Virus record (IMG/VR): IMGVR_UViG_3300048839_001287
Span: 1 to 58,045 of that record
From: a virus
Taxonomy: Duplodnaviria > Caudoviricetes
Strand: one strand, 5' to 3'
Length of the DNA stretch: 58,045 nt
The position numbers were made by a program, and so were the translations under genes. Positions within the stretch are counted from its first letter, which is position 1. The number at the start of each line of letters is the position of its first letter. A model generated the notes under the pieces. That model did no database searches, was not told the origin of the DNA, and saw only the letters and a program-made list of their open reading frames with translations. This document shows, piece by piece, positions 1 to 58,045 of this stretch.

Positions 1-102
1 GATGAATCTGAAACCATTATTACTGTAAAAGATGTCTTTGGAAATATTATTTTTTATCTACATCTTAAAGGTGAATATGAAGTTAAAGTAGATAAATTAT
101 GA
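1..102 (+). CDS. Hypothetical protein, 3' end (truncated by window)
   Basis: Open frame from base 1 (DESETIITVKDVFG...) to TGA at 100-102, overlapping the next ATG (ATGA coupling). Confidence 0.5.
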   Translation, partial: DESETIITVKDVFGNIIFYLHLKGEYEVKVDKL

Positions 103-242
103 TAAAGATATTATTTCAATTGCCAAATTTAGTAGGCAAACTGGCAGTAAAAACTTTGGTAGAAGCTTTGGCCTTTATTCGTGAATGTTACGAACAAGGA
201 GGACAAGCAAAAATTGAAAGAGATGAAAAAACCAAAGATTAA
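99..242 (+). CDS. Small hypothetical protein (47 aa)
   Basis: ATG at 99 overlaps the upstream stop; MIKILFQLPNLVGK...EKTKD*. Below the ORF-track size cutoff. Confidence 0.5.
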   Translation: MIKILFQLPNLVGKLAVKTLVEALAFIRECYEQGGQAKIERDEKTKD

Positions 243-411
243 AGACGTAATCGTCGAAGACAAAAAAACCGGCCTTTTAATTATTTACCAACCAAAACCG
301 GAAAAAGGTTTACCGCCAAAACCCAGCAAGTTTCAAGAGTGGTTGGAGGAAATAGCAGAAGAACGGTTGGAAAATGAAGCCATAGATTGGGCTACAACCG
401 ATTTTGACTAA
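223..411 (+). CDS. Hypothetical protein
   Basis: Track ORF 181..411; the ATG at 223 (MKKPKIKD) fits gene packing better than the GTG at 181. Confidence 0.55.
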   Translation: MKKPKIKDVIVEDKKTGLLIIYQPKPEKGLPPKPSKFQEWLEEIAEERLENEAIDWATTDFD

Positions 412-421
412 TAATAATAAT

Positions 422-484
422 ATGGGAATATTTGTTTTACTTATCATGATTTGGCTGCAATTTGTAGTCAATGACAAAAAATAA
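422..484 (+). CDS. Possible 20-aa hydrophobic peptide
   Basis: MGIFVLLIMIWLQFVVNDKK* fills the gap before the tRNAs and has an A-rich leader. Confidence 0.3.
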   Translation: MGIFVLLIMIWLQFVVNDKK

Positions 485-490
485 CATCGT

Positions 491-563
491 TGGCCTGAAG
501 CTCAATTGGTAGAGCAGTGGGCTCATAACCCAAAGGAAGCTGGTTCAAATCCAGTCGGGCCAA
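491..563 (+). tRNA. tRNA with CAT anticodon (Met/fMet-like; Ile2 not excluded)
   Basis: Cloverleaf: TGGCCTG/CGGGCCA acceptor, GCTC/GAGC D-stem, GTGGG-CTCATAA-CCCAA anticodon arm, GCTGG-TTCAAAT-CCAGT T-arm. CCA not encoded. Confidence 0.9.
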
Positions 564-639
564 CAGTGTTTCGGCCTCATAGTTCAAGGGATAGAACCGC
601 GGTCTTTAAGCTATAATAGGAGCACATAGTTAGTAATAA

Positions 640-1161
640 TTATGTGAATTCTGGCTGTTCAGGAAAGTCTAAAAATAACAAGCCATGGTCAAATTCCCAG
701 TGGCAATTTCTGCATAACTGAATTATGTTATTGCGAGCATTTGCTTCGCCTACCGTTTGGTCTTCAGAAAATGAAGATAGTGGTTTTATATGACATAATT
801 CTACATGCTTGTCATAACCACAGTTTGCACATGGGAGCTTTATTAAATCCTTGTATTTGCTTCTTGCAAGTCCTCGGATATGAGCATTTTTACTGGAAGT
901 GTGAAGATTAGTTAAACATTTTCTGTTCCAGTATTCTTTTAAAGGAAGAGTTTGAAAATAATCATAACGAGTTTCTGTATATTCTTTATGGTGTTTTTCA
1001 CATAATGTGTGTCGGTAACTCTTTACTGGTTTACCACATTTAGTGCAAGTTTTCTTAGTTTTCCTTTTAGGATAAAGCTTATTCGTAACAATTGCAGCAC
1101 AAGAACTAGAACAAAACTTTGGATTGTTTGTCTCTTTGTTGCAGTTAATACAGTTATTCAT
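640..1161 (-). CDS. Intron-encoded HNH homing endonuclease, antisense to the intron
   Basis: CANCG...ELCHIKP...NARNNIIQLCRNCHWEFD HNH/zinc motif plus N-terminal Cys clusters (CINC...FCSSSC; CTKC...LCEKH). Confidence 0.85.
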   Translation of the reverse strand: MNNCINCNKETNNPKFCSSSCAAIVTNKLYPKRKTKKTCTKCGKPVKSYRHTLCEKHHKEYTETRYDYFQTLPLKEYWNRKCLTNLHTSSKNAHIRGLARSKYKDLIKLPCANCGYDKHVELCHIKPLSSFSEDQTVGEANARNNIIQLCRNCHWEFDHGLLFLDFPEQPEFT

Positions 1162-1257
1162 GATAATCGTGAGCTTATTTATTTAATAAATGAGTGCAGA
1201 GACTGTACGCCAGACACCCCACCATATAAAATGAGGGTGAAGAGACAGTCCAGACCA

Positions 1258-1266
1258 CAAATATAC
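1258..1266 (-). promoter_or_regulatory. Candidate Bacteroidota -7 promoter box (TAnnTTTG) for the HNH gene
   Basis: Minus strand GTATATTTG about 95 nt upstream of the HNH ATG, with the same context as the box at 54242-54250. The motif is short and can occur by chance. Confidence 0.45.
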
Positions 1267-1441
1267 ACAAAATAATCGAACAACGAGGTTTTATTTTAAT
1301 ATAAGTTAAAGTTCGAGTGTATAGCGATGAAAATCGTAGTCGGTAAGCTAAACCGCTAATTCCAGTTCGAGTCTGGATGGGGCTACTAATAAAAAATAAA
1401 AAAGAATTTTATACCTTTCTAAAGCTTTAAGAAGCCCTGCA

Positions 1442-1515
1442 TTTTAGGTGGGAAGATCTGTACTACGTGTACAGTAGAGAGGAAGAGGGCGGTTCTGAGA
1501 ACTGCCCACTTAAAA
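1442..1515 (+). ncRNA. Structured GC-rich intergenic element (possible three-way junction RNA)
   Basis: TTTTAGGT(GGG)/(CCC)ACTTAAAA outer helix encloses the hairpins CTGTAC/GTACAG and GGGCGGTTC/GAACTGCCC. Confidence 0.35.
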
Positions 1516-1524
1516 AAAATTAAA

Positions 1525-1752
1525 ATGGACCCGAATCAAAAATATCCTTATAACAGAGAGCAACTAGATACCTTAATTAGAATGTATAATCACGCATATG
1601 CGATAATGATTTTACAAAAAATTAAAAAGGGGATAAAACCAGAGGAAATAAAAGCCGAAGAAGAGGCTTTATTTTCACAGGCCCAAAAAGAATTTAATGA
1701 AAATGGCGGGTTAGACAATACCTTTAAAATGTTAGAAGAGGAAACAAAATGA
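1525..1752 (+). CDS. Hypothetical protein
   Basis: ORF with A-rich leader and ATGA coupling to the next gene. Confidence 0.65.
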   Translation: MDPNQKYPYNREQLDTLIRMYNHAYAIMILQKIKKGIKPEEIKAEEEALFSQAQKEFNENGGLDNTFKMLEEETK

Positions 1753-1967
1753 TAGAAGGATATAAAAGAATCCATATGACGGGATTTGCAATAACATTTA
1801 TTTTTTTGCTGATCTTTCGGTTCTTAATTGATTGGAAAAAGATGCAGAAAAATGAATGGGCAGAGATTGCCTTTATTGCGTTTTTTTGGGAATACTATTT
1901 AATTAAAACAATATGGGAATTATTCCAGAATTTAATTTTAGGACTTCGCGCGAAAACGCGGAAATAA
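1749..1967 (+). CDS. Small membrane protein
   Basis: Two hydrophobic segments (GFAITFIFLLIFRFLI; IAFIAFFWEYYLI). Confidence 0.6.
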   Translation: MIEGYKRIHMTGFAITFIFLLIFRFLIDWKKMQKNEWAEIAFIAFFWEYYLIKTIWELFQNLILGLRAKTRK

Positions 1968-2212
1968 AATTCGCAGAATTAATTGATCATATGGGAAATC
2001 TAACTCCAGGCGCATATGTAGGAGTTATGCTCCCATTTTCTACAAACATAGAAGACGATATTCTTCTTGTCTTGCGAGAAGATTACCGCACTGTTTACAG
2101 AAAAAAAAATAATTTGATCTGGGAAGATACATCATCCGGTCTTACCAGACAAGCAACAGAAACAATTGAAACTCTTGCAAGGAAGAATTTCGATTGGTCT
2201 AATTGGACATAA
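1913..2212 (+). CDS. Hypothetical protein
   Basis: 99-aa ORF that stops immediately before tRNA-Leu. Confidence 0.55.
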   Translation: MGIIPEFNFRTSRENAEIKFAELIDHMGNLTPGAYVGVMLPFSTNIEDDILLVLREDYRTVYRKKNNLIWEDTSSGLTRQATETIETLARKNFDWSNWT

Positions 2213-2213
2213 C

Positions 2214-2297
2214 GGGGTTGTGCTGGAACTGGAATACAGGATGGTCTTAAAAACCATTGCCCAGAAGGGATTGGGGGTTCGAATCTCCCCTGCCCCA
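2214..2297 (+). tRNA. tRNA-Leu(TAA)
   Basis: GGGGTTG/CTGCCCC acceptor, ATGGT-CTTAAAA-ACCAT anticodon arm, long variable arm, GGGGG-TTCGAAT-CTCCC T-arm, discriminator A. Confidence 0.92.
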
Positions 2298-2315
2298 CTA
2301 AAATTAACTAATATT

Positions 2316-2645
2316 ATGACAGAACAAGAACAACGAAGCAAGGAATATTACGGGTTGCTGTACTTTATTTGTGTGGCAGAAGAAATACTACAAATACTGG
2401 CAAAAAACTCTATTATTACGCATCAAAGAGAAGTGGAAGATTATTGGAAAAAAATGCAAGGAATAGCTTTTGAAAAATACGCGGAAATTCAAAGAAAGGG
2501 AAAAATTTCCTCAGAAACTTTAGATAAAATACTCAAAGACTTTTATCTAAAGAACTACAGAAATTACTTTGAAGCCAGGTTTTTCCGTCCCGAGGTTATT
2601 CCACAACTGGATAGAGTACTAACCCTGCTAAAAATTAAATCATGA
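2316..2645 (+). CDS. Hypothetical protein
   Basis: Track ORF 2166..2645 runs through tRNA-Leu; the plausible start is ATG 2316 (MTEQEQ). Confidence 0.6.
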   Translation: MTEQEQRSKEYYGLLYFICVAEEILQILAKNSIITHQREVEDYWKKMQGIAFEKYAEIQRKGKISSETLDKILKDFYLKNYRNYFEARFFRPEVIPQLDRVLTLLKIKS

Positions 2646-2920
2646 CGCAACAACAAAACATAAGAAGAGAGGACCGCTCTCTTCATATAAAAGAATTGGT
2701 AGAAAAGAAACATCTTAAAGTTTTGCGCGAAAGGCGTACTAATAAAGCTTTGAATGTTTCTTATACAGAAGATGGATTAAAATTTACCATGAATAAAACT
2801 GGTAGATATATTTTTGATCCGGAAAAAAATTATGTGGAAGAATTTAATCCACGGGAATTTAAAGATCCACACCTTCAAAAATGCGAGGTTATTTGGATCA
2901 TGAAAGCCACTAAACTTTAG
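2642..2920 (+). CDS. Hypothetical protein
   Basis: ATGA-coupled 92-aa ORF. Confidence 0.6.
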   Translation: MTQQQNIRREDRSLHIKELVEKKHLKVLRERRTNKALNVSYTEDGLKFTMNKTGRYIFDPEKNYVEEFNPREFKDPHLQKCEVIWIMKATKL

Positions 2921-2947
2921 TGGTATTTTTTCATTAAAGAAATTAGT

Positions 2948-3451
2948 ATGAAATATGCAATTATGGCTATTCTTGTGTTGTTTACGTCGTTAGGTAACGG
3001 CAACTCAACAAGTAAAGAAAGTCCGGTACTGTACCAAGCTACACTTACAGAAGTATTGGTAACAGCAAAAAAATACACCAAAGAAGAGCTTGCCGCAGCA
3101 GAAAAATGCGTGTGCGGAGAAGCCGAAGGACAATCATTAACAGGCAAAATAGCCGTGATGAACGTCATTCAAAATAGAATGGAAAGAAGAAATAAAAATC
3201 TTCTTGAAGTTGTGTACCGTAAAGGCCAATTTGATGGTATGAAATCAAAAAGACCTATTACAGCAGAATGCAAAAAAGCAGTACGTATGGCTCTATTTGA
3301 AGACATACGAATCTTACCAAAGGATGTCGTGTATTTCCATAATAAGGATATAGCGACGGATAAAGGTTGGATAAACAAATTGTATAAAACAAAAATTCGT
3401 TGGGGGCAAATTGAAGACCACGAATTTTTCTCATTCATAGACAAACCATGA
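2948..3451 (+). CDS. SleB-like cell wall hydrolase (Hydrolase_2 family) with N-terminal signal/anchor
   Basis: GEAEGQSLTGKIAVMNVIQNR...VVYRKGQF...YFHN...IEDHEF pattern and hydrophobic N-terminus. Confidence 0.85.
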   Translation: MKYAIMAILVLFTSLGNGNSTSKESPVLYQATLTEVLVTAKKYTKEELAAAEKCVCGEAEGQSLTGKIAVMNVIQNRMERRNKNLLEVVYRKGQFDGMKSKRPITAECKKAVRMALFEDIRILPKDVVYFHNKDIATDKGWINKLYKTKIRWGQIEDHEFFSFIDKP

Positions 3452-3684
3452 GGCAATTACCTAGATATCAAATGTGGCTTCTCAATTTTGTTGAACTACT
3501 TGAAATTCTCATAAGTATTGTTTCTTTTACATACGTTCGCCCTTCGTGGGCATTAAAAATCCACGCAAAATGTTTACTAAGAAAGCAAAAGAACTGCTCA
3601 AAGCGCTTATTGAAAGAAACGCAGAGGACATCAGTCGAGAATACAACCAAAGCGGTTTATCTTGGGAAGAGAGACGCCTTTTAA
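3448..3684 (+). CDS. Hypothetical protein, possible membrane segment
   Basis: ATGA-coupled to the SleB-like gene; overlaps the next ORF. Confidence 0.45.
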   Translation: MRQLPRYQMWLLNFVELLEILISIVSFTYVRPSWALKIHAKCLLRKQKNCSKRLLKETQRTSVENTTKAVYLGKRDAF

Positions 3685-3743
3685 AAAAATCGGTAGAAGA
3701 TGCTAAAAAGAAAGAAGAAGAGAATAAAAGACCTCGAACCTAA
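3570..3743 (+). CDS. Hypothetical protein
   Basis: Charged helical ORF (MFTKKAKELLK...); start uncertain (3546 or 3570). Confidence 0.4.
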   Translation: MFTKKAKELLKALIERNAEDISREYNQSGLSWEERRLLKKSVEDAKKKEEENKRPRT

Positions 3744-4086
3744 GGTGGGGTCTCTTATTCCAATTTATTTGGATTATAAAAACCAACTTAAATTTGAAGG
3801 TTTTGCCAAATTAATAAGAAAGGAGCCACAAATTTCTCTAACATTCTTTGCTGATAACGAAGAGTTTTCAGAAGAGTGGCATCCGAATATCTATGTAGCA
3901 GAAAGATGGCTTGTGGAATTTACTTCATGGCAAAAAACCATTTTTCGTACTCATAGGTGGATTAGAAGATTAGTGAGACCAGCTACGAGAATAAGGAAAG
4001 GCGGAGATAGCGTAATGTCGTTATATACCACCTATGATCAAAACATTGAAGAGGAAATATTACCAGAAACAGATTTTTGGGAATGA
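3700..4086 (+). CDS. Hypothetical protein
   Basis: 128-aa ORF in a packed operon. Confidence 0.6.
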   Translation: MLKRKKKRIKDLEPKVGSLIPIYLDYKNQLKFEGFAKLIRKEPQISLTFFADNEEFSEEWHPNIYVAERWLVEFTSWQKTIFRTHRWIRRLVRPATRIRKGGDSVMSLYTTYDQNIEEEILPETDFWE

Positions 4087-4376
4087 AACAATTATACGAA
4101 GACTTTAAAAAAAGCATTGTGGATTACTATCAGGCCATTCCAAAAGGAATTTATAAGTTCCCGCCGGATTATTGGATATTACATTTTACACATAGTTTAG
4201 AATGTAAAGAGCTGGTAAAAACCAAAAATGATGTTTATATAAATACAAGAAGTATTGACGGAGAAAAAATTCGAGTCAGATGGAACGCCCTAATCCCAGA
4301 ACAGCTTATGTATATAGCACAAACATTGGAAGATGATATACAAAATAAACAAAAAGACAATAGCAATAAGCTCTAA
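4083..4376 (+). CDS. Hypothetical protein
   Basis: ATGA-coupled start at 4083. Confidence 0.6.
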   Translation: MKQLYEDFKKSIVDYYQAIPKGIYKFPPDYWILHFTHSLECKELVKTKNDVYINTRSIDGEKIRVRWNALIPEQLMYIAQTLEDDIQNKQKDNSNKL

Positions 4377-6306
4377 AGAAGAGTGTCTTTCATTTTTGGA
4401 AAAAACTAAAACGGTAGGACTTGATATTGAAACTACGAAAAAATACCAAGGAAAGGTTTATGGAAACAGAGAAGGTTTAGACCCTTATACTTCAGAAATC
4501 ATAATGCTTCAATTTGGTAATGAAACAACTCAATATATTTTAGACACCAGGGTTGTAGACAAAAAAATAGTTATTGAGATTCTCGAAAAAATTAACGAGA
4601 AACCTATAATCGGACACAACTTAAAGTTCGAGTATAAACACATTCTTCATAATTATGGTGTTCGTTTGAAAGATTTAAATGATACCATGATAGCCGAATC
4701 AGTTATTGAATGTGGAGATACTAGAGGCAAGTTAGGCTTGAAACAACTTGCTGTAAAATATCTTGGAGAAGAGTGGGAGCAGGAAATTGATAAATCAACA
4801 AGAATCCAATTTTTGGATATTGGTGATAAAGAATTCTCAGAAGAACAATTAATATATGGTGCATTGGATATTGTAATGCCGTGTTCCATTATTAAAGCGC
4901 AAAAGAGAAAACTTCAGTATCTTGACCTACAAGATACGTTTTCTTTTGAGAAACAGTTTATTCCTGTTCTTGGAGAAATGGAATATAACGGTAAATATAT
5001 CAATCGAACAAAATGGATGGATATTTATCGTAAAAATCTTGAGCGGTTTTATTCCTATGAAAAACAGCTTAATACGGCTTTAGAATCTAACCCAGATATG
5101 TTTGCTCCTTTTCTTGATGATGGTAAAGCAAATATATTGTGGACATCTTCTAAACAAGTTATTCCAGTAATGCAAACTATTGGAGTAGATACTTGGGTAA
5201 AAGATAAGATAAAAACTAAGAAAACCGGAAAGGCTTCCTATAAACATTCTGTTGAGGCAAAACACCTCAGAAAATATCTTCATCTTGATTTGGTAAAAAT
5301 GTATCTCAAATATAAAACTCTTGAGAAATATGTTACCAGTTATGGGGAAAAGTTTCTTGATAATGTGAATCCTATCACAGGAAGAATTCATCCTGATTTT
5401 TGGCAAATTGTAAACACAGGAAGAACTTCTTGTCAAAATCCAAATCTTCAGAATATTACTTCTGGAGAATTTAGAGATTGCTTTACTGCTACTGATGAGG
5501 AACATAAATTAGTGTGTTGCGATTTTTCTTCGCAGGAGCCGAGGGTAACAGCCCACTATTGCCAAGATCCTGCTTTAATGGAATTATTCCTTAAAGGAGA
5601 CGGGGATACACATAGTTTGATTGCCCGCAAAGTATTTGAGGTTATAGAAAACAAGCCTCAAATTATTGATAAGCATAATGAAGGTTGGTCAGAGAAGTTT
5701 AATATGACCAAAAGAAAAGTAGGTAAAACTATTAATCTTGGTCTTGATTATGGTAAATCTGCATTTTCATTAAAAGCCGATCTTGGTATTACTCAAGAAG
5801 AAGCAGAGGATATTTACAACGCCGTAAGGAATGCCTTTCCATTAAAAGAAAAATATTTTGAAAAAAAGAGAGTAGAAACTTTTAAGAATGGGTATGTATT
5901 AATCGATCCAATTATTAAAAGAAAGTCTTTTGTAAAAGCTTCGTTGAATCGTTATAAATATTTATCGAAGAAAAAAGATAAATCAGATGAAGAAAGATCT
6001 GAATTATTCTCTATTGAAGGCTCTTTGCAAAGAGATAGTAACAACTATCCTACCCAAGGAACGGCGGCTTCTATGACAAAACAAGCTTTGATTCTGATTT
6101 ATCAGTGGCAAGATAAAAATAAAGCTTGGAATAAATTTAAAGTTGTGAATGCTGTTCACGATGAAATAGTTGTAGAAAGTACTATTGATTATACTGAAAA
6201 GGCGGCCAAAGTAGTTCAATGGGCCATGATCAAAGCAGGAAAAATATTTTGTTCTACTATCCCAATGGTAGCAGAACCAATCATATCAGATAAATGGGAA
6301 CATTAA
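4333..6306 (+). CDS. polA: Family A DNA polymerase (3'-5' exonuclease + polymerase)
   Basis: ExoI GLDIETT, ExoII GHNLKFE, ExoIII YGALD; TGRTSCQNPNLQNI; motif A DFSSQEPR; motif B RKVGKTINLGLDYG; motif C VHDEIV. Confidence 0.97.
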   Translation: MIYKINKKTIAISSKEECLSFLEKTKTVGLDIETTKKYQGKVYGNREGLDPYTSEIIMLQFGNETTQYILDTRVVDKKIVIEILEKINEKPIIGHNLKFEYKHILHNYGVRLKDLNDTMIAESVIECGDTRGKLGLKQLAVKYLGEEWEQEIDKSTRIQFLDIGDKEFSEEQLIYGALDIVMPCSIIKAQKRKLQYLDLQDTFSFEKQFIPVLGEMEYNGKYINRTKWMDIYRKNLERFYSYEKQLNTALESNPDMFAPFLDDGKANILWTSSKQVIPVMQTIGVDTWVKDKIKTKKTGKASYKHSVEAKHLRKYLHLDLVKMYLKYKTLEKYVTSYGEKFLDNVNPITGRIHPDFWQIVNTGRTSCQNPNLQNITSGEFRDCFTATDEEHKLVCCDFSSQEPRVTAHYCQDPALMELFLKGDGDTHSLIARKVFEVIENKPQIIDKHNEGWSEKFNMTKRKVGKTINLGLDYGKSAFSLKADLGITQEEAEDIYNAVRNAFPLKEKYFEKKRVETFKNGYVLIDPIIKRKSFVKASLNRYKYLSKKKDKSDEERSELFSIEGSLQRDSNNYPTQGTAASMTKQALILIYQWQDKNKAWNKFKVVNAVHDEIVVESTIDYTEKAAKVVQWAMIKAGKIFCSTIPMVAEPIISDKWEH

Positions 6307-6518
6307 CATTAAATGACAAACAACTGCACATTATACAAATAGCAGTTGCTTTAACTTTCTATCAGGAAGCCAAAGTAGCTGGTATACAAGAAGATGGTCC
6401 AGTTGTTTATTTAGACAATTGGACAAGCCTAAATTTTGTTAGTCCTTATCAAATTGTGCAAACTAAAAGAAACATCCAAATTCAAAAAAAGATTAAATGG
6501 TTACAGATAGAAGAGTAA
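6294..6518 (+). CDS. Hypothetical protein
   Basis: Packed ORF. Confidence 0.55.
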   Translation: MGTLTLNDKQLHIIQIAVALTFYQEAKVAGIQEDGPVVYLDNWTSLNFVSPYQIVQTKRNIQIQKKIKWLQIEE

Positions 6519-6748
6519 GCAGAGACGAATTAAGAAAAATCTCTGCGGATTATGATATATTGCAGACCATGTTTCCAGAAGAGCTTTTTACGGATTGGCT
6601 ACGTCGGACAGATGAACCCGATGTGTTCCATAAAAAGGGAAGGAGCAGTGTAGCCTATCTAGACTTAGGGAAGGCTTCCTGTATAAGGAAAATGGACAAA
6701 AACCTAAAAAAAAGATGCAAGAAAGAGGGCACGAAGATTACGGAATGA
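6497..6748 (+). CDS. Hypothetical protein
   Basis: Packed ORF; stop overlaps the ATG at 6745. Confidence 0.55.
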   Translation: MVTDRRVSRDELRKISADYDILQTMFPEELFTDWLRRTDEPDVFHKKGRSSVAYLDLGKASCIRKMDKNLKKRCKKEGTKITE

Positions 6749-7182
6749 TTAGAATCATTCCCGATAAACTCCAATTAGGAGTTGATTACACTAAAACCAT
6801 GTCCTTCGATGACGCACAAAGATTAGCTGATAGACTCGGCCTTGATCTTGTGTGTGTCAACGAAGCCGCTTTAATATATACAATTACAAACGAAGAAAAG
6901 TTCCTTTATGCTGAAAAGAAAAGAAAGAAAAATAAGCCAAAGGAGCAAAAAACAATAAAAATTAAAGCGGGTATTTCTTCTGCTGATTTAGCTAGAAAAT
7001 TAGAAAATATACTAGAATTCAAAAAAGAAGGACATCCAGTAAAGATTGAGTGGTTCATTCCACAAAGAATGAAAAATGATGTTAATATTACAGCCTTCAA
7101 ATCTTTTTTAACTGTTTTATCTAGCCATTTTCTTGTCAAAATTCCAGAAACGATCGAGATAAAAACCATTTTATATATATGA
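6745..7182 (+). CDS. infC: Translation initiation factor IF3 homologue
   Basis: N-domain MSFDDAQRLADRLGLDLVCVN, basic linker YAEKKRKK, C-domain KTIKIKAGISSADLARKLENILEFKKEGHPVKI match the IF3 architecture; C-terminus looks shortened. Confidence 0.8.
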   Translation: MIRIIPDKLQLGVDYTKTMSFDDAQRLADRLGLDLVCVNEAALIYTITNEEKFLYAEKKRKKNKPKEQKTIKIKAGISSADLARKLENILEFKKEGHPVKIEWFIPQRMKNDVNITAFKSFLTVLSSHFLVKIPETIEIKTILYI

Positions 7183-7595
7183 ACGTAGTTCTTGACAAAA
7201 AGGTTCCTAGACTTATCGCAGTCTATGGAACATTGAGAAAGGGGTGGGGAAACCATCGATTGATAGCCGACGCGGAATTTGTAGGAAAGGGGAAAACCAA
7301 GGAAGACCTGGTGCTTACCCAATCTGGAATTCCCTATGTCTCAAGACAAAAGGTTGGAAATCCGGATTACCCAGCCAGCAAAGTAACAGTGGAAATCTAC
7401 CGCGTCACCGACCCATGGATGATGAATTCACTGGATAGTCTTGAAGGGCATCCAGAGTGGTATTTTCGCAGCCCCGTTGAAGTTGAGTTGGAAGATGGCA
7501 ATGAACTCGTAGCAGAGATTTATCTGAACGAGCGCTCTGTCGGTAGACCAAACGCATCCGGCGACTTCGGAAAACCCATCTTCAGTGAAGAGTAG
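7179..7595 (+). CDS. Gamma-glutamylcyclotransferase (GGCT/AIG2-like)
   Basis: IAVYGTLRKGWGNH...VEIYRV...LDSLEGHPEWYFR. Confidence 0.9.
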   Translation: MNVVLDKKVPRLIAVYGTLRKGWGNHRLIADAEFVGKGKTKEDLVLTQSGIPYVSRQKVGNPDYPASKVTVEIYRVTDPWMMNSLDSLEGHPEWYFRSPVEVELEDGNELVAEIYLNERSVGRPNASGDFGKPIFSEE

Positions 7596-8661
7596 AGAAG
7601 AGATCCAAACAAAGGCCCTGTCTAAATGGTTATCCATTAGGCGGGGTCTTATTGTTTTGCCAACCGGAACAGGAAAATCAAAGGTTGCGATTGATGCTAT
7701 AAAGGCAATAAATCCAAAAAATATTTTGATTGTTGTTCCAACTACAAAGCTAAGAGATATCTCTTGGCCAGCAGAATTAAAGAAATGGGGAATAAGAAGA
7801 AAAATCAAAATTGTATGTTATGTATCTTTACCTAAAATAGTCAATGAAAAATTTGATTTGATTATATTAGATGAAGCGCATAGAATTACTGAAAGAAATA
7901 AAGAATTCTTCAAAAACAATAAATACAAATACTTAATGGGATTAACAGCAACGAATCCCAGAGATAAGTACGACCTTATCAAAGATATTTGTCCCGTTAT
8001 TCATCAAATTGATTTAGATGATGCTATTAAAGCTAATGCAGTATCAGATTATGAAATAAATATTATCTATATTAATCTTGATGCTAAAGATAAGTACATA
8101 GAAGCTGGAAACAAAAAAGCCAGATTTATGACCACAGAAAAAGGTCATTATGATTATCTTACCAAGACTATGAACAAGATTCGTTTCATGCGTAAAGATG
8201 TACCAGAATTTATGTACATGCAGCGTATGAGGTTCATATATAATTTGCGATCGAAAACAACGTACGCAAAAAAGTTTATAGAAGAATTGGACTATAATAG
8301 GTTATTAGTTTTTTGTGGCTCAATTGATCAAGCAAACTATATAACTGATAAAGTTTATCACAGTCAATCAGACGATGTTAATTTGAAGAAATTTATTCAA
8401 GGAGACATCAATATATTGGCATCCGTAAAAGCTTTAAATGAAGGAATGAACATTCCTAATGTAGACACTGCTTTTATTGTACAGCTTAACTCTAAAGAGT
8501 TGGATTTAGTACAAAGAATAGGCCGTGTATTAAGAACAGATAAGGATCAAATAGCCAAGATATATATTTTGGTTGCACTTGATACACAAGATGAGGTTTG
8601 GGCAAATAAAGCAACTGCTTATTTCGACCAAACAAAAATAACTAAAATATATGGAGGATAG
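7585..8661 (+). CDS. Superfamily 2 (DEAH) helicase
   Basis: LPTGTGKS, ILDEAH, GLTAT, LNEGMNIP, QRIGRVLR. Confidence 0.93.
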   Translation: MKSREEIQTKALSKWLSIRRGLIVLPTGTGKSKVAIDAIKAINPKNILIVVPTTKLRDISWPAELKKWGIRRKIKIVCYVSLPKIVNEKFDLIILDEAHRITERNKEFFKNNKYKYLMGLTATNPRDKYDLIKDICPVIHQIDLDDAIKANAVSDYEINIIYINLDAKDKYIEAGNKKARFMTTEKGHYDYLTKTMNKIRFMRKDVPEFMYMQRMRFIYNLRSKTTYAKKFIEELDYNRLLVFCGSIDQANYITDKVYHSQSDDVNLKKFIQGDINILASVKALNEGMNIPNVDTAFIVQLNSKELDLVQRIGRVLRTDKDQIAKIYILVALDTQDEVWANKATAYFDQTKITKIYGG

Positions 8662-8893
8662 AGAAGACCTTTCTAAAGCATGTATGGACATTGTCAGGAC
8701 TTTTAAAAGAGTCCATGATGATTATCTGGGAAACGCTTTATGTGGAAGAATTGTTTTATTAGATAGACCGACAAGCCGATCCTACAGGATATTTAATATG
8801 CCCAAAGAAAGATTTGATGTTGTGTCTATATTCCCCGGAAAGGGAATAGCGATCATAAATCCGGTAATTGATTATCACGATGAAGAAAACTGA
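8651..8893 (+). CDS. Hypothetical protein
   Basis: Packed ORF. Confidence 0.55.
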   Translation: MEDREDLSKACMDIVRTFKRVHDDYLGNALCGRIVLLDRPTSRSYRIFNMPKERFDVVSIFPGKGIAIINPVIDYHDEEN

Positions 8894-9140
8894 AGAAGTA
8901 TTACAGGCAATCGCTATATTAGAGGAGGATTGCCGATATGTGCCAGAGATATGTTTTATAATCTCAACAATTACTCATTTCTATTTTATTGACAGGGAAG
9001 GCTTTTTTGGTCATTCAATGGATAAATATACAAAACAGATTGAAATGTTATGTGATTATAAAGAAATTGAATGGCTATTAAACAGATATGTACCAAGCCA
9101 TGACAGAGAACTTTTGCAAGGACTTGTGCCAGTTGACTGA
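8868..9140 (+). CDS. Hypothetical protein
   Basis: Packed ORF. Confidence 0.5.
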   Translation: MIITMKKTEEVLQAIAILEEDCRYVPEICFIISTITHFYFIDREGFFGHSMDKYTKQIEMLCDYKEIEWLLNRYVPSHDRELLQGLVPVD

Positions 9141-9576
9141 AAAAACTGGCATTGTTCAACAAATGATAAGACGAGGGCTTGTCTTTATAGATGACCAAGG
9201 GGAATATAAAATTTCTGCTAAAGGTTATGAAATATTAGGCAAGCCCTCTGCACTTGAGGATTTACCAGCTTTTATTGAAAAATATAGAAGCTTATTTCCG
9301 AAAGCAGTAAGAAGTGGAGGTTATTTAGTTAAAGGATCAAAATCTGGGTGTGTTAGAAAAATGAGAAAGTTCATTGAAACTCATCCAGACTATAACAGAG
9401 ATTTAATTATAGCCGCCACTCAAAATTACATAAATAGAAAACAAAGGGAAAATTGGCAATTTATGTCGTTATCCCACAACTTTATTGAAAAAGACGGGAC
9501 CAGTCAATTAGAAGCAGAATGTGAAAACTTATTGGCCGGAATAGATACGTCTGATGATTTTACAAAAGACGCATGA
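9088..9576 (+). CDS. Hypothetical replication-associated protein (possible initiator/helicase loader)
   Basis: Winged-helix-like start (RRGLVFIDDQGEYKISAKG) and helical C-domain, two genes upstream of the DnaB-like helicase; function inferred from context only. Confidence 0.5.
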   Translation: MYQAMTENFCKDLCQLTEKTGIVQQMIRRGLVFIDDQGEYKISAKGYEILGKPSALEDLPAFIEKYRSLFPKAVRSGGYLVKGSKSGCVRKMRKFIETHPDYNRDLIIAATQNYINRKQRENWQFMSLSHNFIEKDGTSQLEAECENLLAGIDTSDDFTKDA

Positions 9577-9896
9577 CAGAAATAGAAAACATTTTAAATG
9601 GAATTCCATATAATTTTTTAGTGGAAAATCCAGACAAACAATATGAAGATATTAAACTAATCCGGATCTTACAGGAAAAAGTCTATGATGGAATTGTACA
9701 TAAGGAAGCAATTCTTATGCACAAAGAGCGAGACCAGTTTCTTAGGTGTGTATGGGCTTTAGACTTTGTACATAACAAAGTGCTATTTGAAGAAATTAAC
9801 AAAATAGACGCAAAAGATGTCGTTTTGTTAATTCTAAAAAGCTTAAACATAAATGACACCATTACCACTATCGAACGCCATAAAGAAGATTCTTGA
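9573..9896 (+). CDS. Hypothetical protein
   Basis: ATGA-coupled ORF. Confidence 0.55.
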   Translation: MTEIENILNGIPYNFLVENPDKQYEDIKLIRILQEKVYDGIVHKEAILMHKERDQFLRCVWALDFVHNKVLFEEINKIDAKDVVLLILKSLNINDTITTIERHKEDS

Positions 9897-10833
9897 GAAT
9901 AAAGGGAGAGCAGATAAAGGATTATCCAACACATTAAATTGGAATTTTCCTTCCTTTGAGAAATATCTTCCTGGTATTGAGAGAGAAAAATTTTACTGCA
10001 TAACTGCAAACACTAGCGTTGGTAAATCTAAGCTGGCTAAATTTATGTTTATCTTCTCCCCATTTGAAAGGTGGAGAAAGCATAGAAACGAAAAGGTAAA
10101 TATATTGTATTACAGTTTAGAAGAATCCAAAACTTACTTCATTCTAAATGCAATATCATTTTATCTTTTTGTGGTTCACGGAGTAAAGAAATCTAGTAAA
10201 GAACTTCTGTCTCTTACATCACCCTTAGATGATAGGATTATTGATTTAATAAAAGACATTAGTCCAATTATAGAGGAGCTTTTATCAGTAGTAACAGTTG
10301 TAGATGATCTTAGAAGACCATCAGAAATTTTTGATCATGCAACCAAGAATCTTATAGAGGATGAAAATGCCTACAACATCATTATTGTAGACCACCTTTC
10401 ATTATTGGATACTGATAGAGACACACCAACTGTTAGAGATGCAATGATAAAGTTTACTTCCAAGTATGCTTTATATCTTAGAGATAAGAAACAGTGTAGT
10501 ATTTGTGTTGTACAGCAACAGGCCGCAGAACAAGAAAGTCTTGACCATTTTATGGAAAAGAAACTTGAACCATCTTTAAATGGTTTAGGAGATGCAAAAG
10601 TATGTGGCAGAGATTACAATGTTGTTTTGGGATTATTTGCCCCAGCAAGACATAGTATTCCAAAATACAGGGGTTATGATGTTCTCAAATTAGGAGATTC
10701 TTATAGGTCTCTTATTATCTTAAAGGACAGAGAAGGTGAAGCAAATATATTTGATCACCTTTATTTTGATGGAAGAGTAAATTATTTTGCTGAACTTCCA
10801 AAAGCAAATGAATTGAATTATTCTATATTATAA
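9853..10833 (+). CDS. dnaB: DnaB-like replicative helicase
   Basis: Walker A ANTSVGKS, YYSLEE, Walker B IIIVDHL, VVQQQ, ILKDREG. Confidence 0.85.
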   Translation: MTPLPLSNAIKKILENKGRADKGLSNTLNWNFPSFEKYLPGIEREKFYCITANTSVGKSKLAKFMFIFSPFERWRKHRNEKVNILYYSLEESKTYFILNAISFYLFVVHGVKKSSKELLSLTSPLDDRIIDLIKDISPIIEELLSVVTVVDDLRRPSEIFDHATKNLIEDENAYNIIIVDHLSLLDTDRDTPTVRDAMIKFTSKYALYLRDKKQCSICVVQQQAAEQESLDHFMEKKLEPSLNGLGDAKVCGRDYNVVLGLFAPARHSIPKYRGYDVLKLGDSYRSLIILKDREGEANIFDHLYFDGRVNYFAELPKANELNYSIL

Positions 10834-10840
10834 ATAGAGA

Positions 10841-11605
10841 ATGAGTATTATATTACCAAAAACAAAAATTGCCGTAGAAGGCGATAATCCTAGGTCCATT
10901 TTATTGTATGGGCCAGAAAAGGTAGGGAAAACCGTCTTTGCATCAAGCTTAGAGGGGGCCTTACTTATTGATCTTGAAGACGGATCAGATTACGTAGAAG
11001 CCATGAAGCTTAAGGTTAATAACTTAAACGAATTACAACAAGTTGGTGGACAAATTCTTAAAGAAAATTGTCCTTACAAGTATGTTATTGTCGATAGTTT
11101 AACAGAGCTTGAATCCTGGCTTGAGTGGGAAGCCACTGAAGATTATATGAACAGTGTTATTGGTCGTTGGTTTAATCGTACAGTAGATAAAGACACATGG
11201 AGACCAACAAGACCAAAAGAAACACCGCCGACTCTCCCGAGAGAAGAGTGGAAAAGTGTTTTATCCCTTGGAGATGGTGCAGGATATCTTTGGCTTCGTA
11301 TAGCCTTTAAAAGATGGCATGCAAAAATTAAAAAACTTGCTCCACATATCATCTATATAGGTCATATGAGAGACAAGATTGAAAACAAAGAAGGGATAGA
11401 AGTCACATCAAAAGAACTTGATTTAACAGGCAAAGTAAGAAGAATTGCTTGTCAATCCGTTGATGCTATTGGCTATATGTTTAGAGACAAATCTGGTAAT
11501 CTTAAAATCAGTTTTGTAAATAACGAAGAGCTTGCATCCGGATCAAGAAACGAGCATCTGAAAGGCAAAATTATTGATGCTGACTGGAAAAATATCTTTG
11601 TATGA
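10841..11605 (+). CDS. AAA-domain ATPase (AAA_24/Sak4-like)
   Basis: LLYGPEKVGKT, LIDLEDG, VIVDSLT, IYIGH, VDAIGYM. Confidence 0.85.
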   Translation: MSIILPKTKIAVEGDNPRSILLYGPEKVGKTVFASSLEGALLIDLEDGSDYVEAMKLKVNNLNELQQVGGQILKENCPYKYVIVDSLTELESWLEWEATEDYMNSVIGRWFNRTVDKDTWRPTRPKETPPTLPREEWKSVLSLGDGAGYLWLRIAFKRWHAKIKKLAPHIIYIGHMRDKIENKEGIEVTSKELDLTGKVRRIACQSVDAIGYMFRDKSGNLKISFVNNEELASGSRNEHLKGKIIDADWKNIFV

Positions 11606-11883
11606 AAGAAGTAATCGCTTTACTAAGAGAGGCGATAAATATACTAGAAAGTGCTGAAGGTGGCCCAGTCTTGGGGTCTAAAAAGAAAAAGTCGTACAAT
11701 GCCAAATTTATTGTGCGAAAACAAACCGAAAAAGCTCTTTTAGTACAATTCTTAGAACCGGCTCCTACCGAAGAAGTATGGTTGCCAAAAAAAGTAGTAG
11801 ATAATTTAAAAGAAATTGAGGCGGAAATATACACAGCGTATTTACCTCAATGGCTTATTGACGAAAAAATAAATAACCGATAA
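11602..11883 (+). CDS. Hypothetical protein
   Basis: TEKALLV...VWLPK...LPQWL small beta-rich domain. Confidence 0.6.
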   Translation: MKEVIALLREAINILESAEGGPVLGSKKKKSYNAKFIVRKQTEKALLVQFLEPAPTEEVWLPKKVVDNLKEIEAEIYTAYLPQWLIDEKINNR

Positions 11884-11884
11884 T

Positions 11885-12451
11885 ATGAATAATTTTTCAT
11901 TCGATAATACAACCAAAGAATTTTTGAACCGCTCTTTTAAAGAGCCGGGTATTTACCACAATAACATTATTGCGGGTATTGAAGTCGGAAAACCAGAAGT
12001 AGGTTCTCCGTATATTGACATCAATATTGAGAACACAGAACATGGATATACCTTGAGAGAGCGTTATTTTGCTCCCGGAGATACCGTACCTTCTTGGACT
12101 ACTCCAGAGAAGGAAATCCAAAAACTGAAAGCAACTATTAAACATATTATGGCAAGATTTGTTCCTGCCGAAGAAATGCTCTTTGAGGCCTCCAGTTTTA
12201 TCGATATGTGTAATCAAGTCAAAGAAAGACTTGATAAGTATGCGGTAGAACCAAAAAAACGGTTCTCTATCAAAACTGTATATGACAGAAACTTCACGTA
12301 TATTGTGTTGGCTCCGTATCCGCCATTTATGGCAGCAGAAAACGACCAACCTCTCAAGTATTCTGAATCAGAAACAAAAAGAAACTTCCCTGATCTTGTA
12401 GAGGAAGATAATATGCAGCAACCGGAAATGGATGATGCGCCAAAATTTTAA
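11885..12451 (+). CDS. Putative single-stranded DNA-binding protein
   Basis: Beta-rich N-terminus (EPGIYH...PYIDINIEN), acidic tail ending MDDAPKF, located after a Sak4-like ATPase. Confidence 0.6.
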   Translation: MNNFSFDNTTKEFLNRSFKEPGIYHNNIIAGIEVGKPEVGSPYIDINIENTEHGYTLRERYFAPGDTVPSWTTPEKEIQKLKATIKHIMARFVPAEEMLFEASSFIDMCNQVKERLDKYAVEPKKRFSIKTVYDRNFTYIVLAPYPPFMAAENDQPLKYSESETKRNFPDLVEEDNMQQPEMDDAPKF

Positions 12452-12469
12452 TTAATTCACAAACAAATA

Positions 12470-12495
12470 GGGGGCTCCGGCCCCCTTTCTTATTT
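12470..12495 (+). terminator. Intrinsic terminator
   Basis: GGGGGC-TCCG-GCCCCC hairpin followed by TTTCTTATTT. Confidence 0.8.
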
Positions 12496-13416
12496 ATGCA
12501 AAAATCGAAAATATTTCAAGAGAAACAAAGAGGTTGGGGTGTTATCCAAAGAGGAGATTTTAATCCAAAAGCAAGCATTATTGTTCGTTCCACTTCTTTT
12601 GGGTGGGGATGTGCCCAAGAAGTTAGAGACGCGTCAATCGACTTCAGTCAAGAAGCCGAAACCGAACTCAAAAGAATGTGGATTTATTCCTATATCCCTA
12701 TTACTGGTAAAGAGATTCCGGAATTGGTTACTCAATGGATTGGCCTGTTAAACGACGAAATGAAAAAAGTGCAAGTAGAAAATGCCCCATCTTTTTTTGA
12801 GATTCTCGGCGTTTTTACTGCTGATCAGTTGTATAGCCATGAAGGTTACGGCTACCAAAAAGAGCTCGATAATTGGGTAGTCGTAAAGCAACTGATTCCA
12901 AAACGTTCCGAGCTGAAGCCTGAAATAAAATGGGCTAAATTCATGAACCTGGCCCTTTACACACTGGTGCGCTATCTGTACAGATCAGAATACATCCGAA
13001 CTCCACCTACGACAATCAAAATCTGGGAAAAAAATCCGGACTTGACATTTTTAGAGACAATGTGGTTGGCACAACAAACAACCATTGGAATGAAAATCAA
13101 CAGCACATTTTCAATCCATACGTATGATTCTTTGCCAAAAGAATCTATAGAAAAAGTTTTACAAGATTTGACAACAGGTTCAATCTTGCTGGCTTTTGGG
13201 AATAAGTTTTACGATACAAGGTTAATTTCTCAGCCCTTAGTCAACCGGATGGCATCAAATAGTGGAAGATATCCGAATAATGACCTCATGGCTTACGCAA
13301 TGTGTCTGTTGGACAAAGAATTTGCGGAGAGAAAAAATGATTACGAAATCATGAAAGAAGCAATTACAGAAAGAAAATTTCCTGTACTGCTTGAACTGTT
13401 AAAAAAATACAAATGA
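12496..13416 (+). CDS. Hypothetical protein heading the first amidoligase block
   Basis: 306-aa ORF, ATGA-coupled to the class I amidotransferase; no motif recognised. Confidence 0.7.
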   Translation: MQKSKIFQEKQRGWGVIQRGDFNPKASIIVRSTSFGWGCAQEVRDASIDFSQEAETELKRMWIYSYIPITGKEIPELVTQWIGLLNDEMKKVQVENAPSFFEILGVFTADQLYSHEGYGYQKELDNWVVVKQLIPKRSELKPEIKWAKFMNLALYTLVRYLYRSEYIRTPPTTIKIWEKNPDLTFLETMWLAQQTTIGMKINSTFSIHTYDSLPKESIEKVLQDLTTGSILLAFGNKFYDTRLISQPLVNRMASNSGRYPNNDLMAYAMCLLDKEFAERKNDYEIMKEAITERKFPVLLELLKKYK

Positions 13417-14108
13417 GAAGAAAAAAGCTGGTCGGCATCCCACCGACATTAAACAACAATTTGGGAGTATCTCGGGAGTATCATGAATTTTTCAGTTATT
13501 TTGGCAATGTTATTATATTGCCCACGAGCAAAGAACTCATAGATATTGATCTTCTCGTACTCCCGGGAGGTGCCGATGTTTGCCCCAGCCGTTACTCAGT
13601 TGATCGGTTTTTCTCTTATGGAGGAAATCCAAACAGATTTTATGAGTGGTTTGATACGCAGGTACTCCCTGGTTACATTCAAAGAGCAATAAACAGGGAA
13701 ATGGGAATTTTTGGTATTTGCCGAGGACTGCAAACCCTCAATGTCGCTCTTGGAGGAACTCTTTACCAACATCTGTTGGACGAAGTGTATAATCCAGAGT
13801 TAGACAGAAGCAAATTGACACAAACCGGAATTGTGCTGGATACAGCAAAGGACGTATGGAACGGGCCGAGAGAAATCAAATTTAATTCAATGCACCATCA
13901 GGCTATCCGCCAATTGGGTGATGGATTAGTTCCGACTATTCTCTCAAAAAACCCGGTTACTGCAACAGAGCACTATGAACCCTTCAAAGTCATTGAAGGA
14001 ATCAGACACAAGACAGGGAAAATCTGGGGGGTACAATACCATCCAGAAGAAATCTACGACGCATTTTCCAACAAAATAATTAATCATATTCTTTATGAAA
14101 AACTTTAA
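13413..14108 (+). CDS. Class I glutamine amidotransferase / peptidase C26 (PuuD-like gamma-glutamyl hydrolase)
   Basis: LVLPGGADV, GICRGLQ (nucleophile Cys), NSMHHQ, GVQYHPE. Confidence 0.92.
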   Translation: MRRKKLVGIPPTLNNNLGVSREYHEFFSYFGNVIILPTSKELIDIDLLVLPGGADVCPSRYSVDRFFSYGGNPNRFYEWFDTQVLPGYIQRAINREMGIFGICRGLQTLNVALGGTLYQHLLDEVYNPELDRSKLTQTGIVLDTAKDVWNGPREIKFNSMHHQAIRQLGDGLVPTILSKNPVTATEHYEPFKVIEGIRHKTGKIWGVQYHPEEIYDAFSNKIINHILYEKL

Positions 14109-14967
14109 TGAAGTCACAGTTGGCTCCGATGTCGAAGTGTTTCTCACAACAAACGGCTTACCAATTTCAGCGGTTGGCCTTATTGATGGAGGAAAAGAGA
14201 ATCCGGTAGAATTTTTACCGGGGTTCGGTCTCCAACGCGACAATGTGATGGCCGAATACAACATTCCGGCTTTCCCGATTGAAGAGAGGCACCTTTGGCC
14301 CGAGTACCACAAAACTGCTCTGGAACACATCAAAACAATAGTCCCGCCATTCCTGCAAGTAACTGTTCGCCCTAGCCTGGAATTCCCGGAAGAAGCTCTT
14401 CAGGACCCAGAGTCGTGCGAATTCGGCTGCTCGCCCTTCGTGGACATCTGGAAACAAAACCCAGGAATGGTGACACAAGAAACAATTGTTGCCGGAGACG
14501 TTGGTAACCTTCGCTTTTGCGGGGGGCATATCCATTTCGGATGGCAAGGAGCTTCCATCGGCTGGGATAAACCCAGCGAAAAAGTTACCGACGAAGAAGA
14601 AATTTTAAAAAAACTTTTCTGGGCCAGCTTATGCGACATTTTCCTCTGGATTCCTTCACACTTCGAGGACACCGATGATATCCGCCGTCAATACTACGGC
14701 AAACCCGGGAAAGTCCGGTACAAAGAGTACGGTGTTGAGTATCGTTCTTTGAGCAACTACTTCGTTGCTTCAGAAGAACTGCTCAACAAAGTCATGCAAC
14801 GCATTCAGGCAATGCATGATTATGCAAATACCGTACACCCGAGCGATTGGGCCGCCCACTTCGAAGAAAACCGGAAAATGATTGAAATGTTTGTAGCAGC
14901 AAAAGACAAAAAAGCTGCTGCCGAACAGTGCAATCTGGCTTGCCGGTTTAATCTGCAAATCGCCTAA
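14095..14967 (+). CDS. phiEco32-like COOH-NH2 ligase type 2
   Basis: VGSDVEVFL, GGKENP, QRDNVMAEYN, FGC, RFCGGHIHFG, RRQYYGKPG, YGVEYRSLSN. Confidence 0.88.
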   Translation: MKNFNEVTVGSDVEVFLTTNGLPISAVGLIDGGKENPVEFLPGFGLQRDNVMAEYNIPAFPIEERHLWPEYHKTALEHIKTIVPPFLQVTVRPSLEFPEEALQDPESCEFGCSPFVDIWKQNPGMVTQETIVAGDVGNLRFCGGHIHFGWQGASIGWDKPSEKVTDEEEILKKLFWASLCDIFLWIPSHFEDTDDIRRQYYGKPGKVRYKEYGVEYRSLSNYFVASEELLNKVMQRIQAMHDYANTVHPSDWAAHFEENRKMIEMFVAAKDKKAAAEQCNLACRFNLQIA

Positions 14968-14971
14968 AAAA

Positions 14972-16012
14972 ATGGACTACAGCATCAGAGAAGATTTAAA
15001 CTTCTCAAGTATTCGACAAACAATTTCTGATGAAGAAATCTATGCTGGATATATAGGTGCTCCCATCCAACTAGACACAAAGTACTGTTCTGTCTTTCGT
15101 TCAAATGATATGATTCCTTCATTATCCTTTTATGTGACTCCGAATCACTGGGTAATGCATAAAGATTTTGGACGAAACGACAGAGCAGGAAATGTATTTG
15201 ATTTTGTACGAAAGCTGTATCAATTAGAAAATAATTGGCAAGCAGCAGTACAAATAAATAAGGATTTTGGTTTAGGTTTATTGAATAATACAAAAACCTC
15301 TCCAAAACCTTCTGTTCCTATAAAGAGGATGGAGAGCAAAAAATTACAAAATATTGAAAAGATATTAAGGTATAAACCAAGACCTTTTTTTGAAAGAGAT
15401 TTATTTTATTGGAGTAAATTCAACGTAGACTTGAATATACTTAAACATTTCAATGTGCATACAGCGGACATTGTTTTTATTAACAATGTTCCTATATGGG
15501 TCTACGAAATAACAAACCCTATATATGTGTACACTTTTACTGATAAATTTAAATTTTATCGACCACTTACTAAAAATAAGGACGGTAAATTTTTATCCAG
15601 TAAAAATATTGGAGAAGTATATGCTGGTTATGAACAACTTCCCAGAAATGGAGAAGAACTTATCATCACCAAAGCTATGAAAGATGTTATGGTTCTTTAT
15701 AGTTTAGGAATTAATGCTATTGCTCCTAACGGAGAAACATACGCATTTGATCCATTAATAATAAAGAATTTAGAACAGCGGTTCAAAAAAATTTTTATAA
15801 TGTTGGATAATGATTGGCATAAGCCAGTAGAAGATAATACTGGAATTAATGCCATGAAAAAGTTTACTGAAAAATATCCAACAATATTACCATTAATTAT
15901 TCCAGACCAATTAAAATGTACAGATATAGCAGAGGTCATGGATGAATATGGTGTTTCATTTACAAAACAAGTACTAAATCATGTTAGAAAAAATTCAAGG
16001 AAATTTTCATAA
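14972..16012 (+). CDS. dnaG: DNA primase (Toprim, crAss type)
   Basis: N-terminal CSVFR..D..PS...KDFG...GNVFDFV; Toprim IITKAMKDVM...IMLDND...TDIAE. Confidence 0.85.
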   Translation: MDYSIREDLNFSSIRQTISDEEIYAGYIGAPIQLDTKYCSVFRSNDMIPSLSFYVTPNHWVMHKDFGRNDRAGNVFDFVRKLYQLENNWQAAVQINKDFGLGLLNNTKTSPKPSVPIKRMESKKLQNIEKILRYKPRPFFERDLFYWSKFNVDLNILKHFNVHTADIVFINNVPIWVYEITNPIYVYTFTDKFKFYRPLTKNKDGKFLSSKNIGEVYAGYEQLPRNGEELIITKAMKDVMVLYSLGINAIAPNGETYAFDPLIIKNLEQRFKKIFIMLDNDWHKPVEDNTGINAMKKFTEKYPTILPLIIPDQLKCTDIAEVMDEYGVSFTKQVLNHVRKNSRKFS

Positions 16013-16637
16013 AATTATCGAAGCTTTTCAACAAACAGAGGACTGGAAAAAGTTAAAAGATTTTATTGGCAAAAACAATATTTTGCCGACAAAAGATAAA
16101 ATTTTTTATGCTTTTGAATTGTGTCCTATGGAAAAAATAAATGTGGTAGTTATAGGGCAAGATCCTTATCATACTCCAGGAGCAGCCCACGGATTGGCTT
16201 TTTCTGTCCCACAAGAATATTCTCAAGTGCCGCCGTCCCTTTTAAACATCAAAAAAGAAATTGCCGATGATATCTATGGAACAAAAGATGTAGATATCAT
16301 AAATAATGATTTATCATATCTTGCTGCCCAAGGGGTTTTACTTTTAAATACATCCTTAACTACTATTCCTGGTGTTGCTGGTGCGCACAAGAAGGAGTGG
16401 GAAAATTTTACAGCACATGTAATGAAACATTTGGGGCAACTTGAAAATGTTGTCTTTATGTTGTGGGGAAAACACGCACAAGAGTTAGAAGGTTTTATTA
16501 ACCATAAAACCAACCTGGTTCTTCGTGCTGCTCATCCATCTCCTTTTTCTGCAAACAAAGGGTTTTTGGGTTGTAAACATTTCTCTAAGGCAAACGAGTA
16601 CTTAAAAACAAAAAATAAACCAGAAATCGTATGGTAA
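15981..16637 (+). CDS. ung: Uracil-DNA glycosylase, family 1
   Basis: GQDPYH, HGLAFS, VPPSL, GVLLLN, LWG, HPSP. Confidence 0.97.
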   Translation: MLEKIQGNFHKIIEAFQQTEDWKKLKDFIGKNNILPTKDKIFYAFELCPMEKINVVVIGQDPYHTPGAAHGLAFSVPQEYSQVPPSLLNIKKEIADDIYGTKDVDIINNDLSYLAAQGVLLLNTSLTTIPGVAGAHKKEWENFTAHVMKHLGQLENVVFMLWGKHAQELEGFINHKTNLVLRAAHPSPFSANKGFLGCKHFSKANEYLKTKNKPEIVW

Positions 16638-17644
16638 CGATACCAAATACATTGAAAAATAAGGCTAATGAAAAAATAAGGAAATTTCTCCGGAAATATT
16701 CTTTATTATTAAAAAAACTACATCCAAACTTGGCTGCTTCTTACAGAAAAGAAAATATTCAAATAGAAGGTAACTGGGCAAAACAGTTTCGCCTTGTACT
16801 AGAGCAATATGTTCGAAATGAGGAGGCCGAAAATTGGCAGGATTTTATCCAATTGGTGATTGATCTGAAGTTTCATGATTTGTACAAACAGATTGAAAAA
16901 GCAGAGTTGATTTGCTATAAAGAAGAAATTAAACCACCAAAAAAACAAAAAACTAATTTTAATCAGCAGGAAAATATTTTATCTTTATTGTTGACCAAAT
17001 TCTTACATTGTTCATCTATTGAAGAAAAAGACGAAGTAAGAAAAGAAATGCACAGAGCTTTGTTTTCAATTTTCCAAGACTTGAAAACAATGAGAGAAAT
17101 TGTGCCAAGTTTAGAACAATATTCAAATTTGGTAGAGCTAAAGATGTCAATTAATAGAATCTCAAAAATGGCCAGCAGAAATTCAGATGAACTTATTTAT
17201 CTCATACAAAATGAAATCAAAAGAATATCGAGCGTTACAAATCCGATCAAGACACCCATCCCATCGAATCCTTCGCAGAACATCCATTTTAAAACAGGTA
17301 AGCCGGGGTCTGTCGGTGATTATTCGAATGGGTTCGACAACGACATTGTCAGTAGACGAAAAGACGTTACAACTGAACCCATTCGAAGGGGTCCAGGCTT
17401 GCGCGAACAAACTAGAGATGAAGCGGTTATTTACGAAGTTCCAAGTTCAGACTCCACCTTGGGTTTTTATTCCGAGGAACCTGGCATCAGAACAAGCACT
17501 GCAAGTCCTGAAAGAAATCAATGGACGAGAGTTGAACGAGAGTTCTATGCTAGTCTTCAAGACCGTCAATCACTCACGTGGCCGGGGAATGATGCTGTTG
17601 GATTGGAACCAAGTCAGGGAATTCCTGACGAAACCAAGGACTAA
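16631..17644 (+). CDS. Hypothetical protein; last ~144 codons overlap the ATP-grasp gene
   Basis: Helical N-terminal ~190 aa, then a Pro/Ser-rich tail read in an alternative frame of the next gene. Confidence 0.6.
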   Translation: MVTIPNTLKNKANEKIRKFLRKYSLLLKKLHPNLAASYRKENIQIEGNWAKQFRLVLEQYVRNEEAENWQDFIQLVIDLKFHDLYKQIEKAELICYKEEIKPPKKQKTNFNQQENILSLLLTKFLHCSSIEEKDEVRKEMHRALFSIFQDLKTMREIVPSLEQYSNLVELKMSINRISKMASRNSDELIYLIQNEIKRISSVTNPIKTPIPSNPSQNIHFKTGKPGSVGDYSNGFDNDIVSRRKDVTTEPIRRGPGLREQTRDEAVIYEVPSSDSTLGFYSEEPGIRTSTASPERNQWTRVEREFYASLQDRQSLTWPGNDAVGLEPSQGIPDETKD

Positions 17645-18050
17645 AGATTACATTGTCGAAAAATTTGTTTCACACACAAAAGAATACCGTATCCATGTGT
17701 CTTCTTTGGGCAGATGTTTTTACACCTGTCGAAAAATGTTGAAACAGGACGCTACTGAAAGATGGTTCAGAAATTCCAAAAACTCCGTGTGGATTTTGGA
17801 AGACAACCCTCTTTTCGATAAGCCTATTACATGGAACGCAATTGTTCAAGACTGTCTTAAAGCCCTCAATGCTTTAGGTCTCGATACTTGTGCTTTCGAC
17901 GTAAAAGTAAACAAGAAAGGAGAGTGGAGTATTCTGGAAGGTAACTCAGCACCTTCTTTTGGAGACTGTACAATAGACAATCCCACGATTGTTGCACAAA
18001 GATACATAGAAGAATTTAAAGATTTAATAATCGAAAAAAGCAAAAAGTAA
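17211..18050 (+). CDS. ATP-grasp ligase (phiEco32/YheCD/RimK-like)
   Basis: ANKLEMK, HSRGRGM, YIVEKF, KEYRIHV, LGLDTCAFDV, ILEGNSAPS. Confidence 0.88.
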   Translation: MKSKEYRALQIRSRHPSHRILRRTSILKQVSRGLSVIIRMGSTTTLSVDEKTLQLNPFEGVQACANKLEMKRLFTKFQVQTPPWVFIPRNLASEQALQVLKEINGRELNESSMLVFKTVNHSRGRGMMLLDWNQVREFLTKPRTKDYIVEKFVSHTKEYRIHVSSLGRCFYTCRKMLKQDATERWFRNSKNSVWILEDNPLFDKPITWNAIVQDCLKALNALGLDTCAFDVKVNKKGEWSILEGNSAPSFGDCTIDNPTIVAQRYIEEFKDLIIEKSKK

Positions 18051-19786
18051 TGTGCGGAATTTTCGGATATTCGGGGCCGTCCCCCGATTTAGATAAGGTT
18101 AGGGTGCTTGGCATCCAAAACGACACAAGAGGGGGAAACGGATGTGGAATTTACATAGATGGGACACTTCACAAATCCGTTACACCCCCGAAATTCGGAG
18201 ATTGGGTGAAGACCGTCCGTCTTCCCCAACCAACCAAAGTAGGCACAACGTTCGGACATTGCCGGAAGGCAACAGTTGGAGCCGTCTCATTGGACAATAC
18301 GCATCCATTTGAAATCCGCGGCACCAATAACCGGGTAAAACTGGTTGGTATGCACAACGGTACGATTTCAAACTGGTCGGAACTGTGCGAAAAGCACAAC
18401 ATTGACAGCCACCAAGACATTCAAGTAGACTCTGTTGGTCTACTGTCTTTGTTGGCTCAACTTCCCAAAGGAGACTTCTCAATTTTAGAAGAGTATGTTG
18501 GTGCTGCTGCTCTGGCATGGGTTTATTCTTCTAAACCGAACGAGCTGTATCTATTTCACGGGAAGTCCCCGAGATACAAAAACTCTACGATAGAATCGGA
18601 AGAACGCCCGCTCTATTTTTGGGATATCTCAAAAGAGAAGAAAGGCGAAGAAATCGTAGACACAGGAAAAGTGGGAATCTACTTCTCAAGTATCAAAGAT
18701 TCTCTTATGCTTATTGGAGCCTTAGAGAATGAAGTAGAAGATCTCCCGCATAACAAAGTTTTCGTCATTGAAAATGGAAAGATGCGTGAAATTCGGGAAA
18801 TCAACAGAGCAAAAGCTGCCCAAGAAGAATGGTCAACTACTGGCACTAGTTACGACTACAGCGACAAGAGGACTTATGGCATGGGGGGGACAAATTATAA
18901 CGACGTTACCAATTTTACTCACAAAACCTATTACCCACCATCCGGAAAAAAGATTCCCGATCCTACCAAGTTTGTTAAGATAATACAAAACAGCGACAAA
19001 TTTCTTCTGCTCAAAAATGAGCCGGAAATACCTATCAGCAACACGTACGGAAAGGTATACTTTCATAAGGGCTTGTACTGGAGAGCGGGGTTTCCTGTTC
19101 ATAGTCGTTTTGCTGTTTTTGATTCTTCTATCAATAGCGCCCCATTTATGATGGATATACCGTTTTATGTTGACATAGACGGTACAGTACTTACCATGAA
19201 AGAAGGGGCCGCTAGACAGCTTACTCCATACTATTTCTACAGAGGCTACCTGATGGAAAACAGAGAAAAGTATGAGGGGCTTTGTCGGGAGATCGAAAAC
19301 TTTACTACAGTTAGCGCAACAATGTATAAAACGTGCTACCTAAAACGAGTACATCCAAGACAGTTTGTTGCATGGTCAGAAAGTAGTTACGGTAATAGTA
19401 CAAACGACGGCAAAATTTTGTTGCCGGATATAACTAAGGTTGAACACGGTAATTGGTGGAACTGCGTAGCAAATGGGGCTGTTTATCCGTTATTCTCCAA
19501 CAAAGTTTATCATTTTGAAGACGGACAGTTGAATATGATCGAAGAGCGAGAAAGCTACAACGGTCTTATCATTAGTCCAGAAGATTATGAACAAACCGAA
19601 GCAACTGATGTGGAAGAATTCGAACAAGCTGCCGCGGATCTTTGTAAAGAATTTACAGAACAGTTGGAGGATTTTATATCTGATAACTACGCGATTTTCG
19701 AGTCCAAAGAAGAAAACGATACAGTAATGAGAATGATTGTGTTGAAAAAAATTGTCGAAGGAGTAATTAAATACCAAGAACAATAA
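18050..19786 (+). CDS. Class II (Ntn) glutamine amidotransferase with long C-terminal extension
   Basis: MCGIFG (Cys2 nucleophile), RG..GCG, GHCRKATVG, NTHPF, HNGTI, VDS, ERPL. Confidence 0.92.
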   Translation: MCGIFGYSGPSPDLDKVRVLGIQNDTRGGNGCGIYIDGTLHKSVTPPKFGDWVKTVRLPQPTKVGTTFGHCRKATVGAVSLDNTHPFEIRGTNNRVKLVGMHNGTISNWSELCEKHNIDSHQDIQVDSVGLLSLLAQLPKGDFSILEEYVGAAALAWVYSSKPNELYLFHGKSPRYKNSTIESEERPLYFWDISKEKKGEEIVDTGKVGIYFSSIKDSLMLIGALENEVEDLPHNKVFVIENGKMREIREINRAKAAQEEWSTTGTSYDYSDKRTYGMGGTNYNDVTNFTHKTYYPPSGKKIPDPTKFVKIIQNSDKFLLLKNEPEIPISNTYGKVYFHKGLYWRAGFPVHSRFAVFDSSINSAPFMMDIPFYVDIDGTVLTMKEGAARQLTPYYFYRGYLMENREKYEGLCREIENFTTVSATMYKTCYLKRVHPRQFVAWSESSYGNSTNDGKILLPDITKVEHGNWWNCVANGAVYPLFSNKVYHFEDGQLNMIEERESYNGLIISPEDYEQTEATDVEEFEQAAADLCKEFTEQLEDFISDNYAIFESKEENDTVMRMIVLKKIVEGVIKYQEQ

Positions 19787-21468
19787 TGGAAGTAATAACC
19801 TTTTTTGGCGGCACTGCGAATAGAACACAGTGCCGCTACATTAAGGGGAGTTTCTACGAAATTGGAAAAGAAGCCTACATGGTAGATGGCCAATGGCACA
19901 GAGTTAATAACAGCAAAATTGGGTACGACATGATTTCCAAAGAATGGAGATTAATGGAAAGTATGCCCATAAACTACAAAAAAGTTTTGTTGAACATTGA
20001 CCCTGTAACAAATATGCCTTACTATGGCTACAGACCGATTGAAAAAGAAGAGGCTTTTCTGTTCGTTACAGTTTCGCGCACCATTCCGGGGTCGAAAAAT
20101 AACGAAACGGTATCAAAGCACATCGAAGCCTTAATCAATCGTGGCGCCGATTCAGCAGAAGCTGCCCAACAATACCTAGTGTATACGTCGAAAAACAGAA
20201 AAGAAACCTTGCCAAGAGATGAGTGGTTTAAGGCTAACTTTTTACCAAAACTGCAAAAAACTCTTGAAGAGTTGGAAGAGTCTGAATACATGAATTACAG
20301 TCAAATTCTTTGCGAAGAACAGTTGGCCGTTAAACTTGGTCATGTGGAAGACCCGAAAACCGGGATTTTCTATCAAAAAGATCGTTTGACAAATACAGAA
20401 AAGCAAAGAATAAGTAAAATCATGACTTATTCCTTGCAGTACTATGGTCGTGCCTACACAACGGTAGGACACAAAGACGAAGAGCAAACAAGGGAATACA
20501 GCGAAATTTACAGCAGAAAGATTTCAGGAAAACCCGCCGACAAAGTATTACAGAAGTTTATTCCTTACACGTTTGGAATTGAACACGAGACCATTCGTGG
20601 CTTTATACCGGAACCCAGACTTCCCTGGTTAGGTCTTATTCCTTTAAGGGATGGGTCGCTTGAAACTGGAGATGGGCCCGCCGGAATTGAGTATACATCT
20701 GTACCAATGGAGGGGGAATATGGAATTCGTTTATTGCGAAAACAAGCAGAATACCTCAAGAAAAGCTGCGTAGTAAATAACAAATGTGCTTGGCATATCC
20801 ATTTTTCCGGGTTCCCCAGAACTTGGTCTTATGTTAGCAAACTGTATTCTACATGCAAGTTACTCGAAGATGAAATGTATTCCTTGTTCCCAAGATACAA
20901 AAGGCATTCCAGGGAAATCATTGGCTCTCAAAAAGAGTATACGGCTCCTTTGCCCGCTGGATTAGACAGGCCCAGAAACATGTTCAATTATCTTTCTGGA
21001 GGAATGGACGAAACCAGAGCAGAATTCGAGGGGCAAAAATTTGAGGGGGAAATAAAGCACATTAACATAAGACACCATCCCAATGGTGATCAAAAATGGA
21101 ATCGTGCAGCCAGATATCATTGGATAAACTTTGAGCCCATCATTTTTTCTCCGGCGCAAACAATTGAGTTCAGACTTCACACTCCTACGGTTAACTTCCA
21201 AAAGATGGTAGCATGGTTACTGATTTGTTCTGCAATTCTACGTTACGCAGAAATCATGCTTGTAGCTCCATTGACAAAAAAACTGTCGTTGGAAACTGTA
21301 ATCAAAGAAGTAATCGATACCAAATGGCTCCAAGAGTGGGTACTTCGTTACATTGAAACAAGGAAAAGTTGGTTCGTGAATGGAACCGATGAAACAGGAG
21401 AGAAAGAAATTGCCTATGATAAAGTCTTTTCTATCTCGACTGTTGGAGAAAAAATATCTGTTGAATGA
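19786..21468 (+). CDS. Putative amidoligase (Amidoligase_2 / COOH-NH2 ligase fold) with N-terminal extension
   Basis: TFGIEHET, RDGSL, GIEYTS, CAWHIHF, RYHWIN, TIEFRLH. Confidence 0.85.
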   Translation: MEVITFFGGTANRTQCRYIKGSFYEIGKEAYMVDGQWHRVNNSKIGYDMISKEWRLMESMPINYKKVLLNIDPVTNMPYYGYRPIEKEEAFLFVTVSRTIPGSKNNETVSKHIEALINRGADSAEAAQQYLVYTSKNRKETLPRDEWFKANFLPKLQKTLEELEESEYMNYSQILCEEQLAVKLGHVEDPKTGIFYQKDRLTNTEKQRISKIMTYSLQYYGRAYTTVGHKDEEQTREYSEIYSRKISGKPADKVLQKFIPYTFGIEHETIRGFIPEPRLPWLGLIPLRDGSLETGDGPAGIEYTSVPMEGEYGIRLLRKQAEYLKKSCVVNNKCAWHIHFSGFPRTWSYVSKLYSTCKLLEDEMYSLFPRYKRHSREIIGSQKEYTAPLPAGLDRPRNMFNYLSGGMDETRAEFEGQKFEGEIKHINIRHHPNGDQKWNRAARYHWINFEPIIFSPAQTIEFRLHTPTVNFQKMVAWLLICSAILRYAEIMLVAPLTKKLSLETVIKEVIDTKWLQEWVLRYIETRKSWFVNGTDETGEKEIAYDKVFSISTVGEKISVE

Positions 21469-21827
21469 AAAACAACAAGAGCAGGGGAAACACGTGGGAA
21501 AGAACCATCGTGAAGTACCTAAAAGAGTTGGGGTATGAAGGGATCAACACTTGTCGTGCAGAATCTAAACTGCGCGATAATCAAAAGGTTGATATATGTA
21601 GTTTGCCTGGGTGGAATATCCAAGCAAAGACCCTTCATACCCCGGTACATCCGGAAAAGATTTTATCTGTAATGCCGGAGGAAGATGCAGTTAATGTCAT
21701 CTTTTTTAAAAAAACGAAGAAAATGGGAAAAAGATTTATGCCAGAAGGAGAATACGCAATTCTTAATCTTGCAGACTTTTTAGAAATAATGAAAAGTATA
21801 GATGAAAAAACGAACAGCACTCATTGA
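21465..21827 (+). CDS. PD-(D/E)XK Holliday junction resolvase-like nuclease
   Basis: NKSRGNTWERTIVKYL...VDI...IQAK. Confidence 0.8.
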   Translation: MKNNKSRGNTWERTIVKYLKELGYEGINTCRAESKLRDNQKVDICSLPGWNIQAKTLHTPVHPEKILSVMPEEDAVNVIFFKKTKKMGKRFMPEGEYAILNLADFLEIMKSIDEKTNSTH

Positions 21828-22563
21828 TGCAGATGGAATCGCATATAAGATTGCCGCTGCCAATGAAACACTTGACTCATATAACGACATAGAAAATCTG
21901 GTTCATGAATATATGAACTTTTTATTTTCTAATACAGAGGCTACACACGCCGTTTGCTTCATTAAAGGAGCAGGAAATTTTCGAAAAGATATTGCTAAAA
22001 TTAGGCCATATAAAGGAAATAGAAATCCTAAAAGAATAAAATGGTTAGAGGCAGTCTATCATATTCTAGAAAAAGAATATTTAGCTATTGCATCTAATGG
22101 AGCAGAGGCCGATGATTATATTGCTTCTTATGCGAAACAGCTAAAAGATTCTAGTGAAGACTATATTATATGTAGTCACGACAAAGACTTAAAACAAATA
22201 TGTGGTAAACATTTTGATTTAAATGATTTTGATTTTATAGATATAGATGAAAAAGATGCGGCCTATAGATTGTATCTGCAAATCCTATGTGGAGACAGCA
22301 GTGACAATATCCAAGGGATTCCCAAAGTAGGTATAAAAACTGCGGCAAAAATATTAGACGCAGGAGAACAGGCACCGAATGGGTATTTGGTTTCTTGTAT
22401 AATGGCCTATAAAGATTTTTACGGAGAGTCGTGGCCAATGTTATTCGCGGAAAACTATCAATTAGTATATCTACTTAACAACATAGATTTAAGCGAACCA
22501 ATTGAAAACGGGAAATTTATAGACGTAAATGAAAAACTACAAAACATGGAGGGGGCCGGATGA
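21802..22563 (+). CDS. 5'-3' exonuclease / flap endonuclease
   Basis: ALIDADG, FR...YKGNR, EADD, DKDL, GDSSDNIQGIPKVGIKTA (H3TH). Confidence 0.93.
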   Translation: MKKRTALIDADGIAYKIAAANETLDSYNDIENLVHEYMNFLFSNTEATHAVCFIKGAGNFRKDIAKIRPYKGNRNPKRIKWLEAVYHILEKEYLAIASNGAEADDYIASYAKQLKDSSEDYIICSHDKDLKQICGKHFDLNDFDFIDIDEKDAAYRLYLQILCGDSSDNIQGIPKVGIKTAAKILDAGEQAPNGYLVSCIMAYKDFYGESWPMLFAENYQLVYLLNNIDLSEPIENGKFIDVNEKLQNMEGAG

Positions 22564-23101
22564 TAATAATTCGTCAACGCTCTTTCTTTTGCCAATAACT
22601 AATATGCAATTAGGGGATTTCTATTCTCATAATTTCATAAACACCTTTGTTGGGGATGATGAGTTGGCAGAAGAAACCAAAGATAAAATACTGGTTGTTA
22701 TTAAACCAGATAATAAAATAAAATTAGAAACATTCATGGAAAATCGAGTAAGAAAGAATAAACTTTACTTATTCGAATACGATATGGATGATTATCTTAT
22801 TATTGTTTTTGATGTCCCTATGATATGGGGACCAGTACTTTATCTGTTTAAACAAGGAAAATACTCGCAATTCCCCGAAGAGTATAAACAAGCTTATTTT
22901 CCAAAGATAAGCCCCATTACTAAAAGGGAATCTTTAATCCATAAAATATTATACAAACATGAGGATGCTTTCCGTTTCCTTGAAATGAAGTATGATATTG
23001 TTATTCCAAGACATCAAGAAGCATGGTCAAAACCACGCTGTCATGAAGAAATATTTAGATTTAACGAAAACAATTCAATACTATGTTGGACCAAGAATTA
23101 A
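22529..23101 (+). CDS. Hypothetical protein
   Basis: 190-aa ORF (...FKQGKYSQF...) following the exonuclease. Confidence 0.7.
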   Translation: MKNYKTWRGPDDNNSSTLFLLPITNMQLGDFYSHNFINTFVGDDELAEETKDKILVVIKPDNKIKLETFMENRVRKNKLYLFEYDMDDYLIIVFDVPMIWGPVLYLFKQGKYSQFPEEYKQAYFPKISPITKRESLIHKILYKHEDAFRFLEMKYDIVIPRHQEAWSKPRCHEEIFRFNENNSILCWTKN

Positions 23102-23535
23102 AAAACTTTGTGTTAATACAACTTGAGGGATTGCTTGGGAATCAATTCGTCCCTTTTGCAAACCACGGTAGCCATAACTATAGAAACGGTGTGGCGCATA
23201 CAATAACACGAATCAACGGCAGAGGAAATTCTGTACGTGGATACAGGGAATATGCAGAGGAAGAAGGCAATGCCATCAACCTCAATGAAGAGGCCCGCCT
23301 TGTTTACACAGAAAAGGGTGTGGATAATATCCTGAAAAACATTAACATTGTTAAAAAAGAGCTGGTCAAATTGGAAGAAGAATTTCTTTCCATAAAAGAA
23401 AAGGTCAAAGAAAAAGGGGTATATGACCCCAAAACAGAAAGGCTCGAAGAAATGCTGGTTCTTTTGAGGGAAAAAAACACAGACCCAGCCATTATTGTGG
23501 ACAAACTGTTGAAAGCAGTAAATAGTGGCTGGTAA
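23083..23535 (+). CDS. Hypothetical protein
   Basis: 150-aa ORF with coiled-coil C-terminus. Confidence 0.65.
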   Translation: MLDQELKNFVLIQLEGLLGNQFVPFANHGSHNYRNGVAHTITRINGRGNSVRGYREYAEEEGNAINLNEEARLVYTEKGVDNILKNINIVKKELVKLEEEFLSIKEKVKEKGVYDPKTERLEEMLVLLREKNTDPAIIVDKLLKAVNSGW

Positions 23536-23732
23536 TGGGGCAAGAATACGGTGTATTTGTAACTAAAGACGGCAAATCTTGGGGGATGTATTTCAAAGGC
23601 ACTAATGCTTATCAAGCTGCTATGAAAAATAGGGTTTTGCTTTTCAGTTTTGGAAAAAAAACCGGAGACGGGATGCTTTGGCAAAACATGCCTTTTTTAA
23701 CAAGAATTATTGCCGAAACATTTAAGCCATGA
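23535..23732 (+). CDS. Hypothetical protein
   Basis: TAATG-coupled ORF. Confidence 0.55.
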   Translation: MGQEYGVFVTKDGKSWGMYFKGTNAYQAAMKNRVLLFSFGKKTGDGMLWQNMPFLTRIIAETFKP

Positions 23733-23911
23733 GAAAAGCATTTTTCATTTCAAAAAAAACTGTCTTGACGTACATAGAATATGATTACAAAGGAAGAAAA
23801 CCAATTCCCACAGTTGAGGTTCTTCTGTTTGAACATAATTGTGAACGTCGAGAGGCAAGAAGAATAAAGGGAATCATTTTTGAAGCAATAAAAAAGGGTG
23901 CTCCTGTTTAG
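23729..23911 (+). CDS. Hypothetical protein
   Basis: ATGA-coupled ORF whose stop lies within the terminator. Confidence 0.5.
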   Translation: MRKAFFISKKTVLTYIEYDYKGRKPIPTVEVLLFEHNCERREARRIKGIIFEAIKKGAPV

Positions 23912-23927
23912 GGGCACCCTTTCCTTT
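23890..23927. terminator. Bidirectional intrinsic terminator between the convergent gene blocks
   Basis: AGGGTGCTCCT-GTTT-AGGGGCACCCT stem with an A-tract on the left and a T-rich tract on the right. Confidence 0.85.
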
Positions 23928-23956
23928 CCGAGTCATATAAAAAATTTAAATGACCG

Positions 23957-26900
23957 CTATTTATCAAACAATTGAACTCCTGAAGAATAAATTTTATGTG
24001 CTTGAGTTGTGCCGGGTAAAAACTGCGCCGTTTCTCTAAGAATTCTAGAGTCTCCAGAGTACACACCAGATTTAATTTCATCTTCTCCTAACATTAATTT
24101 CCAAGTGGCATCCATTAGTTGTGTTGCATCACTGAATAATGACATGGCTGGAATTGGCCTCTTGATAAGCGTTTCCATCGCCGACGGATTAGAGTAAAAC
24201 AAAATGTCTGTTTGAACTCTAAGTAATTCATTAATCATAATATTCGTAAGGAAACTTCTGTCGTCATCGTCTTCTCCTTCTGTAGCATGTTTCAAAGCGG
24301 CTAAGGCTATTGTTGCAGTTATAAGAAGTAAAGTTTCATTGACGTTGGCAGATAAGTTTGCATAATCTACATCATCAAACTTATACTGTTCACCCATAAA
24401 AACTCCCTGCTGGTCTGCCTTTTTAATTACATGGCCTAACAACATTCTTCTAACTAACTCTCTACCCATCAGCATACTTTGCTTTGACCAATCTAGTCCT
24501 GTTCCATTAGCATAAGCAAATACACTAAAACCACTGCGATAACGCCCTTTTCTTTTATAACCCAAAGAATAATCCTCGTACTCTTTACCAAATCTATTGA
24601 AAAATCCTTCAAACATCCAGGTTCTAAATTGCGCTAACAATCTGCCTATAGAAGTTTTCTTTACCATCAACGGAGATTCTGGGTCATAGTTACCGTGGGT
24701 TTTCTTAATGGCCTGGTCTATCCTTACTTTAAAATCAAGAATAAAGTCTCTAGGCTCTTTTCCAAACTCAGCAGTATTCCATTTCCCATCATTTCCAAAA
24801 GCTTCCCACATTGGCCTTTGTTTACCATTATTATCAGTAATGGTTTCTTTCAACATCATAGCAATCATTACAGGGGCCTGGTTAATATACTCGCTTCGTT
24901 TTTGCATCTGGTAAGGACTAAGAAAACGCAGTCTGTTTATACCTAAAAGGGACTTTGAAGTAGCTTTATACATTTCATCAGAAGCATCCTTTAAAACATC
25001 CATTCTGTCCATAAGATTTCTAATCTTTAAAGCAGTAGGATGATTATATGAATTGAATGAAAAGTTTCTTAAAACACTTCTCATTACCATTGCCATAGCT
25101 TTTTTATATTCTTGTTCTCCAAATAGTCGTCCGTCTCCAGCCTCAATAATATTTGAAACAAGACCAAAACCCATGTTAGCTATACCAGATAAAATGTTCC
25201 ATCCCATTGACTTTAACTGCATCCAACGAATAGCACCATTGACCACACCAGAACCAGTAAGAACCCCACCAAGATATTCTAATTGGCCCTCAAGAATTTT
25301 CTTGTTACTATCATAAACAGACTTAATCATTAAGCCGTTCTTATAGTCTTCTTCGTTTTGAGTAAGAAGAGTTTCGATTTTTTTCTTTTGTGCTAACTCT
25401 TCACTAGTTAACAATTTCTTTTCACTCTTAAGTTCTACGTCTTGTTCGCGTAAACCATAAAACCTACGAAGAGCAAAATCAAGCATGTTTTTATAGTTAT
25501 CTAGGCCATCCTTTACAGCTAACTCTCCAGCAGTATTATGTAATGGTGCACCAGAAGAATTAGTATGCACTTCTTTTCTGGTTTGAAATTGTTGCTCAAG
25601 AAGTTTAACATAGTCTTCTATAGCTGCTTTATGGTGAAAAGAATAAGTAGTAAAAGCATACAGTTTAAGAATCTTACCCAAATCAAACGACTTGTTTTGT
25701 GCCATTTCATGTAAGATGTCTTTTTCCAAGGCTTTCTTTTCCAACACATTAGGAACACGTTTGTTAGTAAGTTGAAACTCAATAACAGCCGTTTTCATTT
25801 TTTGTTCTACCTCTGCTTTATGATTAGACATCATATGAAAACGAATATTTTTTTCGTCTTCTCCAGTAACAGGATCAATATCAGCAGTACTTGTGTCAGA
25901 TAAATCTTCACTACGAAGAATCTCTTTCATTGAATCCCATAATCCAATAGCAGCTAACTTGCCAGAATTATCAGAGCCAAGCTTTTCCACTAAGGTTTTT
26001 TTAATTGTAGGAATAGTATTCAAACGAATGTTTCTTCTTACGTCATGGGGCAAAAGAGCGTTCAATTGGTAAAGAGTTTCTGCCATAAAATCATAGAACT
26101 CAAAAAGATCATTATCCTTTTCTATAATTTCAAAGTTAGGATCATACCATTTAGTTTTTGCTCCTGTGGCACCATATTTTTTAGGTACAGCATAAGTTCT
26201 ATGTTGTCCTTGGATTCTTAATTTATTTCCCTTATGGTCTAAAATAATCTTATTATCTACTACTTTTGCTGCCGCCCAATAAGGAGAGTTGATTTTATCC
26301 CACTGGTCCATTAACTCGTCTTTTTCAGCAATAGTTGTTATCGGGTCACTATAAATACGGTCTTTGGCTAATTCATAATCAAACTCAAATTCCTCTACTT
26401 TCTTTTCCAGTCTTGCGATTAACTTGTCGTATCCCTTTTGTCCAAGAGCTTCTAATAAATCTTTCTTGTGTGTATCAACATCAACAGCAGTAAAAATTTC
26501 ATTGTTATAACGATAAACACCGGACTTTTTAGTTTTAGGAAAAAGCTTGCGAACATCAAACATGATTTCGTTATTTCTTCTCCATCTAAAATAAGCGTCC
26601 CAATGTTTAGGTTTGTTTGTTGATTCCGCTACTCTAAGTAATTTATCTTTTTCATCAAAATAATCTACAGAATAGCGCATCACCATATCTCCAGTCTCTT
26701 TTCCGTTAGAGTCTTTTTGTTTAAAGATAGAGTAAATATCTTTAGAGTTAATAGCCATCAACTTTGGACGAATCTTTTCTACAAGCTCATCGACCTTTTC
26801 ATTAATACTTGCAGAATCCATTCTTGCCTTTGTACTCTGATTTTTAATAGCAATGGCTAAAGACTGAAGCATAGGGTCTTTTGTTTCCGCCAAAGAAATA

Positions 26901-27964
26901 ACTTGCCCCATAATGCTGCCTATATCAGTAATAGCTTTGTAAATATCAGGAGTATTTAAAAGAGTGCCTGTATGTTTTTGTACAAAACCAGTAATAACAT
27001 CTTCCTGGTATTCTCTAAGTAAAGCAGAATAATGATCCATTCTTTGCTTATAATAAGCAAAGCCGTTTACCCAGTTTCCAGAAACACTTTGATAGCCATA
27101 TTTTAATCTATCAGACTGCAACTCAATATCATCAAATAAGATATGAGATTCTCCATCAGATAAATTAAAGTCACCTGCTTTTTGCCAGAATCGCATAATT
27201 CTTTGTAGATACGCAATTGTACCAACATCCATAGTTGGTTGCTTAAAGGCCCCTTCTACTTCTTTTAAATGCTCTTCAGCAAAATTTAACAGCGTTTCAA
27301 GATCTTTTGTTTTAGACAGTGCTTTAAGATTTTGATCTATATTTTCAATCTGATTGTATAGTTTTGCAATCTTAGCATCAATATTCTTTACGCCTACTTT
27401 ATTGTTTGCAGCTTTTGCGTCTTTTTTCTTTTGGAATTCTTGGCTTAATCTTTTATACAGTTCGCTTTTTTGTTTCTTAAAAGTTTCTCTTAAAGCGCCA
27501 AAACGATTCATTTTAGAAGAAGAAACGATAAGATCATCATACTCATATTCTCCGTCTCGATCAAAAGCTCCTTGAATTTTTACTACATTATCTTTAAGAA
27601 CAGGAACTTTATATTTGATCCCAGTAGGAGTTTGTATTTTTATTGGATTACCCAAAACAGGCAAATCAAATATCCTGTTTATCTTTTTAATTGACAATAC
27701 TCCTTGGGTATAAGAATTACTTCCAGATGCTTTTTGATTTACATAATAGTATCCTTTAGCATTATTCTTTCTGATACCTTGTTTTGCACTAACAGCTTCA
27801 TCAAGATAATGTTGCACAGTTCTATTGACGTCGATTCTTCCTTCTTCATTAAAAACAGGAGGAAGGGTAGTTCCGACTACCCCATCAAATTCTCCTCTTT
27901 CAAGTAACTGCTGCATTTCTTCAGCAGTATATTCTTTACCATTGTATGTATATGTACAAGCCAT
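23957..27964 (-). CDS. Giant virion cargo/ejection protein (1335 aa)
   Basis: Follows the virion RNAP gene; helical; HGNY...GRLLAQFRTW motif and a late hydrophobic helix, as in large crAss-like cargo proteins. Confidence 0.75.
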   Translation of the reverse strand: MACTYTYNGKEYTAEEMQQLLERGEFDGVVGTTLPPVFNEEGRIDVNRTVQHYLDEAVSAKQGIRKNNAKGYYYVNQKASGSNSYTQGVLSIKKINRIFDLPVLGNPIKIQTPTGIKYKVPVLKDNVVKIQGAFDRDGEYEYDDLIVSSSKMNRFGALRETFKKQKSELYKRLSQEFQKKKDAKAANNKVGVKNIDAKIAKLYNQIENIDQNLKALSKTKDLETLLNFAEEHLKEVEGAFKQPTMDVGTIAYLQRIMRFWQKAGDFNLSDGESHILFDDIELQSDRLKYGYQSVSGNWVNGFAYYKQRMDHYSALLREYQEDVITGFVQKHTGTLLNTPDIYKAITDIGSIMGQVISLAETKDPMLQSLAIAIKNQSTKARMDSASINEKVDELVEKIRPKLMAINSKDIYSIFKQKDSNGKETGDMVMRYSVDYFDEKDKLLRVAESTNKPKHWDAYFRWRRNNEIMFDVRKLFPKTKKSGVYRYNNEIFTAVDVDTHKKDLLEALGQKGYDKLIARLEKKVEEFEFDYELAKDRIYSDPITTIAEKDELMDQWDKINSPYWAAAKVVDNKIILDHKGNKLRIQGQHRTYAVPKKYGATGAKTKWYDPNFEIIEKDNDLFEFYDFMAETLYQLNALLPHDVRRNIRLNTIPTIKKTLVEKLGSDNSGKLAAIGLWDSMKEILRSEDLSDTSTADIDPVTGEDEKNIRFHMMSNHKAEVEQKMKTAVIEFQLTNKRVPNVLEKKALEKDILHEMAQNKSFDLGKILKLYAFTTYSFHHKAAIEDYVKLLEQQFQTRKEVHTNSSGAPLHNTAGELAVKDGLDNYKNMLDFALRRFYGLREQDVELKSEKKLLTSEELAQKKKIETLLTQNEEDYKNGLMIKSVYDSNKKILEGQLEYLGGVLTGSGVVNGAIRWMQLKSMGWNILSGIANMGFGLVSNIIEAGDGRLFGEQEYKKAMAMVMRSVLRNFSFNSYNHPTALKIRNLMDRMDVLKDASDEMYKATSKSLLGINRLRFLSPYQMQKRSEYINQAPVMIAMMLKETITDNNGKQRPMWEAFGNDGKWNTAEFGKEPRDFILDFKVRIDQAIKKTHGNYDPESPLMVKKTSIGRLLAQFRTWMFEGFFNRFGKEYEDYSLGYKRKGRYRSGFSVFAYANGTGLDWSKQSMLMGRELVRRMLLGHVIKKADQQGVFMGEQYKFDDVDYANLSANVNETLLLITATIALAALKHATEGEDDDDRSFLTNIMINELLRVQTDILFYSNPSAMETLIKRPIPAMSLFSDATQLMDATWKLMLGEDEIKSGVYSGDSRILRETAQFLPGTTQAHKIYSSGVQLFDK

Positions 27965-30900
27965 TAGTTACATTTTTTACTTATAATACCCTCTTTCATT
28001 AAAAGTTCCAGCTCTTTCATCATTGTCATTTGCATGTCAAGTCGTTCTGCGGCCTCTTGTTTTTTAACCATGGCTGTGTCGTATTCTGCTAATAAATCAG
28101 GTCTGTTTTTTGCTAACCACGGACGGGGGTTAGAAGTTACTGGAAAACCCATAACTTGTGGTAATTCATTATGAGGAATAAACACTTCTTCATTTTTAAA
28201 TATTAATCTCAAATGACCCCTTTTGGTTCCAGAAGCAACCATATCATCAGAAACATCAACAACCTGCTCTTTATTTTTATTGCTTAACATAACCAATTGC
28301 GACTTAGTTGTTTGATAAAACTTGCCAGTATTAACCCACTCTTTGCTGAAAACAACATTACCAGGAATAGGACCGGCTTGTATAAACATATCCATCATTT
28401 CCAAACCTGTGTAACCGTTTAAAGATTTAGTTTCAACATTTCGATAAGCAACTTTAAAACTTTTATCTGGATTGTTCTTAGCTGCGGCATATAGCTTTTT
28501 AATGTTGTTAACAATTTGTTGAGGAGGGATTGACTTAAGTCCCTTATTATCCTTTACTCGTAAATCTTTTGTGGGTAACGCATAAGCATTGCCTTGTAAC
28601 CCCTCTCCTTGCCCATACTTAGCACCAAACTTTTCAACAGCAATTTTAGCTGCGCCAGCCCCGTGCCTTCCTTCTGGATTACTACCAAAAACAAAAACTG
28701 TCTTAGCATCAGGAATTATATCTCCTTCATAGTATAAAACATTTGGATCAATATTGGCAGTAACTTGAGGTTGAGAATTAAACAACTCTCCAAAGGTATT
28801 ATAATCATTAACATCCTTTGCTACAGCGTCAACAGCTTCGTTTCCTTGAACACCAGAGTGGCCTCTTACCCAATAATAAGAAACTTTACCCGGCCTCTTC
28901 ATAATCTCATCAACCAACTTGTCAGCAATAATCCTAATGTTATTATCTCCAGCAAAGTTACCTTTCGAGAAAGCTTCATTACCATAGATTTTTTTATCTA
29001 GAAGAGCCTTATCAAGTTTAACATACTGGGAAACTTTTTGATGAATTTCTTCTTGCTGTTTTGGTGTAAGAGTTTTCCAAAAATCTTTATAACCTTTTTC
29101 CGAAAGATGTGTGTTGTCAGTAACTCTCATTATAATTCTGGAAAGAATCCAAAGTTGAACACCTTCTAAGTCTTGGTAGATTTGTACAAACTCGAAAGAA
29201 GGAGTATTCTGAATAGCTACAAGAGAACCATAAAGTTCCATAACACCATTAGAAGGATCGCCTTTTATTTCTTCGCCAAGTTCTTTAGACATCTTTTCTA
29301 AACCGCCCTCAAACTTGTTGTAGTGGCCTGAGATCGAATGTTCTTTATCCCCGTGCTTCAGATATACACCGAAGCCTAATTTGCCCGCCTGCTTAATATC
29401 AGAGCCATCTACGAAGACCTGAAGAGGTTTATCTGGGGAACTAAATCGTGCTTGTGTTTGAATTGGTTGTTTTTGTTCTGGCTGCTTAATGTTTGCTTCG
29501 ATACGACTCTCAATAAGAGTTGTAATATCCTTAACAACATTTGCAGAAACTTCATCAGAGAAAGTGATGCCAATAGCCTTCAACAAGTCACTAATCAATT
29601 CTACAAACTTCTCAAACAATCCTTTGTCATTTAACTTTTCTTGGAAAGCAGGAGAAGTCATTCCTAAAGCAAAAAATTCTCTTAAGTTATGGGCACCATA
29701 AAGTGCACTAGCCTCTTCTCTGGTTAAGTTATCCCCATTCGTTTTTATATAAGCCTTGACATCGGTATCTTGTGATAACCCATATTCATCAAGAACAGCT
29801 TTCCTATATGTTTCTTGAAGTTTACTTAATCGAGCTATAATCGTTTTTTGTTGTGCCGTTAACTGATTTGGATTAATCCTATACTTATGTATGAGGTCGG
29901 TAGTCAAGCCATGGGTTAATTCATGCAGAACAACTTCTTCCAGCATACTTCTATTTTCTGCTTTGGAAGCATTGATTATAATGTTAACCTTATTATTAGT
30001 GCCATAAGTAGTTCTGGCAAGATATGGTGCTGTCGGATCATCAATAACTGAAATAGACCACTCAATACCTGTCTTATCAATAATATCTAAAATATTTTCA
30101 GCATACTCACGATAACCAAGGTTAGTTGTAAGAGACTTAATATTTTCAAGAACATCTTTGATTACAGGTAAAGACCCGTCCCCCAATTCCAGTTCTTCTA
30201 TCAACTGATTATAGTTTGGTTCCGCACTGGGAGTTATAGCTTTAATAACTTTTGCGGGTGCGGGAGCTTTTTGACTATTTCTTACTTTCTTGGCATCTTT
30301 AAGTCTAGTGTCATTATTAACAACAGAAGAAGACTCTGTGTTCCAAGAGTATTCTCTTATAGAGGCCACGTGTTTTTTACCTATAAATCTTGTGCCAAGA
30401 ACGGGGATTCTTTCATATTCATTACCACCAACATAAGCAAACAGATGCCATCCTTGGGGGACATCTGGATCTTTAAAAGAAATAAATTCAGTTAGCCATT
30501 CTCCGCCTTCTCTTTCAACAGTATATTCTTCCAGTTGATCTGGATTTATAGCAATAAAGTCTACCTCTTTTAGTTTAGTAATAGGTTGTTGTTTTCCTTC
30601 TGGAGTAACTAAATTAAAATGTTCAACTTCTCCCCTAGTAATACTACCAGGATTATGCTGTACGAATTGTTTTGTATATTTGCTATACTGATATGGATTT
30701 TCTTTTTTCATTACAACTTCCACATCCTTGCTATTAGCAAATGTAATTTTATTCATCGCTTCAGCAAATCCTATCTTTTGCAGATATTCTACAGGAATAT
30801 ACTTTACATATTGAGAAGCTTCTTGTAAGCCACCAGTCATATAAGCATAAAGAATTAACTCCCTACCCAAGTCCTGGGTAGTCATTGTCTTTCCATTAAA

Positions 30901-33900
30901 TTCGCCAATTGGAATTGGATGTACAAGCAACTCCATGAAGGAAGCATACAGATTTAGTTCATCATAGTTTTCAGCAGTTGCAGCATTGAACGTAACAGTA
31001 CTAGGTAAATCTCCTTTTCCAAGTCTTGGTCTTAATCTATTTAAGAAAGCATTATTCTTGAAGAATTCCTGATCTTTAGATGCCAACAATATAGCCGCCA
31101 AAGAATAATGTTCAAACGTATCCTCTCCGGTTTTTACATCAAATAAAAGCCTGCGCCTTTCTACACTAGCTGATTCAGTACCAAGATTAAGGGCAGCCGC
31201 ATTTGAAAACAGATAGGCTTTCAAGTCTTTCCAAACTTTTTCATAGTAATCTGCCTTTGCTTGTGGCGGAAGATTCATTTTACCAGTAACCTGAAGAATC
31301 TCTTCCATCTGCACTTGAATAGCATCTTGGTGGAATGGGAACAATTGTCTCCACAATCTATTATTAAGCAACAAAGCATTCTTAGTTGCATGACCATTGA
31401 TAGTATTAAATTGAACATTTACATGAGCACCAAATCGAGTATAACGCCCAAGTACAGTATGCCCGTTAACTATAGGAGAAACATCTAAAGAATAAATAGA
31501 CTCTTCTTTAGTCATACTAGAAAATATTGATTTGCCAACACCAGCAGAGTCGGTATTGATAGCAGACTGAATCTTTTTCAACTCTATACCATATGGTTGA
31601 AGGAAAAGAAACTTAGCAAGAAGAGCCGCCTGTTTCTTTTTATAATCAGGATAAGCTTCCCCCTGTTCGATCATTGCCATCATTTCTGCTGACCCAATAT
31701 TATCAGACTGCTCTACTAGTTTATCAATAATCTGTTGCTTTTCTTCTGGACTGGCTTTTAAGAACGCTTGTCCATAGTATTGTCCAAATAATTCATTTCT
31801 CACTCTTATTGCAGCCCCAACTTCATATTCTTTCAAAGAGTTGGTCGCCTTACTTAGTTTGTCTACATACTCAAAAATAATATCTTGGGAAATAAATGGG
31901 GCAACAACAGATTCATCAAAACCAAGTTGATTAAGGATACGAATAACATCATACGTGTAGTTATTCACATTGATCTTATCCATGATCTGTTCCTTCTCAT
32001 TATCCACAGCAGCCGACTGATAAGCAGCAATTACATCAGACTTATAACGTTTAGTAGTACCAAGAACATATTTACCAGATAAATCACCGCTCGATCTAAT
32101 ATTACCAAACACAATTGGCATTGGTGGCAAACTTTCCTCATCAAAAATAAACTGCTCAGTTAAATAAATTTGTTCACCAGAAACAGCATAAGCATGTTGC
32201 ATTACGGAGTTAAGAACGGAGTCAAGTGAAAATACACCGACACCGCCAACTCTACCAGCCATAGCATTGATAAACTTTTGCTTTTGATATGAATCAGAAA
32301 GAGGAGAAAATATTTTATCACTGTGTTTTCTAGCTGCTCTAGCAGAACTAATTTTTGCAGCAAGATCTTTTCCGCCTTTTAAATCACCATAAGCAAGAGG
32401 GGCATGAATTTGTTGCTGAACCACATCCCTTGGATCTGACATTACTTCAAAGTGAATATCAATAATGTCATTCTGAATACTCTTCTTATAATTACTGATT
32501 TGCTTAACAATATCTTTTCGAAGTAATTCGGCTTCAACTTTATCTAAACCAGCTTCAACAGCAGCATTAATATAATCCATCAAGAAATCTCTTGATTCAT
32601 TAATACCCATATTGTATTTAAGAAAATCACTGAACCTATTAATTTTAAATGTCCCCTCTTCCCCATTAAACATGTGAGTATAGAAGTAATCATTTAAATC
32701 AACAACAGAGTTTGCCTTTTCAACTAAACCTTTTATTGGATCAGCAAAAGAAGCCTTCTTAATATAAGGAGATTTTTCTGCCTTTATAGTTTTAATTTCT
32801 TCTATTAATTGTTTTCTTCCTTTTATTGTTTCGGACATTTCTCCAATCTCATCATACAGTTTATTTATTGCATCATAGATTTTCTGAATTTCTCCGGATT
32901 TATTCTTATTGAACTGAATTAATACTTGCTTTAAAGCTTTTGCATATTGAATTTCTTGTTCATCCTTAATCCACGCACCAAGATGTTCGGCACCAGCCTT
33001 TTCATTTAAAGAAGAGGCGTTAATTCTTTTAAGTTTGGCAATATCATTATCCATTAAGTTTCTAGCATAAGCCTTCAACTTAATAAAGTCTACTTTATCT
33101 GGATTATAAAAAGAACCGGTACCAACCACATTACTAAAGAATGCTCGGAAAGATGTGAACATTCTATCGCCAGCCTTGAACCCAAGTTCAGGAACATATA
33201 AGTCTGAATTAATAGATGTTATAGAAAGAATTTTTTCCTTCTTTAATTTACCAAGAGTTGCTTTAAAATAATCTAGCTTATCATAAGCCTGTTTGAGTTT
33301 GCCGTTTTCTTTTGAGAATATTTCCTGATTATCATCAATCAAAGTTCTCAACTGAATATTTAGCAAATCCAACTTATTCTGAGATTGTTCACTTAATGCC
33401 GAGTAATTTGTATGATGCATATACAAGTAAACCTTATCTACGTCAAAGTCAGAACCCATCTGTACAACAAGTTCTTTTGGCGCCACAATCATGTCACCAT
33501 GTGCTTTAGGCAAAAATCCAACTATTTCAAAATAAGCCATAGAGTTATGGCCTTGAGTTGGAATACGGAAACCAAATGTTTTTAAAAGCTCCTTATCAAA
33601 TTTAGTTGTGTCAAGAAACTTCTTACCATTTTTTTCTACGATAAAACTATCAATCTTTAATGCTTTACCATTATTGTCCAGAAATTTAAAGGGCATAAGA
33701 ATTTGCCCAGGTTTAAATTCTCCGTTTTCTACACGCATTGGCTGTAATCCTAACATTGGATCAAAACCTTCTACAAAAGTAATGTCTGGAGAATCTTTCA
33801 TGGATTCCCACTCCTTGAATTTAAAACCTTCTTCAGTTGCAAGTACGAGAGATTTCCCCGGGAAAGTCATCTTTCTCACTCTATTATCTACAATACTATT

Positions 33901-36900
33901 TAATAAGGCTTGTATTCTATCTGAAGAACTAGACGCCCAAAGAGGCATAACAAAAGAACCGTCGTCTTTAATATCTAAAGCATAAATATCATTTAAAGGA
34001 TAGTTTCTTTTTACAGCTTCATCTATAAGTAAGTTTCTCAACTTTCTTACATCTATTGTACCGTTATTATAACCAAGTTCATATTCCAAATCTCTCGCGG
34101 CTAATTCAAAAAGCTTTTGATAGTTTTTATTATACCTATCAAATTTTTCTTTCATTCCCGGAAGATCGAGAATATTGTTGAATAACAACTTCCTTTCTTG
34201 TGTACCAACATTAATTTCTTTCTTGTCTGCATCGTAAGGAATTTCTTGCTGAATTCTTAAACCGGCCCTAGGCAAAGTACGAACAGCCAGGTGCAGTTTT
34301 TCTGAATTATTGGAAAGGTCTGCTATAACTTCAGAATCAAAGCCACCTTCAGGTTTAACAAGTGTAGGCATATTCTTGTTAGAAGGAGCCCCCACTTTTG
34401 CAGCAGTAAGAAAAGCAGCACGATCAATACCATTCTTTTCCATAAGAATACGCAGCTCATCTAATTCTGTTCCTTTCACCATTGAAGGGGAAAGAGCAAA
34501 AGAAGATGATTTAATATACACGCGCCTGTCAATATTATTATCAAGGTCGATAACATTATTTACATAAACCGGCTTTAATGGTTGAAACACCAATGATTTG
34601 AACAACTTATAATCATCTTCTGAGACAGACTTTTTAATAGCCTCATCATAGTAATGATTACCATTTGCAATCTCTTTGTCTATTACATTTTTAATAGTGT
34701 TATACAAAGCAACAGGCATTTTACCTGTATGCCTTAATATATACATGTGTTCAGTTAAAGTAGTAATCTCCTGTGCATCAGTAGAAGCTATTTTACGATA
34801 ATCACCCGCAGCAGCTAACCCAAGTTTTTCAAAGAAAGCAGCAACAGTTGAGGCCACTTTTCTGTCTTTTATAAACAACTGTTTAAAACTATTGTTCTCT
34901 TGATCGTTAAGATCATAACCGGGGGCCATGTCACCAGCAAGACGTTTACCAACGTTTAAGAAAGTATCACCAACCATAGCTATTCTTTCTTCATCAGTAA
35001 GCCTATTTCTAAAAACAGACTGGTCAATTTCTTCTGGTGTATATAAAGACTCGGTATCTTTAGCCAGTTGTTCTCTTCTTCCCTTTAAAACCCCAGATTT
35101 AAAAAACATTGCTGGATCACCAATAACCATTTGATACATATTGGCATTAGCAAGTAAATAGTTAGCCACATAATCTGTTGCCGCATATTTAACTTTATCA
35201 AGTCTGGTTTTAGCTAATGGGCTCATTGTAGAGTTCATATAAGCTAAATCCATAAAAGCAGGAGGAGTTTCTTCATCTATATAACCTATACCCAATTCTT
35301 TCCACTCTTCCATTTTTTCTTCTACCAACTTAGTAACGTGATTCTTAATCACTTCCTTCATGATAGAAACATATTCCGGTTTTTCTAAAAGATCAGATTT
35401 AAGGGTTCCATCTTCGTTAAACAACGCGGAAACATTATTCAACTCAGGAACCATATAGAACATAAACCAACCCTCTTCCATACCAGCGTCATTCACTTTA
35501 CCGCCTTTAGCTTGATAGTAATGTATACGATTAATTTCTGGAAGAATCATTTGCTCATACAGCAGATCAACCATATTCTGATCTATTGTGCCGTCTGGAG
35601 TAATATTAACTTTAGTCTTGATGGCTTCTACAAGCATCATGGTTGTCTTATCAGACATAGTTGGATACATGAAATAGACTTTACCGTTTCCTTTATTTTG
35701 AAAAGCAGTAATCTTAACTACTTCATGTTCAGCGCTATCCGCTTGTTTCATTTCAGGGCCATCAAAACCAAACTTTTGTTTGATTGCCTCCAGACCCATA
35801 TAATGTAAATCGAAAGCATCCATAAATGGGGTTTCTGGCTTTTCAAGGTCTGGGTTGTTTTTCTTTTCTTTTTGCCATTTATCCAAAGCATTGTGATCAG
35901 CGTATAGTTGATCAAGCCAAGAAGAATTCTGACTAAAGCTAATGTTGCTTAAGGCATCTACTATGCTTATATCTGTTTTCAAGTCCCTTACTCTTTTAAC
36001 ATTATATTTGTTAAGAGCATGAGAATAAACAGTTTCATTACCAGTTCTATGTGAATTGGATAAAACGTAAGAGGAATATTTCGCCTGAACTTCTGCTAAT
36101 CTTTTAAAGGCAGTTTCAGCCAATGGGTTGTTTACAGATATAGGCCTGTCTCCACGAACTTTAAAATTCTCATAAAGAAGTCTAAATGCACCGCCTTTAT
36201 TTTTAAATAGGCCAATAAATTTTCGCGGGGGCCACCCAACTATTTCTGCCCAAGCTTTATCGTCAAGAGTAATACCAACTTCTTCTAACCATTTTCTTCC
36301 TTCGGCTCTCATTTTTGGAAGAGAATTGGCATCACGAACAGCAAACCCCTTTTCCGGATTAATCCACTGTTCGTATTGATTCATCAACCTATTAGTAATC
36401 CTTGGATCAAGAATTAAGTCCGCAGGATCATTTGGATCGGGAACAGTAATTTTATTGTTGATAAAGTTATCATACCACCCATCTTCTATTTGTCTTGCTA
36501 TAGCATTTGCATTAGCATCATAAACAGAAAGATCATAACTACCATCTTTGTTCTGACTCCACATAATAAATTTCATGGAGACATAATGCTTAGACATAGC
36601 AACCACAAACTCTGTCTTTACTTCGTCAGAAGCATTGTCAAGTCTGTTGATGACATTCTGTAACCAGGGGTAGGCCTTTCTAAACTTTTTCAGATGTTTC
36701 ACCATCTGATCGTAGTCTGCCCTTTGTCCAGACAAAAGAGAAATAAGAGTATTGTAAACAGTATCAAATGGTACTCTTTCCACCATATCAGCCGTATATG
36801 CTTTCTTTGGTGCAATAGTGTTATTAGGAGTTATATAAGCATCCTCAATAAAATGGAAAAATCTTCTTAATCTACCAGACATTGTAACTTTTCCGTCGAT

Positions 36901-37566
36901 CTTGAAAGTAGCGTTATCTTCATAACTGCGTTTTTCCATTGATGCCGTATCGTCCAACTCTGTTTCAGATTCTTCTACAGTAATAATATTTAAAGCATTA
37001 ATTTTTTGCTTGGCTAGTCCTGTTAATTGATCAAAGTTTTTAAGGATCTTTTTTATTTCAACAGCTTGTGCTGCATCAGTATCTCTTACTTCTGAAAGTT
37101 TTGCACGGAAATAATCTTTTAATTTTCCAAATAACTCTTCTTCAGAATACTTTTTTTGTTTTCCTTCAATAACATTCTTTACTACAGCATCAGCCATAAA
37201 ATCCACAACAACCTGTTGTTTTGCAACACCAAGATCGGGTATAATTAACTGTGCTAAATTAGTATGTTCTAATTCTTTTTGTACCGCGTCTGACATGCTT
37301 GGGAGCATATCATCTGCTTGCATATCCATAAAACTAAGTACAGACTCAATGGAAGGTTCTGAATAAACAGTCAGTCCATCGACCTGTTCTTTTGTCCAAT
37401 CCCCACCAATATAACCCATAAAGGAGGGAGAATAGGATAACGTGTAAGCAGCATTAGCCGCCGACACGTTACCTTGAAAATGGTCTAACAAACCAGCAAA
37501 TAGTTCGCTTTGAACTTCTTGCCCAGCATATCGACCATGCGTAGGAGTAAATACTTTACAATTCAT
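27964..37566 (-). CDS. Virion-packaged two-barrel RNA polymerase polyprotein (3200 aa) with zincin, RNase H and macro-like accessory domains
   Basis: TDAQ, QPLKP, AAKVG, LRIQQ, GFRIPTQGHNSM and catalytic GSDFDVDK (33436-33450); HELTH near 29910; RNase H motifs 28813-29424; FVFGSN..GRHGAGAA near 28690. Confidence 0.92.
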   Translation of the reverse strand: MNCKVFTPTHGRYAGQEVQSELFAGLLDHFQGNVSAANAAYTLSYSPSFMGYIGGDWTKEQVDGLTVYSEPSIESVLSFMDMQADDMLPSMSDAVQKELEHTNLAQLIIPDLGVAKQQVVVDFMADAVVKNVIEGKQKKYSEEELFGKLKDYFRAKLSEVRDTDAAQAVEIKKILKNFDQLTGLAKQKINALNIITVEESETELDDTASMEKRSYEDNATFKIDGKVTMSGRLRRFFHFIEDAYITPNNTIAPKKAYTADMVERVPFDTVYNTLISLLSGQRADYDQMVKHLKKFRKAYPWLQNVINRLDNASDEVKTEFVVAMSKHYVSMKFIMWSQNKDGSYDLSVYDANANAIARQIEDGWYDNFINNKITVPDPNDPADLILDPRITNRLMNQYEQWINPEKGFAVRDANSLPKMRAEGRKWLEEVGITLDDKAWAEIVGWPPRKFIGLFKNKGGAFRLLYENFKVRGDRPISVNNPLAETAFKRLAEVQAKYSSYVLSNSHRTGNETVYSHALNKYNVKRVRDLKTDISIVDALSNISFSQNSSWLDQLYADHNALDKWQKEKKNNPDLEKPETPFMDAFDLHYMGLEAIKQKFGFDGPEMKQADSAEHEVVKITAFQNKGNGKVYFMYPTMSDKTTMMLVEAIKTKVNITPDGTIDQNMVDLLYEQMILPEINRIHYYQAKGGKVNDAGMEEGWFMFYMVPELNNVSALFNEDGTLKSDLLEKPEYVSIMKEVIKNHVTKLVEEKMEEWKELGIGYIDEETPPAFMDLAYMNSTMSPLAKTRLDKVKYAATDYVANYLLANANMYQMVIGDPAMFFKSGVLKGRREQLAKDTESLYTPEEIDQSVFRNRLTDEERIAMVGDTFLNVGKRLAGDMAPGYDLNDQENNSFKQLFIKDRKVASTVAAFFEKLGLAAAGDYRKIASTDAQEITTLTEHMYILRHTGKMPVALYNTIKNVIDKEIANGNHYYDEAIKKSVSEDDYKLFKSLVFQPLKPVYVNNVIDLDNNIDRRVYIKSSSFALSPSMVKGTELDELRILMEKNGIDRAAFLTAAKVGAPSNKNMPTLVKPEGGFDSEVIADLSNNSEKLHLAVRTLPRAGLRIQQEIPYDADKKEINVGTQERKLLFNNILDLPGMKEKFDRYNKNYQKLFELAARDLEYELGYNNGTIDVRKLRNLLIDEAVKRNYPLNDIYALDIKDDGSFVMPLWASSSSDRIQALLNSIVDNRVRKMTFPGKSLVLATEEGFKFKEWESMKDSPDITFVEGFDPMLGLQPMRVENGEFKPGQILMPFKFLDNNGKALKIDSFIVEKNGKKFLDTTKFDKELLKTFGFRIPTQGHNSMAYFEIVGFLPKAHGDMIVAPKELVVQMGSDFDVDKVYLYMHHTNYSALSEQSQNKLDLLNIQLRTLIDDNQEIFSKENGKLKQAYDKLDYFKATLGKLKKEKILSITSINSDLYVPELGFKAGDRMFTSFRAFFSNVVGTGSFYNPDKVDFIKLKAYARNLMDNDIAKLKRINASSLNEKAGAEHLGAWIKDEQEIQYAKALKQVLIQFNKNKSGEIQKIYDAINKLYDEIGEMSETIKGRKQLIEEIKTIKAEKSPYIKKASFADPIKGLVEKANSVVDLNDYFYTHMFNGEEGTFKINRFSDFLKYNMGINESRDFLMDYINAAVEAGLDKVEAELLRKDIVKQISNYKKSIQNDIIDIHFEVMSDPRDVVQQQIHAPLAYGDLKGGKDLAAKISSARAARKHSDKIFSPLSDSYQKQKFINAMAGRVGGVGVFSLDSVLNSVMQHAYAVSGEQIYLTEQFIFDEESLPPMPIVFGNIRSSGDLSGKYVLGTTKRYKSDVIAAYQSAAVDNEKEQIMDKINVNNYTYDVIRILNQLGFDESVVAPFISQDIIFEYVDKLSKATNSLKEYEVGAAIRVRNELFGQYYGQAFLKASPEEKQQIIDKLVEQSDNIGSAEMMAMIEQGEAYPDYKKKQAALLAKFLFLQPYGIELKKIQSAINTDSAGVGKSIFSSMTKEESIYSLDVSPIVNGHTVLGRYTRFGAHVNVQFNTINGHATKNALLLNNRLWRQLFPFHQDAIQVQMEEILQVTGKMNLPPQAKADYYEKVWKDLKAYLFSNAAALNLGTESASVERRRLLFDVKTGEDTFEHYSLAAILLASKDQEFFKNNAFLNRLRPRLGKGDLPSTVTFNAATAENYDELNLYASFMELLVHPIPIGEFNGKTMTTQDLGRELILYAYMTGGLQEASQYVKYIPVEYLQKIGFAEAMNKITFANSKDVEVVMKKENPYQYSKYTKQFVQHNPGSITRGEVEHFNLVTPEGKQQPITKLKEVDFIAINPDQLEEYTVEREGGEWLTEFISFKDPDVPQGWHLFAYVGGNEYERIPVLGTRFIGKKHVASIREYSWNTESSSVVNNDTRLKDAKKVRNSQKAPAPAKVIKAITPSAEPNYNQLIEELELGDGSLPVIKDVLENIKSLTTNLGYREYAENILDIIDKTGIEWSISVIDDPTAPYLARTTYGTNNKVNIIINASKAENRSMLEEVVLHELTHGLTTDLIHKYRINPNQLTAQQKTIIARLSKLQETYRKAVLDEYGLSQDTDVKAYIKTNGDNLTREEASALYGAHNLREFFALGMTSPAFQEKLNDKGLFEKFVELISDLLKAIGITFSDEVSANVVKDITTLIESRIEANIKQPEQKQPIQTQARFSSPDKPLQVFVDGSDIKQAGKLGFGVYLKHGDKEHSISGHYNKFEGGLEKMSKELGEEIKGDPSNGVMELYGSLVAIQNTPSFEFVQIYQDLEGVQLWILSRIIMRVTDNTHLSEKGYKDFWKTLTPKQQEEIHQKVSQYVKLDKALLDKKIYGNEAFSKGNFAGDNNIRIIADKLVDEIMKRPGKVSYYWVRGHSGVQGNEAVDAVAKDVNDYNTFGELFNSQPQVTANIDPNVLYYEGDIIPDAKTVFVFGSNPEGRHGAGAAKIAVEKFGAKYGQGEGLQGNAYALPTKDLRVKDNKGLKSIPPQQIVNNIKKLYAAAKNNPDKSFKVAYRNVETKSLNGYTGLEMMDMFIQAGPIPGNVVFSKEWVNTGKFYQTTKSQLVMLSNKNKEQVVDVSDDMVASGTKRGHLRLIFKNEEVFIPHNELPQVMGFPVTSNPRPWLAKNRPDLLAEYDTAMVKKQEAAERLDMQMTMMKELELLMKEGIISKKCN

Positions 37567-40500
37567 ATTTTACATTTATTATTTACTTTATTCCTTGTTT
37601 GCCCCATAACAATCATATCATCTTCCCAATCAATCATTTGCTCATCAGATGGATTTAATCCTAAATCTCCAAGAATATCACCTGATTTTGTCTGTATTTC
37701 TTCGTCTGGAAAATCTGGGTCAGGATTTTCATTATCCTCATTCATTGCCCACTCTCCATCATGTTCATTTACCCATTTAATGAAAGCGTTTATATCTGCA
37801 TCAACATCAGGATTAATTCCCATTTCATTTGAATATTCGATGTACTGGCCAAAATCTCCAACAGATTTATATCTGAGGGTAGAATAGTATCTATCATCTG
37901 GAAAAATTAACTCTTCTTCTTGTTTCGCCAATCTTATCTCTGCTAATCCCCTTTCTAAAAAGATCTGCCTGGCGGCTTCTCTCTGAACAGCAGTATACTC
38001 ACCAAGACCATCAACAATGTTAGTAATCTCTTTATCAGACATACCAATCATGTTGTTCATTTCTTTAGTAACCTTGGTTCTATTTGCTTTCGTGTCCTTA
38101 ACAAACTCTAAACCTTTGAATGCCTCTTTAATTGTTGGGGGAGCAACATCGGGTTCAACACTTACTTTCTGGGTAGTGGTTGGAGTAGAAGTCTCCTCTT
38201 CCATTACCACCTTATATTCAATAGAAGGTTGATAAACAAAAGTAAAAGTGTTTCCAATTTGTACTGGTCTTAATCTTGTTTGTAATCCCATTTTGATGAA
38301 ATCAACATAGGAGCCGTCCTCATTTAATTTCTTTGTAAAAAGTTTACCTTCATTCGTAGTAATAAGAACGACAGGGGATTTTTTGTTTTCAGTTAATCGA
38401 CTGATAGAAACATTCAATTTCATTGCCTTAATATGATCTATCAAAAGAGGGCGAAGAGTTTTCTTTACTTCCGCAGGAGTTTCTTTTGATATAGAAAACG
38501 TTTTATCTGCACCACCAACAGCAAAATCAACAGAGTTACCACTAAAGTTTACAAATCTATGTGAAGAACTTAGAGACTCTCCAGCAGTCTTTACAAAAGC
38601 ATCTAACGGAGACATAAAGCCCCTTTCTTTAAAATCATCAAAGATTTTGTCTGGAGTAAAATTATATAAGAAATGTCCAAGATAAGCATAAAGGCCGGCT
38701 TCGGTTGTAATATCAATCCCCATAACATCAATAATCTCATCAATATATGCCTGTATATTAGCATCATATTCTCCTTTATGAGTTGCAATAAAGATTGCAT
38801 TTACCAGAGCCTCTGCCGTTTCGTTATCTATATTTCCAGGCCTTAATGTAAAACCATTCCAACCCCCTTTAGATGGCACAAACAAATAAGGAATACCAGG
38901 ATAAAGTTTCTCTTCATTATTGATTTTTTTAACATCAGTAACATTGTGTCCAACAATATTACTTTCTTTCATAATACCAATCTTTAACGAATCATTATTT
39001 TCAGAAGGGACTAATTCCTCTAGAGTTTGAAAATCTTCTTCTATTTTAAATACGCCACCATATTTATCTGTAATAACGATTTTCTTAGCTCTGCCTGCTA
39101 AAATATTTCTTCTAATATCCATTAACTTTTGAGCGTCTTCCTGCATACCAGCGGCGTCGTTAGCAACACGAAGATTGTTAATAAACTCAATATTATGAAG
39201 ATAAGCAATCACTTTACCATTGTGCTTTACAGCAATAGGAACCATTGCAGTAACAACATCGTTTGCATTGTCAAACCCAAAATGTTTTGCATAACGGTCT
39301 TTGTTGTTTTTAATTTCTCCCCAAGTAGTTGTTTCATTCACTCCACCAGGAAGATAAGTTGGCACGTTATTATCATCAACAACCTCTAATTCAAACTCTG
39401 CTCCAGGATATATAATACTATTATCGAGAATAGTTTCATAGTCATCTATAAATTCATCTGTATCTACTCTGAAAATCTTACCGCCTTCTACACCAGGAAC
39501 CACATCTGCATATACTCTATGTAAGTAAGCAAGAAAATTGTGGGCTGTAAAATGTCTGGCATAATCAGCTTCATAAGGATACTGTGTAAGTTTAGGACTA
39601 TCTTGTAATCCTTTTTCAGCAGCCTCGTCGTAATATTCTTCACCAGCCAAAAGCTTTTCCTCTGTTAGCATAGATTCAGGAATAGCAGCATCATATACTG
39701 TATCTACATTTTCAAGTAATTGCGCAATCTCTTCATCAGATAAATAAATATCTTCAAACTTAATAGCTGATACTTGAGCGGCTACTTCTTGGTCTATTTG
39801 AAAAGTTGGAGCATAAAAAGATTTGATATAAGGAAAAATCTTTTCCATTACTTTTTTGTCTACAGTTTTAGAGATTTCTCTCATTACTGCATAGAAAGCT
39901 CCTGGGCTATTAAAATCGTAATCAGGATTATCTTCTAAGATAAGCTCTGCTGTCTTTTTAAACAGTTCTGTAGAAGCTTGCATAACTTGTAGCTTCTTGG
40001 CAGAACTCATGACAGCAGCCATATCATCTCCTTCCTCATTAATAAGGTTAAAGATTTCCATAGCAGATGAGCGAATACCGGCTTGTTGAGCACTTAGATC
40101 ATTACCCAAAGAAACAACAGTTCCTTTTTGCATCAATACCCATTCTCCATCTTGATTTACATATTGAGCAGGGGAAACAACTTTAAACTTATCACCGTTT
40201 GTGAGAGGATCTTTTATGTCAAAAGCCTGTCCCAACGTATTAAATTCTTCTGTATAAGTATAACCATCGACAGCATTATCAGAAGGATAAACGTACATGA
40301 GATTTCCTTCACGAGTTCCAGTATAAGGCATTTCATTACCAGGAATTGTTTCTTGAGTTGTAATAGAACCATCTGGATTAACGTAGGCAAAAGAAGTCTT
40401 AATCTCTGGTTCAGGAGAAACTTCTTTTTCCTGCTCCAACATCGCATCAATATCTTCATTTTTTGCCTGATTTGTTACAACAGGAGCTTCTGTTTTAGGT

Positions 40501-42791
40501 TCGGCAGGACTCTTTTTTGTCCTCTTCTTCTTTGGTTTTGGAGCCGGTTCTGGGGTCGATGGAGTTTCTGGTACTATCTCTTCTGTTTTTTGCTCTTCTT
40601 TTCGCCACCTATAAGTCATTATCGCATAAGATCCAGTTCCAGAATAACTAAAAACTTTACCTTTAATAATATAAGCACCCTCTTCTTCATCTTCTATTTG
40701 GTAAACAGTACCATCTAAAACAACAGAATCGCCAATTTTTAAGTTGCGCGGCAATTTTCTATCCGGGGAATTGTTGATATTAAAAGCCCCGTCCGGAATT
40801 TCAGGTTTTTTAGATTTATTCACTTTAAACTCATCTAGGTAATCCCAAACACCCTTTTCTTCTAAATAATTAATAACTCCATCCTCAATTTTTGAAAGCT
40901 TTTTGGAAAGTTTAGAATAACCCTCGCCCATAAACTTTTTAGCAGACTTAAAGATACTTTCTTTTTTCTTGGTTTCTTTTTGTTCTGCAACAATTTCTTT
41001 CTGTCTTTTCTCTTTCTTAGCCAAAAACTCTCTTCTTGCCTTTTCAAGTTCTCTTGTATACTTAGTAGAGGAAACAGTTTTTAAAGCTTTCTGTAATTCA
41101 CCAACGGCAACCTCCATTTCTTTTACATCAGCAGCAAACTGATTAGCCTTAGTCTTTAATATATTATCAGCAGGATTAGCTTCTGCGGCAAGTCTAGTTT
41201 GTTCTTCTTGCTCTTTAAGATAATCAAGGCGATCGTTAGCCATGTTCAAAGATTCTCTAGCATAGAAAACCTTAGGTTGTTGCAAAGGGTCGGAATAACG
41301 CGTATCAGATACCCACTGCTTTTCTAACCTTTTAACCAATTCAAGATCCTTTTGCGCATCCTGTTCGCCAGCAGCTACTCTATCTTGAAGAAGATTAATG
41401 AGAGGTTGCATAGTGCCTATCTCCATATTTCTTATAGCAAGCTTTGTAAGATTCGCACGACGAACAATTTCTTGCATATTATCGTCGTTTTGTAAAGCTG
41501 CTTGATGCATAATAGACACAGCTTCTTTTTGAGAATTAATGTCTTTCTCAATAAACTTTTTGGTTTCTTCAACTAAAGCTTGTTGAGTATTGTATTGTTC
41601 TTGTAATTTATTGAGTGACCCTTTCTGATTAGTTAAAGCTGACGAGACAACTCTCTGCCCGGCACCGCCCAAGAAACCAAGAATACCCTCATATTGAGCT
41701 TCTGGTTTCATGAAGTTCATCAAAGTACGGACAAACAAATCTGTATTATCTTGTTCGACCATTATAGGCTTGGTTGCTTGATATTGAGATTCAGTAGAAA
41801 TTATACTTTGTCCAATTTCTTCGGCATACTCGCCCAATCCTTGCAGCAACAAGTCATCAGCAGTAAAAGTTCCAAAAGCCTTCTTATACTTTTGAAGAGG
41901 AGTAATTAGATCTTTACTATCAATTAAGTTTCTAGTATAATTCTTAAAGTTAGAAAGACCAGCAACACCGAGAATATTTGTAACAAGAAAAGCTTTGTTG
42001 GCCATATACATATTACGTCCAGCATCAGCAGCTCTACGAGTTGCTTCGGCGTCAGTTAATTTGTATTTCGTCATTAACTCTTCCTTTGTGTTCTCAAAGG
42101 TCTCAAGAGCCATCATTTTTGATTCGCCTATGTTTGTCCAATAACCAGCACCAACAGCGTTAATCATATTTGCCATTGGTTTAGATACGCGCATAATCTT
42201 TGAATACGCTGCCAATTTCTGTGCATAACTAAGAACCTTAACGGCGCCAGCAGATGGAACAGCAAAACCTACTGCATTATCTATTAAAGATTTTGTAGCA
42301 GAAAAATAGGAAGCCCAGTCACCTAAATCAAAAAATTGGTCTGGATTTTCACGATAAATAGGCATAGACTTATTAGTCCACTTCTTTAACTGTTTGCCCC
42401 AGTTAGAAAGAATGTTACTTTCTACTTCATCAACTCCACGAAGAACATCTAAGTTATTTTTAAACTGCGCCATGTATCCAATATCTTCCATAGCAGTACC
42501 TACAGCCGAAACCAGACCACCGGCTACAGCATTAAAAGCCTGAGCAGCAGCAGACTGATTAGAAGCTCTATAGGCTTCTTGATTCATTCCTGTTTTTAGG
42601 TACCTGTCTTTTTCCTCATCAAATTTAAATTGATCAAATTCAAAAGGCTTGTGTATATTAACAGGACTTGTAGCATTTGGAGCAGATGGGCCTTGAATAG
42701 GAGAATCCTTTAACGGGTTAAACGTTAAATCATATTTAGGTTCCTTTTCTGGAAGATTGGTTAACGGATTAAGTTGGTTATTCATTTCCAA
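37563..42791 (-). CDS. Giant virion cargo/ejection protein (1742 aa)
   Basis: Precedes the RNAP gene; RASNQS motif, Gly/Ala-rich hydrophobic helices, EYAEEIGQ motif, coiled coils. Confidence 0.75.
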   Translation of the reverse strand: MEMNNQLNPLTNLPEKEPKYDLTFNPLKDSPIQGPSAPNATSPVNIHKPFEFDQFKFDEEKDRYLKTGMNQEAYRASNQSAAAQAFNAVAGGLVSAVGTAMEDIGYMAQFKNNLDVLRGVDEVESNILSNWGKQLKKWTNKSMPIYRENPDQFFDLGDWASYFSATKSLIDNAVGFAVPSAGAVKVLSYAQKLAAYSKIMRVSKPMANMINAVGAGYWTNIGESKMMALETFENTKEELMTKYKLTDAEATRRAADAGRNMYMANKAFLVTNILGVAGLSNFKNYTRNLIDSKDLITPLQKYKKAFGTFTADDLLLQGLGEYAEEIGQSIISTESQYQATKPIMVEQDNTDLFVRTLMNFMKPEAQYEGILGFLGGAGQRVVSSALTNQKGSLNKLQEQYNTQQALVEETKKFIEKDINSQKEAVSIMHQAALQNDDNMQEIVRRANLTKLAIRNMEIGTMQPLINLLQDRVAAGEQDAQKDLELVKRLEKQWVSDTRYSDPLQQPKVFYARESLNMANDRLDYLKEQEEQTRLAAEANPADNILKTKANQFAADVKEMEVAVGELQKALKTVSSTKYTRELEKARREFLAKKEKRQKEIVAEQKETKKKESIFKSAKKFMGEGYSKLSKKLSKIEDGVINYLEEKGVWDYLDEFKVNKSKKPEIPDGAFNINNSPDRKLPRNLKIGDSVVLDGTVYQIEDEEEGAYIIKGKVFSYSGTGSYAIMTYRWRKEEQKTEEIVPETPSTPEPAPKPKKKRTKKSPAEPKTEAPVVTNQAKNEDIDAMLEQEKEVSPEPEIKTSFAYVNPDGSITTQETIPGNEMPYTGTREGNLMYVYPSDNAVDGYTYTEEFNTLGQAFDIKDPLTNGDKFKVVSPAQYVNQDGEWVLMQKGTVVSLGNDLSAQQAGIRSSAMEIFNLINEEGDDMAAVMSSAKKLQVMQASTELFKKTAELILEDNPDYDFNSPGAFYAVMREISKTVDKKVMEKIFPYIKSFYAPTFQIDQEVAAQVSAIKFEDIYLSDEEIAQLLENVDTVYDAAIPESMLTEEKLLAGEEYYDEAAEKGLQDSPKLTQYPYEADYARHFTAHNFLAYLHRVYADVVPGVEGGKIFRVDTDEFIDDYETILDNSIIYPGAEFELEVVDDNNVPTYLPGGVNETTTWGEIKNNKDRYAKHFGFDNANDVVTAMVPIAVKHNGKVIAYLHNIEFINNLRVANDAAGMQEDAQKLMDIRRNILAGRAKKIVITDKYGGVFKIEEDFQTLEELVPSENNDSLKIGIMKESNIVGHNVTDVKKINNEEKLYPGIPYLFVPSKGGWNGFTLRPGNIDNETAEALVNAIFIATHKGEYDANIQAYIDEIIDVMGIDITTEAGLYAYLGHFLYNFTPDKIFDDFKERGFMSPLDAFVKTAGESLSSSHRFVNFSGNSVDFAVGGADKTFSISKETPAEVKKTLRPLLIDHIKAMKLNVSISRLTENKKSPVVLITTNEGKLFTKKLNEDGSYVDFIKMGLQTRLRPVQIGNTFTFVYQPSIEYKVVMEEETSTPTTTQKVSVEPDVAPPTIKEAFKGLEFVKDTKANRTKVTKEMNNMIGMSDKEITNIVDGLGEYTAVQREAARQIFLERGLAEIRLAKQEEELIFPDDRYYSTLRYKSVGDFGQYIEYSNEMGINPDVDADINAFIKWVNEHDGEWAMNEDNENPDPDFPDEEIQTKSGDILGDLGLNPSDEQMIDWEDDMIVMGQTRNKVNNKCKI

Positions 42792-44907
42792 TATTTAAAA
42801 GTTCTTCTTTCGTAAAACTACCATAATCAATCCATTTTCCACCGGATTGAATTTTTACATCAAAGCCGTCTGTAGCTGCGTTATATTCAGATTTAAATTT
42901 AGCCAATACGGGCAACCCGTCTTGAGTTTTTGCCGGCCCATCAAAATACTCGGTGTCCCCCAAAGAATATGCAGCAGCTAATGTTCTATTAGCAAAATAC
43001 TGCGGCTTCATTTTTACTGTTGGAGACGGTTCTACATAAAACTGATCTTCCCCTATTTGAATAACATCTGTACCATATTCCATTGGAGAAGCTACTGTGT
43101 AGTTTGTACCGGCATAAGAAATAGGGCCGGAATCTAGTTTTTTTCTAAACTCTGCACCATCTATAATTGTTGTGTTTCCTTTTCTTTCGGTGCCTCTAAT
43201 TTTTCTACCAATTAATATGGGATTTGTTATTGGTGTTTTATCATCCCTTTTTACAGATTCGTCTGCCCAAATTTCTTCCCATTCTTTCTGTGCTTTAGCA
43301 TCATTAACAACATTATAATATTGTTGTCCGGCAGCATTTAGTTTACTTTCTGAGTCTTGAACCACAAGATTTAGCCAATAATTATCGTCTTTATCATCTA
43401 TTGGAATACCAGCTTCTTGATGACGAATTTTTTGGTTTTCTATTCCTCTTTGTATTTCAGGAGCATCGGCCGTAAGAACATCTCTGTTAAAGGTTCTATT
43501 CCAAGCCTCTAAAATTTTTAGAGAAATAGATGCCCCAATTGTAGAAAATGTTCCTCGTCCTGCCAAAGCATATGAAGCAGCGGCCATTGCATCAGCAGCT
43601 TCGCTGGTGTTTAACTTAAGATACCCAGATTTAACTTTAGCATTCATTATACCTTGTAGAGGATTGTCTTCAAAAGGCATTTGTCTTGCATAAGAAGGTG
43701 TTAAATCTCCAATTGTAAGTTGTTTCTCTAAACTTTTGCTGTATGCAGCAAGATCAAAAGAATCCATTTTCATGTCTTGATCTTTCTTTGTAATATTATC
43801 TTGCTCATAAAAAGTAGCAGCAGCAGAAACAGCGCCACGTATTTTATCTTGAACATACCTATTTTGAATATCAGAGACAGATTGTTGTTCAAAATTTAAC
43901 GGAGTAAGACTTTCTTTTACAAAACTAACTGCTTGTTCTGCCATCTTTTTTGTTTGTTCACCAATTACACCATCAACAGCTACAACATTATCTCCAAGGA
44001 CTTTATTTATATAATGTTGATATTCTTTCGTTGATTTAAATTTAGAAGGATCAGTAAGCTTACCAACAATTTCTCCTTTTCTTTCAAGTAAGTCCGAATT
44101 AGCTTCAAACGTTTGATTTCTTAAGTCTTCATTATAAGCAGCCAATTCTGTGTCTCCCATACGATATGTTTGTAGTCCAGCTTCAAACCCAAGATAATCT
44201 TGTACGCGGGGGTTATTCATCACAAACGGAGTAACTGCTTCAACGATATCTTCTTGGGTTACGCGTTCTCTCATAGAAGAATCCTTAAACCAATACCCGC
44301 CCTTTTTATACCAGCCAGTTGTTTGCGCTAACTTCTCAAGAGGAACTTCCTTTGCAAGCTTTAATGCTTCTTCGTTGACATCAATATACTTAGGAATTCT
44401 TGCTTGTCCAAATTGATTGTAGACTGTATTGCCAAAAGCATCCTGTTTACTGTTCTGCATTACATTTCCATACTTATACAAAAGCTGATCTTTAGCGGCA
44501 TCTTTTAAATAGGAGGGGAGATCAGAATCGTCTACTTTTTTAAATTCTTCCTGAGCTTTTACATAAGCAGTTTGCATTGCACCAATGTCTCCGGCAGGAC
44601 CAAATCGTCTTCCAAATTTTCTAACTTCTCTTTCAATTTCTCCCGCAGACTTTGCCAAGTCTCCTTGATTCATTTGTAAAAGATTGTCTACAAGATCAAT
44701 TTGGTCTTGTCTAGCCTTAGCAGCAAAATCGGTATCTACAGAAAGATTTTGAAATTGTTTCTCTTCTAGTTCCTGTAACTGTGCTTTACTTTGATCATAT
44801 CTCCCCTGTTGTGCTCCAAGCATTGTAACAAGTTCTTCAAAAGGAACTTGAATGGGAGTACCAATTTGTATTGGGTTTAATCCTACATCGAATCTATTAG
44901 TTGCCAT
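42778..44907 (-). CDS. Virion cargo protein (709 aa) with possible peptidoglycan-binding motif
   Basis: MATNRFD...VPFEEL N-terminus, position among cargo genes, internal YQHYIN...VDGVIGEQT. Confidence 0.65.
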   Translation of the reverse strand: MATNRFDVGLNPIQIGTPIQVPFEELVTMLGAQQGRYDQSKAQLQELEEKQFQNLSVDTDFAAKARQDQIDLVDNLLQMNQGDLAKSAGEIEREVRKFGRRFGPAGDIGAMQTAYVKAQEEFKKVDDSDLPSYLKDAAKDQLLYKYGNVMQNSKQDAFGNTVYNQFGQARIPKYIDVNEEALKLAKEVPLEKLAQTTGWYKKGGYWFKDSSMRERVTQEDIVEAVTPFVMNNPRVQDYLGFEAGLQTYRMGDTELAAYNEDLRNQTFEANSDLLERKGEIVGKLTDPSKFKSTKEYQHYINKVLGDNVVAVDGVIGEQTKKMAEQAVSFVKESLTPLNFEQQSVSDIQNRYVQDKIRGAVSAAATFYEQDNITKKDQDMKMDSFDLAAYSKSLEKQLTIGDLTPSYARQMPFEDNPLQGIMNAKVKSGYLKLNTSEAADAMAAASYALAGRGTFSTIGASISLKILEAWNRTFNRDVLTADAPEIQRGIENQKIRHQEAGIPIDDKDDNYWLNLVVQDSESKLNAAGQQYYNVVNDAKAQKEWEEIWADESVKRDDKTPITNPILIGRKIRGTERKGNTTIIDGAEFRKKLDSGPISYAGTNYTVASPMEYGTDVIQIGEDQFYVEPSPTVKMKPQYFANRTLAAAYSLGDTEYFDGPAKTQDGLPVLAKFKSEYNAATDGFDVKIQSGGKWIDYGSFTKEELLNIGNE

Positions 44908-46534
44908 TTTCGTTCTTTTTAAAATATTGTCCTTGCTCTAAAGCAGCCATTAATGCTGGAATATCTTTTGCTGTGATCCCATAATTAGCAAAAATATCAT
45001 CAAGCATACCTAGTTTCAATTTTTGTTCGATTTGTCTGTTTGAATAGTCCCCTACATTAGCCATAGATTGGAACATATTTCCAAGTCCTTGGCGCCTAAG
45101 ATTTCTTGTCTGTGCTCTATTCTGTGCGTTCTGCACATCTACGCCAGCCATAATTTGTGCGTTCTGACTATCTCTTTGGAGATTAAAAGAAGCCGCGGCA
45201 TGATCAATATTAGTATCGTAATTAAATTTATTTCTTGCTATTGCAGATTCTCTTTCACCATAACCAGATAAAGCAGCCAATCTATTAATTGTGTCAGTGT
45301 TACTACCAGAGTAATTTCTAAGGACAGTATTTAAAGCTGTTCTATTAGCAATTTTCTCTTGCGTGGGATTGTAATAGTTTTTCTCAAATTGAGTACCAAC
45401 AAGTCTTGGTCTATCTTTCTCTGGGCGAGAAATTAAACCTTCAAGAGCAGAATAAATACCACCAGACATTGCTGCGAATTTAGAAAGCTGCTCTCCATCT
45501 TTAGGAAGAATTCCAGTTAAAGGTTCCCTTACTCTCTTATTGCTTACTTCATAAGCAGGAGGAGCATTGCCTTCCCACATATCCATATTAGCATCAACCA
45601 TACCAGGATTCATACTAACTTCTCCATACTCATCTTGCCCAATCACATAATTAGGATTAGCAACATTATTAGGTAAAATTTCATCCGTTGGACCAACAAG
45701 GATATTTGGGATTTGTCCAGAAGGATTATCTCTCATTTCTTGGAATGTAGCCAATCTATTTTGGAAATACCCATCAAGACCAGGAAGACCACCAGGAAGA
45801 ATAGGGCCGCCATTAAAAAAATAACGGGGGTTAACAGTTTCACCCGAAGAATATTTTACAGGTTGTTCCATCCCTATGTTATCTCTTTCCAACAGCAGTG
45901 GGTCAATAGTTTGCATAATATTCTCATAAGAGGAACCAGAGGCCGCCTGTTGGTTTATTGTAGCAATAATTTTGTTATGATTATTTCGCCGCTCTTCAAT
46001 AGCTTTTGTTGCGGCAACATTATCGCTTTCTGTTCTTTTTAACATTAATTCTTTTGTTCTTCTGGCAATCATATCGTTTAACCCAGTAAGTTTTTTGTTC
46101 GTTCTTTTATCCACTGTTGCAAAAGTAGTTTTAGTTTCATTAGGATTTGTGGTTATCTTACCAAGTTTATCATAACCTATTCTATCAGATTTTACAATCC
46201 CACCGTTGGCAAAAATATCAATGCCTCCTTGCTCATGCCGAGGGCCCTTAGCAATAAAAAGAGCCTGTCCTTTTTCTGTATCAGAAATAGTTTCGCCCCC
46301 CTCTATATTTACTTTATTTATTTTGCCTCCCATTGCCATTAATCCTTGAGAGTTTACGTTTTGATACAAGTTCCTTGTGTCAGAAGGTTTAGAGGCGTTT
46401 TGTATTGCAGTAGTAATTAAACTACCGGCTGTTCCAGCAATAGCTAAATAAGGACTTACCGCCCCCAGTCCTCCTAAAGTATTAAAAATTGGAGCAAGGT
46501 CACCGCCTATAGATTTTTTTATTTTATTTTTCAT
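44897..46534 (-). CDS. Virion cargo protein (545 aa)
   Basis: NIEGGET...GPRHEQGGI motif, repeated hydrophobic-x-x-GG motifs, Gln/Asn/Ala-rich helical C-terminus; directly after the tail stabilisation gene. Confidence 0.7.
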   Translation of the reverse strand: MKNKIKKSIGGDLAPIFNTLGGLGAVSPYLAIAGTAGSLITTAIQNASKPSDTRNLYQNVNSQGLMAMGGKINKVNIEGGETISDTEKGQALFIAKGPRHEQGGIDIFANGGIVKSDRIGYDKLGKITTNPNETKTTFATVDKRTNKKLTGLNDMIARRTKELMLKRTESDNVAATKAIEERRNNHNKIIATINQQAASGSSYENIMQTIDPLLLERDNIGMEQPVKYSSGETVNPRYFFNGGPILPGGLPGLDGYFQNRLATFQEMRDNPSGQIPNILVGPTDEILPNNVANPNYVIGQDEYGEVSMNPGMVDANMDMWEGNAPPAYEVSNKRVREPLTGILPKDGEQLSKFAAMSGGIYSALEGLISRPEKDRPRLVGTQFEKNYYNPTQEKIANRTALNTVLRNYSGSNTDTINRLAALSGYGERESAIARNKFNYDTNIDHAAASFNLQRDSQNAQIMAGVDVQNAQNRAQTRNLRRQGLGNMFQSMANVGDYSNRQIEQKLKLGMLDDIFANYGITAKDIPALMAALEQGQYFKKNENGN

Positions 46535-49500
46535 CTTACACTATATCTTTTTAAAGTCTCAAGAATATTGGTTACAAGTTTTATATCTCTTTCATTTGGA
46601 TTATAATACAATCTAATGCCGCAATATTTATCTCGCATCCTTGCCATTTCATAAATATTTTTGTTGTTAGAGACCGAGTCCGGATTTACTACCTTATCGG
46701 TAAAGTAATCATTAGATAAAACATCCCAATCTTTACTAAACATGGGGACATTATAATTTACTCTTTGATCAAAGAAACTATTTATTCTCCATGTAGACTC
46801 TTTTCTGCCAGCAAGAAGGGGTGTATTAATTGATTCGTAGATTGCGCTTAAATCTTGTACACCAAGATTATGATAACCACTTATCTGGTTATCATTGTAA
46901 ACAACCAATCCATTAAATGTAACATCGTTTACATTATTATATTGGTCTCCTGAAACTTCTTTTGAATTGGAAAGATAACTAATGCTATCAGTTACCCATG
47001 TGTGTACAGGATTTTTATTAACGATAAAATCAACAACGTGCGGTTTCTTATTGCCGTAGTAGGACAAGTAGTTTTTGTTTCCATGTTTCCAAACGGTATT
47101 ATCTCTTGTGGTAAAATAATTGATTGCTCCTGAATAAGCAAATTTAGGTAAATAAGAATGGAACGAAGTCCATGTATTAGTTGTTAGTTTAAAACTAATG
47201 GTAAATGATTTATTTTCAAAATACTCTGCGTCGTCGAAATCTACAGATTGAAAAGTTCTACCGGTATCAGAAACGAGAACATCTCCTCTCCACTTTAATT
47301 CTCCAGGCCCTATATATTTGTAATCTCTTTTGTGCAGTATATATCGTTTATGTCTAGGATCATAAACAGCAATATAACCAATTCCATATCGGCCTGTTGG
47401 ATATTGATAAGGGTATTCTTCATTATGTAAAGACTGCCATTGAGCCGCAAATTCTAAACCAAGATTTTCTTGAAACCAGTTGTTCATTCCAAGCGCACTA
47501 ATCTCTTTCAAATCATTCAAACCACTTAAGAAGAAAACTTTGTTTTGATTACGATCAACAAACATTGTACCATACTCTGTACTAACTCTAGCAAACTCGT
47601 CTTTCCCCCCACCATAACCATTGTCAGAAGTAGCAAGCTTTCTTGGTTTTAAAGATAAAAATTCACCACTACCAATAAATATTGCAGCTTCATTTGACTG
47701 GAGAACTTGATCCTTTGTTGGAAATAAGTAAAGAGATCTTTCTGTTCTTACATATAGATTGTCCATGTGAACAAACATATCTGTAATGGCCACATCTTCT
47801 CCATAGATATTTCTAAAATCATTGGCCAAAATAATCCTGTAACCATCATCAAAAGAAGAAGGATCAGTACTAGTTGAATACCATACTCTGTTGGGGTTTG
47901 TTTCTAGACATCTAGCACAGCATTCATAACGACGACTAATAGCTGGGTAAAAATTCTCTACATTTAACTTGGAATAGTCTTCATTGTAGAAATAATTCTC
48001 TGGACATGGAACATCTTTGTACACATATTTTCCATCAACTAGATCGGTTAACTTGTTCAATATGTATTGCCCAATATCTCCGCCTTTAAAATAACTATTA
48101 CATACACCATCAGTAGCGTGGCGCATAAACATATTTAATTCACTCTCTACCCAAAACCCAGAATCATAAGTACCTCGGGCCACCTCTTCATTTTCTTCGT
48201 TATCTCCCCCAGTTTGATGAAGATCTATGTAATCTATACGACTTATAAATGTGTCGCCGCCATATATTTCTGGAGAAATTGCTCCTGATAAAATACTGTT
48301 ATGTAATCTACTGTATACTAAAGCATATAAATCGACATTTACTTCCCGTTCTATTTTATTAGTTACATAAAAGGCATTTCGGAAAGAACCGGAATTTGCG
48401 TAATCACTTGATGCTAGATTATTATCTAAAGCGTATAAATTCGCCCAATTAAAACAGGACCTATTTTGAACTTCACCATCAAAAGGAAAATTATTAATCT
48501 GCTGGGCGGAAGAATTAGGAGTAAGGTAAATATTGGTTGAATAAGCTCTATTATACGTAGATGCGCCTGTAACGTCTAATTCGTCCCAGATACTTCTGAA
48601 CACATTTATTGTTGCGTCCGGAGCGTTTAAAAATCCTGCGCCATATTCAAAAATTAAAAATCCCCCGCCATTAGTATTGTATTTATGATTAAATTTAAAG
48701 TAGTCTCCATTAAGATATTCTTTCCTTATTAAAGTCTTTGGAGAAATAAACTTCATAATACTTTCCTCATAAGGAGTGCCCGTATCAATGTTTAATTGCC
48801 CACCAAAAATACCTTCATTGACATTTAACCGAAATTCACCATAGTTATTTATGTAAGTCATTACTCCTGAATCCAAAACAGTGCGATTAAAATCATCACG
48901 TTTTACATACACAAAATAATGCCCAACAATATCTTCATGAGGATATTCTACTCCATCAAATTGAATACCTAGAATACCGAGTTCCCCGTTACCATCAAGG
49001 CCCTGACTAAAATGACGAATCAATCTCCTATCAGGAAATCTATGGTGACGAATAGATTCCCCAGCCAGATCACCATACAAATATTCTCCATCACAATCAG
49101 TATCTAATGGATATTCAGCAGTTGCTCTCCAAAAGGCCATTGTACCATCAAGACGGGCCGTGTTTTGCCAACGCCATCTTCTTACCGTATCTCCTTCTTG
49201 AATATTAGAGTCGACATGTTTTACATCAGCAAGATCAACCGTAGTGCCTACCGTATCCAGTTGCATATCTAATATATCAGAAGCTCTACCAGGAATATGA
49301 AAAGCAGGAGAATGATAACCAGATTTAAACACATATACAATACCAAAAGCATAAACTTCGTCTGCTGCAAATCCTCTCGTCTGATACCAGCTTGCAGGAT
49401 TCTTAGGATTTCCTTCTTCAAATTGATTGTAAGCAGGAATTCTTTTTACAGTATATTTAGAAGTAATATTATTAGCAAATCTTTGGAACCCACAAAAATT

Positions 49501-50505
49501 ATAATTAGGACTTGTTGTATTTGCTAAAACAAGCCGGTTATCTATCTGTGCATGATAGGCGACAGTTTCGATATATGGCCTTGGGGTTTGAATATCTAAT
49601 AAAGAGCCAATGGTATAGTTAGACACATCTCCAGTATAGATATATTCAACGGACGTATTTGTAATGGGAATTTCAGGAGTATAATATACATTTGTTACAG
49701 TTGCTAATCCTTCAGTAGATTCAATACCAGCTATTCTAATAAAAGCATAACGTTGATCAACACTCTCAATTTGAAGTCTAATTGATTTATTTGTTGCTCT
49801 GACACCATTTGGCCTGATACCAGTTTCACTATTCCAAGCACCATCTATTACATCAAACTCAGATGAAATGTTTTCATCATAAATAGCAACAGGATTTGTT
49901 ACATAAGACCACTCTATTTCATTATAAGCCGCATCTAAGTACTGAACAGCAAATTGATAAACGCCAACTTGAAGTCTGCCACCACCATCATTTACAGAAA
50001 CCAGATTAATGTTAGGATATGTTATAGGCGGAAAGTGATTAGCAAGATCGCAACTAAATTCTCCGTCAACAAAATAATCTTCAATGCGATCTAAATTAAT
50101 AGAGCGGTAAGAATTGTTTTTATCAGTAAAATAAATGATGTTATCACATCCTCTAATTACTCTGGATAAAACAGAAATGGGCCATTTTTTCTTAAACCCC
50201 AAACAAGTTGTTCTCACCTTTTCTTCAAAGGAACAACCAGTTTGAATACCTATTATAGAAGTTTCATCATCAGTAATAAAGAGTACATACTTATCGTTTC
50301 CGATAAATCTGGAACCTATTACCTCAAAACCTTCTTCAAGTTCTAGGCATAAAGTGTTTCCGGCCTCTGTCGATAAAGAACCTATTTCACCTTCGTGGGT
50401 TTCATTAACAGCATTGAGAGCAAACCTATAGGTATTCTCTGGTTGATTAATAAAATCAGTGTCAGTAAATAAGCCGACCGCTATATTTTGAGTGGTACGC
50501 TCCAT
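46531..50505 (-). CDS. Tail stabilisation / muzzle protein (P22 gp10-like, crAss type)
   Basis: 1324 aa, beta-rich; GLFTD...TYRFALNAV, GVYQFAVQY, DEVYAFGIV, GGDTFI, YDPRHKRY, WTSFHSY. Confidence 0.85.
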   Translation of the reverse strand: MERTTQNIAVGLFTDTDFINQPENTYRFALNAVNETHEGEIGSLSTEAGNTLCLELEEGFEVIGSRFIGNDKYVLFITDDETSIIGIQTGCSFEEKVRTTCLGFKKKWPISVLSRVIRGCDNIIYFTDKNNSYRSINLDRIEDYFVDGEFSCDLANHFPPITYPNINLVSVNDGGGRLQVGVYQFAVQYLDAAYNEIEWSYVTNPVAIYDENISSEFDVIDGAWNSETGIRPNGVRATNKSIRLQIESVDQRYAFIRIAGIESTEGLATVTNVYYTPEIPITNTSVEYIYTGDVSNYTIGSLLDIQTPRPYIETVAYHAQIDNRLVLANTTSPNYNFCGFQRFANNITSKYTVKRIPAYNQFEEGNPKNPASWYQTRGFAADEVYAFGIVYVFKSGYHSPAFHIPGRASDILDMQLDTVGTTVDLADVKHVDSNIQEGDTVRRWRWQNTARLDGTMAFWRATAEYPLDTDCDGEYLYGDLAGESIRHHRFPDRRLIRHFSQGLDGNGELGILGIQFDGVEYPHEDIVGHYFVYVKRDDFNRTVLDSGVMTYINNYGEFRLNVNEGIFGGQLNIDTGTPYEESIMKFISPKTLIRKEYLNGDYFKFNHKYNTNGGGFLIFEYGAGFLNAPDATINVFRSIWDELDVTGASTYNRAYSTNIYLTPNSSAQQINNFPFDGEVQNRSCFNWANLYALDNNLASSDYANSGSFRNAFYVTNKIEREVNVDLYALVYSRLHNSILSGAISPEIYGGDTFISRIDYIDLHQTGGDNEENEEVARGTYDSGFWVESELNMFMRHATDGVCNSYFKGGDIGQYILNKLTDLVDGKYVYKDVPCPENYFYNEDYSKLNVENFYPAISRRYECCARCLETNPNRVWYSTSTDPSSFDDGYRIILANDFRNIYGEDVAITDMFVHMDNLYVRTERSLYLFPTKDQVLQSNEAAIFIGSGEFLSLKPRKLATSDNGYGGGKDEFARVSTEYGTMFVDRNQNKVFFLSGLNDLKEISALGMNNWFQENLGLEFAAQWQSLHNEEYPYQYPTGRYGIGYIAVYDPRHKRYILHKRDYKYIGPGELKWRGDVLVSDTGRTFQSVDFDDAEYFENKSFTISFKLTTNTWTSFHSYLPKFAYSGAINYFTTRDNTVWKHGNKNYLSYYGNKKPHVVDFIVNKNPVHTWVTDSISYLSNSKEVSGDQYNNVNDVTFNGLVVYNDNQISGYHNLGVQDLSAIYESINTPLLAGRKESTWRINSFFDQRVNYNVPMFSKDWDVLSNDYFTDKVVNPDSVSNNKNIYEMARMRDKYCGIRLYYNPNERDIKLVTNILETLKRYSVR

Positions 50506-51350
50506 TATAGATATTTTGAATTGTCAAAAACGAGATGTTCGGGGCTGGCCAAATTACCAAATGCACTCCAAAATGTGTTAGAGTGTGGGCCTAAACGCAT
50601 AAGTTGATTTTTTAGATTTTCTAATCCACCAATATCTGGGAGTTTGCTTTCTCCTCTTGCTTTTGCTGCGGCCACTTCCCAACGACCAAGATAATGCATG
50701 TAACGTCTTTCGCTTTCCCTAGTATTTTCATCTACATTGTTCCACTTACTTTCCCATATTTTTGACATGCAATATAAACGAATAGCGTCAATTATGTTTT
50801 CATCATAAGGGATAAGGAACTGTCCATTATCATTTATAGGGAAATACATACCGGCCACAGCAATGTAGCCCTTCTCCATATTAAGTACAATATCTCCATT
50901 GGGCATTACCACATACTTTACTTCCGTATCACAAATTAATTGGGGGGAATTTTCACAAAGAATAGATAAAGTGAATGGAGTAGTGGATGGAACCGCCGGA
51001 GTCCAAACATTAATATAAGATGAGTTCATGAAGCTAGCCACTGACTGTTGTGTAATACCACATTCAGGACAAGTATCTACATAAACTGTAATTTCATCGA
51101 CATCCGAATTATCCAAAGTTCCTTTATATAAAACCTGAAAAAGCCAACGAAGTCCTTTAGGCAAACAAGCCTTGTAGTTTTTTACTTCTACAAAGCTTAT
51201 CTTTTGTTCGTAAGTTTCAGCTACGTACACCTTTTCCATGGCTTTGCTGGCCCACTTTTCTACACTGCCCACATCTACGTGGTCTTCTTCTATAATATCA
51301 TAAACGTCAGCTATTGCCACATTTAAGGGCACGTATTCTGTGTATTTCAT
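50505..51350 (-). CDS. Tail ring / tubular protein
   Basis: EVKNYKACLP...G.FLIPYD...AIRLY pattern and synteny next to the muzzle gene. Confidence 0.7.
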   Translation of the reverse strand: MKYTEYVPLNVAIADVYDIIEEDHVDVGSVEKWASKAMEKVYVAETYEQKISFVEVKNYKACLPKGLRWLFQVLYKGTLDNSDVDEITVYVDTCPECGITQQSVASFMNSSYINVWTPAVPSTTPFTLSILCENSPQLICDTEVKYVVMPNGDIVLNMEKGYIAVAGMYFPINDNGQFLIPYDENIIDAIRLYCMSKIWESKWNNVDENTRESERRYMHYLGRWEVAAAKARGESKLPDIGGLENLKNQLMRLGPHSNTFWSAFGNLASPEHLVFDNSKYL

Positions 51351-51838
51351 TTTATTCTAAATTCTCTAATCAAAAAATTGGTTAATCCGTATTTTCTTAT
51401 ATGACTAAGAATACTACCTTCCGCGTCTTTTCTTCTGGTTCTAACCAAAATTAACTTCCAGATTGTTTTATCTAATAAGTATGCATTCCATCTTTGCCAG
51501 TACAAAAGAAAAAAATACCCACCATGTTCTAAATTTTCATGGTATATGTTTTTACCAAATTCTTTTGTTTTATTAAAATCTACTAATTTTCTTCTATGCT
51601 TATAACGCATTATTCTTATACTTCCTAATCTATTAAATAACTTAACGGGCTCTCCTTTTTTTAAACGATCTATTACTACATCTGCATATATGTCCATTAT
51701 TTGTTGATAACGTTCTTTTGTAATATGCCCGGGTTTGTTAGGATTATCGTTTCCCTCTAAATAATAATAAGAATCGTAAACAGTAAGAGTTTTTTTCCTT
51801 TTTTGGTGACTAGGAAACATATGATCTAATAAACTCAT
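51347..51838 (-). CDS. IHF/HU-like basic DNA-binding protein
   Basis: VIDRLKKGEPVKLFNRLGSIRI HU-like motif, located within the tail module as in crAss-like phages. Confidence 0.7.
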   Translation of the reverse strand: MSLLDHMFPSHQKRKKTLTVYDSYYYLEGNDNPNKPGHITKERYQQIMDIYADVVIDRLKKGEPVKLFNRLGSIRIMRYKHRRKLVDFNKTKEFGKNIYHENLEHGGYFFLLYWQRWNAYLLDKTIWKLILVRTRRKDAEGSILSHIRKYGLTNFLIREFRIK

Positions 51839-52539
51839 ACTTCATTATTAGGCGCAGGAGAATTAGAATTATTAACAGCATCAACTATTTTTCCTTCTCT
51901 CCTAGCTAAACGATCTTCAATGTACTCGTATATATATGTATTCAAATCTGGCTCAATTGGAAACTCTGAATTAAAAACATCAAAACAAGGTTCTCCACTT
52001 GTATTTACACAATCAGTAATATCGGCAAGATCGGCAGGATCAACCCATAAAGCATTTACAATTACAAGAGGCAAATCAGTTGTTCCAAACACATAAAGAT
52101 AACCGTCAAATAATTGATATCCAATTCTATTAGGTACTCTGCTTGCCCCATTTTCTTGCTTGAGCCGCATGGGATTAATTTTCCCAAAATGCATAGAACC
52201 ATCAATAGTAGTTACATCCATGATAGCTTTATTACCACGCATGAACATATTAGGAATCTTAAACTTAGATTTTAAAACATAGCAATCAAGGCCTTTTGGA
52301 ATACAAGAACAGTCAAAATATTTTGTCTTTTCCAGTGGCACACAAATAGGAATCTTATTAAGCTCAGAAGTTGTTTCTCCTTTCTTAATTCTACGAGATA
52401 AAAATAAAGCTCTAGCATCTACTAATAGCTTATAAATAGAAAGATCAGATAAGTCCATATAGGAATCATCTGAATATTTGCGCATCATTTCTCTTACATG
52501 ATCTATATGCGCTTTTACACTTCTTAATTCATTAATCAT
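51835..52539 (-). CDS. Tail ring protein
   Basis: Cys-rich loop (CVPL...DCSC...DCYVLKS), DGYLYV, EFPIE; synteny. Confidence 0.65.
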   Translation of the reverse strand: MINELRSVKAHIDHVREMMRKYSDDSYMDLSDLSIYKLLVDARALFLSRRIKKGETTSELNKIPICVPLEKTKYFDCSCIPKGLDCYVLKSKFKIPNMFMRGNKAIMDVTTIDGSMHFGKINPMRLKQENGASRVPNRIGYQLFDGYLYVFGTTDLPLVIVNALWVDPADLADITDCVNTSGEPCFDVFNSEFPIEPDLNTYIYEYIEDRLARREGKIVDAVNNSNSPAPNNEV

Positions 52540-53321
52540 TGTTCAAGCTTTACTCTGTCTTTTAATATTGCTTCTATTTGTTTTTGCATATTTGGTATTC
52601 CAATGCTCAAGGCCTTTTCATTATATTCATTAAACCATACAATTTTACAAGCATTTATCTTTATATCAGTATATTTTTCTACAATATGTTTGTACAAATT
52701 TAACTGTAGGCCATAATAATTAGCGTCTGTCTTAGGCATGTAAGATAAGGAACCTAAAAACATTTCTGGTTTCCATTTATTATATGGTTGGAACCTAAAA
52801 TTCTTGTTGGTTTTCCAATCATAGAATTCTACTGATTGATTCCTTTGGTTATAAAAAGCTTGATCTACTACGCCCCTAATTCCGCACTCAGGATCACATA
52901 CCCAAAATTCAGAGCGAATAGGAACTAGATGCATGTTGCTTTTGTGAAAATCTTCTACTTGTTTCTTTAAAACAACTAAATGTTTATTAAATTGGTCTAT
53001 TTGTTCTGCATTTAAAATAGCCATAAAATCATAAACATCATCTTCTCCTTTTGTTACATCGTAACCATATAATTTTGATAAATGATTATGTACAACAATA
53101 CCTTTTACAGAACCCCACTTTCGGCTGAATTCCCATTCATTTAAAACTTCTTCTACCGTTCTGTTGTCTCTGTCTGCAATCTTTTTCGCCATCTTTTCTT
53201 GATCAAATGGAACCACATATTGATCAATAGCTTTGTATACAGAAATATATGGAAGAACGTTTTGTACTCCCCAATTGTTCGCTCTTTTTAGTTCAAAAGC
53301 CAGTTGTTCTATATTCATCAT
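52536..53321 (-). CDS. PD-(D/E)XK (RecB-like) exonuclease
   Basis: KGIVVH, SEF, GIRGVVD, FYDWKT, YGLQLNLY. Confidence 0.85.
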   Translation of the reverse strand: MMNIEQLAFELKRANNWGVQNVLPYISVYKAIDQYVVPFDQEKMAKKIADRDNRTVEEVLNEWEFSRKWGSVKGIVVHNHLSKLYGYDVTKGEDDVYDFMAILNAEQIDQFNKHLVVLKKQVEDFHKSNMHLVPIRSEFWVCDPECGIRGVVDQAFYNQRNQSVEFYDWKTNKNFRFQPYNKWKPEMFLGSLSYMPKTDANYYGLQLNLYKHIVEKYTDIKINACKIVWFNEYNEKALSIGIPNMQKQIEAILKDRVKLEQ

Positions 53322-54226
53322 GGCATGGAAATTAAAATAGGAAGTTTTCCTTTATCAAGAATCACACCACAATTAATAATTGGATTTGGTCCTTTTTTGC
53401 CGTAAGCAAAGGCATAAGAATCTTTGCATATTCCACAACCAATTTGAACAGCAAAAATAGAATTCTTGTTTCCAGAAACGTATTCAATATAAGACTTTGA
53501 ATGACGATGTCCTTGTACTACTGATTGTAAATATTGTTTATATTTAGCATTAGCAGAAGCAGATTCACCGTGATCAAAATAAACCCCATGAATTTCAATA
53601 TCTTCAACAAATAACCATCCCGGAGTTTGTAATACTTCTGATAGGTTTCTTACCCATTTAGAAGAAAGACCAGAACTAAAAGTCTTTCTTGATGCCATTC
53701 TATCGTGGTTACCGATAGTAACAAAAGCCTCTGGAAAAACTTTATACCAATCCTGTATTCTATTTATAGCATATTCAAGTTCTTGTCCAGCACCTAAACC
53801 ATCTGGATCACTATCATGATAAGAAGAATAGTGATTATCAATTACGTCTCCTATAAATACAACAGAACCACAATCAAATCTTTCTTGCTGCTCTCTACAA
53901 AAATACAAATAGTCGTCCAAACAAAATGGTTCGTGAAGATCTCCTACAATTAAAATGTTGTCAGGATTTCCCTTGTATGGAGTTGGCAAAGAAGTTCTTT
54001 TGCTGTATATTTTATTCTTTCTATTTTGTTTTTTCCACTCTAAAAATTCTTGGAACAAAGGATCTTGATTATTTGGTTGGTGTCTCCTTGCCAACTTTCT
54101 TACATAATCAGCCTTTTCTCTTTGGCTTGCGCCCTGTTTCAATTTATATATATCGGCTAAATCAGCCCATGGCATATTTTTGCCTAAAGTTTTAATATGT
54201 TGTAAAAATTGTTCTTTATTTGTCAT
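53318..54226 (-). CDS. Calcineurin-like metallophosphoesterase with N-terminal HTH-like extension
   Basis: GDLH, GDVID, GNHD, DHG, GHRH; likely start is ATG 54226 rather than TTG 54244. Confidence 0.88.
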   Translation of the reverse strand: MTNKEQFLQHIKTLGKNMPWADLADIYKLKQGASQREKADYVRKLARRHQPNNQDPLFQEFLEWKKQNRKNKIYSKRTSLPTPYKGNPDNILIVGDLHEPFCLDDYLYFCREQQERFDCGSVVFIGDVIDNHYSSYHDSDPDGLGAGQELEYAINRIQDWYKVFPEAFVTIGNHDRMASRKTFSSGLSSKWVRNLSEVLQTPGWLFVEDIEIHGVYFDHGESASANAKYKQYLQSVVQGHRHSKSYIEYVSGNKNSIFAVQIGCGICKDSYAFAYGKKGPNPIINCGVILDKGKLPILISMP

Positions 54227-54241
54227 AGATATAATTTCCTG

Positions 54242-54250
54242 CAAATATAC
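54242..54250 (-). promoter_or_regulatory. Candidate Bacteroidota -7 promoter box (TAnnTTTG)
   Basis: Minus strand GTATATTTGC lies intergenic, just downstream of a terminator and about 15 nt before the ATG at 54226. Confidence 0.6.
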
Positions 54251-54291
54251 AAAATAAATTTAAGAACCGTTTTTTCAATTTAAGGTTATAT

Positions 54292-54322
54292 AAATAAAAA
54301 AGGCACACCCATTAGATGTGCC
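54292..54322 (-). terminator. Intrinsic terminator after the endolysin
   Basis: Minus strand GGCACATCT-AAT-GGGTGTGCC followed by TTTTTTATTT. Confidence 0.75.
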
Positions 54323-54342
54323 CCAAAACCAGAAAAACATTC

Positions 54343-54783
54343 TTACTCTGGATGCTTTCTATAACTCAACACCCTAGCTTTTTCATAAGGAGAAATGCTT
54401 ACGGAGTCTCCTTGGTTACCACCGAGAACCCACACATATTTATCATTTTCTCTGACGTAAAATCCAACGTGTCCTTTCCATGAGTCGGGGGATTCCCTCC
54501 AAAAAATAACTATGTCTCCAATAGACGGTGTGTCAGTGGCGGTTCCGTAATTCATCCATGATCTTGCGGTTGCATCTATACCCTCTACTTTGTCTAACGC
54601 AAAGACAGTCTTGATTACGTCATTTGCAAAAGCACTGCACCAGCTAATTTCATCATTATTAGCCCATACAATAAGTTGTTTTAAATAACTTAAAATAGTT
54701 GGACTATTATTTGATTTTCCAGGAAACTCCTTTATACCAATTCTTTTGAGCCCTTCCGTTATTACTTTTATATTACTTTCCAT
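54343..54783 (-). CDS. NlpC/P60-CHAP type endolysin (TIGR02594-like)
   Basis: DEISWCSAF, ARSW, GDIVIF, GHVGF, LGGNQ. Confidence 0.9.
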   Translation of the reverse strand: MESNIKVITEGLKRIGIKEFPGKSNNSPTILSYLKQLIVWANNDEISWCSAFANDVIKTVFALDKVEGIDATARSWMNYGTATDTPSIGDIVIFWRESPDSWKGHVGFYVRENDKYVWVLGGNQGDSVSISPYEKARVLSYRKHPE

Positions 54784-55016
54784 TATTTAGATTTTTTCCA
54801 TAAAACATTAATACCCAAATCAATTGTGGTAGCTCCAATAAGTATTTTTAATACGCCGGCAAAAATATTAACAATTTCTGAGTCGCACGTAAATTTATCT
54901 GTAAAAGCGCACATAGCCAATACTATCAAACATAATAACCAAGTTAGCATCAACAATAAAACCCAGAAATCTCCTCTGGTGGCTTTCTCACTAAGTAGAC
55001 TAAATAATGAGCTCAT
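54783..55016 (-). CDS. Putative holin
   Basis: Two hydrophobic helices and a basic C-terminus, adjacent to the endolysin. Confidence 0.6.
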   Translation of the reverse strand: MSSLFSLLSEKATRGDFWVLLLMLTWLLCLIVLAMCAFTDKFTCDSEIVNIFAGVLKILIGATTIDLGINVLWKKSK

Positions 55017-55339
55017 TTCAATTCAATTCTTTCAATTCTTTTACTTAAAATTTCTAACATCGTACCTAAATGTACGTTGTTAATTTCTAATTCTGTGGAA
55101 ATCTTAATTAGGTTCTTATCTACGTTCTCTATCTTTACTTTAAGATTCTCTGTCTCTTTAGCATAAAGTCTTTCATGTATTTCCCTTTGACGAATTAGTT
55201 CTTCGATAGAAGCCTCTAAAACAGCAATCTTCTGTTTTAAAATACTTACTTCTCCCTTCAGATTAAACCAAAAAGCAATAATACCAACAATAGTGCCAAG
55301 TACATATAAAAAAAATTCCACGTTTTCAAACTGTTCCAT
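55013..55339 (-). CDS. Membrane-anchored coiled-coil protein (lysis-associated)
   Basis: N-terminal TM helix followed by heptad repeats. Confidence 0.55.
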   Translation of the reverse strand: MEQFENVEFFLYVLGTIVGIIAFWFNLKGEVSILKQKIAVLEASIEELIRQREIHERLYAKETENLKVKIENVDKNLIKISTELEINNVHLGTMLEILSKRIERIELK

Positions 55340-55340
55340 G

Positions 55341-56309
55341 TTAACAAGTAGTTATTGTTGGTGATGCATATACAGAACAAAGCTCGTTTAAACAGAACTT
55401 TGCTGGCCCAAAACATGGGTTAGTAATTGTATATGTATAACCAACACCAACCTCATACTCTATGTCAACGGTTCCTCCCCCATTATCGGTTAACCAATCT
55501 TGAAGGTCTGTCTCTAATTGAAGAGCATCTGCCTCTTCGTCTGTATCATAAGGAAAATTAAATTGTTCGGGGTAATAAAAATTGGAGATGAAGGTTCCAT
55601 CTGTCAATTGTATTGAATTAATATTATTACCTTCTGCCACTACTCCGGAATAACAAAGTACATTTCCAGTACAGTTAGCTGTTACTCTAATTGTAAATTG
55701 CGCGACTTTGTAACATTCTCTGCAACTCTGATCAAATCCTGGCAGCGAGTCAGCATATCCGCCGTATTGAAATTGATATATTCCAACTCCGGCTGTAGAA
55801 GGATTAAATGTATCATCAGTAATATCATTGGTCGTACCACCATTACCATATCCCGAATAGGTTTCTACAACTACTCTATTAGCCCAACCAACGTTAGAAG
55901 AACCGGCAGTACTTGGGGCATCATCACCCCACTCATCATATATATTTAAAGCTGTGTTATTAGTCACAAGAAACCCCCTTGTAGTACTTATTCCCGAATC
56001 AAAAGCCGGAGCAATAGGAACTACAAAGTTTACATTTTGTTCGGCACAAGCCCCAATAACGTCTACAGTAAAAGTCCAACTATAATAACCACCTGTATGC
56101 TCTTCCGACAAAAAAGAAAAATCTGATACAGTGTTTCCAATAGCAGGGAATTCTCCTGGCGGATCAGCCGGAGTATCTGCAAATTGTGCGAGATTATCTA
56201 CATCCCCATCAAATGTTTCACTATACCCATTATAAGTATAAGAGGTTGTTGCTCCTGTAGGAAGAAGAACACCGGTTAAAAACGAAGAAAGACTTTTTCT
56301 ACAGCTCAT
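55341..56309 (-). CDS. Acidic beta-rich structural protein
   Basis: Thr/Asp/Gly-rich with paired Cys; FNPSTAGVGIYQFQY Ig-like segment. Confidence 0.55.
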   Translation of the reverse strand: MSCRKSLSSFLTGVLLPTGATTSYTYNGYSETFDGDVDNLAQFADTPADPPGEFPAIGNTVSDFSFLSEEHTGGYYSWTFTVDVIGACAEQNVNFVVPIAPAFDSGISTTRGFLVTNNTALNIYDEWGDDAPSTAGSSNVGWANRVVVETYSGYGNGGTTNDITDDTFNPSTAGVGIYQFQYGGYADSLPGFDQSCRECYKVAQFTIRVTANCTGNVLCYSGVVAEGNNINSIQLTDGTFISNFYYPEQFNFPYDTDEEADALQLETDLQDWLTDNGGGTVDIEYEVGVGYTYTITNPCFGPAKFCLNELCSVYASPTITTC

Positions 56310-56974
56310 AGCCTAATCCAATTTATTTTGTGTTTATTCGGAGATTTTCTATTCCCTCCGAAGTTACATGTAATCTCTTTCTGGTTAACTAAAGAATGGT
56401 TGAATGGAACTTCAAAATAGTTTACTATATTACCATCGGTAAAACTAAACTTATATTTTTTATTGTCCCAATCTATTGTCAAATTAATCAGCCCAATAGC
56501 GTTTTTTGATAACTCTAAAGCGACTTCTTTATCTTGATAAGCCACACCAGATTTTACAACAGGGATTATTCTTTTAGAGTCTACATGACAATAAGCACAA
56601 AGTTCATACTTATTTGTGTCTATATTTTTTCTAAATCCCCACATAGCGGCATCAATTAAATGGTTTAAATAATTGAAAGAAATACCGCCACCTTTATTCC
56701 AATCTCTCTGATCTATACTTTGAAGATCATAATGAGACTCTTCTGTAAATTTCACTTGCCAAGCAAACTGAGATTTCTTTTTCCAGAAATGAGGAATATG
56801 GAGTAACCAACCATTAATCCAATATTCTTTCCCTCCTTTGTAACAAACTAAAGTCTTAAGATTTTGGTTTGCTGCTTTATATAATCCATTTTCTTCTTGC
56901 CAGCCCCTATTTAATAGATATAAAGTTAAAGCCACAAAGGCTGCACCAGCAATTATTAGTAATCCAGTTAGCAT
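56306..56974 (-). CDS. Membrane-anchored beta-sandwich protein
   Basis: N-terminal TM helix and aromatic-rich beta domain (DWNKGGG...WGFR...NFGGN). Confidence 0.6.
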   Translation of the reverse strand: MLTGLLIIAGAAFVALTLYLLNRGWQEENGLYKAANQNLKTLVCYKGGKEYWINGWLLHIPHFWKKKSQFAWQVKFTEESHYDLQSIDQRDWNKGGGISFNYLNHLIDAAMWGFRKNIDTNKYELCAYCHVDSKRIIPVVKSGVAYQDKEVALELSKNAIGLINLTIDWDNKKYKFSFTDGNIVNYFEVPFNHSLVNQKEITCNFGGNRKSPNKHKINWIRL

Positions 56975-57056
56975 AAGTTATTTTTTAAACGTGTTAAAAG
57001 ACCCTTCAATTTTTTAAAGAATCTGCGTAGTCCCATTAATTCGTCTTCAATTACTG

Positions 57057-57698
57057 TCATTGTTCAACCAGCCGGTATTTTCCAGTAATATCTTCCCAAA
57101 CAGTCTTCCCTTTATCGTTGGCACCGAGCTTAAATACCGGGACTGGAACACTGTTGATCTCCAAAATCATGGTATTATCAGACCTGCGTTCTACCGAGTA
57201 AAAGATATTGTTGTCTGCAACTTGTCGGAGACGAAGGCTTTCGTTTTGACGCTGAAACAACTCGTAGCTGCCTTGGTTGGCACCGTCCATTACAAATCTA
57301 AAAGTAGATAATACGCGGCCTTGTCCTTCAAATCCTGGATAGAAATAGTCACGAGTTGCTTTCTCAAGAGTAATGCCCCCGATGGAAGCGTAGAGGTTTT
57401 TCAGGTCACGAACCTTGGCTTTGAGTACCCGGCTACCCAGGATGTAAGACACAGCGGCACCACCTACCTCTTGGTTGAGGTTGATGTATTGAGCCAGGAT
57501 AAATTGCTTGGTCTGTGCCGTGTCACCAATCGCAGTAGGATTGATGTTTAGATTACGACCAACAGGTGTATACTGGATGTCACGTGCTTCATAAAAAGCA
57601 CCGTCTTGCCAGATGAGATAAGAAGTGTCTTTAGTTACTTTCTGAGCGAAAAGATTTGCTGCGAACAGCGACAGAATAATAATTAGAATGTTTTTCAT
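57057..57698 (-). CDS. Secreted hypothetical protein with Sec signal peptide
   Basis: MKNILIIILSLFAANLFA-Q signal peptide with +1 Gln. Confidence 0.7.
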   Translation of the reverse strand: MKNILIIILSLFAANLFAQKVTKDTSYLIWQDGAFYEARDIQYTPVGRNLNINPTAIGDTAQTKQFILAQYINLNQEVGGAAVSYILGSRVLKAKVRDLKNLYASIGGITLEKATRDYFYPGFEGQGRVLSTFRFVMDGANQGSYELFQRQNESLRLRQVADNNIFYSVERRSDNTMILEINSVPVPVFKLGANDKGKTVWEDITGKYRLVEQ

Positions 57699-57738
57699 AG
57701 TTTGATAAAGTTTTTGATTTTTTTGTAAATACAGTAAA

Positions 57739-58044
57739 TTATGTTTTACAATGCCAGGTAGCTGTGACGGCTGTACTCGTTACTGCTGCCCCTGTCATAT
57801 CGTAAAATCGAACTGTGAAATTAGTGGCGTCTATGGTGTGAACGGTGACAACGTAAGGCGTTGTTCCTGTAACTGTCACCTGTACGCTGGTGGGTGTGGT
57901 GACCATGCCGTGGGCTACCACTATGTCTCCGCTGGCGTCGGTGCTGGTGGAGATGGCGGCATATTTTTCTGCCGTTTCAATCAGCTTCCCAGCGGAGGTT
58001 ACGGAAATACTTTTAGCCGGTGTGCCGGTAATGTTGCCGGAGCC
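57739..58044 (-). CDS. Tail fibre-like protein, C-terminal end (truncated by window)
   Basis: Frame is open from the window edge (GSGNITGTPAKS...VAHGMVTTPTSVQVT...FTVRF...ATWHC); Thr-rich beta tip; GC-rich. Confidence 0.6.
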   Translation of the reverse strand, partial: GSGNITGTPAKSISVTSAGKLIETAEKYAAISTSTDASGDIVVAHGMVTTPTSVQVTVTGTTPYVVTVHTIDATNFTVRFYDMTGAAVTSTAVTATWHCKT

Positions 58045-58045
58045 G

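Follow-up and report, generated by a model that had tools for sequence, protein, structure and literature searches.

A tRNA gene lying in two halves on a phage genome raises the question of what separates the halves: an intact and mobile group I intron, the remnant of one, or something other than an intron. The window, by which we mean the whole 58,045 nt stretch of DNA analysed here, belongs to an uncultivated, AT-rich phage, the record of which was assembled from a metagenome and is about 58% complete. ARAGORN in intron mode, applied to both strands of the entire window, returned a sole intron-containing tRNA call, a tRNA-Arg(tct) at 573–1386 on the + strand in which a 741 nt intron (607–1347) lies between U34 and C35.

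The 5′ exon (573–606, + strand) comprised the 5′ strand of the acceptor stem, the D arm, the 5′ strand of the anticodon stem and C32, U33 and U34. The 3′ exon (1348–1386, + strand; 1348–1385 plus C1386) began with C35, U36, A37 and A38 and continued with the 3′ strand of the anticodon stem, a 4-nt variable loop, the T arm, the 3′ strand of the acceptor stem and the discriminator A1385, followed by C1386. When the exons were joined by their coordinates, default ARAGORN read a 73-nt tRNA-Arg(tct), confirming that halves 741 nt apart together make up a tRNA-Arg(UCU). According to ARAGORN the anticodon loop of the joined exons was 7 nt long and read UCU, as an earlier note on this DNA had predicted for the ligation junction, and the splice junction was unambiguous (the 5′ exon ended in U, the intron in G). 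We take A20 and C35 to be the Arg identity elements of this tRNA, the position of A20 depending on the numbering of the 8-nt D loop. Neither default ARAGORN nor Rfam at the gathering score detected the split gene in the window; both were blank at 573–1386 and found only a tRNA-Met (491–564) and a tRNA-Leu(taa) (2214–2298), which bore out the expectation that ordinary scanners would overlook it. AGA accounted for 350 of the 649 Arg codons (54%) in 28 large ORFs and was the main arginine codon of the phage. The record, which at about 58% completeness could lack one encoded elsewhere in the genome, contained no second tRNA-Arg.

The modelled structure supported the view that the intron after U34 is a structurally complete group I intron. 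Its identification (607–1347, + strand, terminal G1347) draws on ARAGORN, covariance models, the fold and two homologous viral introns, L010 and L023. The elements named in the earlier note (P1, P10, P2, P3, P4, P7, P8 and the terminal G) could all be confirmed, and P5, P6 and P9 were identified besides, all on the + strand. A model read from the sequence placed P1 at 604–607 paired with 619–622, with U606·G620 at the splice site, the P10 guide at 617–619 and J3/4 at 656–657. P2 (623–632/637–646, with a GUAA loop), P3 (5′ strand 650–655, 3′ strand 1209–1214), P4 (5′ strand 658–663, 3′ strand 1168–1173) and P5 (5′ strands 667–669 and 674–679, 3′ strands 1153–1158 and 1162–1164) were given by both the model and the MFE fold. 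P6 lay at 1174–1194, P7 had its 5′ strand at 1199–1205 with A1200 bulged and its 3′ strand at 1246–1251, and P8 was at 1215–1239, J8/7 at 1240–1245 and P9 at 1254–1258/1339–1344; P9 also held an extra hairpin of 62 nt designated P9a (1262–1323), and P9b (1324–1337, with a GAAA loop). The assignments on the 3′ side draw on covariance-model alignments, the MFE fold and a pair check. Overall, the ribozyme segments extended over 604–679 at the 5′ side and 1153–1347 at the 3′ side. The boundaries followed the group I rule, U606 of the 5′ exon pairing with G620 in P1 and G1347 being the last base of the intron. The conserved core was likewise in place, consisting of P3–P8, the P3/P7 pseudoknot, the bulged P7 base and the J6/7 and J8/7 strands.

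Canonical pairs made up 79 of the 79 pairs in the modelled intron structure. The unconstrained MFE fold of the ORF-deleted RNA contained P2 (10 pairs), P3 (6), P4 (5), P5 (3), P5a (6), P8 (8), P9a (7), P9a2 (6) and P9b (5) in full and seven of the eight pairs of P6; its energy was −75.9 kcal/mol, which lies below the −52.6 ± 4.7 kcal/mol obtained from 200 shuffles (z = −4.9). Pairing was also tabulated for 18 Arg(UCU) introns, the window's among them, by anchored extraction; a full-length MAFFT alignment was not used for this, its 5′ halves being out of register because of the ORF inserts. Two entries of the table, those for the 3′ strand of P4 in L010 and for the P7 partner in L095, had been anchored wrongly and were disregarded. 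P3 was complementary at 6/6 positions in 17 of the 18 introns, with diverse sequences, and the extra, outer pair of P7, G-C in the window, was A-U or U-A in the other Arg(UCU) introns; P3 and this P7 pair thus covary across the 18.

The Rfam group I model RF00028 scored the window intron at 17.5 bits (E 0.086), far below the gathering cut-off of 50, with the core aligned and the 5′ half misplaced; a search of the whole record returned no RF00028 match, and nothing in the window reached the gathering score. The covariance-model match that the earlier note had called for was thus only partly obtained: with Rfam it fell below threshold for the window itself but exceeded the cut-off for L023, a homologue built in the same way (54.1 bits). 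The ORF-less intron L017 scored 56.5 bits. We also built a covariance model, R1, from 42 ORF-less phage tRNA introns with the window excluded. R1 matched the window at 1101–1355 with 43.3 bits (E 2.6e-11) and high posterior from ~1165 on, part of this score being circular because a 14-nt motif of the window had served to find the training loci. The true 5′ half (599–681), which R1 misplaces because of the ~470-nt insert, gave only 10 bits when searched separately, with P1 and P2 aligned there. The J6/7-P7 and J8/7-P7′ core strands agreed with the R1 family consensus, and R1 scored L010 at 106.4 bits and L023 at 83.5 bits. A second R1 match in the window (24652–24848, − strand, 20.5 bits) lay inside an uninterrupted 1335-aa ORF where Rfam was silent and is a probable false positive. 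The family of 42 ORF-less phage tRNA introns is itself a real structured RNA: 94.9% of cells were paired, compared with 31–43% when the partner was slid, two-sided changes occurred in 31 of 49 pairs, and 0 of 500 shuffles attained the observed values. The window intron is presumably of the IC3 type.

One alternative is that the intron has decayed, with a dead ribozyme, a tRNA-Arg pseudogene and a phage that relies on the tRNA-Arg of its host. The low Rfam score and the 62-nt additional hairpin in P9 would fit such a history, as would three departures from the closest relatives. J3/4 is UG in the window, compared with AAA in these relatives (bacterial Arg(UCU) introns have UGU or similar), P4 contains a G·G mismatch, and P8 is without the CCUAAG/UAUGG receptor motif. 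The mismatch, however, is also present in L010, a 106-bit R1 match, by a reading of its sequence made outside the pair table, and L2 loops and P8 motifs are highly variable across the 42-member family, for which the motif test is crude. Full pairing of all helices, a favoured fold and core strands that agree with the family consensus argue against decay. P3 has a sequence of its own yet retains perfect complementarity, which is not expected of a decayed RNA, and the exons form an undamaged cloverleaf for a tRNA reading the main Arg codon. We consider decay unlikely.

The earlier note had regarded Arg(UCU) as an unusual site for an intron, and this did not hold, since the same junction recurs and a precedent exists in the literature. 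The junction, with ...CUU before the intron, G at its end and CUAA... after it, was found in at least 17 other tRNA-Arg(UCU) genes, at least six of them viral and at least 11 bacterial. The bacterial loci were among 120 listed and comprised 10 that ARAGORN called Arg(tct) and one that was re-read. At least four viral loci had an ORF-less intron at the Arg(UCU) 34/35 site, and L010 and L023, on distant contigs, shared the window's build: a viral tRNA-Arg(UCU) whose intron lies at 34/35 and bears an HNH gene in antisense orientation. ARAGORN had labelled L010, L023 and L186 as Ser(gct); these labels were rejected in favour of Arg(UCU), a reading reached by shifting the junction one base, with which each intron also ends in G. 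A scan with the 14-nt motif gave at least 121 viral loci, in 65 of which the motif lay within an intron-containing tRNA call; these 65 span many ARAGORN anticodons, some probably miscalled. Among the matches listed, the intron was most often hosted by Leu(UAA), in 24 of the 121 viral loci and 28 of the 120 from bacteria, and Arg(CCT) and Met/Ile(CAT) hosts were also represented. For the tRNA concerned here, one paper reports group I introns in the tRNA-Arg(UCU) of Beggiatoa and Thiomargarita, both Beggiatoaceae (PMC4853749). The Arg(UCU) intron site is therefore recurrent and already known, and what is less familiar is its occurrence in a phage, together with an endonuclease gene in antisense orientation.

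The description of the locus as a complete group I intron stood as far as the helices are concerned, all of which are present, and fell short in that the intron is more than a ribozyme. An HNH endonuclease gene of 173 aa (640–1161, − strand), which the earlier note had overlooked, makes up about 70% of its length; this gene occupies the P5 loop and runs on the other strand than the tRNA. The ORF matched Pfam PF13391 HNH_2 (31.5 bits, the cut-off being 21; E 1.6e-7) and PHROG 1271. Its ends overlap the P2–P5 strands (640–679) and the P5 3′ strand (1153–1161), such that the final ~13 codons are antisense to P5, P4, P3 and P2 and the start codon lies within the P5 internal loop. In an alignment of 14 relatives all 28 invariant residues were retained, among them the Cys pairs, His124, Asn141/145 and His154. 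The gene is intact, with every predicted catalytic and zinc-binding position kept. A search of PDB sequences gave no meaningful match to the protein it encodes. No sigma-70-type promoter was found on the minus strand near the gene, and the total for the window was below that of shuffles. The sequence TAnnTTTG, which we take to be the Bacteroidota −7 consensus, occurred at 1258–1265, 97 nt upstream of the gene, and is a weak lead, there being 81 occurrences in the window. No convincing promoter for the HNH gene was found.

We consider the most probable reading, with a probability of roughly 0.78, to be that the only tRNA-Arg(UCU) of this phage hosts a group I intron which is mobile, is of the type known from the anticodon loops of bacterial tRNAs and bears an antisense HNH homing gene. 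The tRNA cluster would be transcribed from the + strand and the intron would fold while the anticodon stem keeps the exons together. A free guanosine would then attack after U606, the freed 3′-OH of U606 would attack after G1347, and ligation of the exons would yield a tRNA-Arg(UCU) that reads AGA. The HNH gene would be transcribed separately from the minus strand; its product may cut or nick, close to the anticodon, intron-less tRNA-Arg(UCU) genes carried by co-infecting phages, after which repair would copy the intron together with the HNH gene into the cut tRNA gene. As an intron-less allele in the same phage lineage was not found, nor any close relative of the phage detected, this homing can only be inferred. 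Among INPHARED phage records there was no match to the window at the DNA level beyond the tRNA-Met, and the exact 5′ exon was absent from viral_contigs and metagenome_contigs. The DNA polymerase had only a 30% relative in viral_contigs (L177, a locus without tRNAs) and a 38% fragment in metagenome_contigs, and none of 11 neighbouring ORFs found a match by tblastn among all the collected loci.

An mRNA for the endonuclease is a perfect complement of the intron's P5 loop. Because of this complementarity, and as the ends of the ORF overlap P2–P5, transcription of the HNH gene would collide with that of the tRNA and would yield an RNA capable of unfolding the ribozyme. The antisense layout might on these grounds be a control device by which the phage, or the selfish element, times the supply of tRNA-Arg(UCU) against the production of the endonuclease, an idea we hold to be improbable.

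It is also conceivable that the ribozyme is active and the HNH protein is not its homing enzyme, being instead a selfish free-standing nuclease that came to lie there by chance, an enzyme with another target or an inactive one. The HNH relatives were free-standing in 51 of 54 other viral loci and adjoin several tRNA types, and the window's HNH gene, being on the opposite strand, would not be expressed from the intron transcript. Against this, homologues of the same family (61% and 45% protein identity to that of the window) lie within the same P5 loop of the same intron in L010 and L023, so that three diverged contigs share the arrangement. tRNAs were present in 47 of the 54 viral loci and an uninterrupted Arg(tct) gene lay within 200 nt in 17. 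Where a tRNA lay within 200 nt (32 loci), the nearest was Arg(tct) in 13, far above its 7.5% share of the tRNAs across those loci (21/280); otherwise it was Met(cat) in five, Ile(tat) in five and Leu(taa) in three. The retention of every catalytic and zinc-binding position, as judged from the alignment, speaks against inactivity. Taken together we find a non-homing HNH quite improbable, more so than decay of the intron.

The HNH family also occurs beside an intron-containing tRNA. Across unrelated phages the tRNA-Arg(UCU) was uninterrupted beside an HNH gene (17 loci), interrupted by an ORF-less intron (at least four loci) or interrupted by an intron with an HNH gene (three loci including the window). 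As free-standing relatives adjoin intact tRNA-Arg(UCU) genes, the sequences suggest that the HNH family may have targeted tRNA-Arg(UCU) from outside first and then entered an ORF-less intron.

That two phage variants were wrongly assembled into one, or that ARAGORN called the intron by chance, is hardly credible: although the record is metagenome-assembled and without a close relative, and although ARAGORN intron mode erred at L027 (a false call on which the covariance models were silent) and L052 (a tmRNA, 100 bits), the intron boundaries fit group I rules and covariance-model alignments, the junction recurs in the other genes described above, and DNA contigs of run X1 match three segments of the locus. 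These contigs aligned to 633–783, 787–937 and 1265–1394, the last spanning the 3′ splice junction, with 3, 0 and 1 differences respectively; as X1 is possibly the window's own sample, they give no independent support. Among the sequencing runs listed for 400–1600 none was of RNA. Three DNA runs yielded short, low-depth contigs, none with a joint that leaves out 607–1347, which says nothing either way on an intron-less allele.

The mobile intron that we favour resembles several known systems in part. The bacterial Arg(UCU) introns share with it the tRNA, the insertion point, the core including the P7 strands and, in six loci, one extra base in the closure of P9; they differ in having a bacterial host and in being ORF-less or carrying a sense-strand PD-(D/E)XK gene. 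In L253, for example, a PD-(D/E)XK endonuclease (PF11645, E 2.2e-38) is encoded in the sense direction elsewhere in the intron. The tRNA-Leu(UAA) intron of cyanobacteria and plastids is inserted after U34 and forms P1 from exon CUU and GAG, and its classical examples have no ORF. It is like the window's in this insertion and P1 and in exons held by the anticodon stem, and unlike it in the tRNA and the lack of an ORF. Reinhold-Hurek and Shub reportedly described, in 1992, introns in the tRNA-Ile(CAU) of Azoarcus and the tRNA-Arg(CCU) of Agrobacterium, small tRNA introns of the same structural class which differ in insertion position and guide sequence and have no endonuclease gene. The tRNA-fMet intron of Synechocystis is said to have its own endonuclease for the anticodon region, as proposed here, although the host is bacterial and the enzyme is non-HNH and sense-encoded.

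Among phage introns, that of I-HmuI, which interrupts a protein gene, also encodes an HNH endonuclease. I-PfoP3I is an HNH nicking endonuclease of a phage group I intron (PMC3428280). Both resemble the window in having a phage group I intron with an HNH homing gene in a loop, and differ in that the host gene is protein-coding and the endonuclease lies on the sense strand. SegB is a GIY-YIG enzyme and, unlike the window's HNH, lies outside any intron. As in most relatives of the latter, the SegB gene is found among phage tRNA genes, and one paper treats it as a free-standing homing endonuclease of the tRNA cluster in T4/T6 (PMC13096335). Antisense homing endonuclease genes are described for nuclear rDNA group I introns (PMC9548176). 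These share the placement of the gene opposite the intron RNA strand, but are eukaryotic, encode His-Cys box enzymes and involve spliceosomal introns. The tRNA introns of Lak megaphages, small and termed 'enigmatic', one being said to encode a possible tRNA (bioRxiv 10.1101/356790, in its accessible part), are likewise phage tRNA introns that escape bacterial scanner settings, and that part of the preprint assigns them no intron type.

A 2014 review stated that phage introns to that date were all in protein-coding genes despite the many tRNA genes of phages (PMC3984707), and our literature search turned up no description of a phage tRNA gene interrupted by a group I intron. A split phage tRNA gene with an antisense endonuclease is an arrangement scarcely described. 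Antisense placement raises the question of how the HNH gene is expressed and whether this interferes with splicing. Counts of phage tRNAs obtained with default scanners come out too low, and analyses of codon usage and host adaptation are biased as a result. The HNH family, free-standing, beside an intron-containing tRNA and inside an intron, offers a natural series for the assembly of endonuclease and ribozyme. More broadly, the tRNA arrays of phages might conceivably be an extensive and neglected arena in which a single HNH family passes back and forth between life outside introns and life within them; if so, they would preserve a natural sequence of steps in the assembly of a mobile intron.

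With default ARAGORN and Rfam at the gathering score, only tRNA-Met(cat) (491–564) and tRNA-Leu(taa) (2214–2298) were called in the window and no tRNA-Arg, as the earlier note had predicted of standard scanners. Allowing introns in ARAGORN revealed a tRNA-Arg(tct) on the plus strand (573–1386), interrupted at position 34/35 by an intron of 741 nt, the sole intron-containing tRNA call on either strand of the record. The 5′ exon occupies 573–606, the intron 607–1347 and the 3′ exon 1348–1385, plus C1386. When the exons were joined by coordinates, default ARAGORN called a 73-nt tRNA-Arg(tct), and the split gene described in the earlier note was borne out. As the 5′ exon ends in U, the intron starts with U and ends with G, and the 3′ exon starts with C, the junction is fixed and cannot slide. 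Across 28 large ORFs of the window, 350 of 649 arginine codons are AGA, and ARAGORN found no second tRNA-Arg on either strand of the 58,045-base IMG/VR record, the estimated completeness of which is ~58%; the phage therefore has reason to keep tRNA-Arg(UCU) working.

Helices were placed from the sequence and every group I ribozyme helix could be assigned, all on the plus strand. P1 (604–607 with 619–622) has U606·G620 at the splice site and P10 (1348–1350 with 617–619) consists of three pairs. The remaining helices are P2 (623–632/637–646, loop GUAA), P3 (650–655/1209–1214), P4 (658–663/1168–1173, with one G·G mismatch), P5 (667–669/1162–1164 and 674–679/1153–1158), P6 (1174–1181/1187–1194), P7 (1199, 1201–1205/1246–1251, with A1200 bulged), P8 (1215–1219/1235–1239, plus 1223–1225/1231–1233), P9 (1254–1258/1339–1344), an extra 62-nt hairpin P9a (1262–1323, within 1259–1323) and P9b (1324–1337, loop GAAA). 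The last base of the intron is the terminal G (1347). All of the 79 pairs modelled were canonical. The helices placed include P1, P10, P2, P3, P4, P7 and P8 of the earlier note, as well as its terminal G. The P9a hairpin was absent from the related viral introns of L010 and L023. We take the intron to belong to subgroup IC3, and it presumably resembles those of Azoarcus and Anabaena.

After removal of the P5 loop by coordinates, an unconstrained fold of the RNA recovered all modelled pairs of P2, P3, P4, P5, P5a, P8, P9a, P9a2 and P9b. For P6 it recovered 7 of 8 pairs, and the tRNA anticodon stem also formed. The minimum free energy was −75.9 kcal/mol versus −52.6 ± 4.7 for 200 dinucleotide shuffles (z = −4.9). 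P1, P7 and P9 were absent from this fold of the ORF-deleted RNA; P7 forms a pseudoknot with P3 and so cannot appear in it.

The covariance-model search suggested in the earlier note was successful only in part. The Rfam group I model RF00028 scored 17.5 bits (E = 0.086) on the window, under its cut-off of 50, with the core strands aligned correctly and the 5′ half misplaced into the ORF. R1, a model trained here on 42 ORF-less introns of phage tRNA genes, the window excluded, matched 1101–1355 with 43.3 bits (E = 2.6e-11), part of which is built in because the training loci were gathered with a 14-nt motif from the window. Its posterior was high from P4′ via the terminal G into the exon and the 5′ half was misplaced; the true 5′ half alone, in which P1 and P2 did align, scored 10 bits. 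That the 42-intron family is a structured RNA is well supported: 94.9% of cells were paired versus 31–43% with partners slid 1–3 columns, 31 of 49 pairs showed changes on both sides, and none of 500 shuffles reached the observed pairing values. A second R1 match (24652–24848, minus strand; 20.5 bits, rough E of 1.5e-4) is probably a false positive, as it lies inside an uninterrupted 1335-aa ORF (23957–27964) where Rfam gave no group I match. Elsewhere, the window encodes a cluster of glutamine amidotransferase, COOH-NH2 ligase and amidoligase genes and a 3200-aa virion protein that includes an RNase H-like part (12,496–21,468, plus strand, and 27,964–37,566, minus strand).

The earlier note had overlooked a 173-aa ORF on the minus strand of the intron (640–1161). 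The protein matched Pfam HNH_2 (E = 1.6e-7; 31.5 bits versus a cut-off of 21) and PHROG 1271 (HNH endonuclease); a PDB sequence search returned no relative. It retains every one of the 28 residues that are invariant across an alignment of 14 members, among them two Cys clusters near the N terminus and the Cys, His and Asn residues of the HNH set. The gene fills the P5 loop: its start codon falls within the internal loop of P5, and over its final ~13 codons it is antisense to P5, P4, P3 and part of P2. By manual reading, the HNH genes of L010 and L023 also have their stop codon within or next to the 5′ strands of P4/P5. Within the first 23 kb of the window, no other minus-strand gene has family support. 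Lying on the strand opposite to the tRNA transcript, the HNH gene must have its own promoter, and promoter and motif scans of the window located none. A TAnnTTTG motif, common in the window, is present on the minus strand (1258–1265) at the base of P9a, 97 nt upstream of the HNH start, and might be the promoter. The window's genes generally lack Shine-Dalgarno sequences and have AT-rich regions upstream of their start codons, so the lack of one at the HNH gene is uninformative.

Relatives were sampled with one exact 14-nt motif and one protein, and the counts describe these samples, not the collections. The protein search found HNH relatives in at least 54 loci on viral contigs. Among the matches listed, 47 of the 54 loci contained tRNA genes and 32 had one within 200 nt of the HNH gene, the nearest being Arg(tct) in 13 of the 32; an uninterrupted Arg(tct) gene lay within 200 nt in 17 of the 54, and Arg(tct) made up 21 of their 280 tRNAs. 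In the closest relatives listed (L002, L003 and L008; 65%, 59% and 52% protein identity), the HNH gene directly borders on the 3′ end of an intact, opposite-strand tRNA-Arg(UCU) gene. In L036–L038 (3001–3498, plus strand, and 3545–3751, minus strand), 46 nt separate a free-standing HNH relative from an ORF-less group I intron. This intron scored 120.5 bits with R1 and splits a tRNA(CAU), missed by ARAGORN even in intron mode, directly after the anticodon. Two viral tRNA arrays also holding an HNH relative contain ARAGORN-called tRNAs with anticodon tta (L032, 2514–2596; L035, 1627–1700), which would read the stop codon UAA and may be suppressor tRNAs. The dense tRNA array of another viral contig (L052) includes a tmRNA (1930–2327, minus strand; RF00023, 100.3 bits), which ARAGORN in intron mode mislabelled as an intron-containing tRNA-Tyr.

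Viral contigs L010 and L023 have the same build as the window, a tRNA-Arg(UCU) 34/35 intron with an antisense HNH gene, and scored 106.4 and 83.5 bits with R1; L023 also exceeded the Rfam cut-off (54.1 bits with RF00028, spanning the ORF insert). ARAGORN labelled both Ser(gct), which was rejected as shifting the junction by one base yields the UCU loop and puts a G at the end of the intron. An ORF screen of 20 long tRNA introns found antisense HNH genes in L010, L023 and L115, sense HNH genes in L086 and, weakly, L090, and a sense PD-(D/E)XK gene in the bacterial L253. ORF-less introns at 34/35 of Arg(UCU) were present in at least four viral loci (L095, L144, L148 and L152) and at least 11 bacterial loci, with hosts including Woeseiaceae, Candidatus Thiodiazotropha, Arenicellales, Chromatiales, Nitrospiraceae and a Neobacillus. 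Among 18 Arg(UCU) introns, P3 was complementary at 6/6 positions in 17, with diverse sequences, that of the window being found in the window alone. At the outermost pair of P7, the window has G-C where the others have A-U or U-A, and J3/4 of the window (UG) is nearer to the bacterial UGU than to the phage AAA. Two bacterial tRNA-Arg(UCU) introns at this site (L253, 951–1373, minus strand, and L222) encode a PD-(D/E)XK endonuclease on the sense strand (PF11645, E = 2.2e-38 in L253), inserted elsewhere in the intron than the window's HNH. Two unrelated endonuclease families thus occur at one Arg(UCU) site.

The anticodon loops of bacterial tRNAs are classical sites of group I introns. The earlier note's view of Arg(UCU) as an unusual host did not hold, given the loci found here (at least 11 bacterial and at least six other viral); the site is not new, as it has already been reported in Beggiatoa and Thiomargarita (PMC4853749).

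By established group I chemistry, the plus-strand tRNA transcript would fold, guanosine would attack after U606, and ligation of the exons after G1347 would yield tRNA-Arg(UCU). The HNH gene would be transcribed from its own minus-strand promoter and, judging by analogy and by the neighbourhood statistics, its enzyme may target intron-less tRNA-Arg(UCU) genes and drive homing. The series of HNH arrangements (free-standing, beside an intron and inside one) fits the invasion of an existing ORF-less intron by a free-standing endonuclease. An opposite-strand endonuclease gene is a feature shared with nuclear rDNA introns, in which antisense endonuclease genes are known (PMC9548176).

A 2014 review places all phage introns to date in protein-coding genes, though phage tRNA genes are many (PMC3984707). 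The excerpted text of a 2018 preprint describes 'enigmatic' introns in Lak megaphage tRNAs as without earlier report and gives no type (10.1101/356790). A tRNA split by ~2.5 kb in an N4-like phage was reported in 2017 from ARAGORN alone (PMC5746245). A full-text search of literature with few subscription journals yielded no account of a phage tRNA gene interrupted by a group I intron. The single 14-nt core motif retrieved at least 121 viral loci (L056–L176), and in 65 of those listed it lay inside an intron-containing tRNA call: Leu(taa) in 24, Tyr(ata) in 7, Arg(tct) in 6, Phe(gaa) in 5, and others. Met/Ile cat and Asn gtt were further calls in these loci; some ARAGORN calls, e.g. Tyr(ata) and SeC(tca), are probably miscalled, and more may be hidden in the 41 of the 121 listed that had ~300-nt flanks only. 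Group I introns seem to be common in the tRNA genes of phages and are invisible to default scanners.

Follow-up and report, generated by a model that had tools for sequence, protein, structure and literature searches.

Group I introns that carry homing endonuclease genes are textbook elements. Bonocora and Shub are said to have reported in 2001 that the tRNA-fMet intron of Synechocystis encodes I-Ssp6803I, a PD-(D/E)XK enzyme, on the intron's own strand, and in 2009 Bonocora and Shub, as well as Zeng et al., reportedly described 'collaborative homing', which joins an intron with a neighbouring free-standing nuclease. According to the available text of the Williams 2020 preprint (10.1101/2020.01.27.920355), the bacterial tRNA group I introns comprise the classes Leu.3Ug, Arg.5Ug, fMet.2Ug and Ile2.5Ug, all of subgroup IC3, and the accessible part of another report (PMC4853749) lists putative introns in the bacterial tRNA-Arg-TCT genes of Beggiatoa and Thiomargarita. 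A 2014 review (PMC3984707) places every phage intron known at the time in a protein-coding gene. SegB of phage T4 is a free-standing nuclease at tRNA genes (PMC2330249). Judging from the accessible portions of the reports, nuclease genes that run backward within introns have already been published, both for nuclear rDNA group I introns, which hold sense and antisense His-Cys box nuclease genes (PMC9548176, PMC3679873), and for one mycobacteriophage intron, that of the LittleE capsid gene, whose nuclease gene, gp14, is transcribed counter to the capsid gene (Pope et al. 2013, PMC3706429). In the available text of the LittleE paper, we found no discussion of overlap with the ribozyme core or of a promoter.

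The locus described here lies near one end of an uncultured-phage DNA stretch of 58,045 nucleotides, which we refer to in its entirety as the window. With introns allowed, ARAGORN identifies 573-1386 (+) as a tRNA-Arg(UCU) gene, whose product is 73 nt once a 741-nt intron (607-1347) is removed; the intron splits the tRNA between positions 34 and 35, in the anticodon loop. This split gene is not called by default ARAGORN, and at the gathering threshold Rfam matches only the two unsplit tRNAs of the window and no intron. At a loose threshold, the general Rfam intron model RF00028 scores 17.5 bits over 1054-1264 (cut-off 50), as expected because ∼470 nt of foreign sequence splits the model; all ORF-bearing relatives likewise miss the gathering score, and the ORF-less relative L017 passes it with 56.5 bits against the same cut-off of 50. 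Standard tRNA and Rfam scans miss these split genes, and phage tRNA-Arg(UCU) is therefore under-counted.

The assignment of the intron comes from a covariance model of our own, for which 15 phage tRNA introns lacking an ORF served as the input, and from an alignment of 20 sequences, in which the window's intron stands beside 16 ORF-less and 3 ORF-bearing relatives. For the 3′ end of the locus the model matches 1075/1089-1361 (+) with 46.4-49.7 bits (E about 7e-15 to 1e-14), and for the 5′ end it matches 596-732 (+) with 8.1 bits (E 0.0047), while the minus strand gives nothing better than E 0.2. All core blocks of the 20-intron alignment are present in the window, with covariation in P3, P6 and P9a, and the model, the alignment and a table of base pairs agree on a group I core (P3-P8, P4-P6, P7, J6/7 and J8/7). 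Hand-drawn pairings place the splice sites at a U606-G620 wobble and a terminal G1347, with a guide that pairs with both exons. By these features, the window's intron is a group I intron of the bacterial tRNA type. Its likeness to the introns of tRNA-Leu(UAA), the gene in which many of its aligned relatives sit, suggests that the subgroup is IC3-like, since tRNA-Leu(UAA) introns are classed as IC3 in the available text of the Williams 2020 preprint (10.1101/2020.01.27.920355). The features of the locus are as follows, with the source of each in parentheses.

573..606, + strand: 5′ exon of tRNA-Arg(UCU), tRNA positions 1-34; U606 precedes the 5′ splice site (ARAGORN)
607..1347, + strand: group I intron, 741 nt; G1347 is the terminal (omega) G (ARAGORN, alignment, own model)
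604-606 with 620-622, + strand: P1, including the U606-G620 wobble (sequence, hand-drawn)
617-619, + strand: guide stretch, which can pair with 1348-1350 (P10) (sequence, hand-drawn)
623..646, + strand: P2 hairpin, 10 pairs, GUAA loop at 633-636 (matches P2 of the own model)
640..1161, − strand: HNH homing-endonuclease gene, 173 aa, which fills loop L5 (ORF scan, Pfam, PHROG)
650..655, + strand: 5′ strand of P3, 6/6 pairs with 1209-1214
658..663, + strand: 5′ strand of P4, pairs with 1167-1173, G1169 bulged (hand-drawn)
668-670 with 1160-1163, + strand: P5 (sequence, hand-drawn)
674-679 with 1153-1158, + strand: P5a (sequence, hand-drawn)
1174..1194, + strand: P6, a short hairpin of 8 pairs (alignment, pair table)
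1195..1214, + strand: J6/7, 5′ strand of P7 (1199-1204, A1200 bulged, with 1247-1251; hand-drawn) and 3′ strand of P3 (1209-1214) (fits the Rfam and own-model consensus)
1215..1239, + strand: P8 hairpin, 1215-1219 with 1235-1239 (pair table)
1240..1258, + strand: J8/7, 3′ strand of P7 and the conserved stretch CCAGACCAC; 1255-1258 pairs with 1339-1343 (Rfam model, pair table)
1258..1265, − strand: candidate promoter box TATATTTG, 96 nt upstream of the HNH ATG at 1161 (motif scan)
1262..1323, + strand: extended P9 hairpin, 62 nt, stem 1262-1268 with 1317-1323 (alignment)
1324..1337, + strand: P9a hairpin, GAAA loop, all 5 pairs formed in 20/20 sequences
1348..1386, + strand: 3′ exon of tRNA-Arg(UCU) (ARAGORN)

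P1 has only 3 exon pairs, and the P1/guide region (604..622) holds a block, TAGGAGC, that is common to the relatives in both the alignment and our own model. Each position of P3 shows 3-5 different pair types across the 20 introns; the register of P4 in the pair table is shifted by one column relative to the hand-drawn pairing. We predict that the pre-tRNA is transcribed on the plus strand together with the neighbouring tRNA-Met, and that the ribozyme core, in which all elements from P1 to P10 are present, would splice itself out to leave a normal 73-nt tRNA. The low general Rfam score, the bulge in P4, the 62-nt P9 extension (compared to about 10-14 nt in ORF-less relatives) and the ∼470 nt of foreign sequence in L5 might instead be taken to mean that the intron is dead for splicing and that a selfish insertion has turned the tRNA-Arg gene into a pseudogene. 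We consider this highly unlikely: no conserved core block is missing, the intron still ends in its G, ORF-less relatives have the same or almost the same J6/7 and J8/7, the exons form a canonical cloverleaf, and the P4 bulge also occurs in L057 and L010, which have nucleases of only 55-59% identity.

The ORF at 640-1161 (−) is the sole ORF of at least 90 aa within 1-1900, and the intron model matches the plus strand only; thus the claim of the earlier, sequence-only reading that the HNH gene is antisense to both the tRNA and its intron holds. That reading had also proposed that the end of the gene is the complement of P2′, P3 and P4. The coordinates agree, and the overlap extends further, through J4/5 and P5 to P5a, up to 679. 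Because P2′ occupies 637-646, P3 650-655 and P4 658-663, the stop codon (640-642, in the 3′ strand of P2) and the last 13 codons (residues 161-173) are the complement of P2′, P3, P4, J4/5, P5 and P5a. At the other end of the gene, codons 2-3 form one strand of P5a, and P5 and P5a together close L5. This overlap with the ribozyme core would be tolerated because it is confined to codons 2-3 and to a C-terminal tail that is poorly conserved and probably disordered.

The protein belongs to a known nuclease family. It matches Pfam HNH_2 (PF13391; E 1.6e-7, 31.5 bits, cut-off 21) and PHROG 1271, 'HNH endonuclease' (6.6e-11), and is laid out as an N-terminal Cys4 zinc-ribbon-like part followed by an HNH core at residues 111-164. 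The HNH motif and the Cys4 zinc site are both recognisable, with C111, C114, H124, N141, N145, C150, C153 and H154 invariant in 15/15 aligned relatives. The fold model has a pLDDT of 89.9, with values of 72 and 48 for the last two 10-residue blocks, and the best Foldseek rows are HNH nucleases (Cap5, TagI, McrA, Gme HNH), all of them weak matches (E ≥0.076, TM ≤0.3); a sequence search of the PDB returned only a chance match to an antibody. A blastn search of 560-1400 against 50,697 phage records gave no match, tblastn of the HNH protein gave two distant, partial matches only, an exact 25-nt exon pattern meant to catch an intron-less allele or a close relative of the phage had 0 matches, and the neighbouring 167-aa protein has no relatives among viral contigs.

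Homing endonuclease genes commonly decay after fixation, and one could suppose that the HNH gene is a silent or decaying passenger of a vertically inherited intron, its ORF intact only because the insertion is recent. The failure to find close phage relatives that would show a presence/absence polymorphism is in line with such a history. We nevertheless give it little chance, because the ORF is intact, all of the invariant catalytic and zinc residues are retained, and in 8 pairs pN is only 0.26-0.41 compared to pS of 0.69-0.93, with synonymous sites saturated against every relative. These rates indicate that the HNH ORF is under purifying selection, a long-term selection that they show for the lineage but not for the window's own copy.

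The same layout, an HNH gene antisense in L5 of an intron at site 34/35 of tRNA-Arg(UCU), recurs in L057, L010 and L023, and the wider HNH lineage is tied to tRNA genes, especially those for tRNA-Arg, in both phages and bacteria, in most cases pointing against the tRNA. A tRNA lies within 400 nt at 36 of the 54 phage loci with an HNH relative, on the opposite strand in 25 and on the same strand in 11. Among 54 bacterial loci, the intron model matches 17, always on the strand opposite to the HNH gene (17/17), and 16 of these introns, mostly in tRNA-Arg(CCU), enclose it; at least 22 further bacterial loci have an intron-less tRNA-Arg opposite to the HNH strand. The lineage is found as a free-standing gene next to either an intron-less tRNA or an ORF-less intron, and also within an intron, three settings in all. 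Phage HNH relatives are found free-standing in tRNA clusters, and in L037 the free-standing gene converges on a tRNA(CAU) gene whose 192-nt intron has no ORF. The closest relative of the window's protein in the protein tree is free-standing (L002, 62% identity), and intron-borne and free-standing copies are interleaved such that the starred branches require 2 or more changes of state, a lower bound that the poor resolution of the tree (25 of 40 inner branches below 80) does not allow to be refined.

The earlier reading had suggested that the nuclease might cut intron-less tRNA-Arg genes. This target fits, since relatives adjoin intron-less tRNA-Arg genes; as for the cutting itself, we predict that the HNH protein nicks or cuts intron-less tRNA-Arg(UCU) genes of co-infecting phages, and that repair would then copy in the intron.

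The antisense orientation means that the HNH gene would be readable only from a minus-strand transcript; such a counter-transcript, as the earlier reading had proposed, is required by the geometry of an ORF antisense to an intact-looking intron. The reason given for it, that a tRNA precursor is not an mRNA, is not supported. We compared 34 related phage tRNA introns (at least 400 nt, with the core motif) and counted ORFs of at least 80 aa: 22 introns have a sense-strand ORF, 6 an antisense ORF and 6 none. (Two split-tRNA calls by ARAGORN, L027 and L052, were rejected as false, as neither has the core motif; the 'intron' of L027 holds the 3′ half of another tRNA.) The sense ORFs are of HNH type or PD-(D/E)XK, the latter including PDDEXK_5 ORFs in L101 and L114. 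Thus, tRNA precursors evidently can carry readable nuclease genes.

We think that the backward orientation was most likely inherited, as the HNH lineage lives at tRNA genes and mostly points against the tRNA. Orientation is not a strict family trait: besides the 11 phage loci with the HNH gene on the tRNA's strand, a second nuclease family occurs in both orientations (antisense in L118 and sense in L125, 41% identical). Any HNH mRNA would be the complement of 522 nt or more of the intron, P2′-P5 among them, and one that started near 1250 would also be complementary to P6, P7, P3′ and P8, a geometry that would allow the counter-transcript to be a selected regulator that pairs with the intron of the pre-tRNA and controls splicing and the supply of tRNA-Arg(UCU). 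We regard this role as quite improbable. It is required by nothing in the data, sense ORFs suffice in 22 of the 28 ORF-bearing related introns, and free-standing HNH copies outside introns also point against tRNA genes, so that the orientation needs no splicing function. Altogether, we consider it likely that the locus is a mobile group I intron of the tRNA type with an antisense HNH gene, in which the orientation was inherited and the nuclease is expressed from a separate counter-transcript.

On this preferred reading, the HNH protein would be made from a minus-strand RNA whose 5′ end falls within the 3′ part of the intron or shortly past it, and the best candidate for this end would follow the TATATTTG box at the base of the P9 extension. 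The box had been proposed as a promoter from its resemblance to an intergenic site at 54242-54257. The likeness is real, as that site is TTATTTTGTATATTTG and the intron site differs from it only by an additional GT; the regular expression offered for the shared context was off by one letter. As a promoter, the box is a weak candidate. The motif TAnnTTTG is not enriched in the window (81 observed versus 80 expected), and the TTTG half of TATATTTG is complementary to the ribozyme's conserved CCAGACCACAAA stretch, and thus fixed by the ribozyme. Conservation in homologous introns, which had been put forward as a check, went against the box: of 5 other antisense introns, it is kept in L057 only and is absent from L010, L023, L118 and L132. 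On the other side, the box opens a P9 extension that, among the 20 aligned introns, is found only in the window and L057, the two that bear the box, and it is the sole minus-strand TAnnTTTG in 1200-1300 and within 330 nt upstream of the HNH gene. L010 and L023 have a P6 extension instead.

Bacteroidota-type promoters have the consensus TTTG ... TAnnTTTG, with the upstream TTTG ∼19-21 nt from the −7 box. TATATTTG may be a box of this type, a weak suggestion based on one other site. The box has no recognisable upstream element (no TTG-N18-22 partner), nor does a sigma-70-type scan support a promoter at 1161-1400 on the minus strand, and the intergenic regions of the window share no upstream motif, with only the site at 54242 resembling a unit of terminator, promoter and gene. 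In the Hymenobacter relatives, none has a strict TAnnTTTG upstream of the HNH gene. These relatives do share a TAAnTTGA-like box, conserved 5-6 nt ahead of the ATG.

It is possible, if on balance unlikely, that the counter-transcript starts elsewhere, at a promoter past the 3′ exon (1387-1524), through pervasive antisense transcription or at a signal for a phage polymerase, and that TATATTTG is a by-product of the ribozyme and of an AT-rich P9 stem. The lack of enrichment, the ribozyme-fixed TTTG half and the absence of the box from four of the five other antisense introns fit such an origin, as does the predicted leader from TATATTTG, which would be unusually long at ∼90 nt (the only other intergenic box on the minus strand is 15 nt before its gene). 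Phages with giant virion proteins can bring their own polymerase, and giant virion proteins are encoded in the window. Nevertheless, the restriction of the P9 extension to the two box-bearing introns argues for a start at the box, and the scans offer no substitute: the sigma-70-type scan, run over 1-2400 (6 sites in total, below the shuffle mean of 7.9), gave nothing on the minus strand from 1161 to 1400, and the minus strand of 1387-1524 has no TAnnTTTG. Moreover, the promoter matches of the bacterial relatives sit inside the intron. In 4 of 15 bacterial introns with an HNH gene, sigma-70-type promoters (at least 10/12) were found on the nuclease strand inside the P6 extension, compared to 0/15 on the tRNA strand of the same introns and to a mean of 0.14 and a maximum of 1 when the scan was repeated on resampled sequences. 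The tRNA-Arg(CCU) version with near-consensus promoter matches (L180, L181, L210, L214) is found in Chloroflexota, Planctomycetota and cyanobacteria.

In a broader interpretation, the HNH lineage would be a specialist parasite of tRNA-Arg genes in phages and several bacterial phyla, antisense to the tRNA in most copies, with a promoter of its own in P6 or P9, coupling through collision or an RNA duplex, and an adaptive orientation. The lineage would then have three lifestyles (free-standing with its own spare tRNA-Arg, beside an ORF-less intron, and inside the intron), the HNH element would have built the promoter into a peripheral ribozyme helix, and the counter-transcript would couple expression of the nuclease to tRNA transcription and splicing. 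We judge it improbable that all of this holds.

The mobile intron with an inherited antisense gene, our preferred reading, combines elements in a manner that we did not find in the literature searched, with the proviso that an Arg class at loop position 3 may have been catalogued in Williams 2020. The combination consists of phage tRNA genes as common hosts of such introns, an antisense nuclease gene whose two ends form part of the ribozyme's core helices, inserts in peripheral helices that look like promoters, and one HNH lineage that follows tRNA-Arg genes, inside and outside introns, in phages as well as bacteria; this widespread lineage associated with tRNA genes seems to be undescribed in print. 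If confirmed, the locus and its relatives would provide a natural series from a free-standing nuclease gene to the invasion of an intron, a model of one stretch of DNA that serves as ribozyme and as coding sequence on opposite strands, and an example of nuclease expression uncoupled from a heavily transcribed host gene.

Compared to the bacterial tRNA introns, the window's intron shares the site in the anticodon loop, the U before the 5′ splice site, the terminal G, the compact core and the P2 and P9 hairpins, and its insertion point, after loop nucleotide 3, is the classical site of the tRNA-Leu(UAA) intron. It differs from the classical bacterial introns in that it lies in a phage tRNA-Arg(UCU) gene rather than at the tRNA-Arg(CCU) site after the anticodon, and in that it has a 522-nt ORF on the opposite strand and the 62-nt P9 extension. 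Like the Synechocystis tRNA-fMet intron, it is a group I intron in a tRNA gene with its own nuclease, predicted to be aimed at the anticodon region; unlike I-Ssp6803I, the enzyme is an HNH protein and is encoded on the opposite strand. The L037 gene beside its ORF-less intron resembles collaborative homing, an arrangement proposed as a step by which a nuclease gene comes to invade an intron. SegB, in contrast, is a GIY-YIG protein, and the window's HNH nuclease is already inside its intron. The published precedent for a phage group I intron with an antisense nuclease gene is that of LittleE, in which, according to the available text, the host gene is protein-coding and the nuclease is of an unrelated family. 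The nuclear rDNA introns, as far as their accessible descriptions go, likewise have a nuclease gene opposite to a host gene for a non-coding RNA and raise the same question of expression, but these are eukaryotic cases that depend on polymerase II, contain spliceosomal introns and involve a different nuclease family.

The window contains a real, intact-looking mobile group I intron that interrupts a tRNA-Arg(UCU) gene and carries a counter-oriented HNH nuclease gene. The default tRNA and Rfam scans of the window found tRNA-Met and tRNA-Leu(UAA) as the sole tRNAs and missed the split tRNA-Arg, which ARAGORN called with introns allowed. The features of this region are as follows.

491-564, tRNA-Met (default tRNA/Rfam scans)
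573-1386, plus strand, tRNA-Arg(UCU) (ARAGORN, introns allowed)
607-1347, plus strand, 741-nt intron between tRNA positions 34 and 35 (ARAGORN)
640-1161, minus strand, HNH gene of 173 aa, the sole long ORF in the split-tRNA stretch
1258-1265, minus strand, candidate promoter box TATATTTG, 96 nt upstream of the HNH ATG
2214-2298, tRNA-Leu(UAA) (default tRNA/Rfam scans)

The 58-kb viral record is estimated to be 58% complete. Its genes are plus-strand from 1 to ~23.5 kb and minus-strand beyond 23.9 kb, and they include DNA polymerase, helicase and primase genes along with genes for giant virion proteins (1324-3200 aa). Consecutive very large ORFs of 1335, 3200, 1742, 709, 545 and 1324 aa occupy 23957-50505 (minus); two of these have matches among the PHROGs for giant structural proteins of virions, and an RNase H-like stretch occurs as well in the 3200-aa ORF. 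We take this layout to be reminiscent of crAss-like phages.

The intron is bordered by U606, just before it, and by G1347, its last nucleotide. The general Rfam group I model scores only 17.5 bits on the window, against a cut-off of 50, in a match that spans J6/7, P7, P3', P8 and J8/7 at ~1190-1264. To gather relatives, we searched viral contigs for the J8/7-P7 motif and took flanks for at least 80 loci; we aligned 16 ORF-less phage tRNA introns with those of the window and of three related loci, L057, L010 and L023, with the loop-5 inserts cut out. Across these 20 introns, all core blocks are found in the window; P3 (650-655 with 1209-1214) forms 6/6 pairs in the window with 3-5 pair types per position, and P6, P8, P9 and P9a are likewise paired. 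P1, P4, P5, P7 and P10 were drawn by hand from the sequence, and P4 requires a bulged G1169, a bulge also present in L057 and L010. Our own covariance model, built from 15 ORF-less introns and giving rough E-values, matches the window at 1075-1361 (plus) with 49.7 bits (E ~6e-14). With filters off on 560-1400, it matches 1089-1361 (plus) at 46.4 bits and 596-732 (plus) at 8.1 bits (E 0.0047, rough), and in the latter match the exon end, guide sequence, P2 and J2/3 are correctly aligned; the best row on the minus strand of this segment has E 0.2. The intron is presumably spliced.

The 173-aa ORF fills loop L5. Pfam places it in HNH_2 (E 1.6e-7, with a score above the curated cut-off), and it also matches an HNH-endonuclease PHROG at 6.6e-11. 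The start codon lies antisense to 1159-1161, within the P5 internal loop, and codons 2-3 antisense to the 3' strand of P5a (1153-1158). The final 13 codons run backward through P5a, P5, J4/5, P4, J3/4, P3 and J2/3 to a stop codon (640-642) within the 3' strand of P2. The sequence-only reading had placed the ORF antisense to tRNA and intron, as is confirmed by its minus-strand position (640-1161) and by the plus-strand matches of the intron model; it was also right that 640-670 is complementary to P2', P3 and P4, and the overlap extends to 679. The protein is least conserved in this ribozyme-overlapping tail; relatives align over residues 1 to ~162-165. The tail is also where the fold model has its lowest confidence (pLDDT blocks of 72 and 48 versus a mean of 89.9). 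Sequence comparison indicates that the HNH lineage has been kept as a protein, because the non-synonymous difference between the window ORF and seven relatives is 0.26-0.41 per site while the synonymous difference is saturated (0.69-0.93). All 15 of 15 aligned relatives retain the zinc and catalytic residues unchanged. The presumed cleavage target of the nuclease is a tRNA gene.

The same layout, a tRNA-Arg(UCU) split at site 34/35 with an antisense HNH_2-type ORF in L5, recurs in L057, L010 and L023, for which ARAGORN's anticodon assignments were re-read by placing the terminal G. A further tRNA-Arg(UCU) intron at this site (L056:981-1602) exceeds 535 nt, lacks any ORF of at least 50 aa and differs in its 5' region; it may represent a relative that has decayed or expanded along another route. 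We took a census of ARAGORN split-tRNA calls with introns of at least 400 nt and the core motif present; removal of 2 duplicate and 5 motif-less rows left 34 introns. Among the matches listed, 22/34 have a sense ORF of at least 80 aa, six an antisense ORF (the window, L010, L023, L057, L118 and L132) and six no ORF of at least 80 aa, counts that are non-independent in that L010 and L023 were brought in by protein similarity and several of the sense rows nearly duplicate one another. Pfam scans of 21 sense ORFs put 19 in HNH-type families and two in PD-(D/E)XK at E ≤0.01, many under curated cut-offs. Another nuclease family has members in either orientation, antisense in L118 and sense in L125 (41% identical, E 3e-34). 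These are tRNA-Leu introns (L118:855-1626 and L125:768-1600), the former with a TATAAT on the nuclease strand within its P9 extension. L132:1419-2157 has an antisense 122-aa relative and, on the nuclease strand, two tandem copies of a ~50-nt repeat between ribozyme core and start codon.

The antisense orientation had been attributed to the inability of a tRNA precursor to serve as message, a reason not borne out by the 22 of 34 related introns with sense ORFs. Descent of the nuclease lineage accounts for the orientation better than does the nature of tRNA precursors. A tRNA lies within 400 nt in 36 of 54 phage loci encoding an HNH relative, on the opposite strand in 25 and on the same strand in 11, and the neighbour is tRNA-Arg(UCU) in 15 of the 54. 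Plain ARAGORN finds no tRNA in the other 18, which include the intron-borne L010 and L023 as well as L036-L038; the remainder include some with weak tRNAs by Rfam. Among 54 bacterial loci (Chloroflexota, Planctomycetota, cyanobacteria, Hymenobacter, Saccharibacteria and others), our intron model matches 17, in every case opposite the HNH strand and in 16 enclosing the HNH gene; 11 of the 17 are tRNA-Arg(CCU) by ARAGORN, and at least 22 further bacterial loci have an intron-less tRNA-Arg opposite HNH. The HNH tree, though poorly resolved, interleaves intron-borne with free-standing copies, and a starred branch sets L023 apart from the other three intron-borne copies; the nearest relative of the window HNH is free-standing (L002, 62% identity). 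The simplest reading of these sequences is that a counter-oriented, free-standing nuclease gene targeting tRNA genes would have entered introns more than once, with its orientation kept. The earlier interpretation stands as to a mobile intron with a counter-oriented nuclease gene, but not as to its tRNA-precursor reason for the orientation.

In three of the closest relatives (L002, L003 and L008), the HNH gene converges on an unusual tRNA-Arg(UCU) and overlaps its 3' end, and the pair is bracketed by two pieces of another tRNA, one 5' and one 3'. This arrangement looks like a cassette of nuclease gene and spare tRNA inserted into a tRNA gene. The loci are L002:1890-2690, L003:1890-2690 and L008:1890-2680, and also L040:171-245; the unusual tRNA has a D-loop without GG and a T-loop TTGGAAT in place of TTCGAAT, and in L002 the 5' fragment shares its D-arm and variable loop with the window tRNA-Arg. 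Another phage locus, L037, has a free-standing HNH tail to tail with a tRNA(CAU) holding an ORF-less 192-nt group I intron, a layout that resembles collaborative homing.

L037, 2001-2498, free-standing HNH gene
L037, 2500-2790, minus strand, intron-bearing tRNA(CAU)

A counter-transcript with its own start would presumably express the window HNH gene. The promoter box proposed for it exists, in nearly the same context as one at 54242. Counting against it as a signal, TAnnTTTG is not enriched in the window (81 on both strands versus 80 expected), the TTTG of TATATTTG is antisense to CCAGACCACAAA, a conserved ribozyme stretch, and the other intergenic regions of the window have no motif in common. 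Nor was a TTG partner found 18-22 nt upstream of the intron box, and of the other antisense introns L057 has the box (position -106) whereas L010, L023, L118 and L132 lack it. In its favour, the box opens a 62-nt P9 extension found, among the 20 aligned introns, only in the window and L057; L010 and L023 have a P6 extension instead. Also in its favour, the minus strand has just one more intergenic box, at 54242, which shares almost the same 16-nt context and follows a terminator-like hairpin, 15 nt before a start codon. The stretch 54242-54330 (minus), with a G+C-rich hairpin and T-run (~54296-54325) followed by TTATTTTGTATATTTG, stands out as the window's clearest terminator-promoter-gene unit. 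TAnnTTTG is the Bacteroidota -7 consensus, which may or may not apply to the host of this phage. We consider TATATTTG a tentative and somewhat doubtful candidate for the actual promoter.

For relatives of the window nuclease, predicted promoters give good support to the view that the gene carries its own promoter within a peripheral helix, which also speaks for the window box. The P6 extension of bacterial intron-borne relatives contains near-consensus sigma-70-type promoters on the nuclease strand, and scores of at least 10/12 are reached in 4/15 such loci on the nuclease strand versus 0/15 on the tRNA strand (control of 200 resamplings: mean 0.14, maximum 1). In L180, L181, L210 and L214 (Chloroflexota, a cyanobacterium), which are tRNA-Arg(CCU) introns with an antisense HNH of the same lineage, a near-consensus -35/-10 lies in the extended P6 hairpin, ~65-90 nt upstream of the HNH start. 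Five Hymenobacter loci (L206-L209, L216) have free-standing HNH relatives beside tRNA-Arg(CCU) and a conserved GGCAATAT...TAAnTTGA, 5-25 nt upstream of position 1501 and ending 5-6 nt before the ATG, which may be the promoter of a nearly leaderless message.

According to Williams (2020; 10.1101/2020.01.27.920355), bacterial tRNA introns comprise four classical classes, all IC3, and 17 new ones, and PMC4853749 mentions putative introns in bacterial tRNA-Arg-TCT of Beggiatoa and Thiomargarita. A 2014 review (PMC3984707) places every phage intron then known in protein-coding genes, despite the many phage tRNA genes. Full-text literature searches turned up no account of nuclease genes lying antisense in introns of tRNA genes, whether in general or in phages. 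Nuclear rDNA introns carry nuclease genes both sense and antisense, according to PMC9548176 and PMC3679873. For a phage group I intron, PMC3706429 describes an antisense nuclease gene in the capsid gene of LittleE, whereas the host gene of the antisense nuclease in the window is tRNA-Arg(UCU).

Follow-up and report, generated by a model that had tools for sequence, protein, structure and literature searches.

Does a set of amide-bond enzymes scattered through the replication genes of a phage constitute one system, and what would such a system make? The question is raised by a 58,045-nt caudoviricete sequence (IMG/VR record IMGVR_UViG_3300048839_001287; "the window" denotes this whole stretch), in which a sequence-only reading had noticed three ligases, two amidotransferases or hydrolases and a cyclotransferase, separated by helicase, primase and uracil-DNA glycosylase (UDG) genes, and had proposed that they form a phiEco32-like pathway. 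All of the genes named in that reading were found at the same positions on the + strand. Pfam, PHROG and alignment to reference phages upheld their identities, and Pfam and PHROG also confirmed the helicases, primase and UDG that lie between the pieces. The features considered here are as follows.

7179-7595, + strand: GGCT-like gene (GGACT/AIG2 family), a third piece set apart from the rest of the cassette
7585-8661, + strand: SNF2-type helicase, between GGCT and block 1
9853-10833, + strand: DnaB-like gene, between GGCT and block 1
10841-11605, + strand: Sak4-like ATPase, between GGCT and block 1
12469-12486, + strand: terminator-like G+C-rich hairpin with T-rich tail (consensus match only; 7 pairs, 6 of them G-C)
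12496-13416, + strand: 306-aa accessory protein (ORF 12496), overlapping GAT-I by 4 nt; GC3 0.38
13413-14108, + strand: class I glutamine amidotransferase (GAT-I) or peptidase C26-type cysteine hydrolase
14095-14967, + strand: phiEco32-type COOH-NH2 ligase (glutamine-synthetase/GCS2-like fold)
14972-16012, + strand: DnaG-type primase (phrog_12622, 1.6e-37), an intervening replication gene outside the cassette
15981-16637, + strand: family-1-like UDG (Pfam UDG, 1.4e-14), an intervening replication gene outside the cassette
16631-17644, + strand: 337-aa lineage-specific ORF 16631, with three relatives of 327-337 aa
17187-18050, + strand: RimK-like ATP-grasp ligase
18050-19786, + strand: class II (Ntn) glutamine amidotransferase (GAT-II), with a 320-aa C-terminal region
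19786-21468, + strand: Amidoligase_2, a second glutamine-synthetase-like ligase, with a ~290-aa N-terminal extension

Enzyme content and relation to known cassettes

The GGCT-like protein matched Pfam GGACT at 62.4 bits (8e-17; cut-off 22.8) and phrog_2520 (1.1e-22). For GAT-I the best Pfam match was Peptidase_C26 (91.3 bits, 9.6e-26; cut-off 20.5), followed by GATase (55.5 bits, 7.5e-15), and its Cys-His-Glu triad (Cys103, His210 and Glu212) was invariant in all 37 aligned homologues. The COOH-NH2 ligase matched Pfam COOH-NH2_lig (type 2, PF14395) at 27.1 bits (cut-off 25) and phrog_3815 at 9.1e-48; 19 of its residues, many charged or histidine, were invariant among 59 sequences, including D12, E14, E54, H145, H147, R197, E215 and R217. 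The ATP-grasp protein fell below the Pfam cut-offs (ATPgrasp_ST, 19.8 bits versus 31.4; R2K_2, 19.4 versus 26.2); it matched phrog_2599 (1.4e-26) across residues 39-278 and aligned, from residue 17-18 onward, with its homologues in cr108_1, phi14:2 and cyanophage Lbo-JY46 at 35-37% identity over 262-289 columns. GAT-II, which matched GATase_6 (45.5 bits, 9.4e-12; cut-off 27), begins Met-Cys, giving an N-terminal catalytic Cys, as do 64 of 82 homologues, and only its N-domain matched PDB entries (PurF-type chains, weakly). Amidoligase_2 matched its Pfam family (PF12224) at 29.2 bits (cut-off 22) and phrog_2443 at 5.1e-27, and was 30% identical to the Lbo-JY46 homologue over 434 columns. No family could be assigned to the C-terminal 320 residues of GAT-II or the N-terminal ~290 of Amidoligase_2, which may hold the acceptor-binding parts, and a sequence search found no solved relatives of the window's ligases. 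The intervening UDG keeps its GQDPYH and HPSPFS motifs.

By these sequence criteria, the cassette is the phiEco32/LUZ24-type amidoligase cassette, in the form found within the replication array of crAss-like phages. The proposed likeness to phiEco32 extends to the same enzyme families: COOH-NH2 ligase, Amidoligase_2, GAT-II, ATP-grasp and GGCT are all present, and the window's departure from the contiguity of the phiEco32 type concerns gene order, not enzyme content. The best PolA matches (cr108_1, cr111_1, IAS virus and DAC15) indicate a crAss-like affiliation, and the cassette lies, as in the crAss-like version, in a replication array with a DnaG-type primase and UDG, homologues of which accompany it in 40 and 29, respectively, of 80 IMG/VR loci (the best 80 of 265). 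This type of cassette was predicted in 2009 and is already annotated in the crAss-like phages phi14:2 and cr108_1; this copy adds little alone.

Counterpart cassettes are found in Escherichia phage phiEco32 (genes 77-88) and the LUZ24-like Pseudomonas phage UFV-P2 (gp19-gp29), where COOH-NH2 ligase, Amidoligase_2, class II amidotransferase, RimK-like ATP-grasp, GGCT and a small post-ligase protein are all encoded by the same strand of the early/replication region, with a primase(-helicase) as neighbor. Unlike in the window, the order there is contiguous (ligase, phrog_4877 protein, Amidoligase_2, GAT-II, ATP-grasp, GGCT); there is no recognizable class I amidotransferase, phrog_4877 taking its place, and the upstream proteins (phiEco32 gp87/gp88, UFV-P2 gp19/gp20) have no detectable similarity to ORF 12496. 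Their ligases are ~26-33% identical to that of the window. In Cellulophaga phage phi14:2 (Crassvirales, Steigviridae; g036-g042), the annotated cassette also lies in the replication array, in the order primase, GGCT, ATP-grasp, COOH-NH2 ligase, class II amidotransferase, amidoligase, UDG, RusA. The two phages are alike at the 3' end, RusA following the cassette in both (after Amidoligase_2 in the window), but the phi14:2 set is contiguous between primase and UDG and has neither GAT-I nor a 12496-type protein, whereas in the window primase and UDG interrupt the cassette and GGCT lies 4.9 kb upstream; the proteins are 28-37% identical. The uncultured crAss-like phage cr108_1 (gp028-gp035) encodes ATP-grasp, gp029/gp030, GAT-I, COOH-NH2 ligase, GAT-II, amidoligase and UDG, and differs from the window in being contiguous, in having two copies of an accessory protein and in lacking GGCT.

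Co-occurrence and split layout

The sequence-only reading had named independent occurrence of these genes in relatives as the result that would count against a system. Relatives of the COOH-NH2 ligase are encoded in 265 IMG/VR stretches (tblastn with the ligase alone matched 313 phage records), and the best 80 of these 265 were scanned with profiles from six reference phages, so that the co-occurrence counts apply to relatives of the query. All four core enzymes (COOH-NH2 ligase, Amidoligase_2, class II amidotransferase and ATP-grasp) lay on one strand within 10 kb in 73 of these 80 ligase-anchored loci, and four of the seven exceptions end at a contig end. Adjacency was also conserved among the best 80 of 265: Amidoligase_2 adjoins GAT-II in 69 of 74 loci, GAT-I lies immediately 5' of the COOH-NH2 ligase in 36 of 51, and ATP-grasp neighbors GGCT in 35 of 54. 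In addition, the set is contiguous in phiEco32, UFV-P2, cr108_1, phi14:2 and Lbo-JY46. The enzymes thus cluster far beyond chance, and the cassette genes co-travel across unrelated phage lineages with their predicted catalytic residues retained. GGCT was detected in 54 and GAT-I in 51 of the same 80 loci; since each is absent from about one third, the pathway is not fixed.

In the window, the cassette is co-directional yet in three pieces, split by the helicases, primase, UDG and ORF 16631, with GGCT detached 4.9 kb upstream of block 1. Such interruption is rare; a primase or UDG lies within the cassette span in only two of the 80 loci (best 80 of 265 relatives). Within the blocks, the 12496/GAT-I, GAT-I/ligase, ATP-grasp/GAT-II and GAT-II/Amidoligase_2 junctions overlap by 1-14 nt (1 nt at the last), and the sole sizeable intergenic gap (44 nt), just 5' of ORF 12496, holds the terminator-like hairpin.

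Composition distinguishes the two sets of genes. GC3 is 0.38-0.51 for all seven cassette genes, compared with 0.23-0.28 for PolA, SNF2, DnaB, Sak4, primase, UDG and FEN; even the primase (0.23) and UDG (0.27) that interrupt the cassette have backbone composition, and the detached GGCT (0.48) stands between two genes of 0.27-0.28. The difference between cassette and neighbors (+0.143) was the largest among 86 loci, the median for the 80 IMG/VR loci (best 80 of 265) being -0.007. The cassette's codon composition is thus foreign to the intervening replication genes. GC3 is likewise raised in RusA (0.40) and ORF 23083 (0.42), so composition alone cannot delimit the cassette. Taken together with co-travel, however, the common composition indicates that the cassette genes have a joint history, and we infer that the cassette was later broken up by rearrangement or that replication genes were swapped around it. 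The claim that the dispersed genes are one system is thus sustained by the 73 of 80 loci (best 80 of 265) that hold the core and by the common GC3 signature. This natural split version indicates that contiguity of the cassette genes is not required, and the signature marks genes that belong together, including the detached GGCT and ORF 12496.

The same data bear on whether these are unrelated auxiliary metabolic genes that came to share an array by chance and have no joint product. That the genes are non-contiguous here, with GGCT 4.9 kb from block 1, and that about one third of related loci lack GGCT and about one third lack GAT-I would fit this explanation, which is nevertheless scarcely credible given the core four in 73 of 80 loci (best 80 of 265; four of seven exceptions at contig ends), the conserved pairwise adjacency and the GC3 signature common to all seven genes.

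ORFs 12496 and 16631

The two ORFs that had been suggested as members or substrates of the system, each heading a block, matched no Pfam or PHROG family, and they fared differently. For ORF 12496, six relatives were found, with invariant GWGCAQ, RYxYR and TFxxH motifs. A gp029/gp030-type accessory family (~255-340 aa, in which a conserved Cys motif is N-terminal and a central helix bears Arg and Glu) lies directly 5' of GAT-I in 19 of the 80 loci (best 80 of 265) and in cr108_1, where gp030 occupies the very position of ORF 12496. Profile comparison linked ORF 12496 to this family (hhalign probability 34%, E 4e-4; the best of 22 pairs), BLAST and single-sequence hhalign against gp029/gp030 being negative because ORF 12496 is too diverged. 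In a BFVD fold search its top three matches were the 300-aa and 329-aa proteins of cr108_1, that is, both paralogues gp029/gp030, and a 295-aa crAss-like protein (probability 0.99, TM only 0.33-0.46). Position, profile and modeled fold together make it plausible that ORF 12496 is a divergent member of the gp029/gp030 family and thus, as suggested, a cassette component. An accessory family with invariant Cys, Arg and Glu is now tied to the class I amidotransferase-ligase pair.

In contrast, ORF 16631 is by sequence a lineage-specific gene outside the cassette. None of the 80 loci (best 80 of 265) contained a member of its family (four sequences), and the non-overlapping part of ORF 16631 has a backbone-like GC3 of 0.29; both argue against its being a member or substrate. 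It does precede ATP-grasp at the head of block 2, but it is not a free-standing gene, since it overlaps the ATP-grasp gene by 458 nt, its last 152 codons being read in another frame. Identity to the three relatives is 92, 74 and 74% over residues 1-100 and 52, 26 and 27% over residues 186-337, and the conserved open frame of the overlap runs for 151 codons, compared with 75-91 codons for the next-longest run.

Candidate products and substrates

The explanation that we favor, and rate about as likely as not, is a single functional module made up of all seven (GGCT, ORF 12496, GAT-I, COOH-NH2 ligase, ATP-grasp, GAT-II and Amidoligase_2) with the mechanism that follows. GAT-I and the COOH-NH2 ligase would form one glutamine-dependent amidoligase pair, and GAT-II and Amidoligase_2 another. 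Each pair would use ATP to activate a carboxylate that becomes amidated or gamma-glutamylated, the cysteine hydrolase serving as the source of ammonia or of the glutamyl group. The ATP-grasp enzyme would add a further amino acid, probably glutamate, and the GGCT-like enzyme would trim off a gamma-glutamyl group as 5-oxoproline. The product would most likely be a soluble glutamate- or glutamine-derived amide compound or precursor, formed in the cytoplasm during phage replication. This chemistry is that of the folds concerned: glutamine synthetase/GCS-type ligases, RimK and glutathione synthetase (ATP-grasp), Ntn and triad amidotransferases, and GGCT/GGACT. By enzyme logic, the gamma-glutamyl cycle, the Puu pathway (PuuA/PuuD) and MurT/GatD are cellular analogies, in which a ligase of the GS/GCS or Mur type is joined by a cysteine amidotransferase or a C26 hydrolase, and whose further parts include an ATP-grasp second ligase (glutathione synthetase) and a GGCT trimming enzyme. 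The conserved adjacency would suit the amidotransferases equally well as ammonia donors for the neighboring ligases and as erasers in the write/erase scheme of the sequence-only reading; for GAT-I, the best match to a hydrolase family (Peptidase_C26) makes an eraser role equally possible. As the sequence-only reading stated, the product is not established: the literature yielded genome-annotation remarks only, and no experimentally determined product, substrate or physical interaction was found. The envelope remodeling, protein tagging and anti-defense metabolite that the reading suggested are conjectures.

An envelope target is conceivable but unlikely. The cassette would then act on peptidoglycan precursors in the cytoplasm or on some other part of the envelope, such as by amidating a stem-peptide carboxylate or extending it, and would so alter the cell surface and exclude competing phages. 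In MurT/GatD, a ligase is paired with a glutamine amidotransferase for lipid II amidation, and the pairing seen here may follow the same logic. In five of 82 GAT-II homologues, phi14:2 included, the catalytic Cys follows a 27-31-residue hydrophobic stretch; the window's GAT-II, however, begins directly at Met-Cys with no such stretch, its cassette proteins contain no detected Mur-ligase, transpeptidase or membrane domain, and the most hydrophobic 19-residue window scores 1.89 in Amidoligase_2 and at most 1.38 in the others. Two papers quote the cell-wall/superinfection-exclusion idea for phiEco32, which later papers credit to Iyer et al. 2009, but the literature search found no experiment for an envelope role.

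Slightly less probable is protein tagging, in which the ligases would attach glutamate or short peptides to host or phage proteins, as in RimK modification or pupylation, and the hydrolases and GGCT would remove or process the tags. The ATP-grasp protein matches a PHROG named for ribosomal protein S6 modification, although its Pfam R2K_2 match is under the cut-off, and no conserved tag-like small ORF was found in the cassette loci. Compared with solved members of the glutamine synthetase/guanido-kinase/PafA-like fold, a well-modeled gp029/gp030-family protein weakly resembles PafA (Z 4.7 over 167 aligned residues) and Dop (Z 4.4 over 170), but these scores, like those for the McsB kinase domain (Z 5.7) and arginine kinase (Z 4.7) and for the ORF 12496 model with McsB (Z 4.3), are below the range that the tool calls informative, and Foldseek gave no match at E <= 0.001 for either model. 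Burroughs et al. 2015 propose that related-clade phage ATP-grasp ligases modify host proteins.

If the enzymes acted on DNA, nucleotides or the replisome, say by amidating a base or nucleotide or attaching a gamma-glutamyl group to it, the constant place of the cassette beside primase and UDG would be accounted for, and yet we regard this as improbable. Primase and UDG lie within the cassette in the window, and a primase/helicase lies directly 3' of it in phiEco32 and UFV-P2. In the IMG/VR architectures examined, the neighbors were always replication or nucleotide-metabolism genes (DnaB, primase-helicase, RNR, dUTPase, PolA exonuclease, endonuclease VII, dATP/dGTP diphosphohydrolase). In Lbo-JY46, on the other hand, the cassette has NAD-salvage-type genes (PncB, PrsA) as neighbors and DNA polymerase is 8 kb distant, and because its codon composition in the window is foreign to the replication genes, linkage need not mean joint function. 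Pfam and PHROG detected no nucleic-acid-binding, glycosylase-type transferase or hypermodification-type kinase domain in the cassette, and no base-modifying transferase, kinase or transglycosylase was found among the 23 + strand proteins at 4333-23535 of this ~58% complete record. More doubtful still is a combined version, in which the primase/helicase/UDG linkage in at least three unrelated lineages reflects a replication-substrate function, one possibility being glutamine-dependent amidation or gamma-glutamylation of a nucleotide, DNA base or replisome protein; the gp029/gp030/ORF 12496 family may then be an unrecognized, highly diverged ligase-like seventh component, and the 152-codon overprinted tail of ORF 16631 may be a lineage-specific ATP-grasp regulator.

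Few phage enzyme sets without a known product are as widespread as this cassette. The product, if found, would explain a function common to crAss-like phages of the gut and sea and phiEco32/LUZ24-type phages of Escherichia and Pseudomonas.

Enzyme content and genomic setting

On sequence evidence, the window clearly holds a co-inherited set of enzymes with intact active sites, lying among replication genes and predicted to comprise three carboxylate-amine ligases that depend on ATP, two hydrolases of the cysteine amidotransferase type and one gamma-glutamyl cyclotransferase-like enzyme (GGCT). The six enzymes named in the sequence-only reading were all found by Pfam and PHROG where that reading had placed them, and the intervening genes (SNF2-type helicase, DnaB-like helicase, Sak4-like ATPase, primase and UDG) match it as well.

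Cassette genes of the window, with ORF 16631

7179–7595, plus strand: GGCT
12496–13416, plus strand: ORF 12496
13413–14108, plus strand: class I glutamine amidotransferase (GAT-I)
14095–14967, plus strand: COOH-NH2 ligase (ligase)
16631–17644, plus strand: ORF 16631
17187–18050, plus strand: ATP-grasp ligase (ATP-grasp)
18050–19786, plus strand: class II glutamine amidotransferase (GAT-II)
19786–21468, plus strand: second amidoligase (Amidoligase_2)

All 37 aligned homologues of GAT-I keep its Cys-His-Glu triad unchanged, GAT-II begins Met-Cys, and 19 residues of the COOH-NH2 ligase are invariant across 59 sequences. ATP-grasp scores under the Pfam cut-offs; its identity is secure because it matches phrog_2599 (1.4e-26) and is 35–37% identical to the cassette's ATP-grasp homologues from three other phages. 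Sequence searches of the PDB returned weak PurF-type matches to GAT-II, confined to the N-domain, chance-level matches for the ligase and ATP-grasp (E 0.16–0.31) and no solved relative of Amidoligase_2. A single-protein scan of IMG/VR with Amidoligase_2 found no relative except the window itself, and the longest homologues of the cassette families contained no domain fusions between families. The window's UDG (15981–16637) retains both catalytic motifs, GQDPYH and HPSPFS; among 32 aligned UDGs that adjoin the cassette, including those of the window and reference phages, 23 retain G[QL]DPY and His-Pro, five have Glu replacing Asp and four lack the first motif entirely.

The window is a complete IMG/VR record, linear, with completeness estimated at 58%. 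Its family A DNA polymerase has its top matches in cr108_1, cr111_1, IAS virus and Bacteroides phage DAC15 (28–30% identity, 93–99% query coverage) and three giant ORFs (1,335, 3,200 and 1,742 aa) lie on the minus strand, indicating that the window is a fragment of a crAss-like phage; no GenBank phage has near-identical DNA. The replication genes form a single, tightly packed co-directional array on the plus strand, from 4333 to ~23,900. The record opens with two tRNA genes, tRNA-Met (CAT; 491–564) and tRNA-Leu (TAA; 2214–2298). Directly 5' of the GGCT gene, and overlapping it by 4 nt, is a 155-aa ORF (6715–7182) that matches domains of translation initiation factor IF-3 (IF3_N 3e-7, 31 bits against a cut-off of 26.9; IF3_C 0.0023, under the cut-off); an IF3-like gene within a crAss-like replication array is unexpected. 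Finally, the array's only 44-nt gap, 5' of ORF 12496, contains a strong terminator-like hairpin (12469–12486; seven pairs, six of them G-C, with a T-rich tail). Block 1, the block headed by ORF 12496, may begin a separate or attenuated transcription unit.

Co-occurrence and gene order among relatives

Six aligned COOH-NH2 ligases, used as the query, recovered 265 relatives in IMG/VR. The best 80 of the 265 loci, each extended by at most 10 kb to either side, were scanned with profiles derived from the window together with five reference phages. The proposal that the dispersed genes belong to one system survived this search for their independent occurrence in relatives: the ligase, Amidoligase_2, GAT-II and ATP-grasp (the four core enzymes) lie on one strand in 73 of the best 80 of 265 loci, GGCT is present in 54 and GAT-I in 51, figures that hold for relatives of the query since the loci are its closest 80 of 265 and the profiles derive from six phages. 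Of the seven loci short of the four core enzymes, four (L045, L051, L062 and L073) end at a contig edge, L020 and L064 lack only ATP-grasp among the core enzymes, and L021 lacks most of the set. Several pairs of genes are also conserved as neighbors: GAT-II adjoins Amidoligase_2 in 69 of 74 loci, GAT-I immediately precedes the ligase in 36 of 51, and ATP-grasp adjoins GGCT in 35 of 54. In every architecture looked at, the cassette has replication and nucleotide-metabolism genes as neighbors.

Three further features were observed in the comparison set of the window, the reference phages and the 80 loci. L020 and L064 (160 and 176 kb) carry a five-gene minimal module, consisting of a protein of the gp029/gp030 type (an accessory family typified by two cr108_1 paralogues), GAT-I, ligase, GAT-II and Amidoligase_2, with neither ATP-grasp nor GGCT within 10 kb. 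A dATP/dGTP diphosphohydrolase-type gene (PF18909, 3.1e-34; L024 18554–19039, phi14:2 g057) lies a few kb 3' of the cassette in 13 of 86 loci. In addition, five of 82 GAT-II genes (L004 12202–14118, which is phi14:2 g040, and those of L022, L054, L060 and L077) encode a hydrophobic stretch of 27–31 residues ahead of the catalytic Cys, which may be a propeptide, a membrane anchor or the product of a wrongly set start.

The cassette had been read as phiEco32-type, and all of the defining enzyme families are indeed present in the window, their contiguity alone being absent. In phiEco32 the order is ligase, a phrog_4877 protein, amidoligase, GAT-II, ATP-grasp and GGCT, followed by primase/helicase, and the LUZ24-like phage UFV-P2 has the same order, whereas the cassette of cyanophage Lbo-JY46 is contiguous and has two or three class I amidotransferases. 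The crAss-like version, already annotated in GenBank, runs primase, GGCT, ATP-grasp, ligase, GAT-II, amidoligase and UDG in phi14:2, and primase, ATP-grasp, two uncharacterized paralogues, GAT-I, ligase, GAT-II, amidoligase and UDG in cr108_1. Ligase-Amidoligase_2-GAT-II-ATP-grasp-GGCT was the most frequent order in the 80 loci (19 loci), two crAss-like orders bounded by primase and UDG accounted for 10 loci each, and primase-UDG-GGCT-ligase-ATP-grasp-GAT-II-Amidoligase_2 was found in three. The window keeps the ligase, ATP-grasp, GAT-II, Amidoligase_2 sequence of this last order but differs from it in two ways: primase, UDG and ORF 16631 separate the ligase from ATP-grasp, and GGCT stands 4.9 kb upstream. 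A primase or UDG within the span of the cassette was seen in only two of the 80 loci.

ORF 12496 and ORF 16631

The sequence-only reading had offered ORF 12496 and ORF 16631 as candidate members or substrates of the system. Pfam and PHROG assign ORF 12496 to no family, and none of the seven members of its own family matched Pfam below E 0.04. Its relatives comprise five distant proteins of 290–333 aa, recovered by exhaustive HMMER, and one close protein recovered by a word-based search; the motifs GWGCAQ, RYxYR and TFxxH are invariant in the family. Clustering of every ORF of the 86 loci revealed the gp029/gp030 family (239–338 aa; Cys, Arg and Glu residues invariant) immediately 5' of GAT-I in 19 of the 80 IMG/VR loci and in cr108_1. 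ORF 12496, which overlaps GAT-I by 4 nt, occupies the same place.

Profile-profile comparison of ORF 12496 with the gp029/gp030 family gave a probability of 34% and E 4e-4, the best of 22 pairs, while 30 control pairs, in which the ORF 12496, gp029/gp030, c18, c11, c23 and c14 profiles were set against five enzyme families, all gave 1.4% or less. The proteins upstream of the cassette in phiEco32 and UFV-P2, compared as single sequences with the ORF 12496, gp029/gp030 and c18 profiles, reached at most 4.1%, and among all these proteins a common family was demonstrable only for the link between ORF 12496 and gp029/gp030. A search of a viral structure library with an AF2 model of ORF 12496 (pLDDT 74, pTM 0.78) ranked two cr108_1 proteins (300 and 329 aa) and a crAss-like protein of 295 aa as the top three matches (prob 0.99 each, TM 0.33–0.46). 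With moderate confidence we assign ORF 12496 to the gp029/gp030 accessory family, of which it would be a divergent member. Lbo-JY46 also has two paralogous uncharacterized proteins (L003 4227–5732; 247 and 252 aa, mutual E 3e-19) between PncB and PrsA, just 5' of its cassette, and these showed no link to ORF 12496 (E 0.16).

Structural comparison of the accessory family yielded leads only. The better model, that of the gp029/gp030 family (pLDDT 86, pTM 0.89), weakly matched the McsB/arginine-kinase and PafA/Dop group (Z 4.4–5.7), and wide VIA-align searches with the ORF 12496 and gp029/gp030-family models gave best Z values of 5.3 and 5.7, respectively. A weak resemblance of the ORF 12496 model to BirA/biotin ligase recurred (Foldseek E 0.11, TM 0.2; VIA Z 3.9). 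Foldseek found no PDB match for either model at E <= 0.001, a PDB sequence search with the gp029/gp030 family gave a single chance-level match, and the ESM Atlas held no usable look-alike of ORF 12496 or ORF 16631.

ORF 16631 is better regarded as a lineage-specific gene than as the cassette member that had been proposed, because it has few relatives (three, of 327–337 aa), its family has no member in the 80 loci, and its non-overlapping part has the GC3 of the backbone (0.29). No relatives were found in IMG/VR or JGI metagenome contigs, and its profile had no match in a PDB sequence search. Among the relatives, identity is 74–92% over residues 1–100 and 18–52% over the remainder.

ORF 16631 extends into the first half of ATP-grasp: its final 152 codons lie in a 458-nt overlap and are read in the +2 frame. 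That half of ATP-grasp is true coding sequence, since homologue alignment starts at residue 17. No other alternative-frame open run in the window is as long as the 151 codons of the ORF 16631 frame (next longest 75, among plus-strand genes; stop rate 0.08 per codon). This length also exceeds every such run in 76 homologous ATP-grasp genes (median 24, maximum 91), and the full length of ORF 16631 is retained in all three relatives. The overlapping tail looks like a genuine overprinted extension. A +1 shift between 17142 and ~17240 could join ORF 16631 to ATP-grasp, but two overlapping genes are more likely, because the ATP-grasp frame is closed up to 17142, the gene has its own ATG at 17187, and its homologues are stand-alone proteins.

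Codon composition and proposed function

GC3 separates the cassette from the replication genes that surround and interrupt it.

GC3 of cassette and replication genes in the window

Cassette: GGCT 0.48, ORF 12496 0.38, GAT-I 0.39, ligase 0.51, ATP-grasp 0.43, GAT-II 0.43, Amidoligase_2 0.41
Surrounding and intervening: PolA 0.25, SNF2 0.27, DnaB 0.24, Sak4 0.28, primase 0.23, UDG 0.27, FEN 0.26

Twelve of 13 minus-strand genes likewise have GC3 of 0.20–0.32. The difference between cassette and neighbors in the window (+0.143) is greater than in any of the five reference phages or the 80 loci. The 80 loci have a median of -0.007 and one of them exceeds 0.10, so raised GC3 is not general to these enzymes. 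The cassette genes of the window's lineage have a common history, different from that of the genes that now interrupt them. A search for a close donor gave none: the most similar homologues are 29–42% identical and come from different loci. GC3 is also raised, relative to the backbone (0.20–0.32), in a RusA-like gene (21465–21827, 0.40), an ORF at 23083–23535 (0.42) and a minus-strand ORF at 57057–57698 (0.44); because the RusA-like gene and ORF 23083 are raised too, GC3 alone fails to set the boundary of the cassette.

The cassette prediction reportedly originates with Iyer et al. 2009. Literature searches, with genome and annotation papers, gave annotation-level remarks on the cassette only, including second-hand citations of the 2009 prediction. 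From the conserved pairing of genes and the established chemistry of their folds, each amidotransferase would serve the ligase beside it, ATP-grasp would add an amino acid and GGCT would take off a gamma-glutamyl group, and the outcome would be an amide product derived from glutamate or glutamine. The hydrolases could act as writers or as erasers, and candidate targets range from metabolites and wall precursors to proteins and nucleic acids. The original observation was real, and its outline of enzyme content and cassette type was correct: the window carries a further copy of a type of cassette already known, in which the genes are arranged in a rare order. To this it makes two additions, both small: an accessory family linked to ORF 12496, and ORF 16631 overlapping ATP-grasp.

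Follow-up and report, generated by a model that had tools for sequence, protein, structure and literature searches.

The window, that is, the whole 58,045-nt stretch of IMG/VR virus record IMGVR_UViG_3300048839_001287 (Duplodnaviria; Caudoviricetes), carries three consecutive giant genes, referred to here as p1, p2 and p3, together with two smaller cargo-position ORFs and a muzzle-like tail gene. The features on which the following argument depends are listed below.

46531..50505, minus strand: muzzle-like tail protein, 1324 aa with 14 Cys (phrog_15100, E 1e-153; weak match to PF25729, crAss_MUZ_C)
44897..46534, minus strand: ORF of 545 aa, Cys-free, in a cargo position
42778..44907, minus strand: ORF of 709 aa, Cys-free, at the position of the smaller crAss001 cargo proteins (gp45/gp46)
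37563..42785, minus strand: p1, ORF of the first of the giant cargo proteins, 1740 aa (ATG start at 42785)
37572..37574, minus strand: TGT of the sole Cys of p1, residue 1740 of 1742, third from the C end (..NNKCKI, then stop)
27964..37566, minus strand: p2, predicted virion RNA polymerase, 3200 aa, with Cys at 3 and 3199 only
37558..37560, minus strand: TGT of p2 Cys3 (MNCKV)
33436..33450, minus strand: catalytic DFDVD motif, p2 residues 1373-1377 (alignment A1, 25 homologues)
28813..29427, minus strand: RNase H accessory domain within p2, residues 2714-2918 (PF00075, E 4e-11)
27970..27972, minus strand: TGT of p2 Cys3199, the penultimate residue (..SKKCN, then stop)
23957..27964, minus strand: p3, ORF of the last giant cargo protein, 1335 aa, with Cys3 only
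27956..27958, minus strand: TGT of p3 Cys3 (MACTY)

Translation of p1 could instead begin at a TTG at 42791, two codons earlier, which would give an ORF of 1742 aa at 37563-42791. Stop and start codons overlap at the two window junctions, as ATGA and TAATG.

On the basis of its motif, its similarity and its gene position, p2 is assigned as the crAss-like virion two-barrel RNA polymerase of the phi14:2 gp66 type. In the DFDxD motif, D1373 and F1374 are invariant and D1375 and D1377 nearly so; the sole PDB sequence match of p2 is the phi14:2 polymerase (6vr4_A, E 1.8e-22, p2 residues 979-1384), and p2 also matches phrog_16227, a family of virion structural proteins. A tblastn search with p2 matched 135 phage records, including phi14:2 g066 and crAss001 gp50, and the block lies where it would be expected, among late genes after those for the muzzle, the ring proteins (CrAss_Ring_1 and CrAss_Ring_2) and the cargo. 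The polymerase blocks of phi14:2 (g067/g066/g065) and crAss001 (gp47/gp50/gp49) are homologous to that of the window and have the same gene order, with p1 the counterpart of crAss001 gp47 and phi14:2 g067 and p3 that of gp49 and g065. Thus p1, p2 and p3 are consecutive pieces of the Crassvirales cargo block that contains the virion RNA polymerase. The cargo proteins of crAss001 are present in virions according to mass spectrometry (Bayfield 2023, PMC10172136), and the GenBank notes of phi14:2 record the same kind of detection; virion packaging and ejection are known for these two phages only.

Cysteine content of the cargo proteins

The three giant proteins contain four Cys in 6275 residues, one at each terminus that faces a junction and none elsewhere, exactly as the original prediction had read them by eye, and a recount for additional internal Cys found none. 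Also as predicted, the free ends, namely, the start of p1 and the end of p3 (..VQLFDK), are devoid of Cys in the ORF translations, and the 709- and 545-aa proteins have 0 Cys each. Neither of these two smaller ORFs matched a Pfam or PHROG family. As a separate observation, most of the ORFs that separate the tail genes from the giant chain in related loci lack Cys, as judged by inspection.

The other 33 ORFs of the window contain 117 Cys in 9745 aa (1.20%), so that 90.4 would be expected in the 7529 aa of the five cargo ORFs, where only 4 are found (binomial P about 1e-33). Cys is suppressed in the cargo proteins, with a frequency far below that of the remaining proteome, and the chance that four uniformly placed Cys would land one in each of the 3-residue junction windows is about 1.3e-12. 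The neighbouring tail proteins had been described as Cys-rich, but their content is ordinary: the muzzle-like protein, which serves as the reference for the normal Cys content of virion proteins that are not ejected, has 1.06%, and the ring proteins have 2.1-2.6%.

Junction cysteines in split and fused relatives

A set of 60 related loci was retrieved with alignment A1 as IMG/VR viral contigs; single terminal or core pieces, when used as locus queries, gave only 0, 2 and 0 loci, and megablast and tblastn searches of the phage collection with the junction-flanking parts gave no match. A junction was defined by two successive ORFs, each 1000 aa or longer, and Cys was sought in the last 10 residues upstream and the first 8 downstream. 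The anticipated co-occurrence was borne out: 61 of the 65 junctions in the 60 loci have Cys on both sides, as an interchain disulfide tether would need. All 61 junctions with any upstream Cys have a downstream partner, and the four exceptions show no unpartnered upstream Cys. These junctions collapse into 34 clusters (35% identity, 80 flanking residues), and the raw counts overstate independence because many of the loci are related. The upstream Cys lies 0-8 residues from the C end and the downstream Cys at position 3-6. Free ends behave differently, with Cys in 0 of 50 N ends and 2 of 53 C ends, and both of the latter (L019 and L057) are cut junctions followed by a cut or short ORF that starts MAC. 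Among control ORFs of 300-999 aa, Cys falls in the N-terminal segment in 4 of 84 and in the C-terminal segment in 2 of 110.

Retention of the terminal Cys in homologues, which the original prediction required, extends down to 22-30% protein identity. The p1 homologues P0130-P0132 all terminate in ..NKCK[IL], the MNCK N terminus of p2 is kept in P0010-P0012 (37-63% identity), and the p3 homologues P0002-P0006 and P0008 retain Cys at position 3-5; in alignment A4, which covers the N end of p3, M1, C3 and Y5 are the sole invariant columns. The residues around the junction Cys are otherwise very variable, which points to a role of the thiol itself. The pairing is also obeyed in the GenBank annotations of the named phages crAss001, DAC15, phi14:2, Fpv20, crAss002 and crAssphage LMMB, and it recurs at other cut sites, both within p3 (L062 and P0067) and inside the conserved polymerase core, where one half ends ..FKKC(D) before the stop and the other starts MAC[EQ]YFVNG... 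The gene found between the halves of the split core encodes a ferritin, not an Erv-type oxidase.

These termini might be regarded as non-functional scars of gene splitting, such as Cys1 and Cys+1 of a decayed intein or another mobile insert, since crAss-like genomes often contain inteins and introns (Yutin 2021, PMC7886860) and a foreign ferritin gene lies within one class of split. We consider this origin very improbable, however, because the Cys survive at such low identities while the others have been purged, to 68 internal Cys in 318,799 residues of the related giant chains (0.021%), because they are the only invariant feature of variable termini, and because overhangs of 0-8 residues on the C side and 2-5 on the N side contain no intein domain.

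A cause at the level of nucleotides or translation, with Cys as a by-product, can be set aside more firmly still. The two TGT codons are 14 nt apart at both window junctions (37574/37560 and 27972/27958), as had been pointed out, and both junctions share an 18-nt pattern, TGTAAnnnnTGnnTTGTA, with 2 exact matches in the window, one at each junction, versus 0.66 expected for up to 1 mismatch. The spacing holds for the window but is not conserved in relatives: over the 61 junctions it takes values of 12-50, about 496-520, and 1520 nt, and the codon pairs comprise 49 TGT/TGT, 10 mixed and 2 TGC/TGC. Moreover, p1 and p2 are encoded on opposite strands in crAss001 and DAC15, yet p1 still keeps its single C-terminal Cys there. 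The variable spacing and the opposite strands exclude both a DNA or coupling motif and the UGU-to-UGU ribosomal bypass to a fusion that the original prediction had offered as its less likely alternative. Programmed bypass or frameshifting was likewise rejected as a class, there being no fixed take-off/landing spacing on one mRNA.

Gene fusion provides the complementary test. The Drobysheva 2020 preprint already describes fusion of the three polymerase-block proteins in some phages. In our BLAST map the p1 region is fused ahead of the polymerase in many relatives, and in some relatives the cargo block is a single polypeptide of about 5000-7300 residues. The expectation that junction Cys would be lost upon fusion held among 171 polymerase-bearing proteins: where the upstream part is fused, the N-terminal Cys is absent in 114 of 115, while 45 of the 49 proteins that start at or inside p2 possess it. 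At the other end, Cys occurs within the last 10 residues in 131 of 139 proteins that end before p3, and 26 of 27 fused to p3 lack it there. The C end is free of Cys in fused relatives with the terminal sequence ..Q[IV]FDK, and the triple fusions P0017, P0049, P0053, P0057, P0059, P0062, P0112 and P0119 (4738-5418 aa) contain zero Cys. Phylogenetic contrasts on a FastTree tree of the polymerase core gave, for the N side, 15 supported pairs of which about 11 were concordant and 0 opposite (sign test p about 0.001), and, for the underpowered C side, 4 supported pairs with 2 concordant, 0 opposite and 2 unchanged (p 0.5). No BLAST match crossed a pseudo-junction of the fused relatives, because the sequences that flank the junctions in the window proteins have diverged too far to be aligned with fused forms; positions within unsplit proteins could be found only for the mid-polymerase split and the CPNKNS-type module.

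The same data bear on whether the terminal Cys bonds something other than its gene neighbour: the partner might be a structural protein of the virion, from the portal, the inside of the capsid or the tail, or else another molecule of the same cargo protein. The tail proteins of the window have a normal Cys content, and crAss001 tail and portal-vertex proteins use disulfides (Bayfield 2023, PMC10172136); both facts would suit such a partner, but the absence of Cys from true free ends, its two-sided occurrence wherever an upstream Cys exists and its absence from fused forms would all be left unexplained, making this an improbable reading.

Several sequences depart from the pattern. In the clade of L056, L059 and L062, the final 10 residues of p2 include no Cys; CGC is found at -25/-23 in L056 and at -29/-27 in L062, and L059 has no Cys within 60 residues. 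P0021 and P0029, whose sequences are possibly incomplete, have no terminal Cys at all, and in P0014, P0052 and P0127 the Cys lies 63-66 residues before the end. In crAssphage LMMB, the C1 cargo protein ends ..QSCR and the adjoining protein has no N-terminal Cys partner.

A proposed disulfide-linked cargo chain

The distribution described above suggests that the junction Cys pair probably makes a reducible disulfide between successive chains, to give p1-S-S-p2-S-S-p3. Once the virion reaches an oxidizing milieu, the two thiols at each junction would be joined, and the disulfide would functionally stand in for the peptide bond lost at the gene split. Packaging and passage down the tail would then involve a single chain with its members covalently joined head to tail; the short overhangs beyond the Cys would keep the joint thin, and the reducing cytoplasm would open the bridges to free the polymerase and its partners. 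The original prediction would further have the termini pair as short beta-strands and the pieces packaged 1:1:1 and threaded out in order. Since phage assembly takes place in a reducing cytoplasm and the gut habitat is anoxic, oxidation is an assumption of this model. An AF2 model of p3 residues 1-200, of moderate confidence (mean pLDDT 70.7, pTM 0.54), places Cys3 just before a predicted N-terminal beta-hairpin of residues 4-13, the only structural hint; Foldseek matched this model to no PDB entry at E <= 0.001, and its fold was left unassigned.

Intersubunit disulfides are present in the tail and portal vertex of crAss001 virions (Bayfield 2023, PMC10172136). They indicate that proteins of the same kind of virion do become oxidized, although they link structural proteins of normal Cys content and not cargo. 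Another possibility is that the pair is functional but that the bridge forms no earlier than ejection, when thiol oxidases of the host periplasm would make it so as to lock a trans-envelope assembly, or else that the thiols share a metal ion. This account draws on the same co-occurrence and fusion data, and in its favour a Pfam scan of 32 other window ORFs found no thioredoxin-like gene or Erv-like thiol oxidase gene. In addition, the suppression of Cys in the ejection proteins of N4-like phages has been explained by their passage through a periplasm with disulfide-forming enzymes (PMC11445570). A single Cys per chain would, however, make a poor metal site, the polymerase has to get into the cytoplasm, and the disulfides of the crAss001 tail already exist in the virion; we therefore judge periplasmic bridging or metal sharing unlikely, and the disulfide formed in the virion remains our preferred reading.

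A wider proposal, about which we are more hesitant, is that throughout Crassvirales a disulfide always makes up for a split in the gene of the giant ejected polyprotein. However many genes encode it, the cargo might then be kept in the virion and injected as one covalent thread of ~5000-7000 residues, with reduction in the host cytoplasm as a switch both for the release of the pieces and for the activation of the polymerase. If so, the fused forms must achieve the same separation by proteolysis. The Drobysheva preprint supposes that the fused polyprotein is cleaved.

In the human gut no viruses are more abundant than crAss-like phages, which have to store and inject a protein mass of about 700 kDa, including the polymerase that starts the infection. 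The conserved Cys pair at the split sites provides a concrete hypothesis that is testable in the cultured phages crAss001, DAC15, crAss002, phi14:2 and Fpv20 and that bears on ejection order, cargo stoichiometry and polymerase activation. The rule is also of use in annotation, where it predicts the true starts (MxC) of giant cargo genes and distinguishes real splits from read-through in-frame stops. By this rule the annotated start of crAss002 gp33 looks 32 codons too early, and the stored gene call for p2 of the window (P0009) starts 49 codons too late and misses Cys3. Of more general interest would be a gene fission that, as proposed here from sequence comparison, is compensated by a post-translational covalent link. 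The original prediction knew of no description of such a system, and literature searches that covered open-access main texts likewise found none; the word "cysteine" has 0 occurrences in the available portions of Bayfield 2023, the Drobysheva preprint and Yutin 2021, where the junction rule goes unmentioned.

Relation to known systems

The giant polymerase and co-ejected proteins of N4-like phages (Schitoviridae: N4 gp50/51/52 and DEV gp71/72/73) are almost free of Cys, like the cargo of the window, although the N4-type and crAss-type polymerases belong to families that we take to be unrelated (T7-like versus two-barrel). N4 gp50 (3500 aa), gp51 and gp52 contain 0 Cys each, and for N4-like ejection proteins the published Cys frequency is 0.00075% versus 0.865% in the proteome (PMC11445570). 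Purging of Cys from ejected proteins, known for N4-like phages, is shown here for crAss-like phages. The N4-type polymerase, however, is encoded by one gene, has no terminal Cys and leaves nothing to join, whereas the block of the window is split and has Cys at its junctions.

Split inteins also restore continuity to the products of split genes with a Cys at the junction, but N- and C-intein domains are absent here, where only the short overhangs are found, and a split intein was rejected. The proposed logic is that of two-chain (A-B) toxins, in which a reducible tether holds outside the cell and releases in the cytosol. The chains of these toxins are joined by an interchain disulfide that is reduced after translocation, and they arise by the nicking of one polypeptide. 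The pieces encoded in the window come from separate genes without homology to the toxins, and the bond between them is a predicted one.

Gene block and cysteine content of the giant cargo proteins

p1, p2, and p3 are encoded in the late gene block of a crAss-like phage, in which a muzzle-type ORF of 1324 aa upstream of the cargo (phrog_15100; weak PF25729) is followed by CrAss_Ring_1 and CrAss_Ring_2. The three giant cargo ORFs, whose counterparts are gp47, gp50, and gp49 of crAss001 and g067, g066, and g065 of phi14:2, respectively, are as follows:

37563-42785, minus strand: p1, 1740 aa with the ATG start (1742 aa with an alternative TTG at 42791)
27964-37566, minus strand: p2, the virion RNA polymerase, 3200 aa
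23957-27964, minus strand: p3, 1335 aa

p2 matches phrog_16227, its sole PDB match is the phi14:2 virion polymerase (6vr4_A, E 1.8e-22), and the DFDxD catalytic motif lies at residues 1373-1377 in A1, the alignment of p2 homologues. The C-terminal third of the polymerase (27964-28700 and 28813-29427, minus strand) bears accessory domains, RNase H (PF00075; 28813-29427) and phrog_2072 (residues 2945-3079), which the BLAST map did not detect in most relatives. According to the available text of PMC10172136, crAss001 virions hold gp45, gp46, gp47, gp49, and gp50 as cargo, which must partly unfold for exit through the tail, while the accessible part of 10.1101/2020.03.07.982082 lists gp66 and its two neighbors among the virion proteins of phi14:2 and describes a single polyprotein, a fusion of the three, in some phages. 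Elsewhere in the window, the replication-side module contains clustered ORFs for glutamine amidotransferase, phiEco32-like COOH-NH2 ligase, and amidoligase (13413-21468, plus strand; PF07722, PF14395, PF13522, PF12224), and a 155-aa ORF at 6715-7182 (plus strand) gives a hit to the IF-3 N-terminal domain (translation initiation factor; PF05198, E 3e-7).

A recount in the ORF translations bore out the original prediction that p1, p2, and p3 contain four Cys in total, all at the termini facing a junction, i.e., the boundary between consecutive giant ORFs: p1 has one, third from its end (..NNKCKI), p2 has residues 3 (MNCKV) and 3199 (..SKKCN), and p3 has residue 3 (MACTY). The 709-aa and 545-aa ORFs upstream of the giant ORFs have none, as had been claimed, and the TGT codons are indeed found at the positions given (37574/37560 and 27972/27958), 14 nt apart at both junctions, where stop and start codons overlap. 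The neighboring tail proteins, described as Cys-rich, proved to have an ordinary Cys content. At the background frequency of 1.20% (117 Cys in 9745 residues of the other 33 window ORFs), about 90 Cys would be expected in the five cargo ORFs, whereas only 4 were observed, and the chance of four random Cys landing one per 3-residue junction window is about 1e-12. In the stored gene call for p2 (P0009), the start codon is placed 49 codons past the conserved MNCK (37420-37566) and looks wrong.

Junction cysteines in related phages

Homologues of p3 (22-67% identity) start with MAC, MSIAC, MNVC, or MDKC and are almost Cys-free elsewhere, and those of p1 end in NKCK[IL]. In nearly all of the 120 listed p2 homologues (2000-5500 aa), the last 1-7 residues include a single Cys; in this set, those beginning at the p2 N terminus do so with MxC or MxxC, and a C-terminal Cys is missing from those with a p3-type C end (..Q[IV]FDK). 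The sequence around the Cys is highly variable, save for a Lys-rich stretch ahead of the C-terminal one. Among non-redundant ends, 0-2 residues follow the C-terminal Cys in 134 of 149, and the N-terminal Cys is at position 3-6 in all 80.

An IMG/VR scan with A1 gave 437 relatives confirmed by tblastn, and the 60 loci returned were surveyed with ORFs called mechanically from the first ATG, a junction being counted between successive plus-strand ORFs that each measure 1000 aa or more. As predicted, terminal Cys co-occur: at 61 of the 65 junctions, Cys are present both among the last 10 residues of the upstream protein and among the first 8 of the downstream protein. These loci are not independent of one another; the 61 junctions represent 55 distinct sequences and 34 clusters at 35% identity. 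Three of the other four have neither Cys. One of these, in locus L009, is no real split, consisting of an in-frame TAG with ATG two codons later (10154-10162); the TAG may reflect read-through or recoding, or a sequencing error. In the other two (L029, L055), ORF order suggests that a smaller upstream ORF in cargo position meets the chain there. The fourth, in L056, has the downstream Cys only; other genes lie between its two ORFs, and its p2 has CGC at -25/-23. L056 (9704-19403), L059 (9521-20369), and L062 (9674-23181) form a clade with two or three extra genes between polymerase and p3, in which the polymerase lacks Cys in its last 10 residues; a CGC motif occurs 23-29 residues before the polymerase end in L056 and L062, L059 is without it, and p3 of L062 is divided between two ORFs whose facing ends bear paired Cys (..KTCK / MDCTY).

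Free ends, the chain termini facing no giant neighbor, bear Cys in 0 of 50 cases at the N side and 2 of 53 at the C side (L019 and L057, where the ORF that follows begins MAC.. and is either cut or short). Among control ORFs of 300-999 aa, Cys occur in the same windows in 4/84 (N) and 2/110 (C) cases. Terminal windows hold 125 of the 193 chain Cys, leaving an internal frequency of 0.021% in 318,799 chain residues. The reference phages, scored on GenBank's own gene calls, are listed below.

Cysteines of cargo proteins in reference phages (negative positions counted from the C terminus)
crAss001: gp47, on the opposite strand from gp50, single Cys at -3; gp50, Cys 5, 1334, and -9; gp49, single Cys at 5
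DAC15: layout as in crAss001
phi14:2: g067, single Cys as last residue; g066, Cys 3 and 2179 only; g065, Cys 3 only
Fpv20: gp33, single Cys at -2; gp34, Cys 3 and 1461
crAss002: gp32, single Cys at -2; gp33, MSC beginning 32 codons past the annotated start, at an internal Met
crAssphage LMMB: one protein ends ..SFSCM, the next begins MSCGN, with a 130-nt gap

The start call of crAss002 gp33 looks wrong, and the MSC start fits the rule (L066, MN917146, 10572-10680). crAssphage LMMB is richer in internal Cys (3 in 1957 aa; 8 in 4070 aa). In this phage the first cargo protein, C1 (861 aa), has just one Cys, at -2 in the terminal sequence ..GGKQSCR (L068, MT006214, 1555-4140); this Cys is unpaired, the next protein having no N-terminal Cys.

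Ribosomal bypass from one UGU to the other, which would yield a fusion protein and had been proposed as the less likely alternative, is excluded together with other nucleotide-level explanations: the distance between the Cys codons of the 61 junctions is 12-50, 496-520, or 1520 nt, the codons pair as TGT/TGT in 49, mixed in 10, and TGC/TGC in 2, and the p1/p2 codons of crAss001 and DAC15 are on opposite strands. For the same reasons, an 18-nt pattern common to the window's two junctions is incidental.

Gene fusions and varying cut sites

The prediction that junction Cys are lost upon gene fusion held in both the BLAST map and a scoring of 171 proteins with the polymerase core. In the BLAST map, p1+p2 fusions keep the C-terminal Cys alone and p2+p3 fusions (P0019, P0060) the N-terminal Cys alone. 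Cys is entirely absent from the triple fusions P0017, P0049, P0053, P0057, P0059, P0062, P0112, and P0119 (4738-5418 aa), and P0040 contains one, at an internal position.

Terminal Cys of polymerase-core proteins by fusion state
Upstream part fused: 114/115 without N-terminal Cys; exception P0016, which begins MAC at a different cut
Start at or inside p2: 45/49 with N-terminal Cys; exceptions P0034, P0068, P0070, P0109
End before p3: 131/139 with Cys in the last 10 residues; eight exceptions
Fused to p3: 26/27 without C-terminal Cys; exception P0067, ending inside p3

The four exceptions with internal starts are probably truncated calls. Among the eight ending before p3, three are the L056, L059, and L062 clade, two (P0021, P0029) may be incomplete, and three (P0014, P0052, P0127) have Cys 63-66 residues from the end, before a small appended domain; in the last 70 residues of these three, a conserved stretch of ~65 aa (..KGGKWKxIKDLKGY..) comes after the lone C-side Cys, which is not at the protein end. 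On a FastTree phylogeny of the polymerase core, the N-side split state changed at least 20 times, and supported branches gave 15 independent contrasts, in which Cys changed the same way in ~11, the opposite way in none, and not at all in ~4 (p about 0.001 by sign test). On the C side the comparison is underpowered: of 4 supported contrasts, Cys changed the same way in 2, the opposite way in 0, and not at all in 2 (p 0.5).

The Cys also accompany cuts elsewhere. Many phages split the polymerase itself about 200 residues ahead of the DFDxD motif, the upstream half ending ..FKKC(D) and the downstream half beginning MAC[EQ]YFVNG. In unsplit polymerases, the segment with which this N terminus aligns (..GFxYxGKxYTGKEL..) is internal and free of Cys. 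Cuts inside p3 (L062, P0067) likewise bear Cys. A ferritin-family gene (PF00210, 158-166 aa) lies exactly between the polymerase halves in L010 (11305-11805) and L025 (13228-13704); a gap of matching size, roughly 480-505 nt, is found at the same split in L009, L012, L016, L018, L020, L024, L026, L031, L035, and L039-L041. In L022 (10558-16272) and L023 (18186-22457), a single protein contains two copies of a CPNKNSKEWK-type N-terminal module (CxNK[NS]xxE[WF]KxL), the N-end copy with Cys and the internal copy (about residue 566) with Asn instead.

A possible disulfide-linked chain and its relation to known ejected proteins

The Cys observation is confirmed and extends beyond the window: all cargo proteins are strongly purged of Cys, exactly one is kept on each side of every real split, and it is lost where the split is absent. 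The original prediction that disulfides join p1, p2, and p3 is the best supported reading and, judging from these sequence patterns, is rather probable. In the released virion, an interchain disulfide would link the two junction thiols and restore the covalent continuity that fused relatives possess; the chain would then be threaded out through the tail and reduced by the cytoplasm. In crAss001, such a chain would total about 694 kDa (gp47 262.5, gp50 276.9, and gp49 154.5 kDa). The intersubunit disulfides present in crAss001 virions, according to the available text of PMC10172136, support this reading; the methods of that paper also mention data sets obtained with and without reduction. An AF2 model of p3 residues 1-200 (mean pLDDT 70.7) places Cys3 directly before a β-hairpin (4-13), which a helix follows.

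Junction Cys pairs were not found described in a full-text search of the main texts of open-access papers, and the word "cysteine" does not occur in the available text of PMC10172136, the Drobysheva preprint, or PMC7886860. The suppression of Cys, in contrast, is an already known type of feature. The window's cargo resembles in this respect the ejected proteins of Schitoviridae, where, in the accessible part of PMC11445570, Cys suppression is attributed to passage through the periplasm, which holds disulfide-forming enzymes; gp50, gp51, and gp52 of N4 contain no Cys.
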